The notes under the pieces: generated by a model
Database searches by the model: none
Told to the model about the DNA's origin: nothing
The model's input: the letters and a program-made list of their open reading frames with translations, nothing else
Assembly: GCA_963745075.1 (NCBI GenBank)
Contig: CAVUWV010000010.1
Coordinates: 32,001 to 96,000, forward strand
DNA: 64,000 nucleotides
DNA from: Candidatus Hydrogenedentota bacterium
Lineage (GTDB): Bacteria > Hydrogenedentota > Hydrogenedentia > Hydrogenedentales > SLHB01
Direction: 5' to 3'
Translations under genes and position numbers: made by a program
Part shown: piece after piece, positions 1-64,000 of the stretch
How the letters are laid out: each line of letters starts with the position of its first letter
Numbering within the stretch: the stretch's first letter is position 1

Positions 1-253
1 GTGCGCGCCAATCGGGGCCCGAATCAAAGACGCATTCCGCCGGGACATGCCAATCATGGTGTTCGGCTATATGGGGGAACACAATCTATACATTCCAACG
101 CGCGAGTTGGTTCGCCAAAAGGCCTACCAAGGGATCGTGATCCAGATTCAGTACGCATCGCCAGTGGGCTGGGCGCCGGAAGTCGAGGATGAGATGGTCG
201 ACAACGTGTGCAGCGTCGTGAAGTCCGTCATGGCAAAGCCGGTGACCAACTGA
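1..253 (+). CDS. C-terminal part of a neutral/alkaline ceramidase-like protein (5' truncated by window)
   Basis: Frame is open from base 2: CAPIGARIKDAF...VFGYMGEHNLYIPTRE..AYQG resembles the ceramidase-like C-terminal 'GY...YIPT' motif; stop at 253. Confidence 0.5.
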   Translation, partial: CAPIGARIKDAFRRDMPIMVFGYMGEHNLYIPTRELVRQKAYQGIVIQIQYASPVGWAPEVEDEMVDNVCSVVKSVMAKPVTN

Positions 254-639
254 CCGGGGCGAGATGAAGTCGCGGGCCTTTACGGTTGTTAAGTGGACCA
301 AATCCGTCCCAGTTCGCATTTCTCACCGCCCGAGAGTCCTCGAGTTGAGGATCACGCCGTGGCGTGATGAGAAATGCTTTCGAGAAAAACTGCCACGCCC
401 CGGGCGTGGTTGAGGGAATCTCACACGCGCGCGGTAAACCCAACATGCTCGGACCGACGTGTGAAGGCTCGGGCCGGATTGGGGTTACAGGCCCGATACT
501 TGGAGCGTGTGAGATTTCCGGGCTTGCGGAAATCCATCTTCGGGGCACATCCTAGATACTTCTCCGCCCCCAAACTGGAAGAACGGCTCAGATAGGAAGC
601 GCTTAAACCTCTGGGATGAATTGAGTTGTGGCGGAGAAA

Positions 640-665
640 TAATGGTGGAGGCGGCGGGAATCGAA
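640..665 (-). repeat. Outer copy of tmRNA 3' end (attR-like core)
   Basis: TAATGGTGGAGGCGGCGGGAATCGAA is identical to 15118-15143. Confidence 0.92.
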
Positions 666-858
666 GCCGAAGAAGGGGTGTTTTGGCAACTTATTGAAAA
701 GCAAGAAGATACGACTTAAGACTATGCTGCAGAAGAACTTCGGTGAGTCTCAGGTTTTATCAGAACTTGTCATCCCTGCGCAGGTTTTTGTTTGAAAATG
801 CTCCCGTGGAGATGTGCCCTTCAAGAGGTCTCGTCATCACATTGCCATTCGCGGCGCA

Positions 859-1644
859 TCACAGCAAACGGCCCTTGAGGCTCCTCAGCAGTTCAAACCC
901 TGCGATGAGGCTTTCACCACCGGTGCATCGGGCCAGGCGTGAATAAGACATGGCCACATTCTTGACTCGTGCGTTTGGGAAGTCGGTGCTCTGACACACA
1001 TCCTTGTGAAGGCCCGTATCCTTGTCCAACCAGACAACGATCAACTCTGGGGCCTGCTGTCCATGCCGGAAAAGCTTCTTGTATGCGCTGTTCTCCGACA
1101 GCGTTGCTTCCAGCCAGCTTCCGTCTTCAAGGACAAAGTCGGGATTGTAGAGCCGGTGCGTTCTCAGCTTGAGCCCATTTTTCCCGGCGAAGTCTACATA
1201 CCAAGGATCGGGGTCCCGATGCTCGAATACAGGTTCACGCCGACAGGGTATTTCGAGCAGCATCAGAGCCTCGGCGATAAGGTGCGAGAAGATCCTCCCG
1301 CGCGCGCCGGTGCGCTGAAATGAATTCAAGTCTTGCATGCGACGCTCTTGAAATGCCGCGATGATCGGTTCCCACTTGCGGCGCGCCCTTCGTGACAGAG
1401 GTGAAGCATATCCATCCGGAGTGCGCAATACACCACACCTTTCGTGTTCACTACAAAACAAAACGTAAGCACGGTTCGAGACGCCAATGATGTCGTGATC
1501 GAACAATGCAAACCCGTGCAGGCACGTCTTAATATACCATTCCCCATGCCGTTGGTCATTTCCCCTTGATGTCGTGTGCGGACCGGCCTGGAAACCCGCT
1601 ATGATCCTGGCAAAGCTGACTGAGGCGGCGGCATGTTCGGACAT
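859..1644 (-). CDS. Hypothetical protein with PD-(D/E)XK nuclease-like motif
   Basis: 261 aa ORF; YNPDFVLEDGSWLEAT...YKKL resembles a PD...ExK core. Confidence 0.55.
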   Translation of the reverse strand: MSEHAAASVSFARIIAGFQAGPHTTSRGNDQRHGEWYIKTCLHGFALFDHDIIGVSNRAYVLFCSEHERCGVLRTPDGYASPLSRRARRKWEPIIAAFQERRMQDLNSFQRTGARGRIFSHLIAEALMLLEIPCRREPVFEHRDPDPWYVDFAGKNGLKLRTHRLYNPDFVLEDGSWLEATLSENSAYKKLFRHGQQAPELIVVWLDKDTGLHKDVCQSTDFPNARVKNVAMSYSRLARCTGGESLIAGFELLRSLKGRLL

Positions 1645-1667
1645 GCGGGAAGGATGAATCAGACGAC

Positions 1668-3017
1668 ATGAGCAAACAGCGCAAGAAGGATCCGATAATG
1701 GCGAGCATCGAACGAGCGCTCGACTTCGGCCAGTTCGTATCCTACAAACAAACGTGGGATTTCGTCAGCAACCTGGACCGGATCAAGGATCAGATTGACG
1801 CGCTCGTTGACGAGGGTGACGCGGAACGAACGGTCAGACTCTACGAACTATTCCTTGCGGGTGTATACGAGAAGGCCGAGGAAACCGACGATTCGGGCGG
1901 CGAACTCGGAGCGTTCTTCGAGAGGCTGTTTGTATCTTGGATCATCGCCCGGCAAAAGACCGGATGCGCGGCTGAAGAGACTGTGCTCGAGATCCTCGGC
2001 TGGATAGAGAACGATAACTATGGCTTTTGCCATGGAATCGAAGGGGAGGTGGCGCGAACGCTCAACAGAGAGGGGTTTGCCCTATTCAGAAGCCACTTCC
2101 GGAATCTGTTCGAGAAGGCCTTCGCACCTTTCAAGTGCGAGGCGCCAAGGCGTATCTACGATTATCCCGCTGAGGTGTGCCTGTCCGCCCGTGTGCTCAA
2201 GTCCATCTACATTGCGAAGAGGGATGTGCCCTCCTATGTCGCCCTTTGCGAAATGATGACCGTTTCTCCGAAAGATTGTGAAGAGGTGGGCAACATGCAC
2301 AAGACCAGGCGGCGCTTTGCCGAGGCGCTCGAGTGGGTCGAGCGCGGGCTGTCACTTGAGCATGAACGTCACTGGGGGAATGAGTCTAGCAATTCTCTTG
2401 CCTTCATACGGCGGGAGCTCCTCGAAAAGGTCGGGCGCAAAGAAGAGGCGTTTCAAGTTGCCTGGGAACAGTTCGAAAAACACCCTTGCGAATACGCCTA
2501 CGCGGATCTGATGAAGCACGTGGCCGGGGAAGATCGGGAGCATTGGCACGACAAGGCCATGGAAGCCGCCAAGCGAACTTCGTTGTCTGGGTACATCGAA
2601 ATCTGCGCGAAAACCAAGGAGTGGGATGCCTTGGTGCGCCACGTCGATTCCGTCACACGGGAGGAACTCGAAAGCGTGAGCCACTATGTGACAGAAAAGG
2701 CGGCCAAGGGGCTTGAAAGGCGCCACGCGTTGGCGGCCGCCAAGGTGTATGCCGCCCTCGGCATGCGGATTGTCAAGGAGGGCAAGAGCAAGTATTATCA
2801 ATATGCCCTCGGCCACCTCCGGAACGCGAAGAAGTTCGCGGAAAGGGCCGGCCATACCGAAATGTGGTCATCGTTGATAGAAGAAGTGCGCAAGAATCAC
2901 TCGCGAAAACAAGGTTTCATTCCGGGTTTCGAGGAAATCGCGGCGGGACGGCGGCCGGCTTCCGACTCCTTCGAGAAGAGAGCGAGGAAACGGTGGAAGA
3001 AACAGGTGTCGCAATAG
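1668..3017 (+). CDS. DUF6880-like alpha-helical/TPR protein
   Basis: 449 aa; DDSGGELG motif and helical repeats; C-terminal 'YY.YA...L...H.RK..F' pattern. Confidence 0.7.
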   Translation: MSKQRKKDPIMASIERALDFGQFVSYKQTWDFVSNLDRIKDQIDALVDEGDAERTVRLYELFLAGVYEKAEETDDSGGELGAFFERLFVSWIIARQKTGCAAEETVLEILGWIENDNYGFCHGIEGEVARTLNREGFALFRSHFRNLFEKAFAPFKCEAPRRIYDYPAEVCLSARVLKSIYIAKRDVPSYVALCEMMTVSPKDCEEVGNMHKTRRRFAEALEWVERGLSLEHERHWGNESSNSLAFIRRELLEKVGRKEEAFQVAWEQFEKHPCEYAYADLMKHVAGEDREHWHDKAMEAAKRTSLSGYIEICAKTKEWDALVRHVDSVTREELESVSHYVTEKAAKGLERRHALAAAKVYAALGMRIVKEGKSKYYQYALGHLRNAKKFAERAGHTEMWSSLIEEVRKNHSRKQGFIPGFEEIAAGRRPASDSFEKRARKRWKKQVSQ

Positions 3018-3080
3018 CGCCGGGCTCGACGCGGGAAAGGCGGAAATGAACGTGCCTCCTAACGTTCAGAAGGAAGAGGG

Positions 3081-4298
3081 ATGAAGCGACCACATCAATG
3101 GCAGTTTCGGGCACGCTTCAGAACAAACGCCTATACCTGGCGTGGCACGGCCCTTGCCTCGAAACGCTTGAAGGAAGCCGTCGTGGAGATCACGAATGCG
3201 TCCAAGTCCGACCCTGTGGCCGCCGGGGACGGTTGCGTTGCGCTCATGGAGCGCCTATGGCCCGCGCTTCAAAGCATCGATAGTTCCTCCGGCGCGCTCG
3301 GGAACGCTGTCAACCGGACCCTCCACGACCTGATCCCCATTCTGATCGCCGCCCCCTGCGGCCGGGAGCTTCGCGCAGAATGGATCGAGCGCTTGTATCA
3401 GGCCGTCTGCGACGACGGCGTGCAGTACTTGACACCGGTGGAAGAACGCTGGGGGGAGGTGTGCGTCTTCCCCGAACTCGCCAATGAATGGGCCGAGAGG
3501 ATTCTCCCGCTGCTTCGCGAAGTATGGTCCGCCCGCCGTCCGGGCGCTCACGTGCGCGGCGACACGCTGTGCCTCTCGTGTCTTCTGGAGACCGGGCGCT
3601 ACGTGGAATTGGGCGAAGTGCTCTCGCTGCGCGGCGTTCGTTTCTGGCCGAACGATCAGTTCTTGGCGGAAGCAATGGCACGTGAAGGAAGAATCGACGA
3701 GGCTGTCGCGTACGCCGAAGCCCATCACGACGAACACTACGAGCGTCCCGGGATTATCGCGTTCTGCGAGCGGATTCTTCTGGAATCCGGCCGAGAGGAG
3801 GAGGCCTACCGGAAATTCGGCCTGTTCGCCGTCAACGCAACAACGCATCTGAGCGCGTTCCGGAAGACCGCCGCACAGTATCCCGAAAAGGACCGCCGCC
3901 AAGTCTTGCTGGACCTGATTGAGGCGCGCGGGAACAAGGGGAAGTGGTTCGCCGCCGCGAAAGACGCCGGATTCCTGGACATTGCCCTCGAATGCGCCCA
4001 AACAGGCGACACGGAACCGAAAACGCTGATCCGGGCCGCGCGGGATTTCGAGGAAACGGAGCCTGAATTCGCAGTGAACGTCGCACTCTGTGCGGTTCAA
4101 ATCCTGCTGCGCGGCGGGGGCTATGAACCATCGGCGGTGGACATACAAGAGGCATACGACTACCTGATAGCCGCGGCAAGGCGGTTGGGGCGCGCGGAGT
4201 GGGCGAGAACCGGGTTGGAACACCTGTTGTCCGACACGGAGCAGAACATCGAGCCGCAAATGAAGAAGGTGCTGGAGATGCGCCTTTGCCTGGGCTAG
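3081..4298 (+). CDS. Conserved hypothetical TPR-like protein (WQFRARFR family)
   Basis: 405 aa with RBS; DSSSGALG and GKWFAAAKDAG motifs. Confidence 0.7.
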   Translation: MKRPHQWQFRARFRTNAYTWRGTALASKRLKEAVVEITNASKSDPVAAGDGCVALMERLWPALQSIDSSSGALGNAVNRTLHDLIPILIAAPCGRELRAEWIERLYQAVCDDGVQYLTPVEERWGEVCVFPELANEWAERILPLLREVWSARRPGAHVRGDTLCLSCLLETGRYVELGEVLSLRGVRFWPNDQFLAEAMAREGRIDEAVAYAEAHHDEHYERPGIIAFCERILLESGREEEAYRKFGLFAVNATTHLSAFRKTAAQYPEKDRRQVLLDLIEARGNKGKWFAAAKDAGFLDIALECAQTGDTEPKTLIRAARDFEETEPEFAVNVALCAVQILLRGGGYEPSAVDIQEAYDYLIAAARRLGRAEWARTGLEHLLSDTEQNIEPQMKKVLEMRLCLG

Positions 4299-4702
4299 CT
4301 GTTCGCTTCCCAGACTGTGTACTCTCTCACGGGCCAGTAGTTCTTGTCCTCCTTGGGCGTCACTTCCAGATCGGCCAGCGGGACAACGCCTCTTGCCCTC
4401 CTTTCTCGAACGCTTACGAGAATGCCGAATCGCGATAGGTCGTCATCCATGAGATCGACGACATCCATCGCATGACCAAGTCTGAATGGATCTCTGTCTG
4501 CAACGTCAGTGAAGTAGGCATCATCATCGTCTTCCACGCGCGTGGCCTTGAAAGGAAAGGAGAGATTCTCCCGAAGCCATGCCTTCCAATCGCGGCAGGC
4601 CCATTCTTCGCATTTCAAGTCAAAGGCGTCTTCGCTCCGCGGATGGCACCCGGTATCATCCTCCATCAGATCCCAGGAGTCATCGTAGGGGTTCTCTATC
4701 AT
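4295..4702 (-). CDS. CcbP-like calcium-binding domain protein
   Basis: W..WL.ENLSFPF ... GILV ... PLADLE ... YTVWEAN; GGAGG RBS before ATG at 4702. Confidence 0.7.
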   Translation of the reverse strand: MIENPYDDSWDLMEDDTGCHPRSEDAFDLKCEEWACRDWKAWLRENLSFPFKATRVEDDDDAYFTDVADRDPFRLGHAMDVVDLMDDDLSRFGILVSVRERRARGVVPLADLEVTPKEDKNYWPVREYTVWEANS

Positions 4703-4753
4703 AACTATTTCCTCCGAATTTTCGCAGTGCCCAGCCCGAAGCACTGCGCCGCG

Positions 4754-5686
4754 CTATGTGATTTGCCCACAGCATTTCTTGTACTTCTTGCCGCTTCCGC
4801 AGGGGCAGGGCGCATTCGGTTTGACTCTGGCGGGGCGCTGGGGTGGGAAGGGGGCGGCCTGTTCTATCCGGGGCGTAGGACGCGTTGCGGGCATCGTCCC
4901 CCGTTTGGACTGTTTGGGTTGCTTGAAACAGGCCCACCACTCCATCTCATCGGCCACGTTCTCGATATAGGTATGTCGCCCCTTGCGGAGGTCATCGAGT
5001 ACGGATTCCTTATTCCTTTTCGACGCTCTCTCGACATTCCGAAGCGAGATGAACCATCCGTCGACGAGGCCCTCCTTGAATGCCGCGGTGATATGCTCGG
5101 AAACCTCCTCCGGATGGAGAGCCGTGGCGCAGGCGACCAGTGAATCCCAGGCGTGGGAGTAAGAACGTTCAAGCCTCCCCTCGAAAAGACCCTTGAAGTA
5201 GGCCATGACCTCGCCGCGGCTCTTGTCGCCCTCGGCCACAAGCACCAGCAACGAGTTCAGCGCGGCACTGCGCGCGTATTCGCCAACTTCCCCGTCCTCA
5301 ATCAGTTCCTCGATCGGCCCCGTGTCGCCATCGCACACCGAGGCTAGAACGCGGCAGAGTCCCTCAGTGACAAAATCTCCGGCGAGCGCGTCGAGCAGGT
5401 CCTCTTCTAAGCGCGCGAAACGCACCACCAACGGATAGGCGTGCGCTTCCCTAAACTGGGCCAAGAGGTACATGGCATAGAGGTGCGCGAAATAGGCGCC
5501 ATCCGCGTCTTCGGCCACAATCTCCTTGGCCCTGGCAACCGTATCTTCGAGAATCCGCAGCAGCTCGGGGGTGATCTCCTCACGCGCCTCCACAGCCGCC
5601 TCGACGGCCTTCCTCGGAAACGTGCCAGTGTTCCGTTCAAGCTCTTTCAGGATTTGGGTGATTCCCACCGCTTCACAAGTCCTCAC
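4754..5686 (-). CDS. DUF1186 domain protein with C-terminal SEC-C motif
   Basis: HLYAMYLLAQFRE, GDFVTE, and NAPCPCGSGKKYKKCCG. Confidence 0.85.
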   Translation of the reverse strand: MRTCEAVGITQILKELERNTGTFPRKAVEAAVEAREEITPELLRILEDTVARAKEIVAEDADGAYFAHLYAMYLLAQFREAHAYPLVVRFARLEEDLLDALAGDFVTEGLCRVLASVCDGDTGPIEELIEDGEVGEYARSAALNSLLVLVAEGDKSRGEVMAYFKGLFEGRLERSYSHAWDSLVACATALHPEEVSEHITAAFKEGLVDGWFISLRNVERASKRNKESVLDDLRKGRHTYIENVADEMEWWACFKQPKQSKRGTMPATRPTPRIEQAAPFPPQRPARVKPNAPCPCGSGKKYKKCCGQIT

Positions 5687-5689
5687 GTT

Positions 5690-6370
5690 CTATCGGTTGG
5701 CAAACCATACAGCATAGTCCCGCAACGGCAAGAATGCCGGAGACTCGCGCGGGAACGCCTCGAGTTCGCACAACGGGACGGCCCTCTTTCGCCAACCATG
5801 TTTGACGCGTACGATAACACCCATGAGCTCGTCCACATCATCGACGGCCAACACGCACACTGTGTCGCCATCAGCCAAGGGACCGCACTCCTGGGATTCG
5901 CAAACCTTGGCGTCAAAAGGAAAGGTCAACGTTTTCCCAAGATATTCACTCCATGCCGTAATCACCTCCCACGGATCGTCTGGGTCCAATCCCTCCATAA
6001 CATCGAGAATGCGCCTGCCCTGGGCTCCCATGTCCAGCCAAAGGCTGTTGAAATCCAGAGTTCGCGCGTTTCGTTCGGTATCCGCTTCGCTATCGCGCGG
6101 TTGAGCGCGCTCCACTTCTTCCATCCCAAGATACATCGCCCTACAGTCGAGGCCTTGTGCTACGCCGCCGGCCAAGAAATCCTTCGGCATGGCGGCCACG
6201 GTAACGCTGTCCCACTTGGCGCCGACCATTGGCTCATCGTCCCATAGTTCGACGCAGAATAACCTTCCCTTCCACCCCGCAAGCGACAGACCCTCGAAGT
6301 CGGGGCACATGACGCCCTGCTTGACACGGACACAATCACCCTCGTGAAAACACTCGCTCTCTGCGGCCAT
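5690..6370 (-). CDS. CcbP-like protein with N-terminal SH3-like beta domain
   Basis: GDCVRVK...GWKG N-terminus; W..YL...LTFPF...PLCELE...YAVWFAN C-terminus. Confidence 0.7.
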   Translation of the reverse strand: MAAESECFHEGDCVRVKQGVMCPDFEGLSLAGWKGRLFCVELWDDEPMVGAKWDSVTVAAMPKDFLAGGVAQGLDCRAMYLGMEEVERAQPRDSEADTERNARTLDFNSLWLDMGAQGRRILDVMEGLDPDDPWEVITAWSEYLGKTLTFPFDAKVCESQECGPLADGDTVCVLAVDDVDELMGVIVRVKHGWRKRAVPLCELEAFPRESPAFLPLRDYAVWFANR

Positions 6371-6381
6371 GTTCCCCTCCA

Positions 6382-6630
6382 CTATTTCAAGTCTGCAAAT
6401 TCCTCGCGTGCAAGCAAGACCCGGATGCTGCGCGGCTGTCCGGGAATCCGCCCAATGAATCCGTTCTTCTCCAGCGTCACCACCATCTGATGCACACTCG
6501 GCGCGCTAACGTTGAAATACCGTTGCATGTCGGCTTCTGCCGGCGGCCGGCCAGTCACTTTGGTATAGTAGTGGATAAAGGCCAGATACTGGCCCTGTTT
6601 CTCGGTGGGTTTGGATTCCATTCCCTTCAC
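6382..6630 (-). CDS. LexA-type DNA-binding winged-helix protein (no protease domain)
   Basis: TEKQGQYLAFI...RPPAEADM...SVHQMVVTLEKNGFI.R.PGQPRSI. Confidence 0.85.
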   Translation of the reverse strand: MKGMESKPTEKQGQYLAFIHYYTKVTGRPPAEADMQRYFNVSAPSVHQMVVTLEKNGFIGRIPGQPRSIRVLLAREEFADLK

Positions 6631-6692
6631 ACTCCCTTATTCATCTCTCGGGCGCATCGTAGATCGACAGGAATCTCATGGAACTACTCGGA

Positions 6693-7997
6693 CTACTCCG
6701 GCATGTTGAGCAGGAACCGCCATGCCGGCACGACCTCGATGGTTCCGCCCTCAACGTCGAACTGTTCCTCCTTATTGCGGGTCACGATTGTCCCTGACCC
6801 GACGCCCAATTCCGCCATCGCTTCGCTCAAAGCAACGGTCTCTCTGTTTCGTGTCTGCGGCTCGGCGAGCGACTCGCACACCTGTACCAGGAGCGGGGAA
6901 CGGCCACGCGATGGGACGATGAAATCGACCTCCTTGCCGGTCTTCGTCCCATAGTAGTAGATGTCTGGTTGGCTGCGCCGAAGCGCCGTGAATACAAGGT
7001 TCTTCAGAAGATGCCCGGAGTTGATGAGCACGCCCGACGATACCGAAGTGACCATGGCGTGATCGATGCAATATACCTTCTTCGGGTTCGTGTTGCGGCG
7101 GGCGAGCGAGGCGTCGAATATCTGCACGGTGAACAGGAAGTAGGCGTCCTCGAACCACTCCAGGAAATCCGATACGGCCGTCCTTGGCGCATGATGCCCC
7201 AGTGATTGTAGATATCCGGTTAAGCGGTTGATGGAATAGACTGATGCCGTGTTGTCCACCAGCCAATGAGCCAGATCGCTCACCGCTTTCGGGTGCGCAA
7301 TGTCGTGACGCTCCACAAGGTCACGAAACAGAACTGCCTGGAAGTATTCTTGGTGCGTTTTAATCCTCAAGTTCTCACTGAGGCCGATGACCTCGGGAAA
7401 ACCACCGGTTGCCCAATATTCCTCAAAGGCCTTCTGGATGAGAAGCCGCTTCTTCGTTGACAGACCTCCCTCGCTGTCCATTCCTCGGCTGTCAAGAAAC
7501 TCACGGAAGGAGAACGGAAACAACTCCCAAGACAACGCTCGCCCGCGCATCTGCGTAGCGATCTCTTTCGACAGCATTCTGGTCGAGGATCCCGTGAGAT
7601 AGACCTCGCATTTCTCCGTGCGAATCATGCGATCGACAAAAGGTTCCCAACCCGGAACGGCTTGTATCTCGTCGAAAAAACAGTAAACCGTTTCTTCACC
7701 CTTCTTTTCCGGGTAGATGGAGTAATAGGATTCGGCGATCAGAGCTAGATTCTCATGCTGCAGATTGTGGAGGCGGTCGTCGAAGAAGTTCAGATACAGA
7801 ATATTCTGTCGCGAAACCTCGCTGTCCATCAGCCCCTGAATAAGCTGGAACAGGAAGGTGGACTTCCCGCTCCGGCGCACGCCGATACAAACGGTGGCTT
7901 TCCCATGAACCGGCTCTACATGCAAACGGCGGGGCACCCCCGTTTCCAATTGGGCCTCCTGAAAGTCCAGGATGATGCTCTTTATCGTCTCCATCAT
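6693..7997 (-). CDS. AAA+ ATP-binding protein (AAA_14 + DUF4143)
   Basis: GVRRSGKS Walker A, FFDEIQ Walker B, LTGSS, GGFPE, EVDF..VQVC. Confidence 0.9.
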   Translation of the reverse strand: MMETIKSIILDFQEAQLETGVPRRLHVEPVHGKATVCIGVRRSGKSTFLFQLIQGLMDSEVSRQNILYLNFFDDRLHNLQHENLALIAESYYSIYPEKKGEETVYCFFDEIQAVPGWEPFVDRMIRTEKCEVYLTGSSTRMLSKEIATQMRGRALSWELFPFSFREFLDSRGMDSEGGLSTKKRLLIQKAFEEYWATGGFPEVIGLSENLRIKTHQEYFQAVLFRDLVERHDIAHPKAVSDLAHWLVDNTASVYSINRLTGYLQSLGHHAPRTAVSDFLEWFEDAYFLFTVQIFDASLARRNTNPKKVYCIDHAMVTSVSSGVLINSGHLLKNLVFTALRRSQPDIYYYGTKTGKEVDFIVPSRGRSPLLVQVCESLAEPQTRNRETVALSEAMAELGVGSGTIVTRNKEEQFDVEGGTIEVVPAWRFLLNMPE

Positions 7998-8575
7998 TTG
8001 ACTAATCCTGTCTCAGAAGTTTCCGATATGGTACCTAACTGCGAGTGAATATGCGCAGTTTACCCTGGCGTTGTCAAGACAGGATGCCGGATTCGACCTC
8101 GCCACGTTCCCCCCGCTACTTGTCGTCTTGCAGTCCTTGTCGCAGGCTTGATCCGAGGCGCAAACAAAGGGACGCGGGAATCAGTACGGATCGCGGTATG
8201 ATCTTGTAGCGAGTGTGAATTCCAGTTCGGCACTCTGCAACGCTTCCGCTTCACTGCCCAAGTGGCGCTCTTTGGCTCCGGCGACGAGACCACGTTGAAA
8301 GACAGAGCGTAAGACTCAGAACGGCAATTGGTTAGAGCGTGCAGGCGCAGAAGTGATAACTGAAAACGGCATCTGGATCATCGGATTCCTCAAGGATAAG
8401 GATAGTGATCGACGGCATGCTTACGCATGCTCACCTCGCACATGCGCGGCAGTCAACACCTAGAAATGCTCCCATTTTGGTCCCGCCACGGAAATGGCGT
8501 ATCAATGGGATGTGCAACGACCGCATTTTCAGCCAAGGCTGCTTGGGCTTTGTAGACGAATAATAATAGTTAACT

Positions 8576-8863
8576 ATGGTGAAGGCGGCGGGAATCGAAC
8601 CCTCTCTGGAAATCGATACATTTGCTGCACTTTTCCTACAGAACCCATACACAAACCACCCATCGCAAACAGCTTGCGAGGCGCTGATCGACACTTTCCG
8701 TACACTTCCCGAACAGAACCGCGACACTTTCTTGCGGCTCGTTTGTGCAATATATGTGCAATGGAATGCGCTACCGCCCTCAATCCAAAACATGATCAAT
8801 GACTGGACCTTATTGCCAGAGGAGGTCAAGGAACGCGTTGAAAGAATGGTGGAGCGGCAGTAG
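8576..8863 (+). CDS. Small hypothetical protein starting inside the att core
   Basis: 95 aa ORF with an amphipathic helical C-terminus (WTLLPEEVKERVERMV); may be partly spurious. Confidence 0.35.
   Translation: MVKAAGIEPSLEIDTFAALFLQNPYTNHPSQTACEALIDTFRTLPEQNRDTFLRLVCAIYVQWNALPPSIQNMINDWTLLPEEVKERVERMVERQ
8577..8602 (-). repeat. Middle copy of tmRNA 3' end (att core between the islets)
   Basis: TGGTGAAGGCGGCGGGAATCGAACCC matches 15121-15146 at 25/26. Confidence 0.92.
8744..8764. promoter_or_regulatory. Putative arm-type integrase binding site pair, islet B left end
   Basis: TGTGCAATATATGTGCAATGG, TGTGCAAT repeated at an 11-bp period; 20/21 identical to 14966-14986. Confidence 0.6.
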
Positions 8864-9003
8864 GTGGGGTATTGAATGAGCGAATCCTACCTGCTGAGAA
8901 TGAAGTAAGATGACGAGTTGGTGCATCATTGCCTTGAAAAGAAGCCGGGGATCTGTGTGAGTGCCTCCGCGATGAACTGGGATAGACTGATGGAACGGAA
9001 GAA

Positions 9004-10470
9004 TTGAACACGCGCGAACTCAAGAACCTGGTCGCAGACGGAGAGTCGGAGCGCCTTGAACTGAAGCGCTCCACGGGCCAGAGAACCGAAGCCGCAAAAA
9101 GTGTTTGTGCCATGCTCAATGGCATGGGTGGCTTCGTCGTGTTCGGCGTGACCGACCGGCGAGAAATCGCTGGCCAACAGGTCACAGCGAAAACCCTTGA
9201 AGATATTGCGGCTGAACTGCGTCGGATTGAACCTCCTGCATTTCCCGACATCGAGACGATTACGGTCAAGAAGGATCACGATGTGATTATCTTGAAGGTC
9301 CCAGGCAGCGCGGGACTGTATCACTACGACGGACGTCCCTATGTCCGCCAAGGTCCGACCACGATCGTCATGCCGCGCGAAGAATATGAAAGAAGGCTCG
9401 TGGAACGTCTGCACGCCACACGTCGATGGGAAAATGAACCTGTTGCCGAGGGCGTATCCGTGAAGGACCTCGATAAGCAGGAGATTCAGAACACTCTGGA
9501 CACCGCAATCAGTCTGGGGAGATTGGAGCCCACGGGGCGTCGAGACGTGGAGTCAATTCTTCGTGGATTGGATCTCATCCGCGAAGGCAGACTCCTAAAC
9601 GCGGCCGTTGCCCTCTATGGAAAGAGCAATAGACTCAAAACGCTTTATCCGCAGTTCAGCATAAGGCTTGCCCGTTTTCGTGGCGTGAATCGCCTTGCAG
9701 AATTTTCGGATAACCGGCAGTATTGGGGTCATGCATTCTCGCTCTTGAGCCGGGCTCAGTCTTTTCTCATGGATCACGTACCAATCGCCGGGAGGGTCGT
9801 TTCGGGCAAGATGGTCCGCGAGGATCAGCCGCTCTATCCGCTTCGGGCAACGCGCGAGGCGCTTGCGAACGCTTTCTGCCACCGTGATTACACGGTACCT
9901 GGCGGTGCGGTCGCTGTGGCCATGTACGATGACCACCTCGAGATTACCAACCCTGGCGCGCTTCACTTTGGAATTACCCCTGAGAAGCTGAAAGTGCCCC
10001 ACGAGTCCAAACCGTGGAATCCAATCATCGCGAACGTCTTCTACCGGGCCGGAATTATCGAGCGATGGGGTAGCGGCACGCTCAATATCATCGACTGGTG
10101 CACGGAGAACGGCAATCCCGCGCCGGAATGGCAGGAGCTGGCGGACTCCGTTTTCGTGACATTCCTTCCGGCGGCGCTGCTGGCGAGCCCAGGAAAGGAT
10201 GAGAATAGGGACCAAGTTGGCACCAAGTTGGCACCAAGTAGGCACCAAGTGGCCGTCTTGTATAAGTGCCTCAATAACACTGGTTTATACGAACTGATGA
10301 AGGCTGCTGGACGCACAGACCGCACCAAGTTCAGGAACCAAGTCCTTAAGCCACTCCTTGAAGCCGGACTTGTTGAAATGACGATTCCAGACAAGCCGCG
10401 GAGCAGCAAGCAACAATATCGCTTAACGGACGCCGGGAGGCAATATCTTGCCGACTTGGACAAGGCCTGA
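9004..10470 (+). CDS. Schlafen/AlbA_2 - HATPase_c_4 - HTH protein (RecG-C-like ATP-binding)
   Basis: GESERLELK...CAMLNGMGG.VVFGVTD; REALANAFCHRDY; NPIIA..F...IERWGSG; C-terminal PDKPRSSKQQYRLT. Confidence 0.9.
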   Translation: MNTRELKNLVADGESERLELKRSTGQRTEAAKSVCAMLNGMGGFVVFGVTDRREIAGQQVTAKTLEDIAAELRRIEPPAFPDIETITVKKDHDVIILKVPGSAGLYHYDGRPYVRQGPTTIVMPREEYERRLVERLHATRRWENEPVAEGVSVKDLDKQEIQNTLDTAISLGRLEPTGRRDVESILRGLDLIREGRLLNAAVALYGKSNRLKTLYPQFSIRLARFRGVNRLAEFSDNRQYWGHAFSLLSRAQSFLMDHVPIAGRVVSGKMVREDQPLYPLRATREALANAFCHRDYTVPGGAVAVAMYDDHLEITNPGALHFGITPEKLKVPHESKPWNPIIANVFYRAGIIERWGSGTLNIIDWCTENGNPAPEWQELADSVFVTFLPAALLASPGKDENRDQVGTKLAPSRHQVAVLYKCLNNTGLYELMKAAGRTDRTKFRNQVLKPLLEAGLVEMTIPDKPRSSKQQYRLTDAGRQYLADLDKA

Positions 10471-10565
10471 ATGTGCTTCTCGACCGGCAATTGGTCCAGT
10501 GCGTCGGGAGTAAAATATGGCTTTCCAACATGGCCCCAATGTATTGCAGGCGAACTCGGACTAAC

Positions 10566-13061
10566 ATGTCGCACGATGACGAACGGCTCCGCGAGGACCT
10601 CGCGAAAGCAAAAGAGGAAATCTGCCGACTCCAAGAGGAAAACGGTCGGCTCAAGGCTATCCTGGGCGCATTCTCCGTTAAGTCCGGCAATGCCATAAAG
10701 CTACCAAAGGCCAACGTTCAGCCTGAGCCGAGACCACCGTCAACAAAGCCGCCTACGCCACCGCGCGATTCCCAGATGATGGCTGATCAGCGAATTCAAC
10801 TCTTTCGTGCACTGTTTCGTGGCAGGGATGATGTGTACGCCGTGCGCTGGGAGAATAGGAAGGGGAAATCCGGCTATTCGCCCGCCTGTGCCCACGAGTG
10901 GGACCCGATGATCTGCAAGAAACCCGGAGGCAGGTGCACGGACTGCAGTTATCTTCCGCTCACGGACGATGTCGCTCGCGCCCATCTTCTCGGGCAGAAA
11001 ACCATCGGCATTTATCCCATGCTGAGCGATGAAACGTGCTGGTTCCTTGCCGCCGACTTTGATAAGGAGGGTTGGCAGGAAGACGCTCGAACATACCTGG
11101 CGACGGGCCGGACAATGCATGTGCCGGTGTACCTGGAAAGTTCGCGCTCGGGAAATGGCGCCCATGCATGGATATTCTTCGAGCAAGCCGTGCCCGCGGC
11201 AGCGGCTCGGAAGCTGGGCAGTGCAATTTTGACGGCCTCGATGGAGAAACGTCACCAAGTCGGACTGAATTCTTACGATCGGCTATTTCCAAACCAAGAT
11301 ACGATGCCCAAAGGCGGGTTTGGAAACCTAATTGCAGCCCCACTGCAACGAACACCGAGAGACGACGGCAACTCCGTATTCCTTAACGATGAATTCGAGC
11401 CTCACTCCGACCAATGGAGCTTTCTCGCCGCGGTTAAACGTCTCTCCATCGGTGCACTCAAACGGATTGTCCGAGATGCCGAACAGCGAAACATCATCGT
11501 GGGTGTTCGCCTGCCGATTGTCGATGAAGCACTCGGGGAAGATCCTTGGACACTGCCCCCGTCGCGGAAACGTGCTGAACCTCCAATTCTTGGCCCCTTG
11601 CCGAAGGATTTGACTGTCGTCCGGAGCAATCTACTCTATTTGGAGATGCGTTCACTGAATCCTTCGTTGACCAACCGGGTCATTCGGCTGGCGGCGTTTC
11701 AGAATCCCGAATTCTATGCCGCCCAGGCGATGCGCCTTTCGACGTTTGGAAAGCCACGGGTAATTGGTTGTGCGGAAGAGTTTCCCGACCACATCGGGAT
11801 TCCGCGTGGGTGCCTCGAAGATCTGAAAGACCTTTTTGAGTCGCACGCGGTTGAGTTCAAAATCAAAGACGAGCGCCTGACGGGAACACCTGTGGCGTTC
11901 TCATTCCACGGCCAACTCAGTAGCGAGCAACAGTCTGCGGCCGAGGAGTTGGTTAAACACGATGATGGTGTCCTCGTAGCGCCTCCCGGCTTCGGCAAGA
12001 CCGTGCTGGCGGCATGGATCATCGCGCAAAGAAAGGTGAATACACTCGTTCTTGTACATCGTACGGCGCTCTTGGAGCAATGGCGTGAACAACTCGCCCT
12101 CTTTCTAAACGTTAATAGACAGTCGATCGGAACGATAGGGAGTGGACGGCGCAAAGCTACGGCTCTTCTGGACGTCGCAATGATGCAGACTCTCCAGAGG
12201 AAGGGACAGGTAGCTGATCTCGTGGCTGACTATGGCCTCGTCATTGCAGACGAATGTCACCACCTTTCGGCCTTCACATTCGAGCGCATCATGAGGGAGG
12301 TCAAGGCGAAGTACGTGCTCGGCCTGACGGCAACGCCAATTCGAAAAGACGGGCACCACCCCATCATATTCATGCAATGTGGTCCGATCAGGCATCGCAT
12401 CAGCCCTAAACTTGCCGCGGCGCGTCGGCCATTTCAACATGTGGTCATTCCCCGAGTGACAAGACTGGTCGTAAACAAACCAGAACCCTCGATTCATGAC
12501 GTTTACCACGCTCTCACCCACGACGAGACACGAAATCGCCAAATCATCGACGACATCGCGCGGGCGGTCAATTCGGGGCGCTCGCCGATTGTGCTTACCG
12601 AGCGTGTCGACCATCTCACAACGTTGGGAGCCATGTTACGAACGCGAGCAGTGACGCAGAAGATCCTCATCTTAAGAGGTGGAATGAAGTCCAGTGAACG
12701 GACCGATGCTCAAGAAGCTCTCTCAACAGATAGCGCCAATGAAACTATCGTGATCCTTGCGACGGGGAAATTCATCGGCGAGGGGTTCGATTATTCCCGA
12801 CTCGACACACTTTTTCTCGCCATGCCCATATCATGGCGGGGCACACTGGAACAATACGTTGGCCGTCTACACCGATTGCACGAAAGCAAGCGCGAGGTGC
12901 GGGTGTACGATTACGTGGACAGCAACGTATCGATTCTCACGAGGATGTACGCAAGGCGACTTCGTGGGTATCGGGCGATGGGGTATACCATTCAAACTCA
13001 TGAAGAACAGTTGACGCTTCTGCCCGCGCCCCAAGACTTTCCAGACTTGGAACAGAATTGA
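10566..13061 (+). CDS. TOTE-type archaeo-eukaryotic primase fused to SF2 (DEAD/DEAH) helicase
   Basis: LFRGRDDVYA, AADFD, SRSGNGAHAWIFF, YDRLFPNQD..PKGGFGNLIA; APPGFGKT, DECH, GLTATP, QYVGRLHR. Confidence 0.9.
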   Translation: MSHDDERLREDLAKAKEEICRLQEENGRLKAILGAFSVKSGNAIKLPKANVQPEPRPPSTKPPTPPRDSQMMADQRIQLFRALFRGRDDVYAVRWENRKGKSGYSPACAHEWDPMICKKPGGRCTDCSYLPLTDDVARAHLLGQKTIGIYPMLSDETCWFLAADFDKEGWQEDARTYLATGRTMHVPVYLESSRSGNGAHAWIFFEQAVPAAAARKLGSAILTASMEKRHQVGLNSYDRLFPNQDTMPKGGFGNLIAAPLQRTPRDDGNSVFLNDEFEPHSDQWSFLAAVKRLSIGALKRIVRDAEQRNIIVGVRLPIVDEALGEDPWTLPPSRKRAEPPILGPLPKDLTVVRSNLLYLEMRSLNPSLTNRVIRLAAFQNPEFYAAQAMRLSTFGKPRVIGCAEEFPDHIGIPRGCLEDLKDLFESHAVEFKIKDERLTGTPVAFSFHGQLSSEQQSAAEELVKHDDGVLVAPPGFGKTVLAAWIIAQRKVNTLVLVHRTALLEQWREQLALFLNVNRQSIGTIGSGRRKATALLDVAMMQTLQRKGQVADLVADYGLVIADECHHLSAFTFERIMREVKAKYVLGLTATPIRKDGHHPIIFMQCGPIRHRISPKLAAARRPFQHVVIPRVTRLVVNKPEPSIHDVYHALTHDETRNRQIIDDIARAVNSGRSPIVLTERVDHLTTLGAMLRTRAVTQKILILRGGMKSSERTDAQEALSTDSANETIVILATGKFIGEGFDYSRLDTLFLAMPISWRGTLEQYVGRLHRLHESKREVRVYDYVDSNVSILTRMYARRLRGYRAMGYTIQTHEEQLTLLPAPQDFPDLEQN

Positions 13062-13072
13062 GAAAGGGTCGT

Positions 13073-13489
13073 ATGTCCATGAAACACAGAGCCTGGGCTT
13101 GGGGCCCAACAAAACCCTCGAAAGTCCCGGAATCGGTGCGGGTAGATTTGAGTGCGCGGGCGCAGGCGCTAGTGGAGGCGGAACTCAAGCCGCGGCATGT
13201 GAAACCACCATCGATCGATTCCGACCTCAACTACATCGTGGATATTTCGACAAAATGGCGCGGGCGGTTCTTCTACTTTGTTTCAGAATATGCGTGCCCG
13301 GGGCCGAACGCGCTCTCGCCCTATTTTGAGACAGGCTTTGCCCGGCTCGAGTACCAAAGAGATGGCCGTTTCAGCCTGGCATTCATGCGGCACACGGGCC
13401 AATGGTGGCAGGTCTACACGGACTTAACGGTGGACGACGCATTAAACCAGATTCGCGAGGATGCATTTTTTCAACCGTGGGGTGATTGA
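13073..13489 (+). CDS. Conserved hypothetical protein (DUF3024-like)
   Basis: KWRGRFFYF...FARLEY...FSLAFMRHTGQW. Confidence 0.65.
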   Translation: MSMKHRAWAWGPTKPSKVPESVRVDLSARAQALVEAELKPRHVKPPSIDSDLNYIVDISTKWRGRFFYFVSEYACPGPNALSPYFETGFARLEYQRDGRFSLAFMRHTGQWWQVYTDLTVDDALNQIREDAFFQPWGD

Positions 13490-13592
13490 ACCGTTAACCA
13501 ATGAAGGCAGAAGAAGCGAAAGGTCCGGGTCCGGCCGGTCCGCCATCGCATCGGAATTCTGATCCCCAGCAAACGCCCGTTAGGCTGGTGTC

Positions 13593-14750
13593 TCAGCCAA
13601 TGAGATTCGCTTTTCGGATTCTGTCCAGAAGGGTAGGCTTTCGTGCCTGCTCGCGATATAGGGCTTCGATGCGTGACGAGAACGTTTTTCGTTGGCCTGT
13701 CATTGCGGCTACTTCATGAAGATCGTGAAGAAGCGAGACCGCCTCGTCGTACCGCTTTGGCTGTTTTGTGGCGACCAGCGCGTCCACCTTGGACCAAAGG
13801 GTATTCTCTTTGCCAATGAGCGATTCGAGGTGCTTCTTGCGTTTTTCGGCCTGCTCTCGTTCGCGCTTGGCGTTCTCTTGCGCCCGCTTTTTAGCCTCCC
13901 TCCGCTGTCTATCGTTGGCAATCGATTCGGCCCGCTCGACAAGCTGCATGACACGACGCCGTTCGTTCTCCTTCACGTTGCGGTCGGACTGTGTGCCGCC
14001 ACGTAACTCGTGTAAAGCGCGCTGCCTTAGCTCATCGCCAACCTGCGAATTCCTATCTTGAAGCAGTGTCACGATCACGTTGTCTTTTTCTTCTGACGGC
14101 AGTTTGGCCACCCATCCGGAAATCTCTGCTCGCGACGAAGTCGAGGTTGACTGCTCTTTACTATGCTCAGCGGCCACTGAGATCAAATCGTCGTCAATAC
14201 GAAGAAAATCCACGAGGCCCCGAAGTGGCGCGCTCAATTCTCCCAACCCGGAAGGCACGGGCGGCTCAGTGGTATCGCCATCCAACTCGCCCGCTTGAAG
14301 GGCCAGCAGCCATCCGAGGTAGAGGCAGCGGTAATCGCCGTGCATGAGGTCTGACCGAAGCGCCGTGAGCGAAGCCAACCACCCCTCCCCGTCTTCCCAC
14401 TCGCCAACTTCATCTTCCGAGTCGAAGAAAAGGATGACGTGTTCGCCCTTCATATGGAACGAAAAACTTTCGCTAGCACAGTATTGTGACACCAATTTGG
14501 GGTCGAGCAGCCGCTTCGGAACACGCAGCATAAACCAGCGGCTTCCCCAATTGGTCACGTAAAGAAAGGCGTCGAAATACTTCTCCATCCATTTGACTGG
14601 GTCGCCCTTGAAGTTGCCCCAGTCGTATTCGTTAACAAAGCTGGTAGGCGTGATCCGCGCACGGGAGGAATATGATCGCAACTCATCCATCTGCGCACGA
14701 GTCAGGGGGCGGTCTAATGCCTGGAACTCATAGTACTGGTACTCGCTCAT
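13593..14750 (-). CDS. Conserved hypothetical protein (MSEYQYYEF family)
   Basis: MSEYQYYEFQALDRPLT...SSRA.IT...YFDAFLY..NWG; C-terminal coiled coil. Confidence 0.8.
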   Translation of the reverse strand: MSEYQYYEFQALDRPLTRAQMDELRSYSSRARITPTSFVNEYDWGNFKGDPVKWMEKYFDAFLYVTNWGSRWFMLRVPKRLLDPKLVSQYCASESFSFHMKGEHVILFFDSEDEVGEWEDGEGWLASLTALRSDLMHGDYRCLYLGWLLALQAGELDGDTTEPPVPSGLGELSAPLRGLVDFLRIDDDLISVAAEHSKEQSTSTSSRAEISGWVAKLPSEEKDNVIVTLLQDRNSQVGDELRQRALHELRGGTQSDRNVKENERRRVMQLVERAESIANDRQRREAKKRAQENAKREREQAEKRKKHLESLIGKENTLWSKVDALVATKQPKRYDEAVSLLHDLHEVAAMTGQRKTFSSRIEALYREQARKPTLLDRIRKANLIG

Positions 14751-14965
14751 TGTTGTGATGACTCCGGCGAATTGCACGTTACCGACTTAGTGCTGGGGCG
14801 TCAACGTCCGGTCTGCCGTTTGCTCTTTCCAATGTTGAGGGGCGCATCCTTAGTCCGGCGATGATTCAGTTTATATCAACGGTTCCGTGAGCACGTATCG
14901 GATTTCGCAAAGACACCCATTTCCCCTCGTGGCGGCGGGATTACACACCAACTTAGAAAATGAAG

Positions 14966-14986
14966 TGTGCAATATGTGTGCAATGG
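14966..14986. promoter_or_regulatory. Putative arm-type integrase binding site pair, islet B right end
   Basis: TGTGCAATATGTGTGCAATGG, about 135 bp from the tmRNA 3' end. Confidence 0.6.
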
Positions 14987-15120
14987 GGTTCGGTGGCACA
15001 ATCCGCTGTCTGTGTAAGTTGTTGGCCAACAACTGCTTCGGGAGTGTGCAAGCCGTTACTGGCGGCGGGGTTAGTCCTGACGCCAAAATCATCGTAAGCA
15101 ATTGCTACTAAATAACTTAA

Positions 15121-15478
15121 TGGTGGAGGCGGCGGGAATCGAACCCGCGTCCGAAAGTGCATCCCTGTGAGTATCTACGTGTGTAGCCCGTCCTTTAGGA
15201 TTCGCCGCCGTAGAGCGCGTCGGGCTCGCTTTCCACGGTCGCTAGGCGGGGTCGATACTCTCCGCCGAAGTCCCCGCCGGACTCCGGCATCGAGGCCCGC
15301 TGTCGTCGCCTTAGCCCCCTAGCAGGCGGTCGGAGGTAAGACGCGCTACCCTAAATTAGGCAGCGAGTGCCAATGGTTCGTTGGCATTTGTTTGGTAATC
15401 GGCTTTTTACGAGGCCGGCCGATTAACCTCGACACGCAACTCACGCTTCTTCACTCCCGTCGAAACCATGTCGCCCCC
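15121..15478 (-). ncRNA. ssrA: tmRNA; tag peptide (A)ANEPLALAA*
   Basis: 5' GGGGGCGACATGGTTTCGAC; 3' GGGTTCGATTCCCGCCGCCTCCACCA; internal GCCAACGAACCATTGGCACTCGCTGCCTAA. Confidence 0.97.
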
Positions 15479-15670
15479 ACGGGCGAACCATTTAGTGACG
15501 GTGATATGCGCACTTGAATGCGCTGTTTCCAACACCCTCATTATGCCATAAGATCGGGTATCCGCGCGAACACCGCTCGGTTCCGAAAACGTCGCCCCCT
15601 TCGCAAGTCTAGATCGTCCATTCCGATCGACGCTTCCCATACCCGGCGCCGAGTGGTAGAATCGGGCTCC

Positions 15671-16639
15671 ATGTTCCGCAATTTCACCATATCGTACGCC
15701 CGCAAGAACATCCGCATGCGCGACGTTCGTCCCCTGAGCTTTCAGCGCCAGAGCGTGGCCTATGTGCTGTCCCTCGCGACACGCCAGATTCCCCTTGCCG
15801 CGGGCAACGTCGAGTTCGACATGACCCCCGTCATCGAGTATGGCGAGCGGGTAATCGCGGAAACGAAGGCGAAGGAGGGCGAGCGCTCGAACGACGACCT
15901 GGTACGAATGGCGGTCCACCGCAATCTCTCGGCGTTTTACCTGAAGACTATCGCCCACGTGGTGTACCACGTTCCCATAATGAACTCGATTCTGGATTGG
16001 ACACCGATTCGCGACGGCGGGACCTTGTATGAATTTGAGGACATTTGCCCGTCCTTTACCGTGCACACGAAGCAGGGCGTGCTGGCGCCGGTGGTTCAGA
16101 ATCCCCACCAGCGGCCCTTGATCGACGTGGCCAATGAGATGCGCCGGCTTACCCGAAAGGCGCGCCGCACGGACATGAACGAACTGTACCGCCGCTGTGC
16201 CTTGGAGTACTTGGGCTACGCGTTGCGCGAGTTGAATCTCTCGGGGTTCACGGGCGCTTGGCTCTGGGCGAAGTCCTGCCTGTGGCCGGAACCCAATAAC
16301 GACGACGTACGCAATGTGCCGGAAGACGAGAAACTTCGGCCGCGAGACGTCATCGGCGCGACGACCACCATCGCCAACATCGGCATGTCCGTTGACGGCT
16401 GGCAAACCATATCCGCCATGCCGCCCTCTTTTACCTTCGGCTGGGGGATCGGCCACGTGCGTCAAGTGCCGCGCATCGTCGACGGTAAGATCGTGCCGCG
16501 CCACATCGTGACCATGGCTGTCGTCTTCGATCACCGCGCCATGGACGGCGGCGACATCTTCCCCTTCGTGGACGTCATGAACGGCTACATCAATAACCCC
16601 GAACGCATCTTCGAATGGAAACTCGGCGATCCCATCTAA
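15671..16639 (+). CDS. Stand-alone 2-oxoacid dehydrogenase E2-like acyltransferase catalytic domain
   Basis: TIANIG, FDHRAMDG catalytic motif; no lipoyl domain. Confidence 0.75.
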   Translation: MFRNFTISYARKNIRMRDVRPLSFQRQSVAYVLSLATRQIPLAAGNVEFDMTPVIEYGERVIAETKAKEGERSNDDLVRMAVHRNLSAFYLKTIAHVVYHVPIMNSILDWTPIRDGGTLYEFEDICPSFTVHTKQGVLAPVVQNPHQRPLIDVANEMRRLTRKARRTDMNELYRRCALEYLGYALRELNLSGFTGAWLWAKSCLWPEPNNDDVRNVPEDEKLRPRDVIGATTTIANIGMSVDGWQTISAMPPSFTFGWGIGHVRQVPRIVDGKIVPRHIVTMAVVFDHRAMDGGDIFPFVDVMNGYINNPERIFEWKLGDPI

Positions 16640-16657
16640 CGCCGCGGCGGACACTAC

Positions 16658-16937
16658 GAACATCCCCCTTGATCCCCCTTCCAAGGGGGAGCCGACAAAA
16701 GTCGCCAAAGGCCCGGTTTGTGCAAAAGCGGTCCGGGAACGGCAAGGACTTGCGCGGTACCCAAGGACTATACATCGACTTTTGTCGGTCCTGTCTTCAA
16801 AGGGGGGAATGTCTCGCAACGCTTTGCGTTTCGTTCAGACGTGTCAGAGCCTCGCATCGAAGCTCACCGCGGCACACACGTCCAAAAACGTTACGACGCG
16901 CAATTCCCCCTTTGAAGGGGGATCAAGGGGGATGTTC
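16658..16937. repeat. Inverted doublet of CCCCCTT/AAGGGGG REP-like palindromes
   Basis: GAACATCCCCCTTGATCCCCCTTCCAAGGGGGAG (16658-16691) and inverted copy 16904-16937; partial copy about 16795-16809. Confidence 0.85.
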
Positions 16938-16962
16938 TTTCCATTTACTACATCTGCGCGCG

Positions 16963-17769
16963 TCATAATTGCTTGTGATTGACGAGCCGCTTTGTCACGT
17001 GACTCACGATTGCGATGGCCCAGCGCCGGGGCAGCAGTCGCGCCAGGAACGCGGATAGACGCGTCATGAGCGGGGCTGCCACCGGTTTCTTTCCCAATTT
17101 GTGCAATGCAAGCGCGGCCACGGCTGCGGGTGACGACGACACACGCCACATGCGTTCACAATCGGCCTCGGAAAACCCTTCAGCTTTGAAGAAGTCCGTC
17201 TTCATCCCCGCCGGGCAAACCGTCAAGCAATCGATGGGCGTGTCGCGAAGTTCCCCCCACAACGATTCGCCGAAATGCAGGAGAAAGGCTTTTGATGCGC
17301 AGTAGGCCGCTTCAAAGGGACACGAGATGAAGGCCTGAAGCGAGGACACGATGATGATCGCCCCGGCGCCGCGATCCAACATCTGCGGAAGGTAGGCCCG
17401 TGTGAGCAGCAGGGGGGTTAGGCAATTCAGATTGACCAGCCGCGACAGTTTTTCCGGATCGCGCGTCTGGAAATCGCCGCCATGAGCTACCCCGGCGCAA
17501 TTAACCAACATCCCCACCGGCACGTCTTCCGTCGCCCCCCGCAACCGCCGGATGCCTTCCTCCGTGGAAAGGTCGATTTCGAGTGGTCGGCAGGTGACTC
17601 CATGATCGTTCCGAAGTTCGCCGGCCAACGTATTCAACGCTTCCGCGCCCAATCCGACGAGGATACAGTTGACGCCTCCGGCGGCAATCGAGCGAGCGAA
17701 TTCAACCCCGAGTCCCGAAGACGCGCCCGTTATGAGAGCCCAGCCCTGGTAGCGCGTGAGATCCGTCAT
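16963..17769 (-). CDS. Short-chain dehydrogenase/reductase
   Basis: TGASSGLG, NCAG, YCASK. Confidence 0.9.
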   Translation of the reverse strand: MTDLTRYQGWALITGASSGLGVEFARSIAAGGVNCILVGLGAEALNTLAGELRNDHGVTCRPLEIDLSTEEGIRRLRGATEDVPVGMLVNCAGVAHGGDFQTRDPEKLSRLVNLNCLTPLLLTRAYLPQMLDRGAGAIIIVSSLQAFISCPFEAAYCASKAFLLHFGESLWGELRDTPIDCLTVCPAGMKTDFFKAEGFSEADCERMWRVSSSPAAVAALALHKLGKKPVAAPLMTRLSAFLARLLPRRWAIAIVSHVTKRLVNHKQL

Positions 17770-19040
17770 CGATTGCGGTTCGCCCACTTCTGGATGGTCG
17801 CGGGACCGCAGGGCTCGCCGTTCCGTGCAATATCCTCGAGTATCTTGGCGGCCGTGGCCGCACCGTTCGCATTGGCCACGACTTCCGAAAAGCTGCGCGA
17901 CGTCTCCCGGTACTTCGGGTTCGTCATGACTTCATCGAGGGCATTTACCAGCCAGGCCGAAGTCGTTTTCCGGGCTTGATTGCAGAGCCCGAACCCGCGC
18001 TTCGCCAGCATGGCGCCCGTGAGTTTCTGCTCCAACTGGTTCCACAGGGCGATCATGGGAACGCCCGCTTCGAGCGCCTGATACATGGTGCTGTTGCCGC
18101 CATGGAATATGATAGCCTCGCAGCGTTTTAAGATGGCCCGGCCCGGCGCGTAGTCCGTGACGCGGAAATTCTCCGGCGCCATGGCGATGGTTTCGTCCGT
18201 GGCTTGACCGCCGGTAGTCACCACAAATCGGTACGGGAGTTTTGCGAAATCGTCGTACACGCGCCGCAACAGGGGATCGAGCATGCCCGTCGTGCCGAGT
18301 GAGAAATAGATATTGGTCTTTCCGTCGTCCAATTCGTCGAACCAGTCGGGCATATCGGTGGGCGGTTCGGAGAGGATCGGTCCCACCATCTGCCAGTTCC
18401 AGTCGTCGGGATAGTCGTACAAGCCCTCCAGATCGGGAGAGATCATCGGGATCGCTTTCAGGAGCTTTACGGAATCGAGCGGTTTGACGTTGTGTTTGCG
18501 ATAGACCTTGCGCCGGAAGAAGGGTTCGAGGTGCAGCTTGTCCCAGAGGTATATCGCCGGATACGTGATGGACGGCCACGAGACGAACTGCCCGGCGTAC
18601 GAGTTCTGGATCCCCGCCGCCGGAATGCCCGTCACATACGCCGCGTTGCTCGCCGCGATGGAGGCATCGCCCACGATAATATCGGGTTTTTCGGTCTCGA
18701 TGGCTTCGATATACCCCTCGAAGATCTTGTCGAGTGGCGACCAGGAACCGAGGCGTAACAGTGCCAAGCCGACGGCAAGAAATCCGCCCTTCTCAAAGGT
18801 GTCGAAAATGTAGCCGTAGTTCTGCTCCATCGTGTAGTGGCAGCGGAACCCGTTCTTGACCGCGACGCTGCTGCGCCAGCCCGGCCGCTCGGGGTTCTCC
18901 ACCGCGAACACGACGTCATGCCCCTGGTCTCGCAGCACTTTGCCGATTTCGACGCACCGGCACACATGCGAAAGCATGTACGACATCGGTGCGAACATGA
19001 ATTTCAATGGACGGTCCTGTTTTGAAGTTTCCACCGCCAT
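17766..19040 (-). CDS. GT1/MGT-family glycosyltransferase
   Basis: SHVCR..., YFSLGT, FHGGNST..AL.AGVPM...EQ. Confidence 0.85.
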   Translation of the reverse strand: MAVETSKQDRPLKFMFAPMSYMLSHVCRCVEIGKVLRDQGHDVVFAVENPERPGWRSSVAVKNGFRCHYTMEQNYGYIFDTFEKGGFLAVGLALLRLGSWSPLDKIFEGYIEAIETEKPDIIVGDASIAASNAAYVTGIPAAGIQNSYAGQFVSWPSITYPAIYLWDKLHLEPFFRRKVYRKHNVKPLDSVKLLKAIPMISPDLEGLYDYPDDWNWQMVGPILSEPPTDMPDWFDELDDGKTNIYFSLGTTGMLDPLLRRVYDDFAKLPYRFVVTTGGQATDETIAMAPENFRVTDYAPGRAILKRCEAIIFHGGNSTMYQALEAGVPMIALWNQLEQKLTGAMLAKRGFGLCNQARKTTSAWLVNALDEVMTNPKYRETSRSFSEVVANANGAATAAKILEDIARNGEPCGPATIQKWANRNR

Positions 19041-19084
19041 ACCTACGAAACATCCCCTGGCAAAAGCGATGGGGCCATCCCGAA

Positions 19085-19248
19085 GAACATCCCCCTTGAT
19101 CCCCCTTCAAAGGGGGAGGTTTGCTCACTCGGGTTAGAGGCGTCCTGTGGCGTAACGGGTCCCCCGACAAGGCCTTTTCCCCACCAGATACGCGACGCGT
19201 GGCGTCGGGCCCCGCTCCCCCTTTGAAGGGGGAGCAAGGGGGATGTTC
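19085..19248. repeat. Second inverted doublet of the CCCCCTT/AAGGGGG family
   Basis: 19085-19118 and inverted 19215-19248. Confidence 0.85.
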
Positions 19249-19475
19249 TTCCGCGTTTCAAACTCATTGCAGTTTTTCCCTCGACATAAACGACCGTACT
19301 TCGTGCCCCGCTCCGAATTGACGGATATCGAGCCGAATACAACCCCGCACCCACGACCAAACCCTCGCCCCCGTGCAGCGCGATACTGGTTTGTGGAAGA
19401 ATACCCCTCTAGAATCCTTCCGTGCAAGGACCGGGAGGAGCAGTGTCATTTGTGGCGGGAAAGGAACTTGCAAGC

Positions 19476-20475
<1,000 letters not shown>

Positions 20476-20480
20476 GAAGT

Positions 20481-20828
20481 CTACCGCTTCCGAACGTAGA
20501 TGAGCGTTTGCACGATTGGGATCGACGTAAAGATGATAATGGGTCCGACGAGTACGATCCATCCGATGACTTCACCGAGGATCTCGTCCACAGGGAAGAC
20601 CAACTTTGCGACACCGGAGGCGATCAAGGCGAAGGACCACCAGAAGAGCGCGCGGCCACCGTACGCGTTGATCGCATACCAGTCTTCATCGGAGCGGAAC
20701 GCTTTCGGAATGCGAAACCCGTAGACGTGATTCATGGGGATGGTACGTCGCATCAACGGGATACAAAGCAGCATGAACAGGAGCCCGCACCCGATGTCGC
20801 TCAGACCCAGTACTATCCGGATTATCAT
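20481..20828 (-). CDS. SdpI/YfhL-family small membrane protein
   Basis: PMNHVYGFRIPKAFRSDEDWYAINAYGG with TM helices. Confidence 0.8.
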   Translation of the reverse strand: MIIRIVLGLSDIGCGLLFMLLCIPLMRRTIPMNHVYGFRIPKAFRSDEDWYAINAYGGRALFWWSFALIASGVAKLVFPVDEILGEVIGWIVLVGPIIIFTSIPIVQTLIYVRKR

Positions 20829-20843
20829 TGGAAGAAGTACCGC

Positions 20844-21647
20844 TCAGGTAGATTTCTTGAGAACGTAATACTTGGGGGGTAGCCCCCGGTAAACAACGTC
20901 GCCGCTAAGCCAGGGGAGGAACAGATAGTCTTCGCCATGAAGGTTCTTGATGAAGTACGGTGCGCGGACCCCGCTGTTCAGTTCTGTGGCAATACCGTTG
21001 GAAAAACCGTACCCCACCATGGTTGAGTGGCCATTGGGGTCGCAATGAACCGATTTCAAATGGAATGCTCCCGGCCAGGACTTCACGCCGGGTTGGAAGT
21101 CTTCGATCGCATTCACGAAATCGACGCTGATCCACGTGCCGACCATTGCGGGATCGGAGTTTTTGAATGGGGCAGAAGGATTCGTCGCGGCGGTCCGTCG
21201 GCCGGTAACTGGTCGAGACGATTCGGCCTGGACGTTTCCTTCTCGGAACATTACGAGAATCACGATTGGTAAGACAAAGAAGACGAGGAAGGCAATGCCC
21301 GATATGGCCCAAATGACGCTTGGCGGGAATCGCGGTTCACGAAGTCCATCGTCGCGGTGAAGCCAAGCGGCAGGCTGGATATCGTCCAGTTCGGCCAGAC
21401 GCTTGGAGCGGTCGATCCCCGGCGGTAAATCGAGTTTTTCCAACTCATCCCGGACGTTGCTCCATTGAACGAGGCGATCGGGTCCGGCGTTGAGCGCCGC
21501 CGTGACCTGGGCGCGCATCGAGTCAACGGTTTCCTTGGGATTGTACCCTCGGAGTCTCAAGACCTCGTCCACATGTTCGAGATAACGCTCAAGATACTCG
21601 CGAGCGTCGTCACTCCAGTTTGTGGCGGTGCATTCCGTCTGCTTCAT
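20844..21647 (-). CDS. Hypothetical single-pass membrane protein
   Basis: 267 aa with RBS and a central TM segment. Confidence 0.6.
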   Translation of the reverse strand: MKQTECTATNWSDDAREYLERYLEHVDEVLRLRGYNPKETVDSMRAQVTAALNAGPDRLVQWSNVRDELEKLDLPPGIDRSKRLAELDDIQPAAWLHRDDGLREPRFPPSVIWAISGIAFLVFFVLPIVILVMFREGNVQAESSRPVTGRRTAATNPSAPFKNSDPAMVGTWISVDFVNAIEDFQPGVKSWPGAFHLKSVHCDPNGHSTMVGYGFSNGIATELNSGVRAPYFIKNLHGEDYLFLPWLSGDVVYRGLPPKYYVLKKST

Positions 21648-21857
21648 CTAACCACCCCCCCGAGTTTCCCAAGTGTGTGCGGACATTGCGTCGACGAAGC
21701 GATCGTGTCGGATAGCTTTCTTTTCAGGAATCTCGATGCCGAATTCTCCCCCGAAGAAATCCACAAATTCCTAATACATATATTGCCACTACACTGCAAA
21801 AGTTGCAAGCGCTGACTTCGCGGTAAGTCCCGTTTAGCAGGGCTGGTTAACCGTCAC

Positions 21858-22316
21858 TCACCCCTTCCGGACGTCCTTCACCGCCCGGTCCATCTCCCGT
21901 TTGACCTCGCGCTCTTGAATGGTGCGGCGCTTGTCGATGGTCTGTTTGCCGCGGCACAGGCCGATTTCGACCTTGGCTTTGCCCTCTTTGAAGTAGACAC
22001 TCAGGGGGACGAGGGTCAACCCCTTCTCCGCGACCTGTGCGCCAAGCCGATTGATTTCCCGCTTGTGCATGAGCAGTTTTCGCGGCCGTTCCGGTTCGTG
22101 GTTCCAGGCGCTGCCCTGTTCATAGGGATTGATATGGGCGCCGACAAGGAACAGTTCACTCTTAATGATATCGGCGTAGCTGTCCTTGAGGACCATGTGC
22201 CCCGCGCGCAGGGATTTTACTTCGGTTCCGCGCAGCACGATCCCCGCCTCGTACTTTTCGAGCACGTGGTAATCATGGCGCGCGCGCCGGTTCGATACGA
22301 TGGTTTTGATACCCAT
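21858..22316 (-). CDS. smpB: SsrA-binding protein
   Basis: NRRARHDY...EAGIVL.GTEVKSLR...RKLLMHK.EI...DKR. Confidence 0.97.
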   Translation of the reverse strand: MGIKTIVSNRRARHDYHVLEKYEAGIVLRGTEVKSLRAGHMVLKDSYADIIKSELFLVGAHINPYEQGSAWNHEPERPRKLLMHKREINRLGAQVAEKGLTLVPLSVYFKEGKAKVEIGLCRGKQTIDKRRTIQEREVKREMDRAVKDVRKG

Positions 22317-22374
22317 GGGTTGCAAACCTTTGCTATGGATCTTGTCCACAGTTCCGGGCGATTCGGTTGAAAAT

Positions 22375-22540
22375 AAATTCAAAATTCGAAGCACGAAATC
22401 CGAAACAAATTCGAATGATCTAAATTCGAAAGAAGCCGCTAGAGAATTGCGGATTCCGAATGTAGCGCAGGCGTCCTCGCCTGCTTCTTTGGGATCGCAG
22501 GCGGGACGCCTGCGCTACATTTCAGCGTGATTCGAATTTC
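22375..22540. repeat. AAATTCGAA/AAATCCGAA short-repeat element with nested REP doublet (22460-22520)
   Basis: AAATTCGAAGCACGAAATCCGAAACAAATTCGAA on the left; CGTGATTCGAATTT inverted on the right; GTAG-REP pair inside. Confidence 0.75.
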
Positions 22541-22562
22541 TTTGGTTCAAACGTCCAGTTTT

Positions 22563-23840
22563 TTACGGGATGATCGACTCCAAGGCCGCCATCATCGCTG
22601 GTCCGGCTTCGGGACCCGGCGACATGCTCACCAGATACTCGGCATAGGGCATGGTGTCGCCCTCAAAATATTCCGGTTTCAAAATGTAACCCAGTTCATC
22701 CAGTCCCAACCCGACGACGAGTTTGGGGCCGCTATCCATTAACTCTTTCGTCTTCCAACCATGGATCGGCGATGTCTCGCCCGGATGTGTGGCAATCTGC
22801 ACCGGGCCAATCGCGATCCACGCCACCTCGGTTTCCACCGTATCGCCCATGGGCCGGTCGACGATGCCCAGTGCGCTCAACTGTTTGAACCCTTCATTCG
22901 CGACGGGAATCGTGAAGACCTTATTCGCAAAGCGCATCGTAGTATCTTCGACCGGGTTCATATGCTCCATGGCGGCGAGCACGTCGGCGGCAAACCGTTT
23001 GCCATAATCCTCCGCCAGGGCGAAGGTCCGTTCCGGCGTGACGGGTTGAATCCAGCCGCCGATGGCGCCCTGCAAAAACAGATGCTCGCCGGGGTACAAA
23101 CCACTCATTTCGTCATAGAACGCGCCTACATAGTCCGCACTTACCTCGCTGACCGTCCCATCGGTGCACGTGGGATGGCAGGCGAAATTGGTCAGCGTGG
23201 CGATATTCGCACCGTCCGCATCGAGGCATTGTAGTACCACAACGCTCCTATCGACAACGCCCGCTTCGCAATCGTTCACCACCCAGCCCTCGCCAGACTC
23301 GGTTTCCGCGAAACGCAACGTCGCCGGCTGCCGCGACACCGTAGCCGCCGCAACCTGCGTAGACGCGGTCTCGACCAATCGATCCACGTACTTCGGATCC
23401 ACGCCGGAGGTCGTATCGTCAGGTCCCCAAATTCCAATCACGTCGGGACCGGCATGGGTGTGGGAAGACACGACGATAACCCGGTCTTTCGGCAGCGCAA
23501 TGTTCTGAACCTTCTTTGCTACCGCTTGGCGAATTTGCTGAACGACGGGGTAGGGGAGCCCGATGCAATCCACCGCGACAAGAGCGATCGGCGTTGCTCC
23601 GTCGTCAAACACGACGGACTTGAGGTACAGATCATCGTGAACGCCGGTGAATTGCCGGTTCTTCCGATCGCCCGCGATAAAGGCGCCTGCGTCCGGATCG
23701 ATCGTCGTGGAAGCCGCTCCGACGAGGAACGGATGGGTTGCCCTATTCGCACTCACGTTCAATCCACGCACCCCTATGCATACCGGAGGAAACGTATACC
23801 TAGCGCCGCGGACCCCAGTTCGGACCCTGACTGCGCACAT
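22563..23840 (-). CDS. Neutral/alkaline ceramidase-like protein (start uncertain)
   Basis: GVHDDL, SSHTHAGPD, NFACHPT, SADY, LQGAIG, HPGE. Confidence 0.75.
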   Translation of the reverse strand: MCAVRVRTGVRGARYTFPPVCIGVRGLNVSANRATHPFLVGAASTTIDPDAGAFIAGDRKNRQFTGVHDDLYLKSVVFDDGATPIALVAVDCIGLPYPVVQQIRQAVAKKVQNIALPKDRVIVVSSHTHAGPDVIGIWGPDDTTSGVDPKYVDRLVETASTQVAAATVSRQPATLRFAETESGEGWVVNDCEAGVVDRSVVVLQCLDADGANIATLTNFACHPTCTDGTVSEVSADYVGAFYDEMSGLYPGEHLFLQGAIGGWIQPVTPERTFALAEDYGKRFAADVLAAMEHMNPVEDTTMRFANKVFTIPVANEGFKQLSALGIVDRPMGDTVETEVAWIAIGPVQIATHPGETSPIHGWKTKELMDSGPKLVVGLGLDELGYILKPEYFEGDTMPYAEYLVSMSPGPEAGPAMMAALESIIP

Positions 23841-25157
23841 TGATTCGAGGGATTTTGCGGTTTTCTCCGTTCGCCAACGTCACGGTCCACAGTTCTGCCG
23901 AGCCGGTACGCGTAGAACTGAACACGATGTGCCGCGAATCCGGCGACCAGCTTGGAGATTCGTTCGATCCGCCCGAACTCGTCAGTTGCTGCGGATCGCT
24001 GCCGTCGGCGCCCATGGCGAAAATCTCGAATCCCTGACCGCTCTTTTCAACGACATAAGCGATGTGCTCCCCATCTGGGGACCAAGCCGGATCGTACGAC
24101 TTGCCGCCCTGAAACGATACGCGCCGAACGTTGCCGCCGTTCACGTCCATGGCGTAAATCTGCGGCGTTCCGCCGCGTTCGCTGACAAAAGCGATTTGCC
24201 GGCCGTCCGGACTGAAGCAGGGGGAAGAGTCCACCGCGGGATCGTTCGTCAGCCGCTGCTTGTTCGATCCGTCCGCGTTCATGATATAGATTTCCGAATT
24301 GGCGTCCTTGCTGAGCACCAAGGCGATGCGCTTGCCGTCCGGCGACCATGCGGGGCCGCTGTTCATGCCGACTTCCTTGGACACGGCTGTCGAAACGCCG
24401 GATGCCAAGTCGAACACGTACAAAAATTGGTACCGGTCTTTGTACGACACATAGGCAATTTTCGTTCCATCCGGGTTGAACACGGGGAGGATGGAAATGG
24501 ACCCGTGTTTCGTCAGTTGCGTCTCGTTGGCTCCGTCGTAATCCGAGACGTAGATTTCCTTCTTGCCGGTCTCGCCGCCGCTGAAACAAATGCGCGTCGT
24601 TGCGATCCCGGCGGTACCGTCCAGGTATCGGACAATCTCATCGGCGAACTGGTGCGACACCAGCCGCGACCACGATTCCTCTGCCGCCAGGCGCTTACCG
24701 ACGACTTGTTGCCCGGAAGCGACGTCAAACAACCGGCATTCCGCCGCGAGCTGGCCACCCGACGTAGTCACGTAGACATGAACGAGGAAGTCCGCCGTGG
24801 TCCCACGCCATTGGTCGAAACTGATCTGCGTGGCGTCGCTGGTAAAACCGGCAAACCCGGGGGGAACTCCGGCCGTGGCATCACGCGGATCAGTCCCGTG
24901 AAATCCAGGTCGTCGGATAACACCTGCGCCATATCGGCCCCCAGCGATTCCGAACCGGGCGCCGTAACAAACGATGGAACTGCAACGGGAATGCGTTTGT
25001 CGGAAGGTCCACGGCTGATCGTACCGGTTACCTTTTCTCCGTCGGCCGGTGCTTGCGCATACGAATTCTGGGCCACCATGACGACGCAGACCATAACAAC
25101 AGGCACGAGTGCTCGCAGGATTCTCACGATGTTCTTCCTCCCAAATATCTCTACCAT
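23800..25157 (-). CDS. tolB: Tol-Pal beta-propeller protein, frameshift near 24862
   Basis: IAVPSF...DDLDFTG, HQFADEI, PD40 repeats WSPDG; shift lies in a G homopolymer. Confidence 0.88.
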
Positions 25158-25975
25158 TGCGGAATGAAATTATAGACCACTTGCACTTCCGGTTGGCTAT
25201 AGCCATCCGGCAGCGGCGGAAACGGAGCCGCCGCTTTGACCGCTTCAACGGCCGACTTTCCGATGGCCGGGTCGAGTGCATCCTTCATGACTTCGGGCTC
25301 GCCAAGCAAACGTCCGTCGCGGCTGACCCAAAATGATACTACGGCTTCATTGTTCTTCGGATCGATCCGGACGCCCACGGGGACCTGCCAGGCCCGCTCG
25401 ACCTTGCGCTGAACCAAACCGCCCCACGTTCCCAGCACCGTCGGCAGCGCCTGCTTGATGCTCACACCCGGCTTGGCGGTCGGTTGTGGCGGTTGCGGCT
25501 TCTCGACCGGCTTGGGCGGTTCCTTGGGTGGTTCCGGCTTGGGTTTTTCTTCCTTCGGCGGTTTGGGCTTTTCCTTGGGCGGCTCCGGTTTGGGTTCCTC
25601 CTTCGGTGGTTCCGGCGGCTTTGGCTTCACCTCGGGCGGCTTTGGCTTCGGTTCCTCCTTGGGTTTCTCCGGTGGTTTTGGCTTCGGAGACTCCTTCGGC
25701 GGAGGAGGTGGTGGCGGAGGTGGTTCCGGTTTCGGCTCGGGTTCCGGCGGCGGAGCCGGGGGCTCCGGTTCCACGGCCGGGGCCTCCGATTGGGCAGCCG
25801 GTGGGGCCATCAACTGCACTTCGTAAATGCTCGGATGTATCTTTGGCTCTTTGTGCAGAAAGAACCACGCGAACGCGGCAATGGCGCCCATGTGGAGGAG
25901 TACCGATACCACAATGGCCCGCCGAAGCCCTGGCGACGTATGATGGAGCCAATAGTAATCGTAGCGATCTTGCAT
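25151..25975 (-). CDS. TolA/TonB-like energy transducer (TM - Pro/Lys/Glu-rich linker - TonB_C)
   Basis: SVLLH TM motif, PKPE repeats, ...AVKAAAPFPPLP. Confidence 0.8.
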   Translation of the reverse strand: MQDRYDYYWLHHTSPGLRRAIVVSVLLHMGAIAAFAWFFLHKEPKIHPSIYEVQLMAPPAAQSEAPAVEPEPPAPPPEPEPKPEPPPPPPPPPKESPKPKPPEKPKEEPKPKPPEVKPKPPEPPKEEPKPEPPKEKPKPPKEEKPKPEPPKEPPKPVEKPQPPQPTAKPGVSIKQALPTVLGTWGGLVQRKVERAWQVPVGVRIDPKNNEAVVSFWVSRDGRLLGEPEVMKDALDPAIGKSAVEAVKAAAPFPPLPDGYSQPEVQVVYNFIPQW

Positions 25976-26526
25976 AAGATGGAGAGACGTTTCTACTCCG
26001 GAATTCTCCCACGCACCAAACGTCGAATCGGTGACCTTTACCCGCTCTGGGCCTTCACTTGCTGGTCCGAGGGTTTTGGGTTCACAGTGTGCGTGTGAGA
26101 ATTCCTGACTACGTGACTGCGATTTACGATAGCGTCCCGTCCGTGCTCGAAAATGACCGTGGAGCCCTGGCCCCCATCGGGGGCTAATCGGTCGCTCATG
26201 GACCTCGCCAATCGCGCCCGAGTATCGCACAAGCGGTGCGCCCGTTGCAACGAACTGGCCCACGTGAAATACCACATCTACTGTATTTCCTGGCCAAAAC
26301 CACTATAATTTGTAGTGCAATCCCCTTGCGCTATACAATCCCCGTAACCTGCCCAAAGTTGCCGCGTCTCGGGTGGATTTGCACAAAACCGTTGACTAAA
26401 ATACGCGCTATGTCATGGCTGAGCGGCAATCAGAACCGTATTCACACCCGGAAACCGCCAAAAGCGGACCTTGCGGTTCCACGCATTCGCCGCAGGACCG
26501 AATCCCAAACGAATCAGCTTCTGGCA

Positions 26527-28160
26527 TGAGCGATACGTCCATCATGAAGTCGCCGTCCCGGATTTCGGTGTCGTATCTGCTCAGCCTGTACACGCGCACG
26601 ACGCTCTGGTACCTGCTGTTTGTGGCACTCTTTGCCGCCGTCGGCATCGAGTCCATCTACATGAGTCCAACGCCGTTCCACGCACTGCTGTTCCCCGCTT
26701 CCGAAACCTGGGGAGGACCGGTTCTGGTCATCGGCCTGATGGGCGTGGCCGGCGTCGCGCTCACGCGGTATGCGTCGCCGGGACGCGCGCTCGCTCCCCA
26801 TCGCAAAGCGCTAATCGCGGGCTGTGCCTTTTTGTGGGTTGCTCTCTTGACCGGCATTCTTGCGAAGAACCCGAACCTGCAAAACGGGACACAAACCATG
26901 TGGGCTGCGCTATGGGACGGCGCCCGTTGGCATTTTCCCTTTCTGGTCGTTTCGGTTGGGGGTGCTGCCTTCGGAATCTATTGGTTGAAAGGCCATCCTG
27001 CCTTTTGTGATGAGACCCACGTATCGTCCACTCGCCGTGCCGTGATCGCGATCGCGGCGTTTTCCATCCTGTTCTCGATCTCCGTGGCCATGATTCGCGG
27101 CGGTACGGACGGCATCACCGACGCGTACCATCGGCAGACCTACGAATACATCGGCGACATCGGGAGCCGAAGCAGCATTCGGGCCTTTCTGCACGACTAC
27201 AACGATCTCCATGACTACTTGTCCATGCACGCCAAAGTGCACCCGCCGGGGCCCGTGGTCATGCTCTGGCTGATGTCGACGGTGTTGCTGACGACGAGCC
27301 CGCTCGTTCTGTCGGTCGCCACGATCGTGGTCGGCAGCACGGCCGTCATTCCACTGTTCCTTTGGGTTCGCGATATGGTCCACGCGCGCGCGGCGTTCGT
27401 CTGTTCGCTTCTCTATGTGCTGGTTCCGGCCATCGTGCTATTCACGGCAACCAGCGCTGACATTCTGTTCATGCCGCTCACGTTGTGGTGCCTGTTTTTC
27501 TTCTGGCGGGCGATTCATCGGAATTCGTGGAAGTGCGCGTTGGCTGCGGGCGTCCTGTACGCGTTGATGTCGCTATGCTCGTTTTCCCTGTTGGCGATTG
27601 GGGCCTTTTTCGGATTTGTGGGACTCTGGCGCCTGTCCGACCGGGCCCTGTGGATTCCCGTGGTCCGCACCGCCGCGCTGATGATCGCGGGCTTTCTCGC
27701 GATCCATCTCGCCATTCGCTACTGGTCCGGTTTCGATATCATCGAGTGTTTTCGACTGTCCAAGGCGCAGTTCGCCGAAGATCAGGCCAACCTCGACATC
27801 TATGCCCCACGCTATCCCGGCTGGACGTTCCGTTTTCTGAATCCCATGGCGTTGTTCTTCTTCGCGGGGATTCCCGTTTCCGTGCTCTTTTGTTGGCGGT
27901 TATGGCGGCCCGAGCCCGGCACGCGGCGATTGTTTCACCTCTTCGCACTTACCCTGATTGCCCTTAACCTTCTGTACCTTGGCCGGGGAGAAGGCGAGCG
28001 CTCGGCCATGTACATCTTCCCGTTCGTCGTAATTCCAGCGGCCCACCTCCTCGATGAATTCAGTCGGCGAACCCGATCGAACGGGCCGCTAATCGCAACG
28101 CTTGTATTTCTCGCGATCCAATGTTGGGCGACCGAAACCTGTCTGTACACGTATTGGTAG
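26527..28160 (+). CDS. Polytopic membrane glycosyltransferase (GT-C/GT39-like); start uncertain
   Basis: Many TM segments, HAKVHPPGP, GEGERSA; adjacent to GT2. Confidence 0.65.
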
Positions 28161-28177
28161 GGGAGGACTGATTTTCG

Positions 28178-28939
28178 ATGTGGCGTGACAAGAAAGTCTC
28201 CCTGGTCTTTCCAACCTACAACGAAAAGGACTCCATCCGCCGCGCGGTCGAAGATTTCTTCGACTCCGGCTACATTGATGAAATCATCGTCGTCAACAAC
28301 AATGCCGCAGAGGGCACCGACGACGAAGTACGTCAGACGCAAGCGAAGCTGGTTTACGAAGCGCGTCAAGGTTACGGCCATGCGATCTGGAAAGGGTTGG
28401 CTGAATCCTCGGGCGATATTCTGATGATCGCAGAGCCCGACGGCACCTTTTCCGGTCACGACGTTATCAAGCTGCTCGCATACTCTGACGATGCCCCCGT
28501 CGTGTTCGGCACGCGCACGCAACGGGAGTTCGTGTGGGACGGAGCCAATATGGGGTTGTTCTTGAAGTACGGAAACTGGGCCGTCGGGAAAATGGTCGAG
28601 TTCCTTTTCAATACCACGCTGCTGACCGACGTCGGCTGCTCGATGCGTCTCTTCCATCGCGAAGCCTATGAACGCATCGCGCCACAGTTCTCGGTGGGCG
28701 GTTCCGCTTTCGGGCCGCAGATGTTGCTGCTGACCATCCTGAACGACATTCGGTTTATTGAAATCCCCGTGAACTACCGAAAACGGGTGGGGGAGTCGTC
28801 CGTCACCGGCGATAAACTCAAGGCATTCCGGCTCGGCATGTCCATGATCGTCATGATCCTGCGCTACCGGGTACGCTCCTGGTTCGGGCGGAAGCCGCGT
28901 CCGGGTACCAACCCCTACGCAGGCCCCCGAAGCGAGTAA
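28178..28939 (+). CDS. GT2 glycosyltransferase (DPM1-like)
   Basis: VFPTYNE, GYG.AI..G, EPDGT, LTDVGC. Confidence 0.9.
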   Translation: MWRDKKVSLVFPTYNEKDSIRRAVEDFFDSGYIDEIIVVNNNAAEGTDDEVRQTQAKLVYEARQGYGHAIWKGLAESSGDILMIAEPDGTFSGHDVIKLLAYSDDAPVVFGTRTQREFVWDGANMGLFLKYGNWAVGKMVEFLFNTTLLTDVGCSMRLFHREAYERIAPQFSVGGSAFGPQMLLLTILNDIRFIEIPVNYRKRVGESSVTGDKLKAFRLGMSMIVMILRYRVRSWFGRKPRPGTNPYAGPRSE

Positions 28940-28945
28940 TGAGAA

Positions 28946-28974
28946 AGGGGCGCCCTCGAACGAAGGACGCCCCT
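28946..28974. terminator. Hairpin between convergent genes
   Basis: AGGGGCGCCCT...AGGACGCCCCT. Confidence 0.5.
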
Positions 28975-29002
28975 AAAGGACTGAAAACGGCGATCGGATT
29001 TC

Positions 29003-29698
29003 TTACGCCGCCGGCTTGTCCGTCTTGTTCGCGATGATATCCAGGATCAGTTTGCACATGTCCTGAATCACGTAGTCTCCGATGGTGCTGTGATAGGTGA
29101 TACCGAAATCCTGGCGGTTCATCGAGAGCGTCGCCTGCGCCGTCAGCTTGTCGCCCTCGATGGTGACAGTCGCCGGGAACGTGACCTCTTTCGTGACGCC
29201 GCGGATCGTGAAATCGCCGGTCACTTCGTATCCTTCCGCCGTTTTCTTCACACTCTTCGACTTGAAGGTCGACGTGGGGTAGGTGCCCGGCTTGAAGAAG
29301 TTCTCGTCGCCTTGAAGCTTCTCCGTCAACTCCGGAGCGTCCGAAAACGCGGAGGTCATGTCGACCGTGACGTCGATCTTCATCGTTTCGGGCTTACCCT
29401 CTTCCATGGTGATCGTTCCGTCGAACATCGTCCAACCGCCTTCCCGGGTCCCGATCGGCACCGTCGCATTCCACATGATCGACGAGTAGTCCGGATCGAT
29501 CGTGTAGGTGACTACTTCGCCGCTCGGGGTCGCATTCGGGGTCGCCTCGGGCGCCTCGGTTGACTCGGCCGGCTCCGCGGTCTTCGACGTTTCGGAAGAA
29601 CCAGGTTTTGACGTATCCGCTGGCTTGCTGCACCCCGTGGCCGCGAGGAAAGCCATTAGTATACAAAGTGTTAAGACGAACTGGGTTACGCGTTCCAT
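29003..29698 (-). CDS. YceI-family lipoprotein
   Basis: Lipobox ATGC; YTIDP..S...GDFTIRGVTKEV..NRQDFGI. Confidence 0.88.
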   Translation of the reverse strand: MERVTQFVLTLCILMAFLAATGCSKPADTSKPGSSETSKTAEPAESTEAPEATPNATPSGEVVTYTIDPDYSSIMWNATVPIGTREGGWTMFDGTITMEEGKPETMKIDVTVDMTSAFSDAPELTEKLQGDENFFKPGTYPTSTFKSKSVKKTAEGYEVTGDFTIRGVTKEVTFPATVTIEGDKLTAQATLSMNRQDFGITYHSTIGDYVIQDMCKLILDIIANKTDKPAA

Positions 29699-30379
29699 AG
29701 TCTAGCTTCTCCTTCCCGTTCCGTAACGGGTGCTAAAAGTTGGTCGATTGGCGCTTTTCCCCATCGGAGAAACTCGCGCCACGAAGTCGTAAGGAACCGG
29801 TGCCGGAAGTGGAATACCGCTACCCCCTCGGTTCCGAATCATGTTTGTCCGGAGGCTTTAGACCCCGGAATCGCCTCCGGGTTCGAACTTCCTCACGGAT
29901 GCTAGCATTTCGCTCCTTCCTTTGTCTAACCCGGAATTCTCGCACGCGTAACGCGCCGGTTCTGTAAGACCAATCCGCCCTGTGGTTTCAATTTCGTCAA
30001 CCGTGAGCCTACAGTTCTCCTCGAAAGCATTTCTTGCCGCCACCACAGACCATGGGGTGGCAACAGAACGTCTTTGGGGCGGGGAGAAATGCTCGGTCTT
30101 CGACGCGAACCACCGTATCTCGTCCTGGACTCGCCAGGCTCGAAGAAGTCGACCGCGATTACCGCGTGACTCGTCCGCGACAAACTGGCAATATCCTTGT
30201 CGTTTTGGTAATGATTCGAGTCCACTTGAAGCGATCCCGCGACACCACGAAAGGTGTCGTGGAAATCGAACCGAAAGGTGCGCCGATGGGGCGAAACCTC
30301 AAATCGGGCACCACGGAGTGAAAACCCCATTTAGGGTTGATTCCGTGGGGGTAGAAAAATCTTAAGGTCTTATTTTGTA

Positions 30380-31285
30380 ATGAGTTATGAGTTTGAAAAA
30401 TCTCGGCATGGTTCGTGCACTTATACGGTCATGCAGCTGGTCACAGCGCGAATAAAGTTGAATCGCTATTCGGTGTTTATGGCGGCCGTGATAGCCGTGG
30501 TGGTGGATGTGGTTGCCGCCGCGCAGCCGGAGCTAAAGGTCATGCCGGACCCGCAGCCCGTGAATGTCGGCAAGGAGTTTCGGGTGACCTGCGTGGTTTC
30601 GTGGAGCGGGGCTCCCGACGCTTTTACAATCCTGCCCGCGGAAGTTGCCCCAATAGACTGGGGCAAGGTCACGGTGCTGCCCTCGAAAGCTTATGTGCGA
30701 GACGGTCAGAATGTCGTTGAAGAGACCGTCGCGTTCGAGGCCGATAATCCTGGCGAGTATAAAACGCCCGCCATTGAGATTCCGTACCTGCGCCCCGAGG
30801 ACGTACAAAAGCCGGAGAAGCCAGATACCCCAATGCACCTAAATGCTTCTGACGCTCCCCCCAAGCTCAGAGCAGACCCTTTCCCTCTCCTGGTGCAACC
30901 CCACACAACCCCTGCCTGGCTCTTCGGTGTTCTCGGGGCGCTTTCCTTTTGTGTCGCGGCGTTCGTGGCCTGGAGGATCCGCAAGGCGCGCCGTGTCGTG
31001 TCCCCTGTAGAATCCGAACCCGGTCAAGCGCTTGATACGACCGCTGTGTGTAACCGGCTTGACGCCGCCAAACGGAAGCGCGTCGAAGGGGACTTCTACG
31101 GGATGTACCGCGAGCTTGCTGCCGCAGCCAAGCTCGTTCAAACAAAGGAACCCGAATTGGCGCAACGGCTTACAACCCGCACCGAGGAAGTCGGCTATCG
31201 CGGCGCTCGCCCCACGGACGACGAGATGGACGGGGACCTGCGAAGCATCGAGCGACTCTTGGTTGCAGACGAGCCGGATTCATGA
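30380..31285 (+). CDS. BatD-like exported/membrane protein (start uncertain)
   Basis: Ig-like N-terminus, GEYKTPAIEIPY, C-terminal TM. Confidence 0.55.
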   Translation: MSYEFEKSRHGSCTYTVMQLVTARIKLNRYSVFMAAVIAVVVDVVAAAQPELKVMPDPQPVNVGKEFRVTCVVSWSGAPDAFTILPAEVAPIDWGKVTVLPSKAYVRDGQNVVEETVAFEADNPGEYKTPAIEIPYLRPEDVQKPEKPDTPMHLNASDAPPKLRADPFPLLVQPHTTPAWLFGVLGALSFCVAAFVAWRIRKARRVVSPVESEPGQALDTTAVCNRLDAAKRKRVEGDFYGMYRELAAAAKLVQTKEPELAQRLTTRTEEVGYRGARPTDDEMDGDLRSIERLLVADEPDS

Positions 31286-31546
31286 TGACCGGATTACTTA
31301 TGGTACCATCGCTCGGACGATGTGAAGGGATTGTCAGGCCCGCCAAGCCATCGGTCGACATAGTTTGCGTTGTCGCGTGTAACGTGAAGGATACGGGGCA
31401 AGTCAGGTTGCAACCGGGACGCGCGGTGTATACACCGATAGAATCAGGATTTCGAGCTTTTCGGGACCGCACCAATGGACGCGGTTCGTGATGGAGTAGG
31501 AAGGGCGGGTGAGTCTGCCCCGTTTCGGAGGAGAGGACAAGGTGGT

Positions 31547-32533
31547 ATGAGCGTATCGGTTGATTCAATCCGGCGGAATGTGGAGGCGCAATCGCCGTTT
31601 CTGAACCGGCTGCGCGCGGAAATAGCGCGCGTGGTCGTGGGCCAACAGTACATGATCGACCGGTTGCTGATCGGCATCCTCGCCAACGGCCACGTTCTGA
31701 TTGAAGGCGTACCCGGTCTCGCGAAGACGACCGCCGTGAAGACCCTGGCGCGCGCCATGCAGTGCAAATTCAGCCGAATCCAGTTCACGCCCGATTTGTT
31801 GCCGGCGGACCTCATCGGGACACTCGTCTACAGCCCCAAAGAAGGTGAATTCACGACGAAGAAGGGACCTATCTTCGGCAACATTATCCTGGCCGACGAG
31901 ATCAACCGCGCACCGGCGAAGGTCCAAAGCGCGTTGCTCGAAGCGATGCAGGAACGGCAAGTCACCATCGGCGAGGAAACTTTCCCCCTCGATGAGCCCT
32001 TCATGGTGCTCGCCACGCAGAACCCCATCGAGCAGGAGGGAACCTACCCGCTCCCCGAAGCCCAGGTTGACCGTTTCATGCTCAAGCTTCGGGTCAACTA
32101 CCCGACCAAAGTCGAAGAGCGGGAAATCATGGATCGCGTCGATTTGCTCAACGAAACCCGGGTGGACACCGTGGTCACCAAACACGAAATTCTCCACGCG
32201 CGGAGCGTGGTCAATCAGATCTACGTCGACGAGAAGGCGAAGAATTACATTGTCGACATCGTCCAGGCCACCCGGCATCCCGATGCTTACGGAATGCCCA
32301 TTAAACACCTGATCGAATACGGCGCGTCGCCCCGCGCGACCATCTATCTCCAGCAAGCGGCACGCGCGCAGGCATTCCTTCAGGGCGAAGGGAACGTGTT
32401 CCCCAATGACGTGAAGCAGGTCGCCATGGATATCTTGCGTCATCGGGTGATCATTACCTACGAGGCGGAAGCGGAGAACAAGACGAGTGAAGACATTATC
32501 CGGATGATACTCGATACGGTACCGGTGCCCTGA
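31547..32533 (+). CDS. MoxR-family AAA+ ATPase
   Basis: EGVPGLAKT, RIQFTPDLLPAD, LADEINRAPAKVQSALLEAM, TYPLPEAQVDRF. Confidence 0.95.
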   Translation: MSVSVDSIRRNVEAQSPFLNRLRAEIARVVVGQQYMIDRLLIGILANGHVLIEGVPGLAKTTAVKTLARAMQCKFSRIQFTPDLLPADLIGTLVYSPKEGEFTTKKGPIFGNIILADEINRAPAKVQSALLEAMQERQVTIGEETFPLDEPFMVLATQNPIEQEGTYPLPEAQVDRFMLKLRVNYPTKVEEREIMDRVDLLNETRVDTVVTKHEILHARSVVNQIYVDEKAKNYIVDIVQATRHPDAYGMPIKHLIEYGASPRATIYLQQAARAQAFLQGEGNVFPNDVKQVAMDILRHRVIITYEAEAENKTSEDIIRMILDTVPVP

Positions 32534-32561
32534 TCGTCTCAGAACTGCGAGAAGTGGTGCA

Positions 32562-33440
32562 ATGATACCCCAGGAAGTCATGCAAGAAATTCGCCGGATT
32601 CAGATCCGGACGAATCATATGGTCAACGACATACTCACGGGTCAGTACGAGAGTGTGTTCAAAGGCCAGGGCATGGAATTTAAGGAAGTTCGCGAGTACG
32701 TTCCGGGTGACGAGATCCGCCTCATCGACTGGAACGTGACCGCGCGAACCGGCATCCCCCATGTGAAGCTGCTCGCCGAAGAACGCGAACTGACCGTCAT
32801 GCTTCTCGTCGACGCCAGTGGTTCGGGACGGTTCGGCAGCGTGCACCGGTTCAAAAATGAACTCGCCGCCGAACTCTGCGCGGTCCTCGCCATTTCCGCC
32901 ATCAAGAACAATGACAAAGTCGGCCTGATCATTTTCACCGACGACGTCGAGCTGTACGTTCCCCCCAGCAAGGGACGGCGTCACGTCCTCCGCGTGATCC
33001 GCGAGATCCTCTTCTTCGAGCCCAAAGGACGGAAGACCAACATCCCGGGCGCATTGCATTTTCTCAACGGTATTACGAAGCGCCGCGCCGTCACGTTCCT
33101 GGTTTCCGACTTCATGGCGGACGGCTACGAAGTGCCCATGCGCGTTGCCGCCCGGCGCCACGACCTGATCGGCGTCGTGGTCAGCGACCCCCGGGAGGCG
33201 GAACTGCCGGACGTGGGGCTGCTGTGCGTGCGGGACGCCGAGACGGATCGGGAAATTCTGGTCAACACGAGCAATCCAAAAGTCCGTGAGGAATATGCCA
33301 AAGACGCCCGGAAACGCAGCGCGGCGCGGGACCGGATTTTTCAACGTAACCGGGTCGATACCATTCACGTGCGTACCGATCGGCCGTACGTGGAAGAAAT
33401 CTACCGATTTTTCCGCATGCGCGAACGACGGTACGCCTGA
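32562..33440 (+). CDS. DUF58 family protein
   Basis: GMEFKEVREYVPGDEIR.IDWNVTAR. Confidence 0.93.
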   Translation: MIPQEVMQEIRRIQIRTNHMVNDILTGQYESVFKGQGMEFKEVREYVPGDEIRLIDWNVTARTGIPHVKLLAEERELTVMLLVDASGSGRFGSVHRFKNELAAELCAVLAISAIKNNDKVGLIIFTDDVELYVPPSKGRRHVLRVIREILFFEPKGRKTNIPGALHFLNGITKRRAVTFLVSDFMADGYEVPMRVAARRHDLIGVVVSDPREAELPDVGLLCVRDAETDREILVNTSNPKVREEYAKDARKRSAARDRIFQRNRVDTIHVRTDRPYVEEIYRFFRMRERRYA

Positions 33441-33455
33441 CGAAGTACGTGAGCG

Positions 33456-34502
33456 ATGAGTGAGAATACCCCTGAAAGACTGAAAGAGTTCCGCGAACAG
33501 TACCGCGAAAACGCACGCGGCTCGAAGACAGCGCGGGTACTCAAGCCCCTGCTGCTGGTCGCGGCCGTGGCGCTCGGGTTGTGGGGCGCGCAAGTGTTTC
33601 TCCGGAGCGCTTTGGCGAGTTCTGCAACGCGATCCGGCGGCATGTCCCCGGAGCAGTGGCGGTCCTACGCCGTGTACTTGGAAGGCAAAGACCTGCCCGC
33701 CGAGTCGCTGCACGCATACGAACACTATATCGAAATCGCGCCGCTCACGGACGCCGAGCGAGCCAAAGTCTGCTTCGCGATGGGATCCCTCGCCGCCGAT
33801 ATCGAGGACTACCAGAAGGCCCTCGCCTACCTCTACCAGTCGGAGATGTTGGCGCCCGAATCGGAAATGAAGCCCGACATCGACAAAAAGGTCGTCATGT
33901 GCCTCGACCGGCTGGGGCGTACGACCGACCTCCGGCGCGAATTGCGCAACCGGAGTGGCGCTCAACATTCCGTCGCCGATGTTGGCCCAAACGAGACCGT
34001 GATCGCGGAATACGGCAACGTCGTCTTTACCGATCGGGACCTGGAACAGGAACTGCAAAAGTTGCCGCCGGTGTCGCGCGCCCGGCTGGATTCCCCGGAT
34101 GCGAAAGCCGATTTCGTGCGCAATCTCATTGCGCGCCGATTGATGGTCGACAAGGCCCTGCGGCGGGAACTCGACAAAGATCCGGCCATCGAAAAACAAT
34201 TGGTCGCCCAGCGTGATGCGCTTCTGGTGCAACGGCTGGTCGACGACCGGCTGAAGGGGCAGCCCGAGCCTACGACGGATGACCTTAAACAGTACTACAA
34301 AGCCAATTCGGATCGCTTCAAATCGGCCGACGCCGACGAAGCCCCACCGTTTGAACAAGTGCGGGACCGCGTTGCCCGCATGATGAAGGCCCAAGCGGTG
34401 CAGGATGCTGTAAACCAGTTAATATCAGACACGCTGGACGAGCGCGGCGTGAAGTTTTATCCCGACCGGCTGAGTCCTCAGAAAGAGGAGGACGCACAAT
34501 GA
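33456..34502 (+). CDS. TPR + SurA/PPIase-chaperone-like periplasmic protein
   Basis: N-terminal TM, TPR, VIAEYG...T..DL, YY..N...F, PFEQVR. Confidence 0.6.
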   Translation: MSENTPERLKEFREQYRENARGSKTARVLKPLLLVAAVALGLWGAQVFLRSALASSATRSGGMSPEQWRSYAVYLEGKDLPAESLHAYEHYIEIAPLTDAERAKVCFAMGSLAADIEDYQKALAYLYQSEMLAPESEMKPDIDKKVVMCLDRLGRTTDLRRELRNRSGAQHSVADVGPNETVIAEYGNVVFTDRDLEQELQKLPPVSRARLDSPDAKADFVRNLIARRLMVDKALRRELDKDPAIEKQLVAQRDALLVQRLVDDRLKGQPEPTTDDLKQYYKANSDRFKSADADEAPPFEQVRDRVARMMKAQAVQDAVNQLISDTLDERGVKFYPDRLSPQKEEDAQ

Positions 34503-35422
34503 GGGCGCTGCTCCTGGTTCTGGCTTTCACGGCGGTCGCGCAGGCCCAGCCGGACATCAACGTAGCGGTCACGGTCGATCCTCCGGTCATCCCGTTCCAC
34601 CGGCAGACGAAATTCACGATTACAGTCGAGGCCCCTGAGTCGGCGGACGTCGAGTTGCCGCAAATGGCCGGGAAGTTCGGTGGCTTGAACGTGTACGGAC
34701 AGCCCGACTATCTCATGGAGCCCCTTCCAAACGGCCGCAAACGCATCGTCGAAACCTACACGCTCGACCCGATTTTCACCGGCATCTATCCGGTCGAGCC
34801 CATTACCGTGACCGTGGACGGGAAGACAAAAATTGCGACGCCGTCTCCTGCCATCAAGGTTCGCGAACTTACCGAGGCGGAAGAAAAGGCCGCCATGGAT
34901 TTTGTGGAGAGCGCGGGACCCATCGACATGGAACAGCCGCTGTTCCAGCGATGGGAAGTGTGGGCCGCCATCGGGACCGCTGCCGCCCTCGCGCTGGCGG
35001 CGTTGATTTACTTCCTACGCCGTCAAAGAATCGTCGAACGTCTGACACCCGCACCGCCCGCATGGGACGTGGCGTACGCGCGCCTCCGGGAACTGGACGC
35101 AAGACGCTGGCCCAATCAGGGTAAGATTCAACCCTACTACGTGGAATTGTCGTCAATCCTGCGCCAATACATCGAAGACCGGTTCAGCCTTCACGCGCCC
35201 GAACGGACCACGCCGGAGTTCCTGGCCGAGGCGTCCAACAGCGGTGCGCTGAATACCGATCATCAGGAGTTGCTGGCCCATTTCCTGCGCCACAGCGATC
35301 GGGTGAAGTTTGCACAGTTCGAACCGACGACCGGGGATATGGAGCGGAGCTTCGCTGAAGTGCTGCGATTTGTCGATGAAACGGTGCCCAAACCAGCGAC
35401 GGAAGAGGAGGCCGCGGCATGA
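34499..35422 (+). CDS. DUF4381/BatD-like protein
   Basis: LS.ILRQYIEDRF...APERTT.EF...DRVKFA. Confidence 0.75.
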   Translation: MRALLLVLAFTAVAQAQPDINVAVTVDPPVIPFHRQTKFTITVEAPESADVELPQMAGKFGGLNVYGQPDYLMEPLPNGRKRIVETYTLDPIFTGIYPVEPITVTVDGKTKIATPSPAIKVRELTEAEEKAAMDFVESAGPIDMEQPLFQRWEVWAAIGTAAALALAALIYFLRRQRIVERLTPAPPAWDVAYARLRELDARRWPNQGKIQPYYVELSSILRQYIEDRFSLHAPERTTPEFLAEASNSGALNTDHQELLAHFLRHSDRVKFAQFEPTTGDMERSFAEVLRFVDETVPKPATEEEAAA

Positions 35423-36471
35423 GTCTCCTTCACGTCTTCACGTTCAACGCGCTCATGTATCCGGCCGCACTCTTCCTGCTCGCGGTCGTGCTCCTCTTGC
35501 TCGTGGCCGAATTCTTCTCGCGAGCGCCCGGGGCCTTGAGTGTGTCCACCGGAGAGACCATTGCGCGCATTCAGGGGTATCGGCCCGGTTTGCTCCGACG
35601 GTCCCCTGCGATTCTGCGCGCGGTGGGCCTCGCATTGCTTGTCGTCGCACTGGCGCGGCCCTTGCAAGGATTGTCGCCCCAGAAGGACAAGGCCGATATC
35701 GTGGACGTGATGCTGTGTGTCAACGTCTCCCAGAGCATGAGCGTCACCGACTTCCGCACCCGCAATACGCGCATGAATCGCTTGGACGTCACCAAGGAGG
35801 CCGTGCGCGATTTCATCAATAGCCGCAAGAACCGGCCCGAGGATCGGTATGGGCTCGACCGTCTCGGTCTCATCCTCTACGCCAAGTACGCCTGGACCCA
35901 GACGCCGCTGACGCTCGACTACGCGGTGTTGGAACGCGATCTGGACAACGCCGAAATCAACACGCGGGACGCCAGCAAGCAGGGCACGGCGATCGGTTCC
36001 GCGGTCGGACTCGCCGTCAACAAGCTCCGCAAGTCCGAGGCCAAGAACAAGGTCATCATCCTGCTCACCGACGGGCGAAACAACGAGGGCGAGCTGGATC
36101 CGATCACGGCGGCCCAGTTGGCCAAGGAGTACGGCATCCGCATTTACACAATCGGCGCCGGCTCCGGCGATGAGGTGCTGGTGCCCACGCAGACCCTCTT
36201 TGGACCAGCGGCGGATGTCCGCCGGCTCCCGATCGACGAAGACACCCTGCGTCGCATTGCCGACATCACCGGCGGCCGGTTCTACCGCGCGACCGACATC
36301 GCGTCGTTGCAGGGTGCGTACCGGGAAATTAACGAACTCGAAACGACCGAGGTCGAACTCGGCGATTACTACGAGTATAAAGAGGCTTTCGTACCGTGGG
36401 CGGCATTGGGCGCCTTGGCACTGCTGGCCAGCATTCTGTCGCGACGGTACCGGTTTGAACCGATTCCGTAG
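35419..36471 (+). CDS. batA: BatA VWA protein
   Basis: ALARP, DRLGLI, PLTLD, GTAIG, ILLTDG.NN, IYTIG. Confidence 0.85.
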   Translation: MSLLHVFTFNALMYPAALFLLAVVLLLLVAEFFSRAPGALSVSTGETIARIQGYRPGLLRRSPAILRAVGLALLVVALARPLQGLSPQKDKADIVDVMLCVNVSQSMSVTDFRTRNTRMNRLDVTKEAVRDFINSRKNRPEDRYGLDRLGLILYAKYAWTQTPLTLDYAVLERDLDNAEINTRDASKQGTAIGSAVGLAVNKLRKSEAKNKVIILLTDGRNNEGELDPITAAQLAKEYGIRIYTIGAGSGDEVLVPTQTLFGPAADVRRLPIDEDTLRRIADITGGRFYRATDIASLQGAYREINELETTEVELGDYYEYKEAFVPWAALGALALLASILSRRYRFEPIP

Positions 36472-36480
36472 GAGTCCGTA

Positions 36481-37593
36481 GTGGATATTGGATTTGCATT
36501 CGATTGGCGGTACCTACCGTGGTGGCTTGCAGTTGCAGTCGCTGCGCTGGCGCTCGTATACCTCGCCCTTCGACTGCTTGAACGGCGCCGTAACGCGCGG
36601 CTCCAACAGGTGGTGGAGGCCAAACTGGCCCCGCGTCTGTTGCCCGGTTACGATGCCCGCATCCGCCGCCCGCTCACGTGGTTCACTATCTTCGGTTGCG
36701 TGTGTCTTGCCCTGGCCTTTGCCCAACCCCACTGGGGCCAATCCTGGCAGGAAGTTCGCCGGGCCAGTCGTGACGTCGTGATTCTCCTGGATACGTCGGA
36801 GAGCATGCGTGCTGCCAATCCGTTGCCCAACCGCCTCGATCGGGCCAAGCAAAAGATCGCCGCGCTGCTGGATGAGGCCCCGGGCGACCGCTTCGCGCTC
36901 ATCGCCTTTTCAGGCGCCGCCGCCCTCCAGTGCCCGCTGACGCTCGACCATGGCTACTTCAAGTCGGTGTTGAACACTATCGACACGGACACCATCAGTG
37001 CCAAGGGCACCAATATTGCCGCCGCGATCGATGCCGCGGTGGACTTATTCAAGAAGGAAGACGAAAGCACAGGGCGCAGCGGAAAAGCCTCCCGTGCGGT
37101 CTTATTGATTTCGGACGGTGAACAAGTTTCCGGCGATGCCTTGGAGGCGGCGACCGCCGGGGCCGATTACGGGCGAATCTTCGTCATCGGCGTAGGCGAT
37201 CCCAACGGGACGGAAGTCCGTCTGCCCGATTGGATGGGCCGCTACGTTACCGCAATGGACGGCGACAAGCCCCATATTTCGAAATTGGATGAAGACATGC
37301 TGCGCCGCATCGCCATCGCGGGAAACGGCGCCTACACCCGGTCGAGCGTCGACAACTGGGACATCGACCAGTTGTACAAGCGCTTTGACGTTCTTTCGAC
37401 GCGGGATATGAGCAGCGACGTGCGGCTGCGGCTTGTCAACCGCTACCAATGGCCATTGGCGTTGGCCTTTCTGGCATTCGTCCTGGAAGGGGTATGGCTG
37501 GTGTTGATGCCTTGGTTCCGGCATTTGCGCCTGCGACGCATGGAACGCGCCACCGCCAACAGCACCAGAGAGGCGGGGCAGGAATATGCGTAG
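36481..37593 (+). CDS. batB: BatB VWA protein
   Basis: AQPHWG, LDTSESM, PNRL.RAK, CPLTLD, ISDGE. Confidence 0.85.
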   Translation: MDIGFAFDWRYLPWWLAVAVAALALVYLALRLLERRRNARLQQVVEAKLAPRLLPGYDARIRRPLTWFTIFGCVCLALAFAQPHWGQSWQEVRRASRDVVILLDTSESMRAANPLPNRLDRAKQKIAALLDEAPGDRFALIAFSGAAALQCPLTLDHGYFKSVLNTIDTDTISAKGTNIAAAIDAAVDLFKKEDESTGRSGKASRAVLLISDGEQVSGDALEAATAGADYGRIFVIGVGDPNGTEVRLPDWMGRYVTAMDGDKPHISKLDEDMLRRIAIAGNGAYTRSSVDNWDIDQLYKRFDVLSTRDMSSDVRLRLVNRYQWPLALAFLAFVLEGVWLVLMPWFRHLRLRRMERATANSTREAGQEYA

Positions 37594-38534
37594 CCTCGCG
37601 CCGATCGCGATCCTGGCGTTCATCCCCCTACTCGCTCATGCCGATTCGATCCGGGAGCGTCTGAACGCCGCCAACCAACTGCTGCGCCAGGGCGACGTTG
37701 AAGGCGCCTTGAACGGATACCGTGACCTCCGCGTCGACGCCCCGGAATCGCCGGAATTGCAGTACGACATCGGCTGTGCGGAGTATCAACGCGCGTTGCA
37801 GGACATCGACAGTGCCGAAGTGGGCAAGGACAAGGATCCGTTCGAGGAAGCGCGGGTATCCTTCGACAAGGCACTCGCCATGGGTTCCGGGCGCGTCCGG
37901 CAAAATGCGGCGTTCAACCGGGCGAATTGTCTGGCCCAATATGCGAAACATATGCCCAATGATGCGGATCAGAAGGCCTTGGTGGATGCGTACCAGCAAT
38001 CCATCTCGGCGTACGAAGAACGTCCTGCGCCAGTATCCCGAGAACGAAGGCGCCCGGAAGAACCTCGATCACATGCGGTATCTCCTGAAGAAGATGCTTC
38101 AGAATCCGCCGCAGAACAAGGAAGACCAAGGCGAGGGCGAGAATAAGCCCCAAGAAAATCAGCAACAAAAAGACGAACAACAACCGCAGCAGAACCCGGA
38201 TCAAGAGCAGGGCCAGCAGGACAAGGACCAGCAGCAGCAAGCGCAGCAGGAGCAATCCTCCGAAGAGGAAAAACAGGAGCAGTCCGAACAGCAATCCAAG
38301 TCCGAACAAAGCCAGCAACAACCGGAACAAGAACAGAATCGGCCCCAGATGGGTTCGGAATCCGACGAGCAAAAGCCGGAACAGCAGCAAGCGCAGGCCA
38401 CTGAAAACGCCAAGTCTCCGGACCAGCAGACGATCGAGGCTTTGCTCGAATCCCTCGAGGATCGGGACCAACTCGAGCAGCGCTACGAACGGCGACAGCC
38501 GCCTACGACGCGGATCAAGAAGGAATGGTGGTGA
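37586..38534 (+). CDS. BatC-like TPR protein with Q/E-rich tail, frameshift near 38018
   Basis: TPR N-terminus continues in another frame into the Q-rich tail ending KKEWW. Confidence 0.75.
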
Positions 38535-40273
38535 TGCGCGCGTGGCCGATAGCCCTGCTTGCTGTTTGGACCTTTGCTCCGGTGGTTCTCGCCGAGGGCA
38601 ACGTCCAGGTTACCGTCGACCGCGATACCGTCGTTCAGGGTGACGAGTTCCGCATTACCGTTCAGGTTGCGGGGGATCGTCTTGGCGAACCCGAGCTACC
38701 GGACGTGCCGGGATTGGAGATTTCACCGCAACCCGTTTACCGCAGCATTCAGGCGAGCATCGTCAACGGTCGTACGTCGACCAGCAAAGTGCGTGGCTAC
38801 AATGCCATAGCAAACCAAACCGGGACGATTACCATTCCGCCCATTCCCGTGAAGATCGGAGACAGCGTCGCCGTCAGTCAGCCGCTAACGATCACCGTTC
38901 TCCCCAAACAACACGGCGCCAGTAATCGCGGGAACAGCCAGTTGACCATGGACGACGTGCTCCAGCTTACCGTTGACGTCAGTCGGCACGAGGTGTACGT
39001 GGGGCAACCGGTCAAAGTGACGTACACCCTGTGGGCCCTCGGCGGTTCCGTCGTTCGGCAATACAGCTCTGACTTCCCCGAGACGGCCGGGTTCTACGCC
39101 GTGCCGCGCGACCCTCAGCAATTGGACGACGGCGTCAGCGCTACACGAAACGCTCGCCAATACACCGCGGTCCATTGGGTGCAGACGCTTTACCCCACCC
39201 GAACCGGCGAACTGGAAATCGGACCGTGGAAATGGCAGGGCGTGGTCTCGGCGCCGTTTTCCGTGAGCGCCCGCAACAAGAGCTTCGCGACGGATCCCGT
39301 GACGATCAACGTCAAGGCCTTGCCGGCGCCACCGAAAGGGTTTACCGGCGCCGTGGGCCACTTCGACATCGCCGCCCGTAAAACGAACGCCAGCGCCATA
39401 CGCGGCGTACCTTTCGACCTGACCGTCACCGTTTCCGGCAAAGGAAACCCGGATAGCATTCAAGCGCCTACGCTACCCGAGATTGACTGGGCTTACGTAG
39501 CCGAACCCCAACGCCAACCCGGCAACGATCCGCGATCCGGTGACGACACGGTCTCGCGCACCTTCGTGTATTCGATTACGCCCATTAAGGATGGCAAGCA
39601 GGAGTTGCCGGGAATTCAATTCTGTTACTTCGACCCGGAACTCGAGGATTACGTCACCGCTGCCACCGGCGAACTCGACTGGGACGTACGCCCCTCGTCG
39701 GAGTCCGACCACCAAGCGGTAGTAGACGCGGGCCGGCCCAACGGCGAGGGCAACGTGGAAGTGCTGGGGCAGGACATTTTGCCCATCGTGACGGACGCCG
39801 GCACCCTGCACCGCCACTCGTCTCTGGTGTGGGTTGCCACGCCGATTGTCTTGCTACCTTCCCTTGCCTACGGTGGACTGCTCCTATTTGTGCGCCGACG
39901 CCGGCGGTTCGAGGGGGATACCCGGTATGCCCGGGCGCATCGTGCGACTCGGCTTGCCCAGCGCCGGTTCGCGGGCATTCACGAATTGCCCGATCCAGTG
40001 GACGGCGTGTACAAAGCACTGGCCGGTTATCTTGCCGATGTGTTTAACGTGCAAGAGACTGGCATGACCTCGGCCGACGCGGAAAAACTGCTCGCGACCC
40101 ACGGCATCGACACCGATATCGCCAACGGCCTGGTTCGCATTCTGAAAACCTGTGAGCGCGCCCGTTACGGATCGACCGCCCTGACCGACGACGAATTGAA
40201 CGCCCTCGTCCACGGAGCGTTAATGAATATGGAGCGTCTCGACGCGGTCCGTACCAAAGGAGGCGTGTCATGA
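38534..40273 (+). CDS. batD: BatD protein
   Basis: Signal peptide, FTGAVG.F, V.G.GN, YFDP, C-terminal TM. Confidence 0.82.
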   Translation: MRAWPIALLAVWTFAPVVLAEGNVQVTVDRDTVVQGDEFRITVQVAGDRLGEPELPDVPGLEISPQPVYRSIQASIVNGRTSTSKVRGYNAIANQTGTITIPPIPVKIGDSVAVSQPLTITVLPKQHGASNRGNSQLTMDDVLQLTVDVSRHEVYVGQPVKVTYTLWALGGSVVRQYSSDFPETAGFYAVPRDPQQLDDGVSATRNARQYTAVHWVQTLYPTRTGELEIGPWKWQGVVSAPFSVSARNKSFATDPVTINVKALPAPPKGFTGAVGHFDIAARKTNASAIRGVPFDLTVTVSGKGNPDSIQAPTLPEIDWAYVAEPQRQPGNDPRSGDDTVSRTFVYSITPIKDGKQELPGIQFCYFDPELEDYVTAATGELDWDVRPSSESDHQAVVDAGRPNGEGNVEVLGQDILPIVTDAGTLHRHSSLVWVATPIVLLPSLAYGGLLLFVRRRRRFEGDTRYARAHRATRLAQRRFAGIHELPDPVDGVYKALAGYLADVFNVQETGMTSADAEKLLATHGIDTDIANGLVRILKTCERARYGSTALTDDELNALVHGALMNMERLDAVRTKGGVS

Positions 40274-41046
40274 CCGTTGCAATCCTGTCCAGCCTGATGA
40301 TCTACGGAGCAACCGTTTTCAATCCCGTGTTCGACGACGCCAATGCCGCCTACAAAGACGGCAATTACGACAAGGCCGTGAAACTCTACGAACAACTGGT
40401 GTCCGAAGGCGTCGAAAGTGCCGATCTCTTCTATAACCTCGGCAACGCCTACTACCGGCAGAATCGGCTTGGACCAGCAATCGCGAACTACGAGCGCGCG
40501 CTCCATTTGCGGCCCGGCTTCGATTTCGCCACCCGGAACCTGCAACAGTGTCTCGCGCAGACGAAGCGTCAGCTCAGTGCGCCATTGCCGCCACCGTGGC
40601 AACAAGCCCTTCTCTTCTGGCACAAAAGTCTGACGCCGCAATTCTCCTTCCGCATGGCGGCACTGTGCTGGATCGCACTGTGGGTCGTGTTGGCCGTGCG
40701 CCTCTGGCGGCCGCTGCCCTACCTGCGTCGGACGGCACTTGTATTCGCGGTGTTGGCCGTCTTCTTTGGGCTCTCGTCCTGGGTGAAAGTACATCCCGCC
40801 CTGGTCGCCGTGGCGAACCATGACGGTACTCAGGTACGCTACGGGATCGGGACGGACGAAACCGTCCGGTTCGAGTTGTTCACGGGTGACCGCGTGCAGG
40901 TTGACAAGCGCGCCAACGGGTGGGTGCGTGTGGCGACCGCCGGCGGCGAAAGGGGTTGGGTGCAGGATTCTTCGCTTTCGTTTGTGGGGCCTCCCTATCT
41001 TCGCGCCCCGGAGCCGACGGCCGGCCCGGAGGAAGGCCATACGTGA
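40270..41046 (+). CDS. batE: BatE-like TPR + SH3 protein
   Basis: YNLGNAYY...AIANYERAL; GERGWV. Confidence 0.78.
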   Translation: MTVAILSSLMIYGATVFNPVFDDANAAYKDGNYDKAVKLYEQLVSEGVESADLFYNLGNAYYRQNRLGPAIANYERALHLRPGFDFATRNLQQCLAQTKRQLSAPLPPPWQQALLFWHKSLTPQFSFRMAALCWIALWVVLAVRLWRPLPYLRRTALVFAVLAVFFGLSSWVKVHPALVAVANHDGTQVRYGIGTDETVRFELFTGDRVQVDKRANGWVRVATAGGERGWVQDSSLSFVGPPYLRAPEPTAGPEEGHT

Positions 41047-43730
41047 CAGTTTCCTTTGGAGAACTGGTCGACCGCGCCCGGTTGGGAAACGGCTATAGCG
41101 ATGTTCTCGAGCGGGACGATTGTCTTCGAGTCACACGCACGCATGCCTCCCGGCAGCGGGCCGCGGTACGCAAGCGCCACGACGACGCCGCCTCGGGCAG
41201 TGACATCGTGCGCATGATGTCCGCCGCGGCGGACGAAATCGTGCGCGGCGTGTTTCAGTTCGCGACGAATTCGCTCCCAACGAGGCGCTCGATCTCGACG
41301 CGTGTGGCTCTCTGCGCGCTCGGCGGATACGGCCGCGCCGAACTCAGCCCCTATTCCGACCTCGACGTCTGCCTCTTGTACGAAGGCGCCCTCGACGAGC
41401 CCGTCCGTGCCTTGAATAGCTACATCATCCCGTTTCTTTGGGACAGCGGTTTTGCCGTCGGCTACTCGATCCACAGTGTGCGCGAAGCCGTCGATCTGGC
41501 AAAAAACGACATGCAAGCCTTTACCCGATTCCTGGAGGGCCGGCTCCTCGCCGGGGAAAGCACCGTCTATGCCCGGTTGAAACTGAGCATTCGCGAAATT
41601 CGATCCGGCGAACTGGCGCGCCGGTTTATTGAATCCAAGGTGCGCGACCGGTACGACGATCTTTCCGCAGAGTACCGGGACATCTTCGCGCCCGAACCAG
41701 ATGTGAAAGAGAACGCGGGCGGACTTCGCGATTTTCATACCGCGCTGTGGTTGTTGATGATGGCGCATGACGTCGACACGCTGGACGATGCCGTGGGGCT
41801 CGGCATCCTGACGCCTGACGAACACCTCGATTTTGTCGATGGCCTCGATTTCATATGGCGCATACGAAACGAACTCCACTTTCATTGTGGAAAAGCGGAA
41901 GACCGGCTCTCCTTCGCGCTCCAGTCGCACGTCGCTGAGGCGTTTGGCTACGCGAACAGCCACCACTTCATGCAAAGCTACTACACCGCGGCCAGTAAGC
42001 TCCGCCGGTTTCTCCGCATCGCCGCCCGATCGTGCCACTATGCGTCCATGGCCAACTTGCCCGACGCAGGGATGCCCGTCGCGCAGGAGTACGCAATCGA
42101 GAACGATGAACTCTACGTCGGTGCGGGCGATCCGAAATGGTTCGCCCATAATCCGGCCCGGCTTATGGAAGTCTTCTGGTTGTGCGCCCGCCACTACGTG
42201 CCGTTGAGCCGCCCTTCTGAAATGCTCGTCGTCGCGAATCTGGACCTCGTGAACGAAACGTTTCGGTCCAACAACATTGTGCGCCGCTTCTTTCAGGCCA
42301 TCTGCAATCGCCCCTTCCGCTCCGGCCACGCCTTGCGGCAAGCGGCCGTATGCGGTTTGCTGGGCCGGTATCTCCCCGAGTTCGAAGCCGTCCACGACGT
42401 GATTCGGTATGAAGACTTTCACTCCTATCCCGTGGGAGAGCACACCTTGCGCGCCGTCGAGGCCATCGCCCGTGTCGAGGATCTGGATGGGGCGGTGGGC
42501 CGCTGCCTTCACGAGGCCCTCGAAAACCTGTCCGATCCCTACATTCTGATTCTTGCCATTCTGTTTCACGACTTGGGCAAGGTCGAGGGAGACGTTCATA
42601 CCGAAGCCAGCGTTCGCATCACCCGGCAGATCTGCACGCGTATCGGGATTCCACCGGAAGATGAAGAGCGCATCGCGTTTCTGGTCCAACATCACACCCT
42701 GATGACCAACATCAGCCAGTACCGCGACATCGACGACGAGCACATCGTTCGCAGTTTTGCCGAAACGATGAAGACCGAACAACGCCTCCGCGCCCTGTTC
42801 TTGCTTTCCTACGCGGACCTGTCAGCCGTAGGACCTGCCGTGTGGACGGATTGGAAGGGCGCCTTGTTACTTCAGCTTTACCTGCGGGCCGTGAAACATC
42901 TGCTGGGCCGAGCCGAAACCGTCGGCGAAACGTATTGGGATTCTCCCAAGGCGGAGCAGGCCCGCGCCGCCGCGCCGGATGAGCTGAAGGACGAGGTCGA
43001 GCCCCATCTCCGAGGCTTGGGCCAACGCTATTTTATTGCCTTTGAAGCCAATCAGATCGCGGAACACCTCGCGTGTGTGGCCGAGGCCCGTCAAACCGGA
43101 CTCTCCGTTCGTTGCACGTCCAAAGACGCCATCGGGATGAGCGAAGTCATGATCTGTACACAAGATAGGCACGGACTCTTCGCCAAGATAGCCGGGTGTT
43201 TCTCATCCCTGTTGATAGACGTTAACAATGCGGCATTGTTTACGCGGGAAGATGGCATCGTTCTCGATTGTTTCACCGTAGCGGACGCGCGACGGCTGCG
43301 CCCGCTCACTTCGGCTCAAACCGCAAAAGTGACACAAGTCTTGCGCGCAGTATTGTTGGAGAACGAGGACGTTCAGGGGTTCGTCGATCGCGCCCGGCGT
43401 CGACTCTTTGCCTTGTTGCAGCCTCGGATTCCCATCCAGACCCGCGTCGAGTTTGACAATGATTCCTCTCGAGGACATACCATTATAGATATTGAATCTG
43501 GTGACCGAACCGGTCTTCTCTACGACATCACCCGGGCCATGACGGAATTGGGCCTGGATATCGCCACCGCGCGCATCGTTACGGATGCCCGCCGGGTGCG
43601 CGACTCATTCTATGTGACGCAGAACAACCGAAAGATCGACGACGAAGAAGTATTGGCATCGATTCGGGACGGCATCCTTCACGCCATTCATCCCAGAGCC
43701 GTTGCCGACACCAAAGGAGAGCAAGCATGA
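41043..43730 (+). CDS. glnD: [Protein-PII] uridylyltransferase
   Basis: ALGGYGR.EL.PYSDLD, P.VKE..GGLRD, HD domain (FHDLGK), two ACT domains. Confidence 0.95.
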   Translation: MTVSFGELVDRARLGNGYSDVLERDDCLRVTRTHASRQRAAVRKRHDDAASGSDIVRMMSAAADEIVRGVFQFATNSLPTRRSISTRVALCALGGYGRAELSPYSDLDVCLLYEGALDEPVRALNSYIIPFLWDSGFAVGYSIHSVREAVDLAKNDMQAFTRFLEGRLLAGESTVYARLKLSIREIRSGELARRFIESKVRDRYDDLSAEYRDIFAPEPDVKENAGGLRDFHTALWLLMMAHDVDTLDDAVGLGILTPDEHLDFVDGLDFIWRIRNELHFHCGKAEDRLSFALQSHVAEAFGYANSHHFMQSYYTAASKLRRFLRIAARSCHYASMANLPDAGMPVAQEYAIENDELYVGAGDPKWFAHNPARLMEVFWLCARHYVPLSRPSEMLVVANLDLVNETFRSNNIVRRFFQAICNRPFRSGHALRQAAVCGLLGRYLPEFEAVHDVIRYEDFHSYPVGEHTLRAVEAIARVEDLDGAVGRCLHEALENLSDPYILILAILFHDLGKVEGDVHTEASVRITRQICTRIGIPPEDEERIAFLVQHHTLMTNISQYRDIDDEHIVRSFAETMKTEQRLRALFLLSYADLSAVGPAVWTDWKGALLLQLYLRAVKHLLGRAETVGETYWDSPKAEQARAAAPDELKDEVEPHLRGLGQRYFIAFEANQIAEHLACVAEARQTGLSVRCTSKDAIGMSEVMICTQDRHGLFAKIAGCFSSLLIDVNNAALFTREDGIVLDCFTVADARRLRPLTSAQTAKVTQVLRAVLLENEDVQGFVDRARRRLFALLQPRIPIQTRVEFDNDSSRGHTIIDIESGDRTGLLYDITRAMTELGLDIATARIVTDARRVRDSFYVTQNNRKIDDEEVLASIRDGILHAIHPRAVADTKGEQA

Positions 43731-45178
43731 ACAAGCATGGTTTTCGAGCGCTGATCGTATTGACGGCGGCAGTCGGTTGGGCGACGGCCGCGTCTGCGAT
43801 GAGCCCGATGCTGCGAGAATTGGAAGATGCCTTCATTCGCATTGGCGACCAGGTCCGTCCGTGCGTCGTGAATATCGACGCCGAACAGGAAGTCCCCGAA
43901 GGCATGGGCGATTCACGCATGAACATGGAAGACCTCTTCCATTACTTCAACATTCCCATGCCGGAAGGCCATCCCCCGCGCGGCCGCCGGCCGTCCCCCG
44001 TAGCTTCCGGGTCGGGATTCATCTACGACAAGGAAGGCCACGTCATCACGAACAACCACGTCGTGGAGAACGCGGCGAACTTGAAAGTGCGCTTGACCAA
44101 TGGGAAAGTCTACGAGGCTACCGTAGTCGGCCGGGATCCGGATACCGACTTGGCCGTCATCAAGATCGACGCCGACGAAGATCTGCCTACCGCCGATCTC
44201 GGCGATTCCGATCGACTGAAAGTCGGCCAATTCGCCATTGCGCTCGGCAGTCCACGCGGGCTGGAAGGATCCCTGTCCTTCGGTCATGTAAGCGCATTGG
44301 GCAGGAACGATCTCCGTCTGCCCACCAACATGCGGTTTCAGAATTTCATTCAGACCGACGCCGCCATCAACTTGGGCAATAGCGGCGGACCGCTTTGCGA
44401 CATCGACGGCCGGGTCATCGGCATCAATACCGCCATCGTCTACGGCGCCGAATCGCTCGGATTCGCCATCCCGATTAACATGGCCAAACGCATCGTTCCC
44501 CAGTTGATCGCCCAGGGGAAAATCGTACGCGGGTTCCTCGGGGTCAGCATTATGGATGTGCCGGATGTGGCCGAGACTTCCGAGGGTTCGTTCACGGTGG
44601 ACGATTTGGTGGAAGTCCTCGGTCTGCCGGACACGAAAGGCGCCTACGTTGAGAGCGCCACACCGGATTCGCCCGCGGCGAAAGCGGGTATCAAGAACGA
44701 TGACGTTATCCGAAAAGTAAACGACGTTACCATCGAAGACTCGAAAGACCTCGTTCGGCGGATATCCGATATGGAGCCGGGCACGAAAGCCAATCTGGAA
44801 GTCTGGCGTGCCAAGAAGCCGATGAATGTGGAAGTCACCCTCTCGGAATTCCCTGGCCCCGTGGAAGCCGTGCTCGGAAAAGGCATCCTTGGCATGCGGC
44901 TGCAGCCGCTTACTCCCGAACTTCGCGATCAACTCCAGATCGACGAGGACATCAAAGGGCTGCTGGTCGTCGATGTCGAACCGGACTCGCCGGCGGCTGA
45001 GGCCGAGATCAGCAGCGGAGACATCATCACGGAAGTGGCGCAGCAGGACATCGAGACGGTCGATGACTTCAAGAAAGTGATCGAACAGTATGGTAAACCC
45101 GGCGAGTCGCTCCTGATGCGGGTGACCCGTCCCGGTGAACGTCCCATGCCGAAAGTCCTCAAAATCCCGACGGAGTAA
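43727..45178 (+). CDS. DegP/HtrA serine protease with two PDZ domains
   Basis: GSGF, TNNHVV, DLAVIK, QTDAAIN.GNSGGPL. Confidence 0.95.
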   Translation: MNKHGFRALIVLTAAVGWATAASAMSPMLRELEDAFIRIGDQVRPCVVNIDAEQEVPEGMGDSRMNMEDLFHYFNIPMPEGHPPRGRRPSPVASGSGFIYDKEGHVITNNHVVENAANLKVRLTNGKVYEATVVGRDPDTDLAVIKIDADEDLPTADLGDSDRLKVGQFAIALGSPRGLEGSLSFGHVSALGRNDLRLPTNMRFQNFIQTDAAINLGNSGGPLCDIDGRVIGINTAIVYGAESLGFAIPINMAKRIVPQLIAQGKIVRGFLGVSIMDVPDVAETSEGSFTVDDLVEVLGLPDTKGAYVESATPDSPAAKAGIKNDDVIRKVNDVTIEDSKDLVRRISDMEPGTKANLEVWRAKKPMNVEVTLSEFPGPVEAVLGKGILGMRLQPLTPELRDQLQIDEDIKGLLVVDVEPDSPAAEAEISSGDIITEVAQQDIETVDDFKKVIEQYGKPGESLLMRVTRPGERPMPKVLKIPTE

Positions 45179-45222
45179 CGGCAACGGCGCGCGCCAAATT
45201 TTCGCGTAAACCATTCCAATTG

Positions 45223-45256
45223 ACCGCGGATCGCCTCAGGCGGTCCGCGGTTTCGT
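45223..45256 (+). terminator. Rho-independent terminator
   Basis: ACCGCGGATCGCC-TCA-GGCGGTCCGCGGT followed by a T-rich tract. Confidence 0.7.
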
Positions 45257-45303
45257 TGTCTTGGCGCGACAATTCTTCCCGTGCCTGTCTATTGTGGTAG
45301 GAT

Positions 45304-45777
45304 ATGGGCGGAGGCTACCGTATGGTAAGTAGCGTGGAAGATAGACCGGTTTACACCGTGCTCACGCCTCGAGAACGCGTGCATGCGGGCGTCGCGGCTT
45401 CGGGCGCAATCGCCATCCTCGTCCTGGCGTGGATCCTGGTCCCCGACGCGCGCGGTTTGGGTACCCACGAAGAGTTGGGACTGCCGCCGTGCATGACCCT
45501 CCGCACGCTGGGGTTTCCTTGCCCGTTTTGCGGGATGACGACCGCGTTCTCGCATATGGCCCACGGCCATCCCGAAGTTGCGGTCCGTACGCAACCGGCG
45601 GGAGCGCTCGCGTTCTTCGGGGCGATCGCCTTTGCCATTCTCTACGCAACCATGGGAGTAACCGGACGAAAACCGGCGATCCTCGAGAATGCCAGCCTGC
45701 GAAAACTGCTGTGGCGGTGTGGAATCGGAATTGTCCTGGTGGCATGGATCTACAAGCTTATTACGTTTCTGGGCTAA
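45304..45777 (+). CDS. DUF2752 membrane protein
   Basis: GTHEELGLPPC...PCPFCGMTTAF. Confidence 0.85.
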   Translation: MGGGYRMVSSVEDRPVYTVLTPRERVHAGVAASGAIAILVLAWILVPDARGLGTHEELGLPPCMTLRTLGFPCPFCGMTTAFSHMAHGHPEVAVRTQPAGALAFFGAIAFAILYATMGVTGRKPAILENASLRKLLWRCGIGIVLVAWIYKLITFLG

Positions 45778-45888
45778 ACGGTGGGATGGTGAGCCCGATA
45801 CCGGCGCGTGTACCCTTCACGATCGCGTTGGTTTTCCTCGTCGTGGTGACGTATACTCCCGCCGCTTCAAGGTAAAAGGTAGCATGTG

Positions 45889-47205
45889 ATGGAATCAGAC
45901 TATTCAGCGCAGCGTATTCTAGTCGCGGACGACGAAGCCCCGGTCGCTAAAGTGATCTCCACGGAAATCGAACGGCGGTTGGGGTGTTCCGTCGAGGTCG
46001 TTTTCGATGGCGATCAAGTGGTGGAGGCTCTCGAAAATGAACCGTTCGACGTGCTCGTCACCGACATGATGATGCCCGGCATTCATGGTGTGGAACTGGT
46101 CACCTACGTGAAACAGCAGCACCCGACGACCGACGTGCTGGTCACGACCGCGTTTCCGGTGGACTTCCCGTTTGTCGAAGTGGTGCACGCGGGCGCCACC
46201 GATTTCCTGGAAAAACCCCATCCTCCCGAGGAGATGCAGGCCAAGCTCATCCGGATCATTCGCGAACGGAAGTTGAACCAAGAACTCGCCAGGGAAAAAC
46301 AGCAGATTCTGTCCGATATGGAGGCCATGGCGCGTCTGCGCGACGAGCGCTCCGTAGCGGAAGCGATGTTTCAGCATATCTTCGAGTACTGCATGAACGG
46401 AATGCTCGTGGTTGCGCCGTACAGCTTCGTCATCAACGAGGTGAATCACGCCTTCAGCGAGATCTGCGCCCGCTCTGCCGACGACCTGGTCGGCCGGCCT
46501 ATCTTCGAATTCTTTGACGATGTGGAACGGGAACGGCTGCGTCAGGGTATGGTCCTCGTTACAAACGTCGGCAAGGCCATGCTGGGTGACATTATGCTGC
46601 AACGGCCCGACCGGTCCGTGGTCTGTCTCGACGTGAGCCTGAGCCACATTCCCATCGAACCCGAACCCCTGATCCACTTCGTGTGCCAGGACGTGACGGA
46701 ACAACGCGAACTTCAGCGGCGTCTTACGGAAATCGCCCAAACCGATCAGCTTACCGGCTTATACAACAAACGCAGTTTCGACACGCGGCTCAGTGCCGCC
46801 GTGGGCCGCGCCCATAAGGAAGGCTATCCCCTGACTTTGCTGTTCCTCGACATCGACGACTTCAAGCAATGCAACGACACGCACGGTCATCAGGCCGGTG
46901 ATGAACTCCTCGCGTCGGCCGGCAAACTCATCTTGCGGCATACCAGAACCCGGCTCGATGCGGCGTTCCGATACGGCGGCGACGAGTTCGCGGTGATTCT
47001 CTCGCAAGCGGACACGACCGTCGGAACCCGTGTTGCCGAGCGGATCCGGTCCGAGTTCTGCTCGCAGGAAACCCACGGCACTTCGCTCAGCATCGGCATC
47101 GGCGCCTATCAACAGGGTATGAGTGCTACCGAGCTGCTTCGGGCCGCGGACGACAGTCTCTACCGCGCAAAGCACTCCGGAAAAAACCAGATCAACGTTC
47201 AATGA
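45889..47205 (+). CDS. REC-PAS-GGDEF diguanylate cyclase
   Basis: ADDE..TDMMMPG receiver; PAS; DQLTGL.N, RYGGDEF. Confidence 0.92.
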   Translation: MESDYSAQRILVADDEAPVAKVISTEIERRLGCSVEVVFDGDQVVEALENEPFDVLVTDMMMPGIHGVELVTYVKQQHPTTDVLVTTAFPVDFPFVEVVHAGATDFLEKPHPPEEMQAKLIRIIRERKLNQELAREKQQILSDMEAMARLRDERSVAEAMFQHIFEYCMNGMLVVAPYSFVINEVNHAFSEICARSADDLVGRPIFEFFDDVERERLRQGMVLVTNVGKAMLGDIMLQRPDRSVVCLDVSLSHIPIEPEPLIHFVCQDVTEQRELQRRLTEIAQTDQLTGLYNKRSFDTRLSAAVGRAHKEGYPLTLLFLDIDDFKQCNDTHGHQAGDELLASAGKLILRHTRTRLDAAFRYGGDEFAVILSQADTTVGTRVAERIRSEFCSQETHGTSLSIGIGAYQQGMSATELLRAADDSLYRAKHSGKNQINVQ

Positions 47206-47260
47206 TTCCGACGACACGACCATCGGCGGGAGGCGTCGACACGCGGAGCACTACCGTGTG

Positions 47261-48148
47261 ATGGACATTCTGTCGGCCGTGGTCCCGGTGTTTCTGATTG
47301 CCGGTGTCGGTTTTGCCATCCGCAAAGCGTTCCCGATCCACCTCAAGACGTTGTCCGTTCTGAATATTTACGTGCTGATTCCCAGCCTCGTATTCGGAAA
47401 CCTCTCCAAACGCGCATTGGATTGGACCGTGTTCGGAAAGATCGCCCTGGCGGCCTTCTTCATGGTGCTGGCCATGGGAACGGCATTATCCGTCATCGCC
47501 AAATTTCGCCGCATGGAGCCGCAGCTCGAAAGCGCGTTTCTCATGACCATGTTTGCCAACCTCGGGAACTTCGGACTCCCCGTGGTCCTCTTTGCCTTCG
47601 GCGACGACGCGCTTTCGCTTGCCGTTGTCGTGATGGTGTGCGGTGGCTTCCTGCAGAACAGCATCGGCCTCTATTTCGCCCAGCGAAGCCGTCACAACGC
47701 CCTCGCGTCAGGCCTTCAGGTATTTCGATTCCCGATGATTTACGCCTTCGCGGCGGCGCTTGTTTTTCAGCGCGCGGGCTGGCATCTTCCCCTGCCTGCC
47801 GAACGCGCCGTCGATATCACCGCGGCAGCCGCCATTCCCATTCAATTGCTGATCGTCGGCGCGACACTCGCCGAGACCCGGCTTGAAGTAAGCACGGAAG
47901 TCTTCATTGCCAGTGCCATGCGTCTGGCGGCCGCGCCCATCCTTGCCCTCGGCGTTTCGGCAACGATCGGCTTGGGCGCGGAAGCTTCGCGCGTTTTTGT
48001 GTTGCAAATGAGCGGACCCGTCGCGGTAGGCATGGCCGTGTATGGCGTTCAGTTCGACTTGAAACCGGGATTCCTCGCCAGCGCGGTCGCCTGGACGTTT
48101 GTGCTTAGCGCCATTTCGGTTTCGGTGGTGCTGGCAGTGCTTACGTGA
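47261..48148 (+). CDS. AEC-family transporter
   Basis: PVF..., NLGNFGLP, about 10 TM segments. Confidence 0.85.
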   Translation: MDILSAVVPVFLIAGVGFAIRKAFPIHLKTLSVLNIYVLIPSLVFGNLSKRALDWTVFGKIALAAFFMVLAMGTALSVIAKFRRMEPQLESAFLMTMFANLGNFGLPVVLFAFGDDALSLAVVVMVCGGFLQNSIGLYFAQRSRHNALASGLQVFRFPMIYAFAAALVFQRAGWHLPLPAERAVDITAAAAIPIQLLIVGATLAETRLEVSTEVFIASAMRLAAAPILALGVSATIGLGAEASRVFVLQMSGPVAVGMAVYGVQFDLKPGFLASAVAWTFVLSAISVSVVLAVLT

Positions 48149-48175
48149 TCCCACCGCAGGACGAGTTCGGGCTGC

Positions 48176-48706
48176 TCAAGGCTCGGCGGTATTGTCCACC
48201 GCGCCGGACGATTCCCGACTCGGATGGGACGGGTGCGCATTTCCGGCCAACGTCACGCGCAGGAGGAACGGCCCAAGTTCGCTGTCGAACGGTACCGTCA
48301 GCCACACGGTATCCGCCGGATGGTCGATGACGTAATCGCGTCCGCGAACGACGGCCGGCATGGTCAGGGTGAGGGGGGGTGCTTCCTCGCCGGTTAGCTT
48401 GGCCTTCGCGTTGCCCGCGATCATATTTACCAGCTCGGCGATTCCGTCGACCACAGTCGAGTCGACGTATTTGATTTCCGAACCCAGCATCCGATTCACG
48501 CACGCAACGGCAACGGCGGATGAAAAAGCAAGTGCGACCGTACCTCGCACGCGCCCGCTCAATCCGATGATCGCGGTCAATTCGATGGGGGAGAACTCGC
48601 GGGTCCGCGTGATCCGGCATTCGCCGCGGGATACATTCGTCTCCAGCATGGTCTCATAGACGTTGGTCGCAGCTTCGATAAACGGATTTATGTACTCTAC
48701 ATCCAC
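48176..48706 (-). CDS. cheX: Chemotaxis phosphatase CheX
   Basis: YINPFI...IIGLSG...ELVNMIAG.AK. Confidence 0.88.
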   Translation of the reverse strand: MDVEYINPFIEAATNVYETMLETNVSRGECRITRTREFSPIELTAIIGLSGRVRGTVALAFSSAVAVACVNRMLGSEIKYVDSTVVDGIAELVNMIAGNAKAKLTGEEAPPLTLTMPAVVRGRDYVIDHPADTVWLTVPFDSELGPFLLRVTLAGNAHPSHPSRESSGAVDNTAEP

Positions 48707-48768
48707 AAGTCCCCGCCACGTGTTTTGGGGTCCCCCTGAAAAGCGCGGGGGCGGAAAGGCGCGTTCGC

Positions 48769-49432
48769 TTATCCCCGCATCTCTGGGAAATAGTGTACTT
48801 CAATCAATGCGCAAAACGTATGGTAGATGACCAAGTGCGCTTCCTGGATGGTTTTGACCGTGGTTCCCGGCGCCTTGATGGCGATATCGGCCGCCGCGGC
48901 CATCTTGCCGCCCTTCGGACCGGTTAATGATACCGTCGTGGCGCCGATTGCCTTCGCCACGGACATCGCCATCAGGCAGTTCCGCGCGTTCCCGGAAGTG
49001 GAAATCCCCAACAAGAACGTCTTCCGGCTTGACCAGAGCGATGGTTTCCTGCGCGAATGCCATGTCGCGCAACGGCGAGTCGTTTTCCACGGCCGTCTTC
49101 AGTGACCCGTTGAAGCCCAGCGGGATCGCCGCCAAACCCGCTTCCAGGTGTTTGGCGAGATCGTCGCCCATGGGTTGCGTCTTGAGTTTGCGCGAAATCT
49201 TGGCGGGCAAGGGGCGCAACCGCTCGAAACTCTTGCACAACTCCCCGGCGATGTGCATCGCATCGGCATTGCTGCCTCCGTTTCCGCAAAGCAGCAACTT
49301 CCCTCCAGCATTGTACGTTTTGACCAGCGCCCGATGGAGCTTCAGCAGGTCCTGCACGCAGTCGCTCAAATCCGGCCGGCGCGCAAACATGCCATCGACG
49401 ATTTCCTGTTCAAGTGGTGTAAGACGGCTCAT
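48769..49432 (-). CDS. gmhA: SIS-domain phosphoheptose isomerase, frameshift near 49010
   Basis: CGNGGS.ADA.H..GEL; ISTSGN..N; IQEAH. Confidence 0.8.
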
Positions 49433-49474
49433 GGTTGGGCTTCTCCCGCTTCCCCCGCATTCATCGCTTCGCGA

Positions 49475-50584
49475 TTAGCGAACCTTATCGAGTTCCTGCA
49501 CTAACGTCAGCAGAAAGTCCCGATTGTCCGCCGACACGTACCGCATCGATCCGCCCATCCGGGCGAACGTCTTATTGTACCGCAGGTAATAGTCGGGATT
49601 CGTATCCGGCGGTTCCCCCTGACTCCAGTCCCAATGCGATTCCTGCAAATCGACGATGACCATGAAGTGCGTGTCGATGTGCCAGTCCTTCTGGATCGCC
49701 AGGTTTTGCGCCATCGATAGCGACTTCTCGAAAATCATCGGCGACATCACCGCCGAACCCACGGACAGATACACCCCGTCGTTCAGATTGGACACGTTGT
49801 TGGCATAGGCCAGGAAATCCCGCTGCGCCGCGCGCCCGATCGCGGCGCAATGATTCATGGGGTGCACGTAAATAATATCGTGGCCGATCATGGGATGGCT
49901 CGTGTACGGCACCTTCAACCGGTATGCCGCCGATTGGAGCCCGTATTGTTTGTACGGATGGGGGACGCGCATCCAGCCCGGCTCTAGTTTGAAGGCCCGC
50001 ACCTGCGTCAGCACGTCCGCGGCCGCGGCGGCCCGGTCCGGTTCGTCGTCGATCGAGGTTTCGATCGTGTACTTCAGAGTAGTTTCGGACGGAATCTGCA
50101 AGCCTTCCTTCTCGACCAGCGCGCCCACGGACTCCCCGTACCCTAGCCCCTGATACGCCCCGATCAGAATGGCGAGGTTGATGTAGAACCCCGTCTCGTC
50201 CCAGACCCCGAATTCGCCCCGGTCCACGTTGGCGCGGACGTCCTCGCTGCTTTCCCCCTGGTACGCGAATTCCCAATCGTGGATAATCCCCGCGCCGTTC
50301 GTGGCGAGATGCGTGATCCACCCGTCTTCGATGAGTTTGGTGAACACCGGCGCCAGGCCGTTCTTGATGGAGTGCGCGCCGAAGGCCATCATCCGCGAAC
50401 GCTTCTTCTCCCGGGCCGTGACGAGACGCTCAACCGTCTCGCGAATGACCTTCTTGCCGGTCTCCGACAGCTCCCGCGGTTCCGCCGTCGTGGGGACGTG
50501 GTCTTCCTCGATATGCACCTTGTTCTTGCGTTCGCGTAACGGTTTGAACCGGATTGCGTGCCGGTCCAGCTCTTTGTACGGCAT
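49475..50584 (-). CDS. Conserved hypothetical protein (deoxyhypusine-synthase-like fold)
   Basis: FGAH.IK.GL, ATNGAG.IHD.E, IG.DII, GSAV..P..F.K. Confidence 0.6.
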   Translation of the reverse strand: MPYKELDRHAIRFKPLRERKNKVHIEEDHVPTTAEPRELSETGKKVIRETVERLVTAREKKRSRMMAFGAHSIKNGLAPVFTKLIEDGWITHLATNGAGIIHDWEFAYQGESSEDVRANVDRGEFGVWDETGFYINLAILIGAYQGLGYGESVGALVEKEGLQIPSETTLKYTIETSIDDEPDRAAAAADVLTQVRAFKLEPGWMRVPHPYKQYGLQSAAYRLKVPYTSHPMIGHDIIYVHPMNHCAAIGRAAQRDFLAYANNVSNLNDGVYLSVGSAVMSPMIFEKSLSMAQNLAIQKDWHIDTHFMVIVDLQESHWDWSQGEPPDTNPDYYLRYNKTFARMGGSMRYVSADNRDFLLTLVQELDKVR

Positions 50585-50880
50585 GATCCTCTCCGAAAAG
50601 TGTTAACGGTAAAACCGGAATTGTATCACGCCATCCAAACCGATTACATTTGCCGCCCGCCCCGCATATGCCTTCCGATCCGCGACTATTCCCCACTGGG
50701 AGCGCCACGCACCAGCGTGGCGACTTTTGGATTCCTGGAAATGGCCGACCCAATTAAGGATGACGTGAGATTCTGTGCAGGTCGTCCATACAGCCCATCT
50801 CGTCCATACCGTCCATCAGCCCCAAAGCCGTCACGCGTTCCGAATTCTCCTTCCCTCCAGCCTCCGGACTCTCGCCTCCT

Positions 50881-53484
50881 TCAAACCGCGCTCATCGCCG
50901 GCAACAGCGCCACCTCCGCCGGCCGCAGATCCAACACGAACCCCCGCTTTGGAACCGTCCGCACCAGACTCGCCCGGTGCGGCGCCACTTCCTTGATGCC
51001 CGCCAGCAAGCGTCGCTTCTGGAAATGCATCTGGTTCTGTTCGACCACCGTCTCGCCCCAAATCTCTTCATAGATCGTGTCGTAAGGGATGCACTCGCCC
51101 GGCGCGCCCGCCAAGGCCCGCACCAAGCGGAACTGTTTGTCCTGGAGTTTCACCCGCTTGCCTTCGACCACGATCTCGTTCGGACGCCGGTCGTCGACGA
51201 CAAGGACCGGCAGGGAGGAGGGTGGGCTTGGTACCTCCCTGCCGGGCGGGTTTCCTTGTTCGTCGTTGTTCCGCAGCCCCCACGATTTCAGCTCATGAGC
51301 CGTGGCCGCCGGGACCCATTGGTCGAGGAGGTGGGTGGGTGTCCCGGCCAGCGCGGACGGTGAGTGGAGCCCATGCGCTTCCAAAGCGATGATGGCGCTG
51401 CGTTCCAGGCCCGGTAAGCGGAGCCGGGCCAGTTTGATACCCTCGTCGCGTAAACCATGTTGTACACGTTCCGCGAGCTGGGCGATGCGGTCGATAAAAT
51501 CCTCTTGCGCCCCAAACGCGACGGCCAATGCCGCAGTCGCGTCAATTATCCATGACACCTGCTCCGCTGCGGACACGATTTGCCCCAGCAGGGTGTGGTA
51601 CTTCTCTTCAATGTCGTATATCGATGACTCGTCGATCCAGTCCGCCAGAAACAGCCCGATCTTGATGGCCCGGACTTCCTCAAAAAACGGCATCAAACTG
51701 CTGTTCCGCAGCCGGTTCAGAGGCACATCCGCCTCGGAATCCTCGTCCAGGGTCAGCCGCTTCAGGATGCCGGGGTAATCCGCCCGGTCATATTCGCGAA
51801 CGTCAGGGTGACCTGGAGCATGCGCCCGTCCGGCGTCAAGGCCGCGGCGAGGATGAGGTCCAAGTCGCTCCAGATGCGCGTTTCCGACTCGTGGAGCCAG
51901 TGGGCCAGGTCCTGGGCGGTGGCGATGGAAATGCCCTTCGACGCGACGGCCTGTCCCAAGGGCGTCGCCGCCAACCGGCCTTCGCCGTCCCGGGTGATCA
52001 TGCCGGTATCGATGGCCCGGTTGACCGCCGCGCGAACACGAAACTCGGTTTCCTCCAAGGGCACCGACTCCGCCCAAATCCAGGTGCCGGTCAGGGTTTT
52101 TTCGAAGAAGGCGTGCAACTCGCTCTCCGTCAGACAGGACCGCGATGCCACCAGCCGCAGCACGTGGTTCTCCAACGGCTCCTTTGCCAGCCGCGGTTCG
52201 ACCTTCTCCCGTTCGCCGTCGACGTAACGCCGCCACAACGTCGTCTCGTCGTATTGCGTCACGGCAATGAGGATGGACCGCCCGAAGGGGATGCCCGACC
52301 CGTACCGCCCCGCGCGGCCGCCCATGTTCTCGTATTCCGACCGCAGGATCGGCGTCTTCCACGGCATGCCGAACCGGTTGTCGTACATCCATTTGTCCGC
52401 CGCGATAAACACGTTCTGCGCCGGCAGGTTCATGCCCACCGCCAGCGTGCTCGTCGAGATCAGCGCCTTCACCTCGCCCGCGCGGAACGCCTCCTCCACG
52501 ATGCGCCGTTCCTCGCCGGAGAGGTCCGCGCTGTGAAAGGCCACGCCCACGGACAGCGTATCCATCAGGCAGTCCCGGCAATGCGTCGTCTCCACCTTGC
52601 GCAACGCCTCGATGCCCCGCTCCGCCGCGGACTCGTGCACCCGCCCCGCCAGCAACTCGGCCCCGCGCCGCGCCTCGTGCTTCGCCTTCACGAACACGAG
52701 ACAGTTCTCGCCCCGCTCCACGAAGGCGCACAGGTTCTCCGTCAGGATCTCCCAACTCGAATCGGAATGCCCGCCCACGAGCCGCTCTTCGCGCCTGGCT
52801 GTACTCGTTGTAGGTGCGGTATTTGAACACCCCCTCGTGCAACACCCCGAACCGCAGCTCCACCGGCCGCCGCTCGTGCAACGCCAGGTCCGCCTTCATC
52901 CACTGCGCCAGCTTGTCCGCCTGCCCGATGACCGCCGACAACCCGATCATCCGGCACTTCGTCTGGAGGATACGCGTCAGCAGCAGCTCCACCTGCGCGC
53001 CCCGGTCCGGGTCCGACAGGATCTCCAGTTCGTCCGCGATGAGCAGCTCGACCTCTTCCAGCCGCTCCGGCCGCCGCACCAGCAACTGCGCCAGCTTCTC
53101 GTACACCACCACCGCAATCGAAAAGTTGCCCGCCTCGAGCCGCCCGTCAAACTCCCGCCGGTCCCGCGTCGAAATGATGACCTCGATCCCGTACGGCGCA
53201 TACTTCTCCCGGAAATCGACGAATTTTTCCTCCGCCAGCGCCTTCAACGGCACCACATAGATGACCTTTTTCCGCCGCAACGCCGTCTGGATCGCCGCCA
53301 TCTCCCCGATAAAGGTCTTCCCCGAACTCGTCGGCGCCTGCAACAGCAAGTTCCCGCCCTCAAACAGGTTATGCCGTTTCACCGCCATCTCCTGCAGCGG
53401 CAGCAACACCTCGCTCTCCCGTTTCTGCCACAAACAAATGATTTCCGGCGGAATGTCGTACCGAAGCAACTCCGTCATCTTCAT
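50881..53484 (-). CDS. Hel308/Ski2-like SF2 helicase with C-terminal OmpR-type winged helix; frameshifts near 52790 and 51797
   Basis: APTSSGKT, PLKALAEEK, GLSA, STSTLAVGMNLPA, MGGRAGR; tail LVRAL....GE.I....IW....RTVPKRGF. Confidence 0.85.
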   Translation of the reverse strand: MKMTELLRYDIPPEIICLWQKRESEVLLPLQEMAVKRHNLFEGGNLLLQAPTSSGKTFIGEMAAIQTALRRKKVIYVVPLKALAEEKFVDFREKYAPYGIEVIISTRDRREFDGRLEAGNFSIAVVVYEKLAQLLVRRPERLEEVELLIADELEILSDPDRGAQVELLLTRILQTKCRMIGLSAVIGQADKLAQWMKADLALHERRPVELRFGVLHEGVFKYRTYNEYSQARRAARGRAFRFELGDPDGEPVRLRGAGRELSRVREGEARGAARGRVAGGAGARVRGGAGHRGVAQGGDDALPGLPDGYAVRGRGLSQRGPLRRGTAHRGGGVPRGRGEGADLDEHAGGGHEPAGAERVYRGGQMDVRQPVRHAVEDADPAVGIREHGRPRGAVRVGHPLRAVHPHCRDAIRRDDVVAALRRRRTGEGRTAAGKGAVGEPRAAAGGIAVLSDGERVARLLRKNPDRHLDLGGVGALGGNRVSCSRGGQPGHRYRHDHPGRRRPVGGDALGTGRRVEGHFHRHRPGPGPLAPRVGNAHLERLGPHPRRGLDAGRAHAPGHPDVREYDRADYPGILKRLTLDEDSEADVPLNRLRNSSLMPFFEEVRAIKIGLFLADWIDESSIYDIEEKYHTLLGQIVSAAEQVSWIIDATAALAVAFGAQEDFIDRIAQLAERVQHGLRDEGIKLARLRLPGLERSAIIALEAHGLHSPSALAGTPTHLLDQWVPAATAHELKSWGLRNNDEQGNPPGREVPSPPSSLPVLVVDDRRPNEIVVEGKRVKLQDKQFRLVRALAGAPGECIPYDTIYEEIWGETVVEQNQMHFQKRRLLAGIKEVAPHRASLVRTVPKRGFVLDLRPAEVALLPAMSAV

Positions 53485-53558
53485 CGCACAACGCCTCCAA
53501 CGGCCAAAATCGCAACCCCGGCCCAAGCCCGAGAACGGGCTCGGCCATCACAAAGGGT

Positions 53559-53587
53559 AGTATACTGAATAAAAATTCAGTTGTCAA
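53559..53587 (-). promoter_or_regulatory. Sigma70 promoter of the helicase with a palindromic operator in the spacer
   Basis: Minus strand TTGACA-17 bp-TATACT; spacer contains CTGAATTTTTATTCAG. Confidence 0.8.
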
Positions 53588-53588
53588 G

Positions 53589-53703
53589 ATGTAGCGCAGG
53601 CGTCCCCGCCTGCAAGTGCGAAGGGTTACTTCAGCCTGATCGCCGACTACTTCCGAAGATGAGTTTGTAGCGAAGAATGCAGGCGGGGACGCCTGCGCTA
53701 CAT
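53589..53703. repeat. REP doublet (REPIN), left of RAYT
   Basis: ATGTAGCGCAGGCGTCCCCGCCTGCA at 53589-53614 and inverted at 53678-53703. Confidence 0.9.
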
Positions 53704-54408
53704 TCATTCCGACCTTGGTTTGGCGAATACGCTGCTCAAGGGCCAGTCTTCTGGTCGACTGCAAAGACCGGCCTTCACGGGGTTCCGAATAGTATAGTCA
53801 CAGCGCCTGACCAACTCTGCGTCGTCCCGGATCAGCCGATCATAAGACTCGCGTTGCCAAAAAGGACGGCCTTTAGGAATTGGCGGGCGAGACGCCTGCG
53901 CTAAGTTTTGCACTTCATGCGCCGTGAACGATTTCCAACTGTGAAGAATGTCTTCCAGTGCGTGCCGCTGTTGAGGAGTTGCAACCACGTGCACGTGATT
54001 GCTCATCACAACCCAGGCGTGCAATACGTAGCGCTCCCGGTCAAAGTGCATGAGCGCGTCCACAACCATGCTGCCGACCTCGGGATACTTCAACCAGCAC
54101 TTCCCGTCGCCCGAATCGAGATACGACTCGATCCGTTCTTCGTAAAGTTCCCGAAGACGCTCCTTCTCGGCTTTAGGTAGAGTCCGGCCAGCTTGTTTTG
54201 CCCGTTTCTCAATCCCCTCGCGCTCGGCACGCACACTCGCCAGCACCTCCATGGGCAATGCGTCTGCAAGACGAAACGTGACAAAGTACGTGCCGCCGTC
54301 CGCACGGAGGTGAGGAAGATACCCCCGGCTTTGCCAACCCGTGCGAAGCGCTGCAACCGGCGCAATTCGGTGTTCACTATCTTCGGTAGGCAATTCACTC
54401 ACATCCAC
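53704..54408 (-). CDS. REP-associated tyrosine transposase (RAYT, Y1 HUH)
   Basis: LPH...YFVTFRL, VVMSNHVH (HUH), WKSFTA, FWQRESYDRLIR, Y..RNPVKAGL. Confidence 0.92.
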   Translation of the reverse strand: MDVSELPTEDSEHRIAPVAALRTGWQSRGYLPHLRADGGTYFVTFRLADALPMEVLASVRAEREGIEKRAKQAGRTLPKAEKERLRELYEERIESYLDSGDGKCWLKYPEVGSMVVDALMHFDRERYVLHAWVVMSNHVHVVATPQQRHALEDILHSWKSFTAHEVQNLAQASRPPIPKGRPFWQRESYDRLIRDDAELVRRCDYTIRNPVKAGLCSRPEDWPLSSVFAKPRSE

Positions 54409-54417
54409 TTCCCGTCA

Positions 54418-54533
54418 ATGTAGCGCAGGCGTCCCCGCCTGCATTCTTTGGCTGGTTGCCGGTCATCCATAGTACTCCGCCGTCAGACCGAGAATACCGT
54501 ATGCACTTGCAGGCGAGGACGCCTGCGCTACAT
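54418..54533. repeat. REP doublet (REPIN), right of RAYT
   Basis: 54418-54443 and inverted 54508-54533. Confidence 0.9.
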
Positions 54534-54625
54534 TGGCCGGAAGTAGATGTAGTTGGTGCGATTGACGGACAGATCGGGGCTTCTTCAATGCGCTTAGCAC
54601 ATCGCATGGTTGGCGACTGCTCCGA

Positions 54626-55114
54626 TCACGAAATCCAGTGCATAGTGTCGTTGGTCACGGTCCATTTTCCGCTCGTCCACTCGACCCGATAGGTGTTGCC
54701 GGAGGCACTCAATCCGGCTTCGTAGTAACCTCCTTCCACGTCCACCGTGCGTTCGTCAATCCATTGAATCGCTCCGACCTTCAAGATCAGCCCACGTCCA
54801 CCGTGGTCCTTGTGCGAAACTCCCTCAGACGGAGAAGCGGTTGCTTTAGAGACCGGTAGAACTGTCGGAGAATGCCCGTCGAACCGGGCCATGAATTCGG
54901 GTGTCGCACCTTCGGGGCCGAGATCGAGGAAGTAGTAGTCGACGCTCTGCTGCCCCCCCGACTTATTGTGCTTGAACTGATAGCGGAAGACCGCCTCGCG
55001 AATGTCGTTCTCGGCCGCCGACGGATTTGGTTCATGGGGAATCTCACGTTGACACGAAACCGCCAAAATGCCGGCGATTATCAGTGACAAGAAGATTAAT
55101 CGAGCGAATGACAT
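54626..55114 (-). CDS. Hypothetical lipoprotein (paralog of 59777-60316)
   Basis: Lipobox AVSC; DIREAVF.YQF, GGY.EAGLSASGNTYRV. Confidence 0.75.
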   Translation of the reverse strand: MSFARLIFLSLIIAGILAVSCQREIPHEPNPSAAENDIREAVFRYQFKHNKSGGQQSVDYYFLDLGPEGATPEFMARFDGHSPTVLPVSKATASPSEGVSHKDHGGRGLILKVGAIQWIDERTVDVEGGYYEAGLSASGNTYRVEWTSGKWTVTNDTMHWIS

Positions 55115-55142
55115 CTATCAGCTCTCCTCAACAAATCCGGCT

Positions 55143-55468
55143 CTATATCGCGCGATCCTTCACCCGTCCCGGAAGGCCGCGAATCTCCCTCCAGTACTCT
55201 TCGCGTACGTCCTCGTCAATCTCGACGCGCCCGCCGCCGGCCCAGTGGCGGTCCTGGCCATTCTTCTTGGGACCGGAGAGCCAGTATTCATCCCCGGTAT
55301 TGACGTCGTAATAGTTTACGCAAACACCGTGGCAACGTTATAACTCGATCTTTCGGTACCGGATAGTCTTGCCGGTCTTCGAGAACGTGACCCGTCCAAC
55401 CCGCGCGGGCCCCGATCATTGTGTCCATCGCCAGATTTCAGTTCGATGTACATGATACGGGTTTTCAT
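55143..55468 (-). pseudogene. Small conserved hypothetical protein with a frameshift (~55410) and an in-frame TAA
   Basis: MKTRIMYIE...GP/ARVGRVTFSKTGKTI.Y...*...NYYDVNTGDEYWLSGPKKNGQDR...IDEDVREEYW. Confidence 0.65.
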
Positions 55469-55836
55469 GGTGCGTGCTTCCGGGAAAACGATTCCGTAAT
55501 CCAGCCATCGCGAAGCCGAGTAACAAACCTGCAATGTGTTCCATCGGACTCGTAATAGAACAATTCAAGGAGCGACGCGTCGCCGCCATCAGGGTAGGTC
55601 AAGGGCAGTTCATCCAGCGAACGCGGATACTCGCCACCCTCGGGCACCGCACGGAGGAGCGATTCGATCTCGCCTAGGAGCGCGGCCTGTGCGGAATGCT
55701 GCGCCAACGCATCCGCTTCTTGAAGCTCAGTCTGCACCCAGCGGCCCACTTGAAAGGCAACGACTGTGAGCACGGCCACGAGCAATAGCTTCACCACGAT
55801 CCCCCGTGTCCGACGTTTCTCACGCACATCACTCAT
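55465..55836 (-). CDS. Hypothetical protein with N-terminal TM
   Basis: MSDVREKR..TM..GEYPRSLDEL; stop overlaps the next start. Confidence 0.5.
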   Translation of the reverse strand: MSDVREKRRTRGIVVKLLLVAVLTVVAFQVGRWVQTELQEADALAQHSAQAALLGEIESLLRAVPEGGEYPRSLDELPLTYPDGGDASLLELFYYESDGTHCRFVTRLRDGWITESFSRKHAP

Positions 55837-57069
55837 GCCGCCATCTTCTCGTCTCGATTTGTGTGGCAATCCCAAGGATTGCAGTATATACCTGCAATTG
55901 TCTTTCGACAACGCCAAAACCGCGTGCGCAGCGACGGACACGAAGAAGAGACCAGTGAGAAAGACCTGGGGAGGGGGGTGAGTCTTCGCGGCTTTTCTTT
56001 CTTGTGGCGCGGGCGTCCTCGCCTGCGTCAACCCTCGGAGGATGTGCAGCCGAGACAGCCGCACCGCAATTGGCTCCAAACGTCCAAGGTTTTTCGTCCA
56101 ATCCTCAATTGCCAATGCAACGCCCTGGTCTATATCTATAGGGACAACTCCGCCCATGCCAAACTACACCGAACGCGGCCGTCATCCTCGTCCTCGTCCT
56201 CGCGAAAGCGGGGAACCGGGGAACCCGAGGGCTCCCCACCCGCGCGAACATGCCCGGTACACCCCCTTGAATCGTCAAAATACAGAGGGGGGTGCATCCC
56301 CACCGCTCCAATCACCGGACGCCGGCCCCATCCCGTTGCAAGTCCCTGCCGTCCATATCTATAAGGAGGACTCCGCCCATGACCAACACCACCGAACACC
56401 TCCCGCCAAGCCGGGGCACCCCCCCTTGTTCCGTCAAAAGAGAAAAGGAAGGGGGGGTGACGTCAGACGGGTGTCTCATCGCGCGGACCGACGGGAGGCA
56501 AGCCACAATACGACGGGCGTCTCGACCCCCGGAACTGGGAGATGAACATCAGAAAACGCGCGAAGCATGGCGTGCAATGCAGCCAAATGGCGGAAAGGAT
56601 TGCGCGACTTTTTGCGTTCTTTGTGTTCCTTGCGGTGGGAGTTTGGTTTTGTTTGTGGACGGATTCTTGCGAATCCGTATCGGTTCGCCAGGCTGTCCCC
56701 CCTTTCGCGAGGATGACGGTATGGGGTGCGGACGGCGCGAAGCCAAGCGCGGGATGCAGCCAAACGGCGGCCGTCGAGTATTATGACCGTATCGTCTAAT
56801 TTGGGGCTGATTCCGCACTGTACACAACCGTGAGGGACCTTGCCATGAAGCGAATTGCCGTTGCGACGATTTGCGCCGTCCCAATTACCGTAATGTCGTT
56901 AGTGCTAACCTCCTGCGACCCGATGTACCGCTTCAAGTTCACCCGCTTCGCTTTTGTTTCGGACATGTTGGCCGGGAATCCGACCAAAGTCGATCACGTC
57001 AAGGAAGGGGACCTTGAAGTTAGACGTGTGGCACGGCCGCCCCCGGCTGTGGTCTTTGTACCAATCCCC

Positions 57070-59611
57070 CTAACCAGTAGCCGCGTACCGGATCAGCAAG
57101 CTGCTCCGCTTCTCCGGGATGCGCAGCGTAATCCCATTGCGCCAATTCCGCGCCGGTGTGGGTTTCGGTCGTGGTAGTGCCGGACTCGTCGATGATGTCG
57201 ACGCGGTAGTGGGTATCGGCGTGCAGACCGTTCAGTCCCAGCACGAGGCCCAGGTATTCGCAGTCCCTGTGACGGAAGGCCAGCACGATCCCCGCGTCGA
57301 GGTCGGGACGGTGCAGTTGATACGCCATGAACTGGTCGGGGGCGGTCGAAGCCGGGGTGAGCGGGTAGAAATCGCCGTACCAATACGGGCCGTTGATATG
57401 CGCTTCGTTGATGAGCGCCTCCGCGCGGTCCATGGGAAAATCCGGATCGAGATAGGCGAACTGACAGAGCAACCCGCCCGTCCCGGCGCTCCGGGCTTCG
57501 TACGCCTCAGGCGTCCACACGCAGGCCGTGTTTAGCGGCACGTACGTGCAGAGCGCCGCCGACTGCAACTGGTTCCAATCCGGATGGCCGGGCGAACAGT
57601 TCGTATCGCTGCGCCACAACGGCACCGACCGCGAGCACATCTCGATGTCGATGCGCCGTCCGCCGCTGCTGCAATTGTCGATGAGCAGACCGGGATGCCG
57701 CGCGAGGAGTTCGTCCCACATGGTGTACAAGCCTTCCACGTAGCGGATTTCCGAAATGCCTTGCCGGTCCGGCGCGTCGTTCTTCTGCCAGTAGGAGAGG
57801 GGGTCCATATTGAAATCGTTGCGGTAGAGCGTCACGCCGTATTCCGTGATCCGTTGCGACAGCAGGTCCGTCAGCCAACGCCGCGCCGCCGGGTCGCCGA
57901 GATTGAACAGGCCGCCGCCTTTGCCGCCGAGCACGAACTCGGGATGCTCCTCGGCGATCTGCGTGCCCGGTGCGACTCGTTCCGGCTCAAACCACAGGAT
58001 GAAGCGCATGCCGTTGTTCCGGCACGCGTCGCCCACAGGTTTCAGGCCGTTCGGGAACGCGTCCGGTTTGCAGTACCAATTGCCCACGCCGTTCGGGAAG
58101 TTGCCGGGGAACCACGCCGCGTCAAACCAGTACGTATCGCAGCCCAGTATATTGGCCGCGCTCACCGCGTCGAGCTGTCCCGCTTCCGTGGCCCAACCCG
58201 GCCGGGCGTTGTAGCGATCGAAAGTCTGCAACGCGACCGGCAGGCGCGCGGGTGAGCCGTCTTGCGAGGGAAAATACTTGAACAGCACCAAGCGGCGGAA
58301 CTGGTTGTGTGCCCGCCGCCGGTCGCCTTCCCAGGGCAGCAACACGATGCGCGGCGTGCGGACCGTCTCGCCGGGGTGCAGCAGGAAATGCGTGTGTTCC
58401 ATCCCCGCGCGGAACCGGGTCGGACCGTTTTCGGCGCGGTCGAACTGCGCGGCCCATTGGCCGGTCCACCCGATGGCGGCGATGATGCCACGGCCTTCGT
58501 ACTCGAAATTGAAGAAGGGGAAGGCACTGATCGACGAGGGCCGTCCGCCCGTCGGGGCCAGGTGCAGCGCTTGGCCCGCGTCCAATGCGGAGTCCTTCGG
58601 CTGGAACGTGTGCTCACCGCAGGCGTCGCCCTCCAGTTCGTGCAGGACCGGCGCGTGGCGCATGTAGCCGGTCCGCAGCCGCGTGTCGAGGGCCTGGATG
58701 TCCTCGATGATCGGCGTGTCCTGGGCGCCGGTGTTTTCAAAGGTGAGCACCCAGTCCACTGCGGGGTATCGGTCATACGTGGTCACCACTGCCGTTACGC
58801 GGAGCCCGGTCGCAGGGTCGGTCCAGCTGACATGGTCCACCCGGCGGTCGGGGAGGGTCTGCGTCTCCGATTCGCGCGTCCAGGTCTTCAGGAAGTCGCG
58901 TGAATCCGCGCCGCCGTACTGGAACGAAAACGGCGGTTCGCGATCGAGAAAGAGCAGGCGGCTCTGGTGGTCGTCGAGGTAGCGCACGGAACCGTCGCCC
59001 ATGACGAACCGCGCATCCGCCCAATCGGCCTGGTCGTGACTGGCCCCGTCTTCCGTCGTGTCGACTTTCAAGACGATCCGGTCGACGCCCTCCGATAGGG
59101 GCACATCCACCGCGACGGCCTCGTCCTTCCCCGTCAGGGTCGCGCTGTGAAAGACTTCTTTGCCCGCGACCTCCACACTGAACTGGACACTGCCGCGCAT
59201 GCCTTGCGTGTCGTCGTTGTTATCGATGCCCACCGACGCCTGGAACTTGGTCGCGCCGGCCGGCACCGACACGACGATTTCGCTGTTGGCGTGCGTGCCA
59301 AGCCCGTGGTCGAAGGCTTGCGAGCCGACCCGAATGGGCGTCTCGATGCATGACCGGCCGTAGCCCAGCACGCTGTGGTCCTGCCGCACGACGTCGATAC
59401 GTATCGGAGCGTCCTCGCCCTCGGGATAGACATCCCGAAACGCCGCCGCTACCCAATCCTGCACGTCGGCGACTTCGGCATCCGTTGCCGTGACCGCGTC
59501 GTCATACTCCGCCGTGGGCAAGGGTGCGATTATGTCGTCACAAAGCCCCGCGAAGGGGTACCCAAGGAACAGTACCAAGGAAAGGACGGCGGTGGACGGA
59601 AATCTGGACAT
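57070..59611 (-). CDS. GH36 alpha-galactosidase with NPCBM/NEW2 domain; probable frameshift near 57140
   Basis: GLGTHANS..VGIDN (NPCBM); WFDAAWF, FPNGLKP, LWFEPERV, RNDFN, DNCSSGGRRID, WRSD. Confidence 0.9.
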
Positions 59612-59776
59612 GGCGATGAATCCCCTCGTTGCGCGAATGTGCCCGATCACAGTGTTTGGAATCGTACCCGGCACAAGCTTAGCGTGTAGCCACACGCCAC
59701 GCAATGCGCCTAGTTACGTTGGGAATTTCAGTCCGATTGGAGGGGACACGGAATCACGCAGTTGGGAACATCGCAT

Positions 59777-60316
59777 TTATGCAATCCAATTCATCGTATC
59801 CTTCGTTACCACCCATTCTCCGTTCCGGCGTTTGACCCGGTACGTATTGCCGGAGGCGCTCAATCCGGCTTCGAAGTAGCCACCCGTAACCTTGGCCGCG
59901 TTCTCGCTAGTCCAATGGATGTCATCAACGTTGAAAAAGAGTCCTTTCCCGCCGAGCGACTTGTGGGTAACCCCGTCCGGCGAATTTATCGCAAGGGACC
60001 CGGGGAGGACCGGGGGTGAGTGACCTTTGAATCGGGCCATCAACTCCGGTGACGGGTCCTGTCCGTCGCCGAGTGCCAGGAAATAATAATCAGCCTTTTG
60101 CTGAATCGCCGATGCATTGTGTTCAAACTGATAGCAAAACACGGCTTCCCGAATGTCGTCTTCGGCGAGCGCGCGGGTCTGTGAATTGAGGACACCGTGC
60201 TGGCACGACGTCAAGGAAAGACCCCAAAAGAGCGCTACGAAAGTCAGTTGTGTCGCGAGGCTATGTCCGCACATCGTTCGGCGAGCCATTGATCCTTCTC
60301 CGTAAACAACGCCCAC
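59777..60316 (-). CDS. Hypothetical lipoprotein (paralog of 54626-55114)
   Basis: Lipobox LTSC; shares motifs with 54626-55114. Confidence 0.75.
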   Translation of the reverse strand: MGVVYGEGSMARRTMCGHSLATQLTFVALFWGLSLTSCQHGVLNSQTRALAEDDIREAVFCYQFEHNASAIQQKADYYFLALGDGQDPSPELMARFKGHSPPVLPGSLAINSPDGVTHKSLGGKGLFFNVDDIHWTSENAAKVTGGYFEAGLSASGNTYRVKRRNGEWVVTKDTMNWIA

Positions 60317-60351
60317 ACGACACGATCCATTACGCGGACCTTAAGTTCCAC

Positions 60352-60549
60352 TCAACCCTCTTCAATGGCTTTGAGAATTTGTTTGATGACCTTTGGATGG
60401 AGGTCCCGACCGGCGTGAAAGGGAATGATACACCTGCGCTGACCCTTGCGGTAGATGCGGTGACTGCCTTTCGTGCGGATGAGTTCAAAGCCGGAATTGA
60501 GAAGCAGCGCTTCGGCTTCGGACGCGGTGAGCCTGGGAACTTTCGGCAC
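60352..60549 (-). CDS. hicA: HicA-family toxin
   Basis: GF...RTKGSH.IY...IPFH.G.DL. Confidence 0.9.
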   Translation of the reverse strand: MPKVPRLTASEAEALLLNSGFELIRTKGSHRIYRKGQRRCIIPFHAGRDLHPKVIKQILKAIEEG

Positions 60550-60552
60550 GCG

Positions 60553-60768
60553 CTACACCTCGACGGCGACGGTGATGACTTCCTTACTGAGACAGTCCGT
60601 GCGCTCATCGTCATCCAGCGTTTCCAGGTACAACTGTGCCGCCTCACGGGCGTTCGTCAACGCCTCCTCAAAGGTATCCCCTTGCGTGTGGCACCCGGGC
60701 AGATCGGGGCAGTATGCGAAGTAGCCGTGGTCATCGCGCTCGATTACGACATTTACCTTGGTGGACAT
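60553..60768 (-). CDS. hicB: HicB-family antitoxin (short form)
   Basis: CPDLPGCHTQGDTFEEAL.N.REA..LYLE. Confidence 0.9.
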   Translation of the reverse strand: MSTKVNVVIERDDHGYFAYCPDLPGCHTQGDTFEEALTNAREAAQLYLETLDDDERTDCLSKEVITVAVEV

Positions 60769-61060
60769 TCCGGCGCTCCTCTCGGGTTTCGCACTCACTA
60801 CGCCGCCATCTCGAGTATACCCCAATTCTGGGAACCCATTGAAGCCTCCGTTTGCCGACGCACTGTCGGTCCCTCGCCGAGCCTGCTCACTCTTTGAAAT
60901 CTCTCGCCCCCCGGTGGTAGCCTTGTAAGTGTAAGCTGCGCAAGGGTGCAACGATTCTGCGGCGCGGAATTCCGGGCGCGTGTTGGGCAGCGACGCTTGG
61001 CGCGTGTCCCCGCATGCGGAATCCGCAATAAATCCTGCTTCTCCGGGGTTTTTGTTATAA

Positions 61061-63001
<1,941 letters not shown>

Positions 63002-63084
63002 CGCCTCATCCCGTATAACGAAATCACACCCGCTGGTTTGTGACATCAAAACTGCCATTTCATGAATGGAAGGAATACATATTT

Positions 63085-63420
63085 ATGACCGAAAACGCTG
63101 CGAGTTGTACGCCCCAGGAATTGGTTGAACGAAACAACGGCGCATCAAATTTCGTACTTCTGGATGTGCGGACCGAGGAGGAACTGGACATTGCGTGTAT
63201 ACCGGATTGCCTCCACATTCCGCTGCACGAGTTGCAGTCCAGAGTCGATGAACTGGCTCCGCACAAGGATCGCGAAATCGTGGTCATGTGCCATCATGGC
63301 GGCCGTTCGGCGCAGGCCCAGCAGTTTCTCCTTGCTCGAGGATTCGATCAGGTGACCAACCTGACCGGCGGCATCGATATGTACGCGGTTCAGGTGGATT
63401 CATCTATCCCGCGATACTGA
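63085..63420 (+). CDS. Rhodanese-domain protein
   Basis: LDVR..EE, CHHGGRS, NLTGGID. Confidence 0.9.
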   Translation: MTENAASCTPQELVERNNGASNFVLLDVRTEEELDIACIPDCLHIPLHELQSRVDELAPHKDREIVVMCHHGGRSAQAQQFLLARGFDQVTNLTGGIDMYAVQVDSSIPRY

Positions 63421-63484
63421 ACACGTTTCCCGGACGCGGTGACGCCGTTCCGGGGTTGCAGTAAGCAGTAGCAAAGGACTTCGT

Positions 63485-64000
63485 ATGTCTGGTTTCGTCG
63501 ATGTCAGCGTTCGCCGATTGGAACCGGAAATCCTGGACCAGCCAGGATTGGATGCGCAGCGCCACGTCCACGCGCTGCGTGGTTTGGAACGCATCAACCT
63601 CCTCAGTCTGACCGCCAGTGCGTTACGCGGTCCCATACGGCAATTCGCCGCCCGTCATTCCGGACGGCCAGTACGGCTGCTCGATCTCGCGTCCGGCGCA
63701 GGCGACACGCCGATTCATCTCAAACGCTGGGCCGACAAGCGCAACATCCCCCTCGACATTCATGGGTGCGATATCAGCCCCATTTCCGTTGACTACGCGC
63801 AGCAACGTGCCGACGCACACCATGCCGATGTCTCATTCTTCGTACACGATGTCGTACGCGACGGCATACCCGAAGGTTTCGATATCGTCACGAGCACCCT
63901 GTTTCTCCACCACCTCCGCAACGATGATATCCGCGACTTGCTGCGTTCCGCGTCCAGAAATACACGCCTGGTTCTCGTCAGCGATTTGGTTCGCGGTTGG
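63485..64000 (+). CDS. SAM-dependent methyltransferase (3' truncated by window)
   Basis: E.LD.P, L..IN, LLDLASGAGD, GCDIS, FLHHL. Confidence 0.85.
   Translation, partial: MSGFVDVSVRRLEPEILDQPGLDAQRHVHALRGLERINLLSLTASALRGPIRQFAARHSGRPVRLLDLASGAGDTPIHLKRWADKRNIPLDIHGCDISPISVDYAQQRADAHHADVSFFVHDVVRDGIPEGFDIVTSTLFLHHLRNDDIRDLLRSASRNTRLVLVSDLVRGW

What the first reader, a model, noticed from the sequence alone, without database searches (positions are those of the whole stretch)
640..15478. Tandem array of two integrase-less islets stacked at the tmRNA 3' end
Seen: the tmRNA 3' end occurs three times (15121-15146, 8577-8602, 640-665), splitting the region into units of about 6.5 and 7.9 kb. No ORF in either unit has tyrosine (R-H-R-Y) or serine recombinase motifs. 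The gene beyond the outer copy looks like an ordinary chromosomal gene, so the array appears complete. Known: tmRNA is a frequent tyrosine-integrase target; identity starting at the T-arm fits T-loop crossover; tandem islands normally each carry their own int. Inference: these are non-autonomous cargo cassettes mobilised in trans, making ssrA an integron-like landing pad for defence/conflict modules.
Basis: partly seen in the sequence, partly recalled or inferred. Interest (0 to 1): 0.85.

Follow-up and report, generated by a model that had tools for sequence, protein, structure and literature searches.

The report
Stranded islets stacked behind tmRNA
Three small blocks of foreign DNA sit one behind another after this bacterium's tmRNA gene, and each keeps docking sequences but lacks the enzyme that inserted it; this is a real but already described kind of hitch-hiking mobile DNA.

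Summary
The repeats are real but the array is incomplete as reported: a fourth tmRNA 3'-end copy lies 4,975 bp beyond the window. There are three units (6.5, 7.9, 5.0 kb) plus a 190-bp stub before fur-katG; the 'chromosomal' gene is unit-3 cargo. No recombinase gene or remnant was found in the array. Each unit keeps its own type of arm-site-like repeat (A, B, C), increasingly damaged with distance from ssrA. Relatives carry the same arms around different cargo; 10 of 12 closed units in 133 genomes lack a tyrosine integrase. Candidate cognate integrases sit at ssrA in other relatives, not here. Near-identical integrase-free units occur in hosts with divergent tmRNAs (99% versus 83%), so they moved recently, whether in cis or in trans is unresolved. 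Verdict: tandem accretion of cis-mobilizable elements (CIMEs), as published for Dehalococcoides ssrA. It is not an integron, and cargo is defence-like or metabolic. The scan reported similar arrays on other DNA before.

The parts
15121..15478 (-). tmRNA gene (ssrA); its last 26 nt are the target (attB core, restored copy)
   Evidence: ARAGORN; Rfam RF00023
14966..14983 (-). Unit 1 ssrA-proximal arm repeat, type A (TTGCACA-n4-TTGCACA), intact; putative integrase arm-type site
   Evidence: this pattern (up to 1 mismatch) occurs only twice in the genome, both in unit 1. Function inferred.
13593..14777 (-). Unit 1 cargo: 394-aa hypothetical protein, also in units of G019 and G132
   Evidence: no Pfam, PADLOC or NCBIfam family over cut-off; unnamed Atlas clusters at 0.96; homologues
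13058..13489 (+). Unit 1 cargo: DUF3024 protein
   Evidence: PF11225 E 1.5e-18
10473..13061 (+). Unit 1 cargo: AEP-TOTE primase fused to SF2 helicase (conflict-system-type)
   Evidence: PF22548 E 1.4e-94, PF04851; PADLOC PrimPol E 2.5e-91
9004..10470 (+). Unit 1 cargo: Schlafen/AlbA_2 + RecG-C + Fic-like C-terminal protein
   Evidence: PF04326, PF13749, PF21247
8744..8761 (-). Unit 1 distal arm repeat, type A, intact; lies in a ~190-bp end conserved in G002, G003, G012, G112
8576..8602 (-). Copy 2 of the ssrA 3' end (junction of units 1 and 2), with one C>T change in the acceptor-stem part
8467..8484 (-). Unit 2 proximal arm repeat, type B (consensus GGGAGCA-n4-GGGAGCA), one substitution
6693..7997 (-). 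Unit 2 cargo: AAA_14 + DUF4143 ATPase (PADLOC candidate PDC-S01)
   Evidence: E 4.6e-103; 86-87% DNA identity to G019 and G132 units
4295..6630 (-). Unit 2 cargo: LexA-type HTH protein, two CcbP-domain proteins, DUF1186-SEC-C protein
   Evidence: Pfam
1668..4298 (+). Unit 2 cargo: DUF6880 protein (449 aa) and a 405-aa hypothetical protein
   Evidence: PF21810 E 6e-20; no family for the 405-aa protein
859..1644 (-). Unit 2 cargo: 261-aa hypothetical protein, weak PD-(D/E)XK nuclease lead only
   Evidence: no Pfam hit; Atlas best 0.89, PDDEXK_11 cluster 0.85
795..811 (-). Unit 2 distal arm, type B, only one of the two repeats left (11 bp shorter than in seven relatives' arms)
   Evidence: alignment
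640..665 (-). Copy 3 of the ssrA 3' end (junction of units 2 and 3), exact
559..574 (-). Unit 3 proximal arm, type C, only one of the two repeats left compared with the integrase-bearing element of G004
   Evidence: alignment; tblastn
1..253 (+). End of unit 3 cargo (520-aa ceramidase-like gene). Unit 3 continues outside the window to copy 4 at G000:C10:27669-27690; it holds a PIG-L deacetylase, a ceramidase-like gene split over two frames and an intact type-C distal repeat. A ~190-bp type-C stub and fur-katG follow.

Best explanation
This is a site-specific accretion array of cis-mobilizable elements (CIMEs) at ssrA. SHOWN: four same-strand copies of the ssrA 3' end bound three units and a stub. 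Each unit has its own pair of short 11-bp-period direct repeats 90-200 bp inside both ends and no recombinase. INFERRED: three different tyrosine-integrase systems (arm types A, B, C) recombined at the 7-bp T-loop. Each arrival restored ssrA and pushed earlier residents outward. The units derive from integrase-bearing islands or ICEs by internal deletion and cargo swapping, and kept only their att arms. They move when a cognate helper visits the cell, most simply by integrating in tandem, excising and transferring as a composite, after which the helper is lost. In this genome the helpers are gone and the array is decaying outward, so it is now largely stranded; unit 1 alone has both arms intact.
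For: Arm types recur around different cargo in other genera: A in G003, G012, G112, G002; B in G018, G019, G020, G021, G132; C in G004. Integrases abut the same arm types at ssrA in relatives. Type C: G004. Type B: G021, whose integrase ATG lies 4 nt after the repeat. Type A repeat: beside a fragment in G008, and a variant beside an intact gene in G115. Decay gradient: unit 1 arms intact; unit 2 has one substitution and one lost repeat; unit 3 has one lost repeat and a frame-split gene; then a 190-bp stub. This matches 'most decayed elements are most distant from the target' (PMC7563491, passages). Integrase fragments at ssrA in G008, G020, G026, G035 and G109 show the decay route. In G021 a B-arm end with TrwB/HerA-like and primase genes lies in tandem with a 20-kb integrase-free unit, the ICE-CIME layout. 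Displaced 3' ends have mutated in G000, G012, G019, G020 and G132.
Against: Integrase-free units often sit directly at ssrA (G000, G003, G012, G019, G105, G132), the position of the latest arrival, whereas streptococcal CIMEs are always distal. Several have both arms perfect and were transferred recently, which fits independent trans-mobilisation equally well. The G021 integrase and the ICE-like end are on different contigs, so their linkage is inferred. The type-A integrase assignment rests on the 18-bp repeat alone; the flanking arm sequences do not align. Closed units are biased toward small fixed elements, because large active islands break metagenome assemblies.
Confidence: 0.65

Rival explanations
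1. The units are a stable family of non-autonomous mini-integrative elements (two att arms plus exchangeable cargo). They are excised and integrated one at a time, in trans, by a visiting helper's integrase without being physically joined to it.
For: G019 unit 1 and metagenome contig L193 are 99.1% identical over 2,580 bp starting at the core, while their tmRNAs are 82.6% identical. The G018 and G019 units are 91.5-92.9% identical over 4 kb (tmRNA 86.7%), with both arms and no integrase. G000 unit 1 and G003 unit 1 are 87.5% identical over 4,478 bp against 79-81% for flanking fur and katG. 10 of 12 closed units lack a tyrosine integrase. Proximal position is common.
Against: No excised circle seen; no run holds this strain. 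L193 is a 2.9-kb unbinned contig: the rest of its element is unseen, and a chimeric join at the shared core is possible. Cis-mobilisation followed by precise helper excision gives the same picture. The arms of units 2 and 3 here are damaged, and excising unit 1 alone would leave ssrA with a G2-U pair in the acceptor stem.
Confidence: 0.25
2. The units are purely fossil: each lost its integrase in place long ago and has been inherited vertically, never moving in integrase-free form.
For: Damaged arms and mutated displaced 3' ends; integrase fragments at ssrA in five relatives.
Against: Element identity exceeds host-gene identity in four host pairs. Congeners differ at the locus: G005 has an empty site, G004 an integrase-bearing element, G003 one unit, G000 three. 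No integrase remnant was found in G000.
Confidence: 0.07
3. An integron-like system: one host-encoded recombinase (XerC/D, or the tRNA-Pro or tRNA-Met island integrase) captures and shuffles cassettes at ssrA.
For: Variable unit number and order among relatives and a shared cargo pool across arm types.
Against: Three unrelated arm systems occur in one array. The genome's four tyrosine recombinases are XerD, a XerC-like protein and two island integrases tied to tRNA-Pro and tRNA-Met. No A, B or C repeat lies on those two island contigs. No attC-like motif at 4 of 4 junctions. Units are multi-gene with genes in both orientations.
Confidence: 0.03

Closest known systems
Dehalococcoides ssrA genomic islands without an integration module (McMurdie et al. 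2011, PMC3146451; passages read)
   Same: Tandem islands downstream of ssrA bounded by a ~20-bp direct repeat of its 3' end; varying number per strain; 15 islands lack the integration module and were proposed to be CIMEs moved by accretion or now fixed.
   Different: Helpers there are serine recombinases (DsiA/DsiB) and cargo is mainly rdhA. Here the candidate helpers are tyrosine integrases of two families, with three distinguishable arm-repeat types, and cargo is conflict-like or metabolic.
Cis-mobilizable elements (CIMEs, microCIMEs) of streptococci (PMC7563491 and PMC5704250, passages read; Pavlovic 2004 and Bellanger 2011 seen only as references there)
   Same: No recombinase or transfer genes, att sites kept, 1.2-13 kb, tandem at a gene 3' end, decay increasing away from the target, gene-less stubs of 130-220 bp (the 190-bp stub here).
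   Different: There the target-proximal element is an ICE, IME or MGI. Here every unit lacks an integrase and no helper is left in the assembly, and integrase-free units often sit directly at ssrA.
Islander-type tDNA islands (PMC4383910, passages) and Pseudomonas tmRNA islands I23/I44/I55 (PMC12595487, passages)
   Same: Tyrosine-integrase insertion at tmRNA, T-loop/junction subsite, displaced 3' fragment marks the end, defence-like cargo.
   Different: Those elements encode their own integrase. Islander filters out integrase-free candidates by design, which may explain the impression that tandem members always carry one.
Integrons (defining features recalled, not from a call)
   Same: An array of exchangeable modules behind one fixed site.
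   Different: No IntI, no attC-like sites, multi-gene bidirectional units, several recombination systems.

Membership tests
CIME / tandem accretion array | Element flanked by att direct repeats of the target gene end | tested here: met
   four same-strand copies starting at the T-loop
CIME / tandem accretion array | No integrase, relaxase, coupling protein or T4SS gene | tested here: met
   Pfam on 18 ORFs from units 1-2 and 4 ORFs of unit 3; six-frame PF00589, PF07508, PF00239; tblastn and HMM
CIME / tandem accretion array | Derived from an integrase-bearing ICE/IME by deletion | tested here: inconclusive
   Same arm types abut integrases in G004 (C) and G021 (B); type A only by the repeat. 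No full-length parent of any G000 unit was found.
CIME / tandem accretion array | att sites still functional; transfer by cis-mobilisation with a tandem ICE/IME | not testable with these tools
   No reads of this strain. Cross-genus near-identity shows movement but not the route.
CIME / tandem accretion array | Most decayed element farthest from the target gene | tested here: met
   arm and gene damage grows from unit 1 to the stub
Integron | Integron integrase IntI next to attI | tested here: not met
   No recombinase on the contig. TIGR02249 is below cut-off for the 3 of 4 genome tyrosine recombinases scanned; the fourth lies beside tRNA-Met.
Integron | attC sites (RYYYAAC...GTTRRRY hairpins) between cassettes | tested here: not met
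   0 motif pairs within 300 bp of 4 of 4 junctions (simple pattern, not a covariance model)
IME / MGI / Islander island | Encodes its own integrase | tested here: not met
Dehalococcoides ssrA-GI (DsiB type) | Serine recombinase integration module next to attL | tested here: not met
   no PF00239 hit in the genome; the single PF07508 hit is on another contig
Anti-phage defence island | Complete, validated defence systems as cargo | tested here: inconclusive
   13 proteins scanned (12 from the window): strong hits only to candidate PDC-S01 and PrimPol; AEP-TOTE domain by Pfam; unit 3 is metabolic

The most novel reading that the evidence does not exclude
In this lineage, integrase-free 4-9 kb mini-elements built from two conserved att arms and swappable cargo form a self-standing parasite class. 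They spread between genera one unit at a time by borrowing the tyrosine integrase of rare visiting helpers in trans; the B-type integrase was found in only 1 of 133 genomes. Several arm 'dialects' run in parallel at one ssrA T-loop, and cargo modules are shuffled between dialects.
Probability: 0.25. Interest if true: 0.6.

Novelty: new member of a known kind. Interest (0 to 1): 0.3.

Why it matters
As a CIME array it is a clean, well-resolved example in an uncultured lineage, showing that integrase-dependent island finders miss most closed ssrA units there (10 of 12). It also pairs candidate integrases with their arm repeats, which makes an open question testable: do integrase-free islands move only in cis with a helper, or also in trans? 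If trans-mobilisation were shown, att arms alone would be enough for cross-genus spread of defence and metabolic genes.

Tried and rejected
Excision test by reads: none of 13 listed runs holds the strain (largest share of words 0.14). Four runs laid as contigs on the array showed no joint closing a unit into a circle; this is no evidence either way. One 9.1-kb contig (run X6) carries a unit-1-like element at about 92% identity with both ssrA ends. It resembles the G003 version, so I do not count it as independent.

Exact pattern scans: the type-A end gave 0 loci in genome contigs. The type-B proximal end gave 0 in viral contigs, 1 in metagenome contigs and 4 loci in genome contigs; the type-B distal end gave 6 loci in genome contigs. 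The G021 integrase has no close relative in genome contigs (21 loci; apart from itself, one 32-residue match at 59% and the rest 24-31%) and none in viral contigs.

Hidden novel recombinase among the hypothetical ORFs: rejected, because no gene is shared by all units of an arm type. G132 unit 1 holds only two carbohydrate-enzyme-like genes, and G012 unit 1 shares only its ends with G000 unit 1. The 299-aa HTH protein of G018/G019 units is absent from G000 unit 2 and from the G132 units.

Host integrases as helpers: rejected (see rivals).

Rows left out of the 12-unit count: G005 C1 (two copies on opposite strands), G035 (outer copy has 2 mismatches; holds integrase fragments), G018 (one core truncated to 9 nt; no integrase) and all units cut by contig ends. 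Serine recombinases were searched genome-wide in G000, G003, G012, G018, G019 and G132 (none on array contigs), only by ORF scan in G020 and G021, and not in G105. G018 C97 shows what looks by eye like the tail of a serine-recombinase island at ssrA, but searches gave no hit on that contig, so this is unconfirmed.

Literature: six searches. No listed paper concerns Hydrogenedentota ssrA islands (15 of 308 listed, 0 occurrences of the name). Searches returned nothing. Subscription papers are not covered, and I read no supplements. No structure or complex prediction was run.


Full report
1. Observation. The window is G000:C10:32001-96000. tmRNA lies at 15121-15478 on the minus strand. Its 3' end recurs at 8576-8602 (one mismatch) and 640-665 (exact), 6,544 and 7,934 bp apart, far beyond chance (3e-5 expected exact copies). 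A genome-wide search found a fourth copy at C10:27669-27690, 4,975 bp beyond the window's outer copy, and no other. The array therefore has three units (6.5, 7.9, 5.0 kb). After copy 4 come about 190 bp and then fur-katG, which is the conserved flank in congeners G003 and G005. Those congeners have a DUF4838 gene right after the last ssrA end; G000 lacks it here (best hit elsewhere 33%), so a deletion is inferred. Identity of all three displaced copies begins at or 3 nt before the T-loop TTCGATT, as expected for a T-loop crossover subsite (PMC4383910, passages).

2. No recombinase. PF00589 in six frames gives 4 hits in the genome: XerD over cut-off and a XerC-like protein just under it, the integrase of an 8.5-kb tRNA-Pro island, and one beside tRNA-Met. 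PF07508 hits one short frame on C11 and PF00239 nothing. tblastn of C10:15001-48000 with 89 ORFs, among them ssrA integrases of relatives, matched only frames reading through att DNA, and an HMM built from 57 sequences found nothing on C10. The assembly is 89.7% complete.

3. Cargo. Unit 1: AlbA_2/RecG-C/Fic-C protein, AEP-TOTE primase-helicase, DUF3024 and a 394-aa unknown. Unit 2: AAA_14-DUF4143 ATPase (PADLOC candidate PDC-S01), LexA-type HTH, two CcbP-domain proteins, DUF1186-SEC-C, DUF6880 and two unknowns. Unit 3: PIG-L deacetylase and two ceramidase-like genes, one split over two frames. Cargo is thus conflict-like in units 1-2 and metabolic in unit 3. One search scanned 134 proteins, a selection from the 173 ORFs plus five others; short and flanking ORFs were left out.

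4. Arms. Each unit carries a short direct repeat of 11-bp period 90-200 bp inside its ends: type A (TTGCACA) in unit 1, B (GGGAGCA) in unit 2, C (TTGGGGGCG) in unit 3. With up to one mismatch, A occurs twice in the genome and C once, all in the array; B occurs twice, once in the array. Reading them as integrase arm-type sites is inference from position, spacing and recalled lambda-family att anatomy. Unit 1 has both repeats intact. Unit 2 has one substitution proximally and has lost one 11-bp repeat distally. Unit 3 has lost one repeat proximally. The stub is a further decayed type-C start. Copy 2 carries a C>T change that would turn the tmRNA G2-C pair into G2-U if unit 1 alone excised.

5. 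Relatives. Four of six record titles read Candidatus Hydrogenedentota (two read uncultured Nitrospiraceae); I infer the former lineage. Of 133 genomes of the order, 112 hold the 20-mer. Twelve units are closed by two same-strand copies on one contig: G000 x3, G003, G012, G019 x2, G020, G021, G105, G132 x2. One has an intact tyrosine integrase (G019 unit 2), one a fragment (G020) and ten none. This count is biased toward small fixed units. Type-A ends were found in 5 of 133 genomes and type-B ends in 5 of 133 by DNA search, with G021 added by pattern. Cargo differs widely: two carbohydrate-enzyme-like genes in G132 unit 1, nitric-oxide reductase genes in G021, a ParB-methylase and radical SAM genes in G018 and G019. 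Cargo also crosses arm types; the TOTE helicase is in a type-A unit here and a type-B unit in G132. Congeners differ: G005 empty, G003 one type-A unit, G004 an integrase-bearing type-C element.

6. Helpers. A 396-aa-frame integrase starts 4 nt after a type-B repeat at ssrA in G021; it was found in 1 of 133 genomes at E 1e-30. A second family is in 19 of 133 genomes at E 1e-25, at ssrA and at several tRNAs. It abuts a type-C arm in G004, an identical type-A repeat in G008 (fragment) and a variant in G115. Neither family is in G000, G003, G012 or G018 at those thresholds. Broken copies lie at ssrA in G008, G020, G026, G035 and G109.

7. Movement. G019 unit 1 and metagenome contig L193 share 99.1% over 2,580 bp from the core onward, with tmRNAs only 82.6% alike; L193 is short and could be chimeric. 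The G018 unit matches G019 unit 1 at 91.5-92.9% over 4 kb and 85% over 1.3 kb (tmRNA 86.7%). G000 unit 2 is a mosaic: 90.8% to G018 over 2,251 bp and 86.0% to G132 over 1,962 bp (tmRNA 83.9% and 80.4%, the latter on the 3' part only). G000 unit 1 matches G003 unit 1 at 87.5% over 4,478 bp against 79-81% for fur and katG, though tmRNA is 93%. Integrase-free units, or their immediate parents, thus moved between hosts more recently than the hosts diverged. No read data could test excision.

8. Mechanism. Best reading (0.65): successive T-loop integrations by three integrase systems, loss of the integrases, and further spread by cis-mobilisation with transient helpers, leaving a stranded array that decays outward. 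Trans-mobilisation of single units (0.25) fits the proximal position of many integrase-free units and their intact arms, and cannot be separated from cis by sequence. Pure fossils (0.07) conflict with section 7. An integron-like host system (0.03) fails on IntI, attC and the three arm types.

9. Known kinds and verdict. PMC3146451 describes tandem ssrA islands in Dehalococcoides, 15 without an integration module, and calls them possible CIMEs (passages). PMC7563491 and PMC5704250 define CIMEs and microCIMEs, their sizes and the outward decay rule (passages). The array meets the testable CIME features and fails those of integrons, IMEs and Islander islands. Earlier notes of this scan report similar arrays in other genomes (unchecked); none was found for look-alikes of this stretch. 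Novelty: new member of a known kind. What is new is the lineage, the three coexisting arm types with candidate integrases, and the cross-genus near-identity. Interest 0.3.

Noticed in passing
G000:C8:264496-265171 (-), outside the window: Nine near-identical 75-bp units, each starting with the first 24 nt of tRNA-Asn(GTT) followed by a GC hairpin, lie head to tail directly upstream of the real tRNA-Asn gene. Unexplained; could be a tandem amplification or a tRNA-like repeat array.
   Followed up: no
G000:C1:~46620, ~78330, ~83630 (+) and C4:14242-15795: Three copies of the tRNA-Met 3' half (from the anticodon arm) on C1 bound units of 31.7 and 5.3 kb, with no PF00589 hit on C1. The tRNA-Met gene with an adjacent 481-aa integrase frame is on C4. 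Probably a second accretion array in the same genome.
   Followed up: partly
window 311-534: A ~210-bp dispersed repeat with 19 further BLAST matches (68-86% identity) on nine contigs sits in unit 3 between the arm and the cargo.
   Followed up: no
window 10208-10250: Four 11-bp tandem repeats inside the AlbA_2/RecG-C/Fic-C gene, just before the Fic-like C-terminal domain; a change in copy number would shift the frame. A related contig has 10 extra bases about 220 bp downstream.
   Followed up: no
window 8792-8863 (+): A 23-codon frame (MINDWTLLPEEVKERVERMVERQ) next to the type-A distal arm, with similar DNA in G003; possibly a remnant of an element gene.
   Followed up: no
L144:4598-4617 (G018:C22): An internal extra type-B arm repeat at a cargo-module boundary suggests that units fuse or exchange cargo at the arm repeat.
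   Followed up: partly
L047:11615-13228 versus L040:2-949: Integrases of one family (54% identical) read through the ssrA 3'-end core in opposite directions: with ssrA at the distal end of G019 unit 2, against ssrA at the proximal end in G004.
   Followed up: no
window 16658-16939 and 19082-19251: Four copies of a ~35-bp sequence arranged as two inverted pairs (REP/MITE-like) upstream of ssrA.
   Followed up: no
L060:10082-12923 (G035): Patatin plus DncV-like nucleotidyltransferase (CBASS-like) genes inside a 14-kb ssrA unit with integrase fragments.
   Followed up: no
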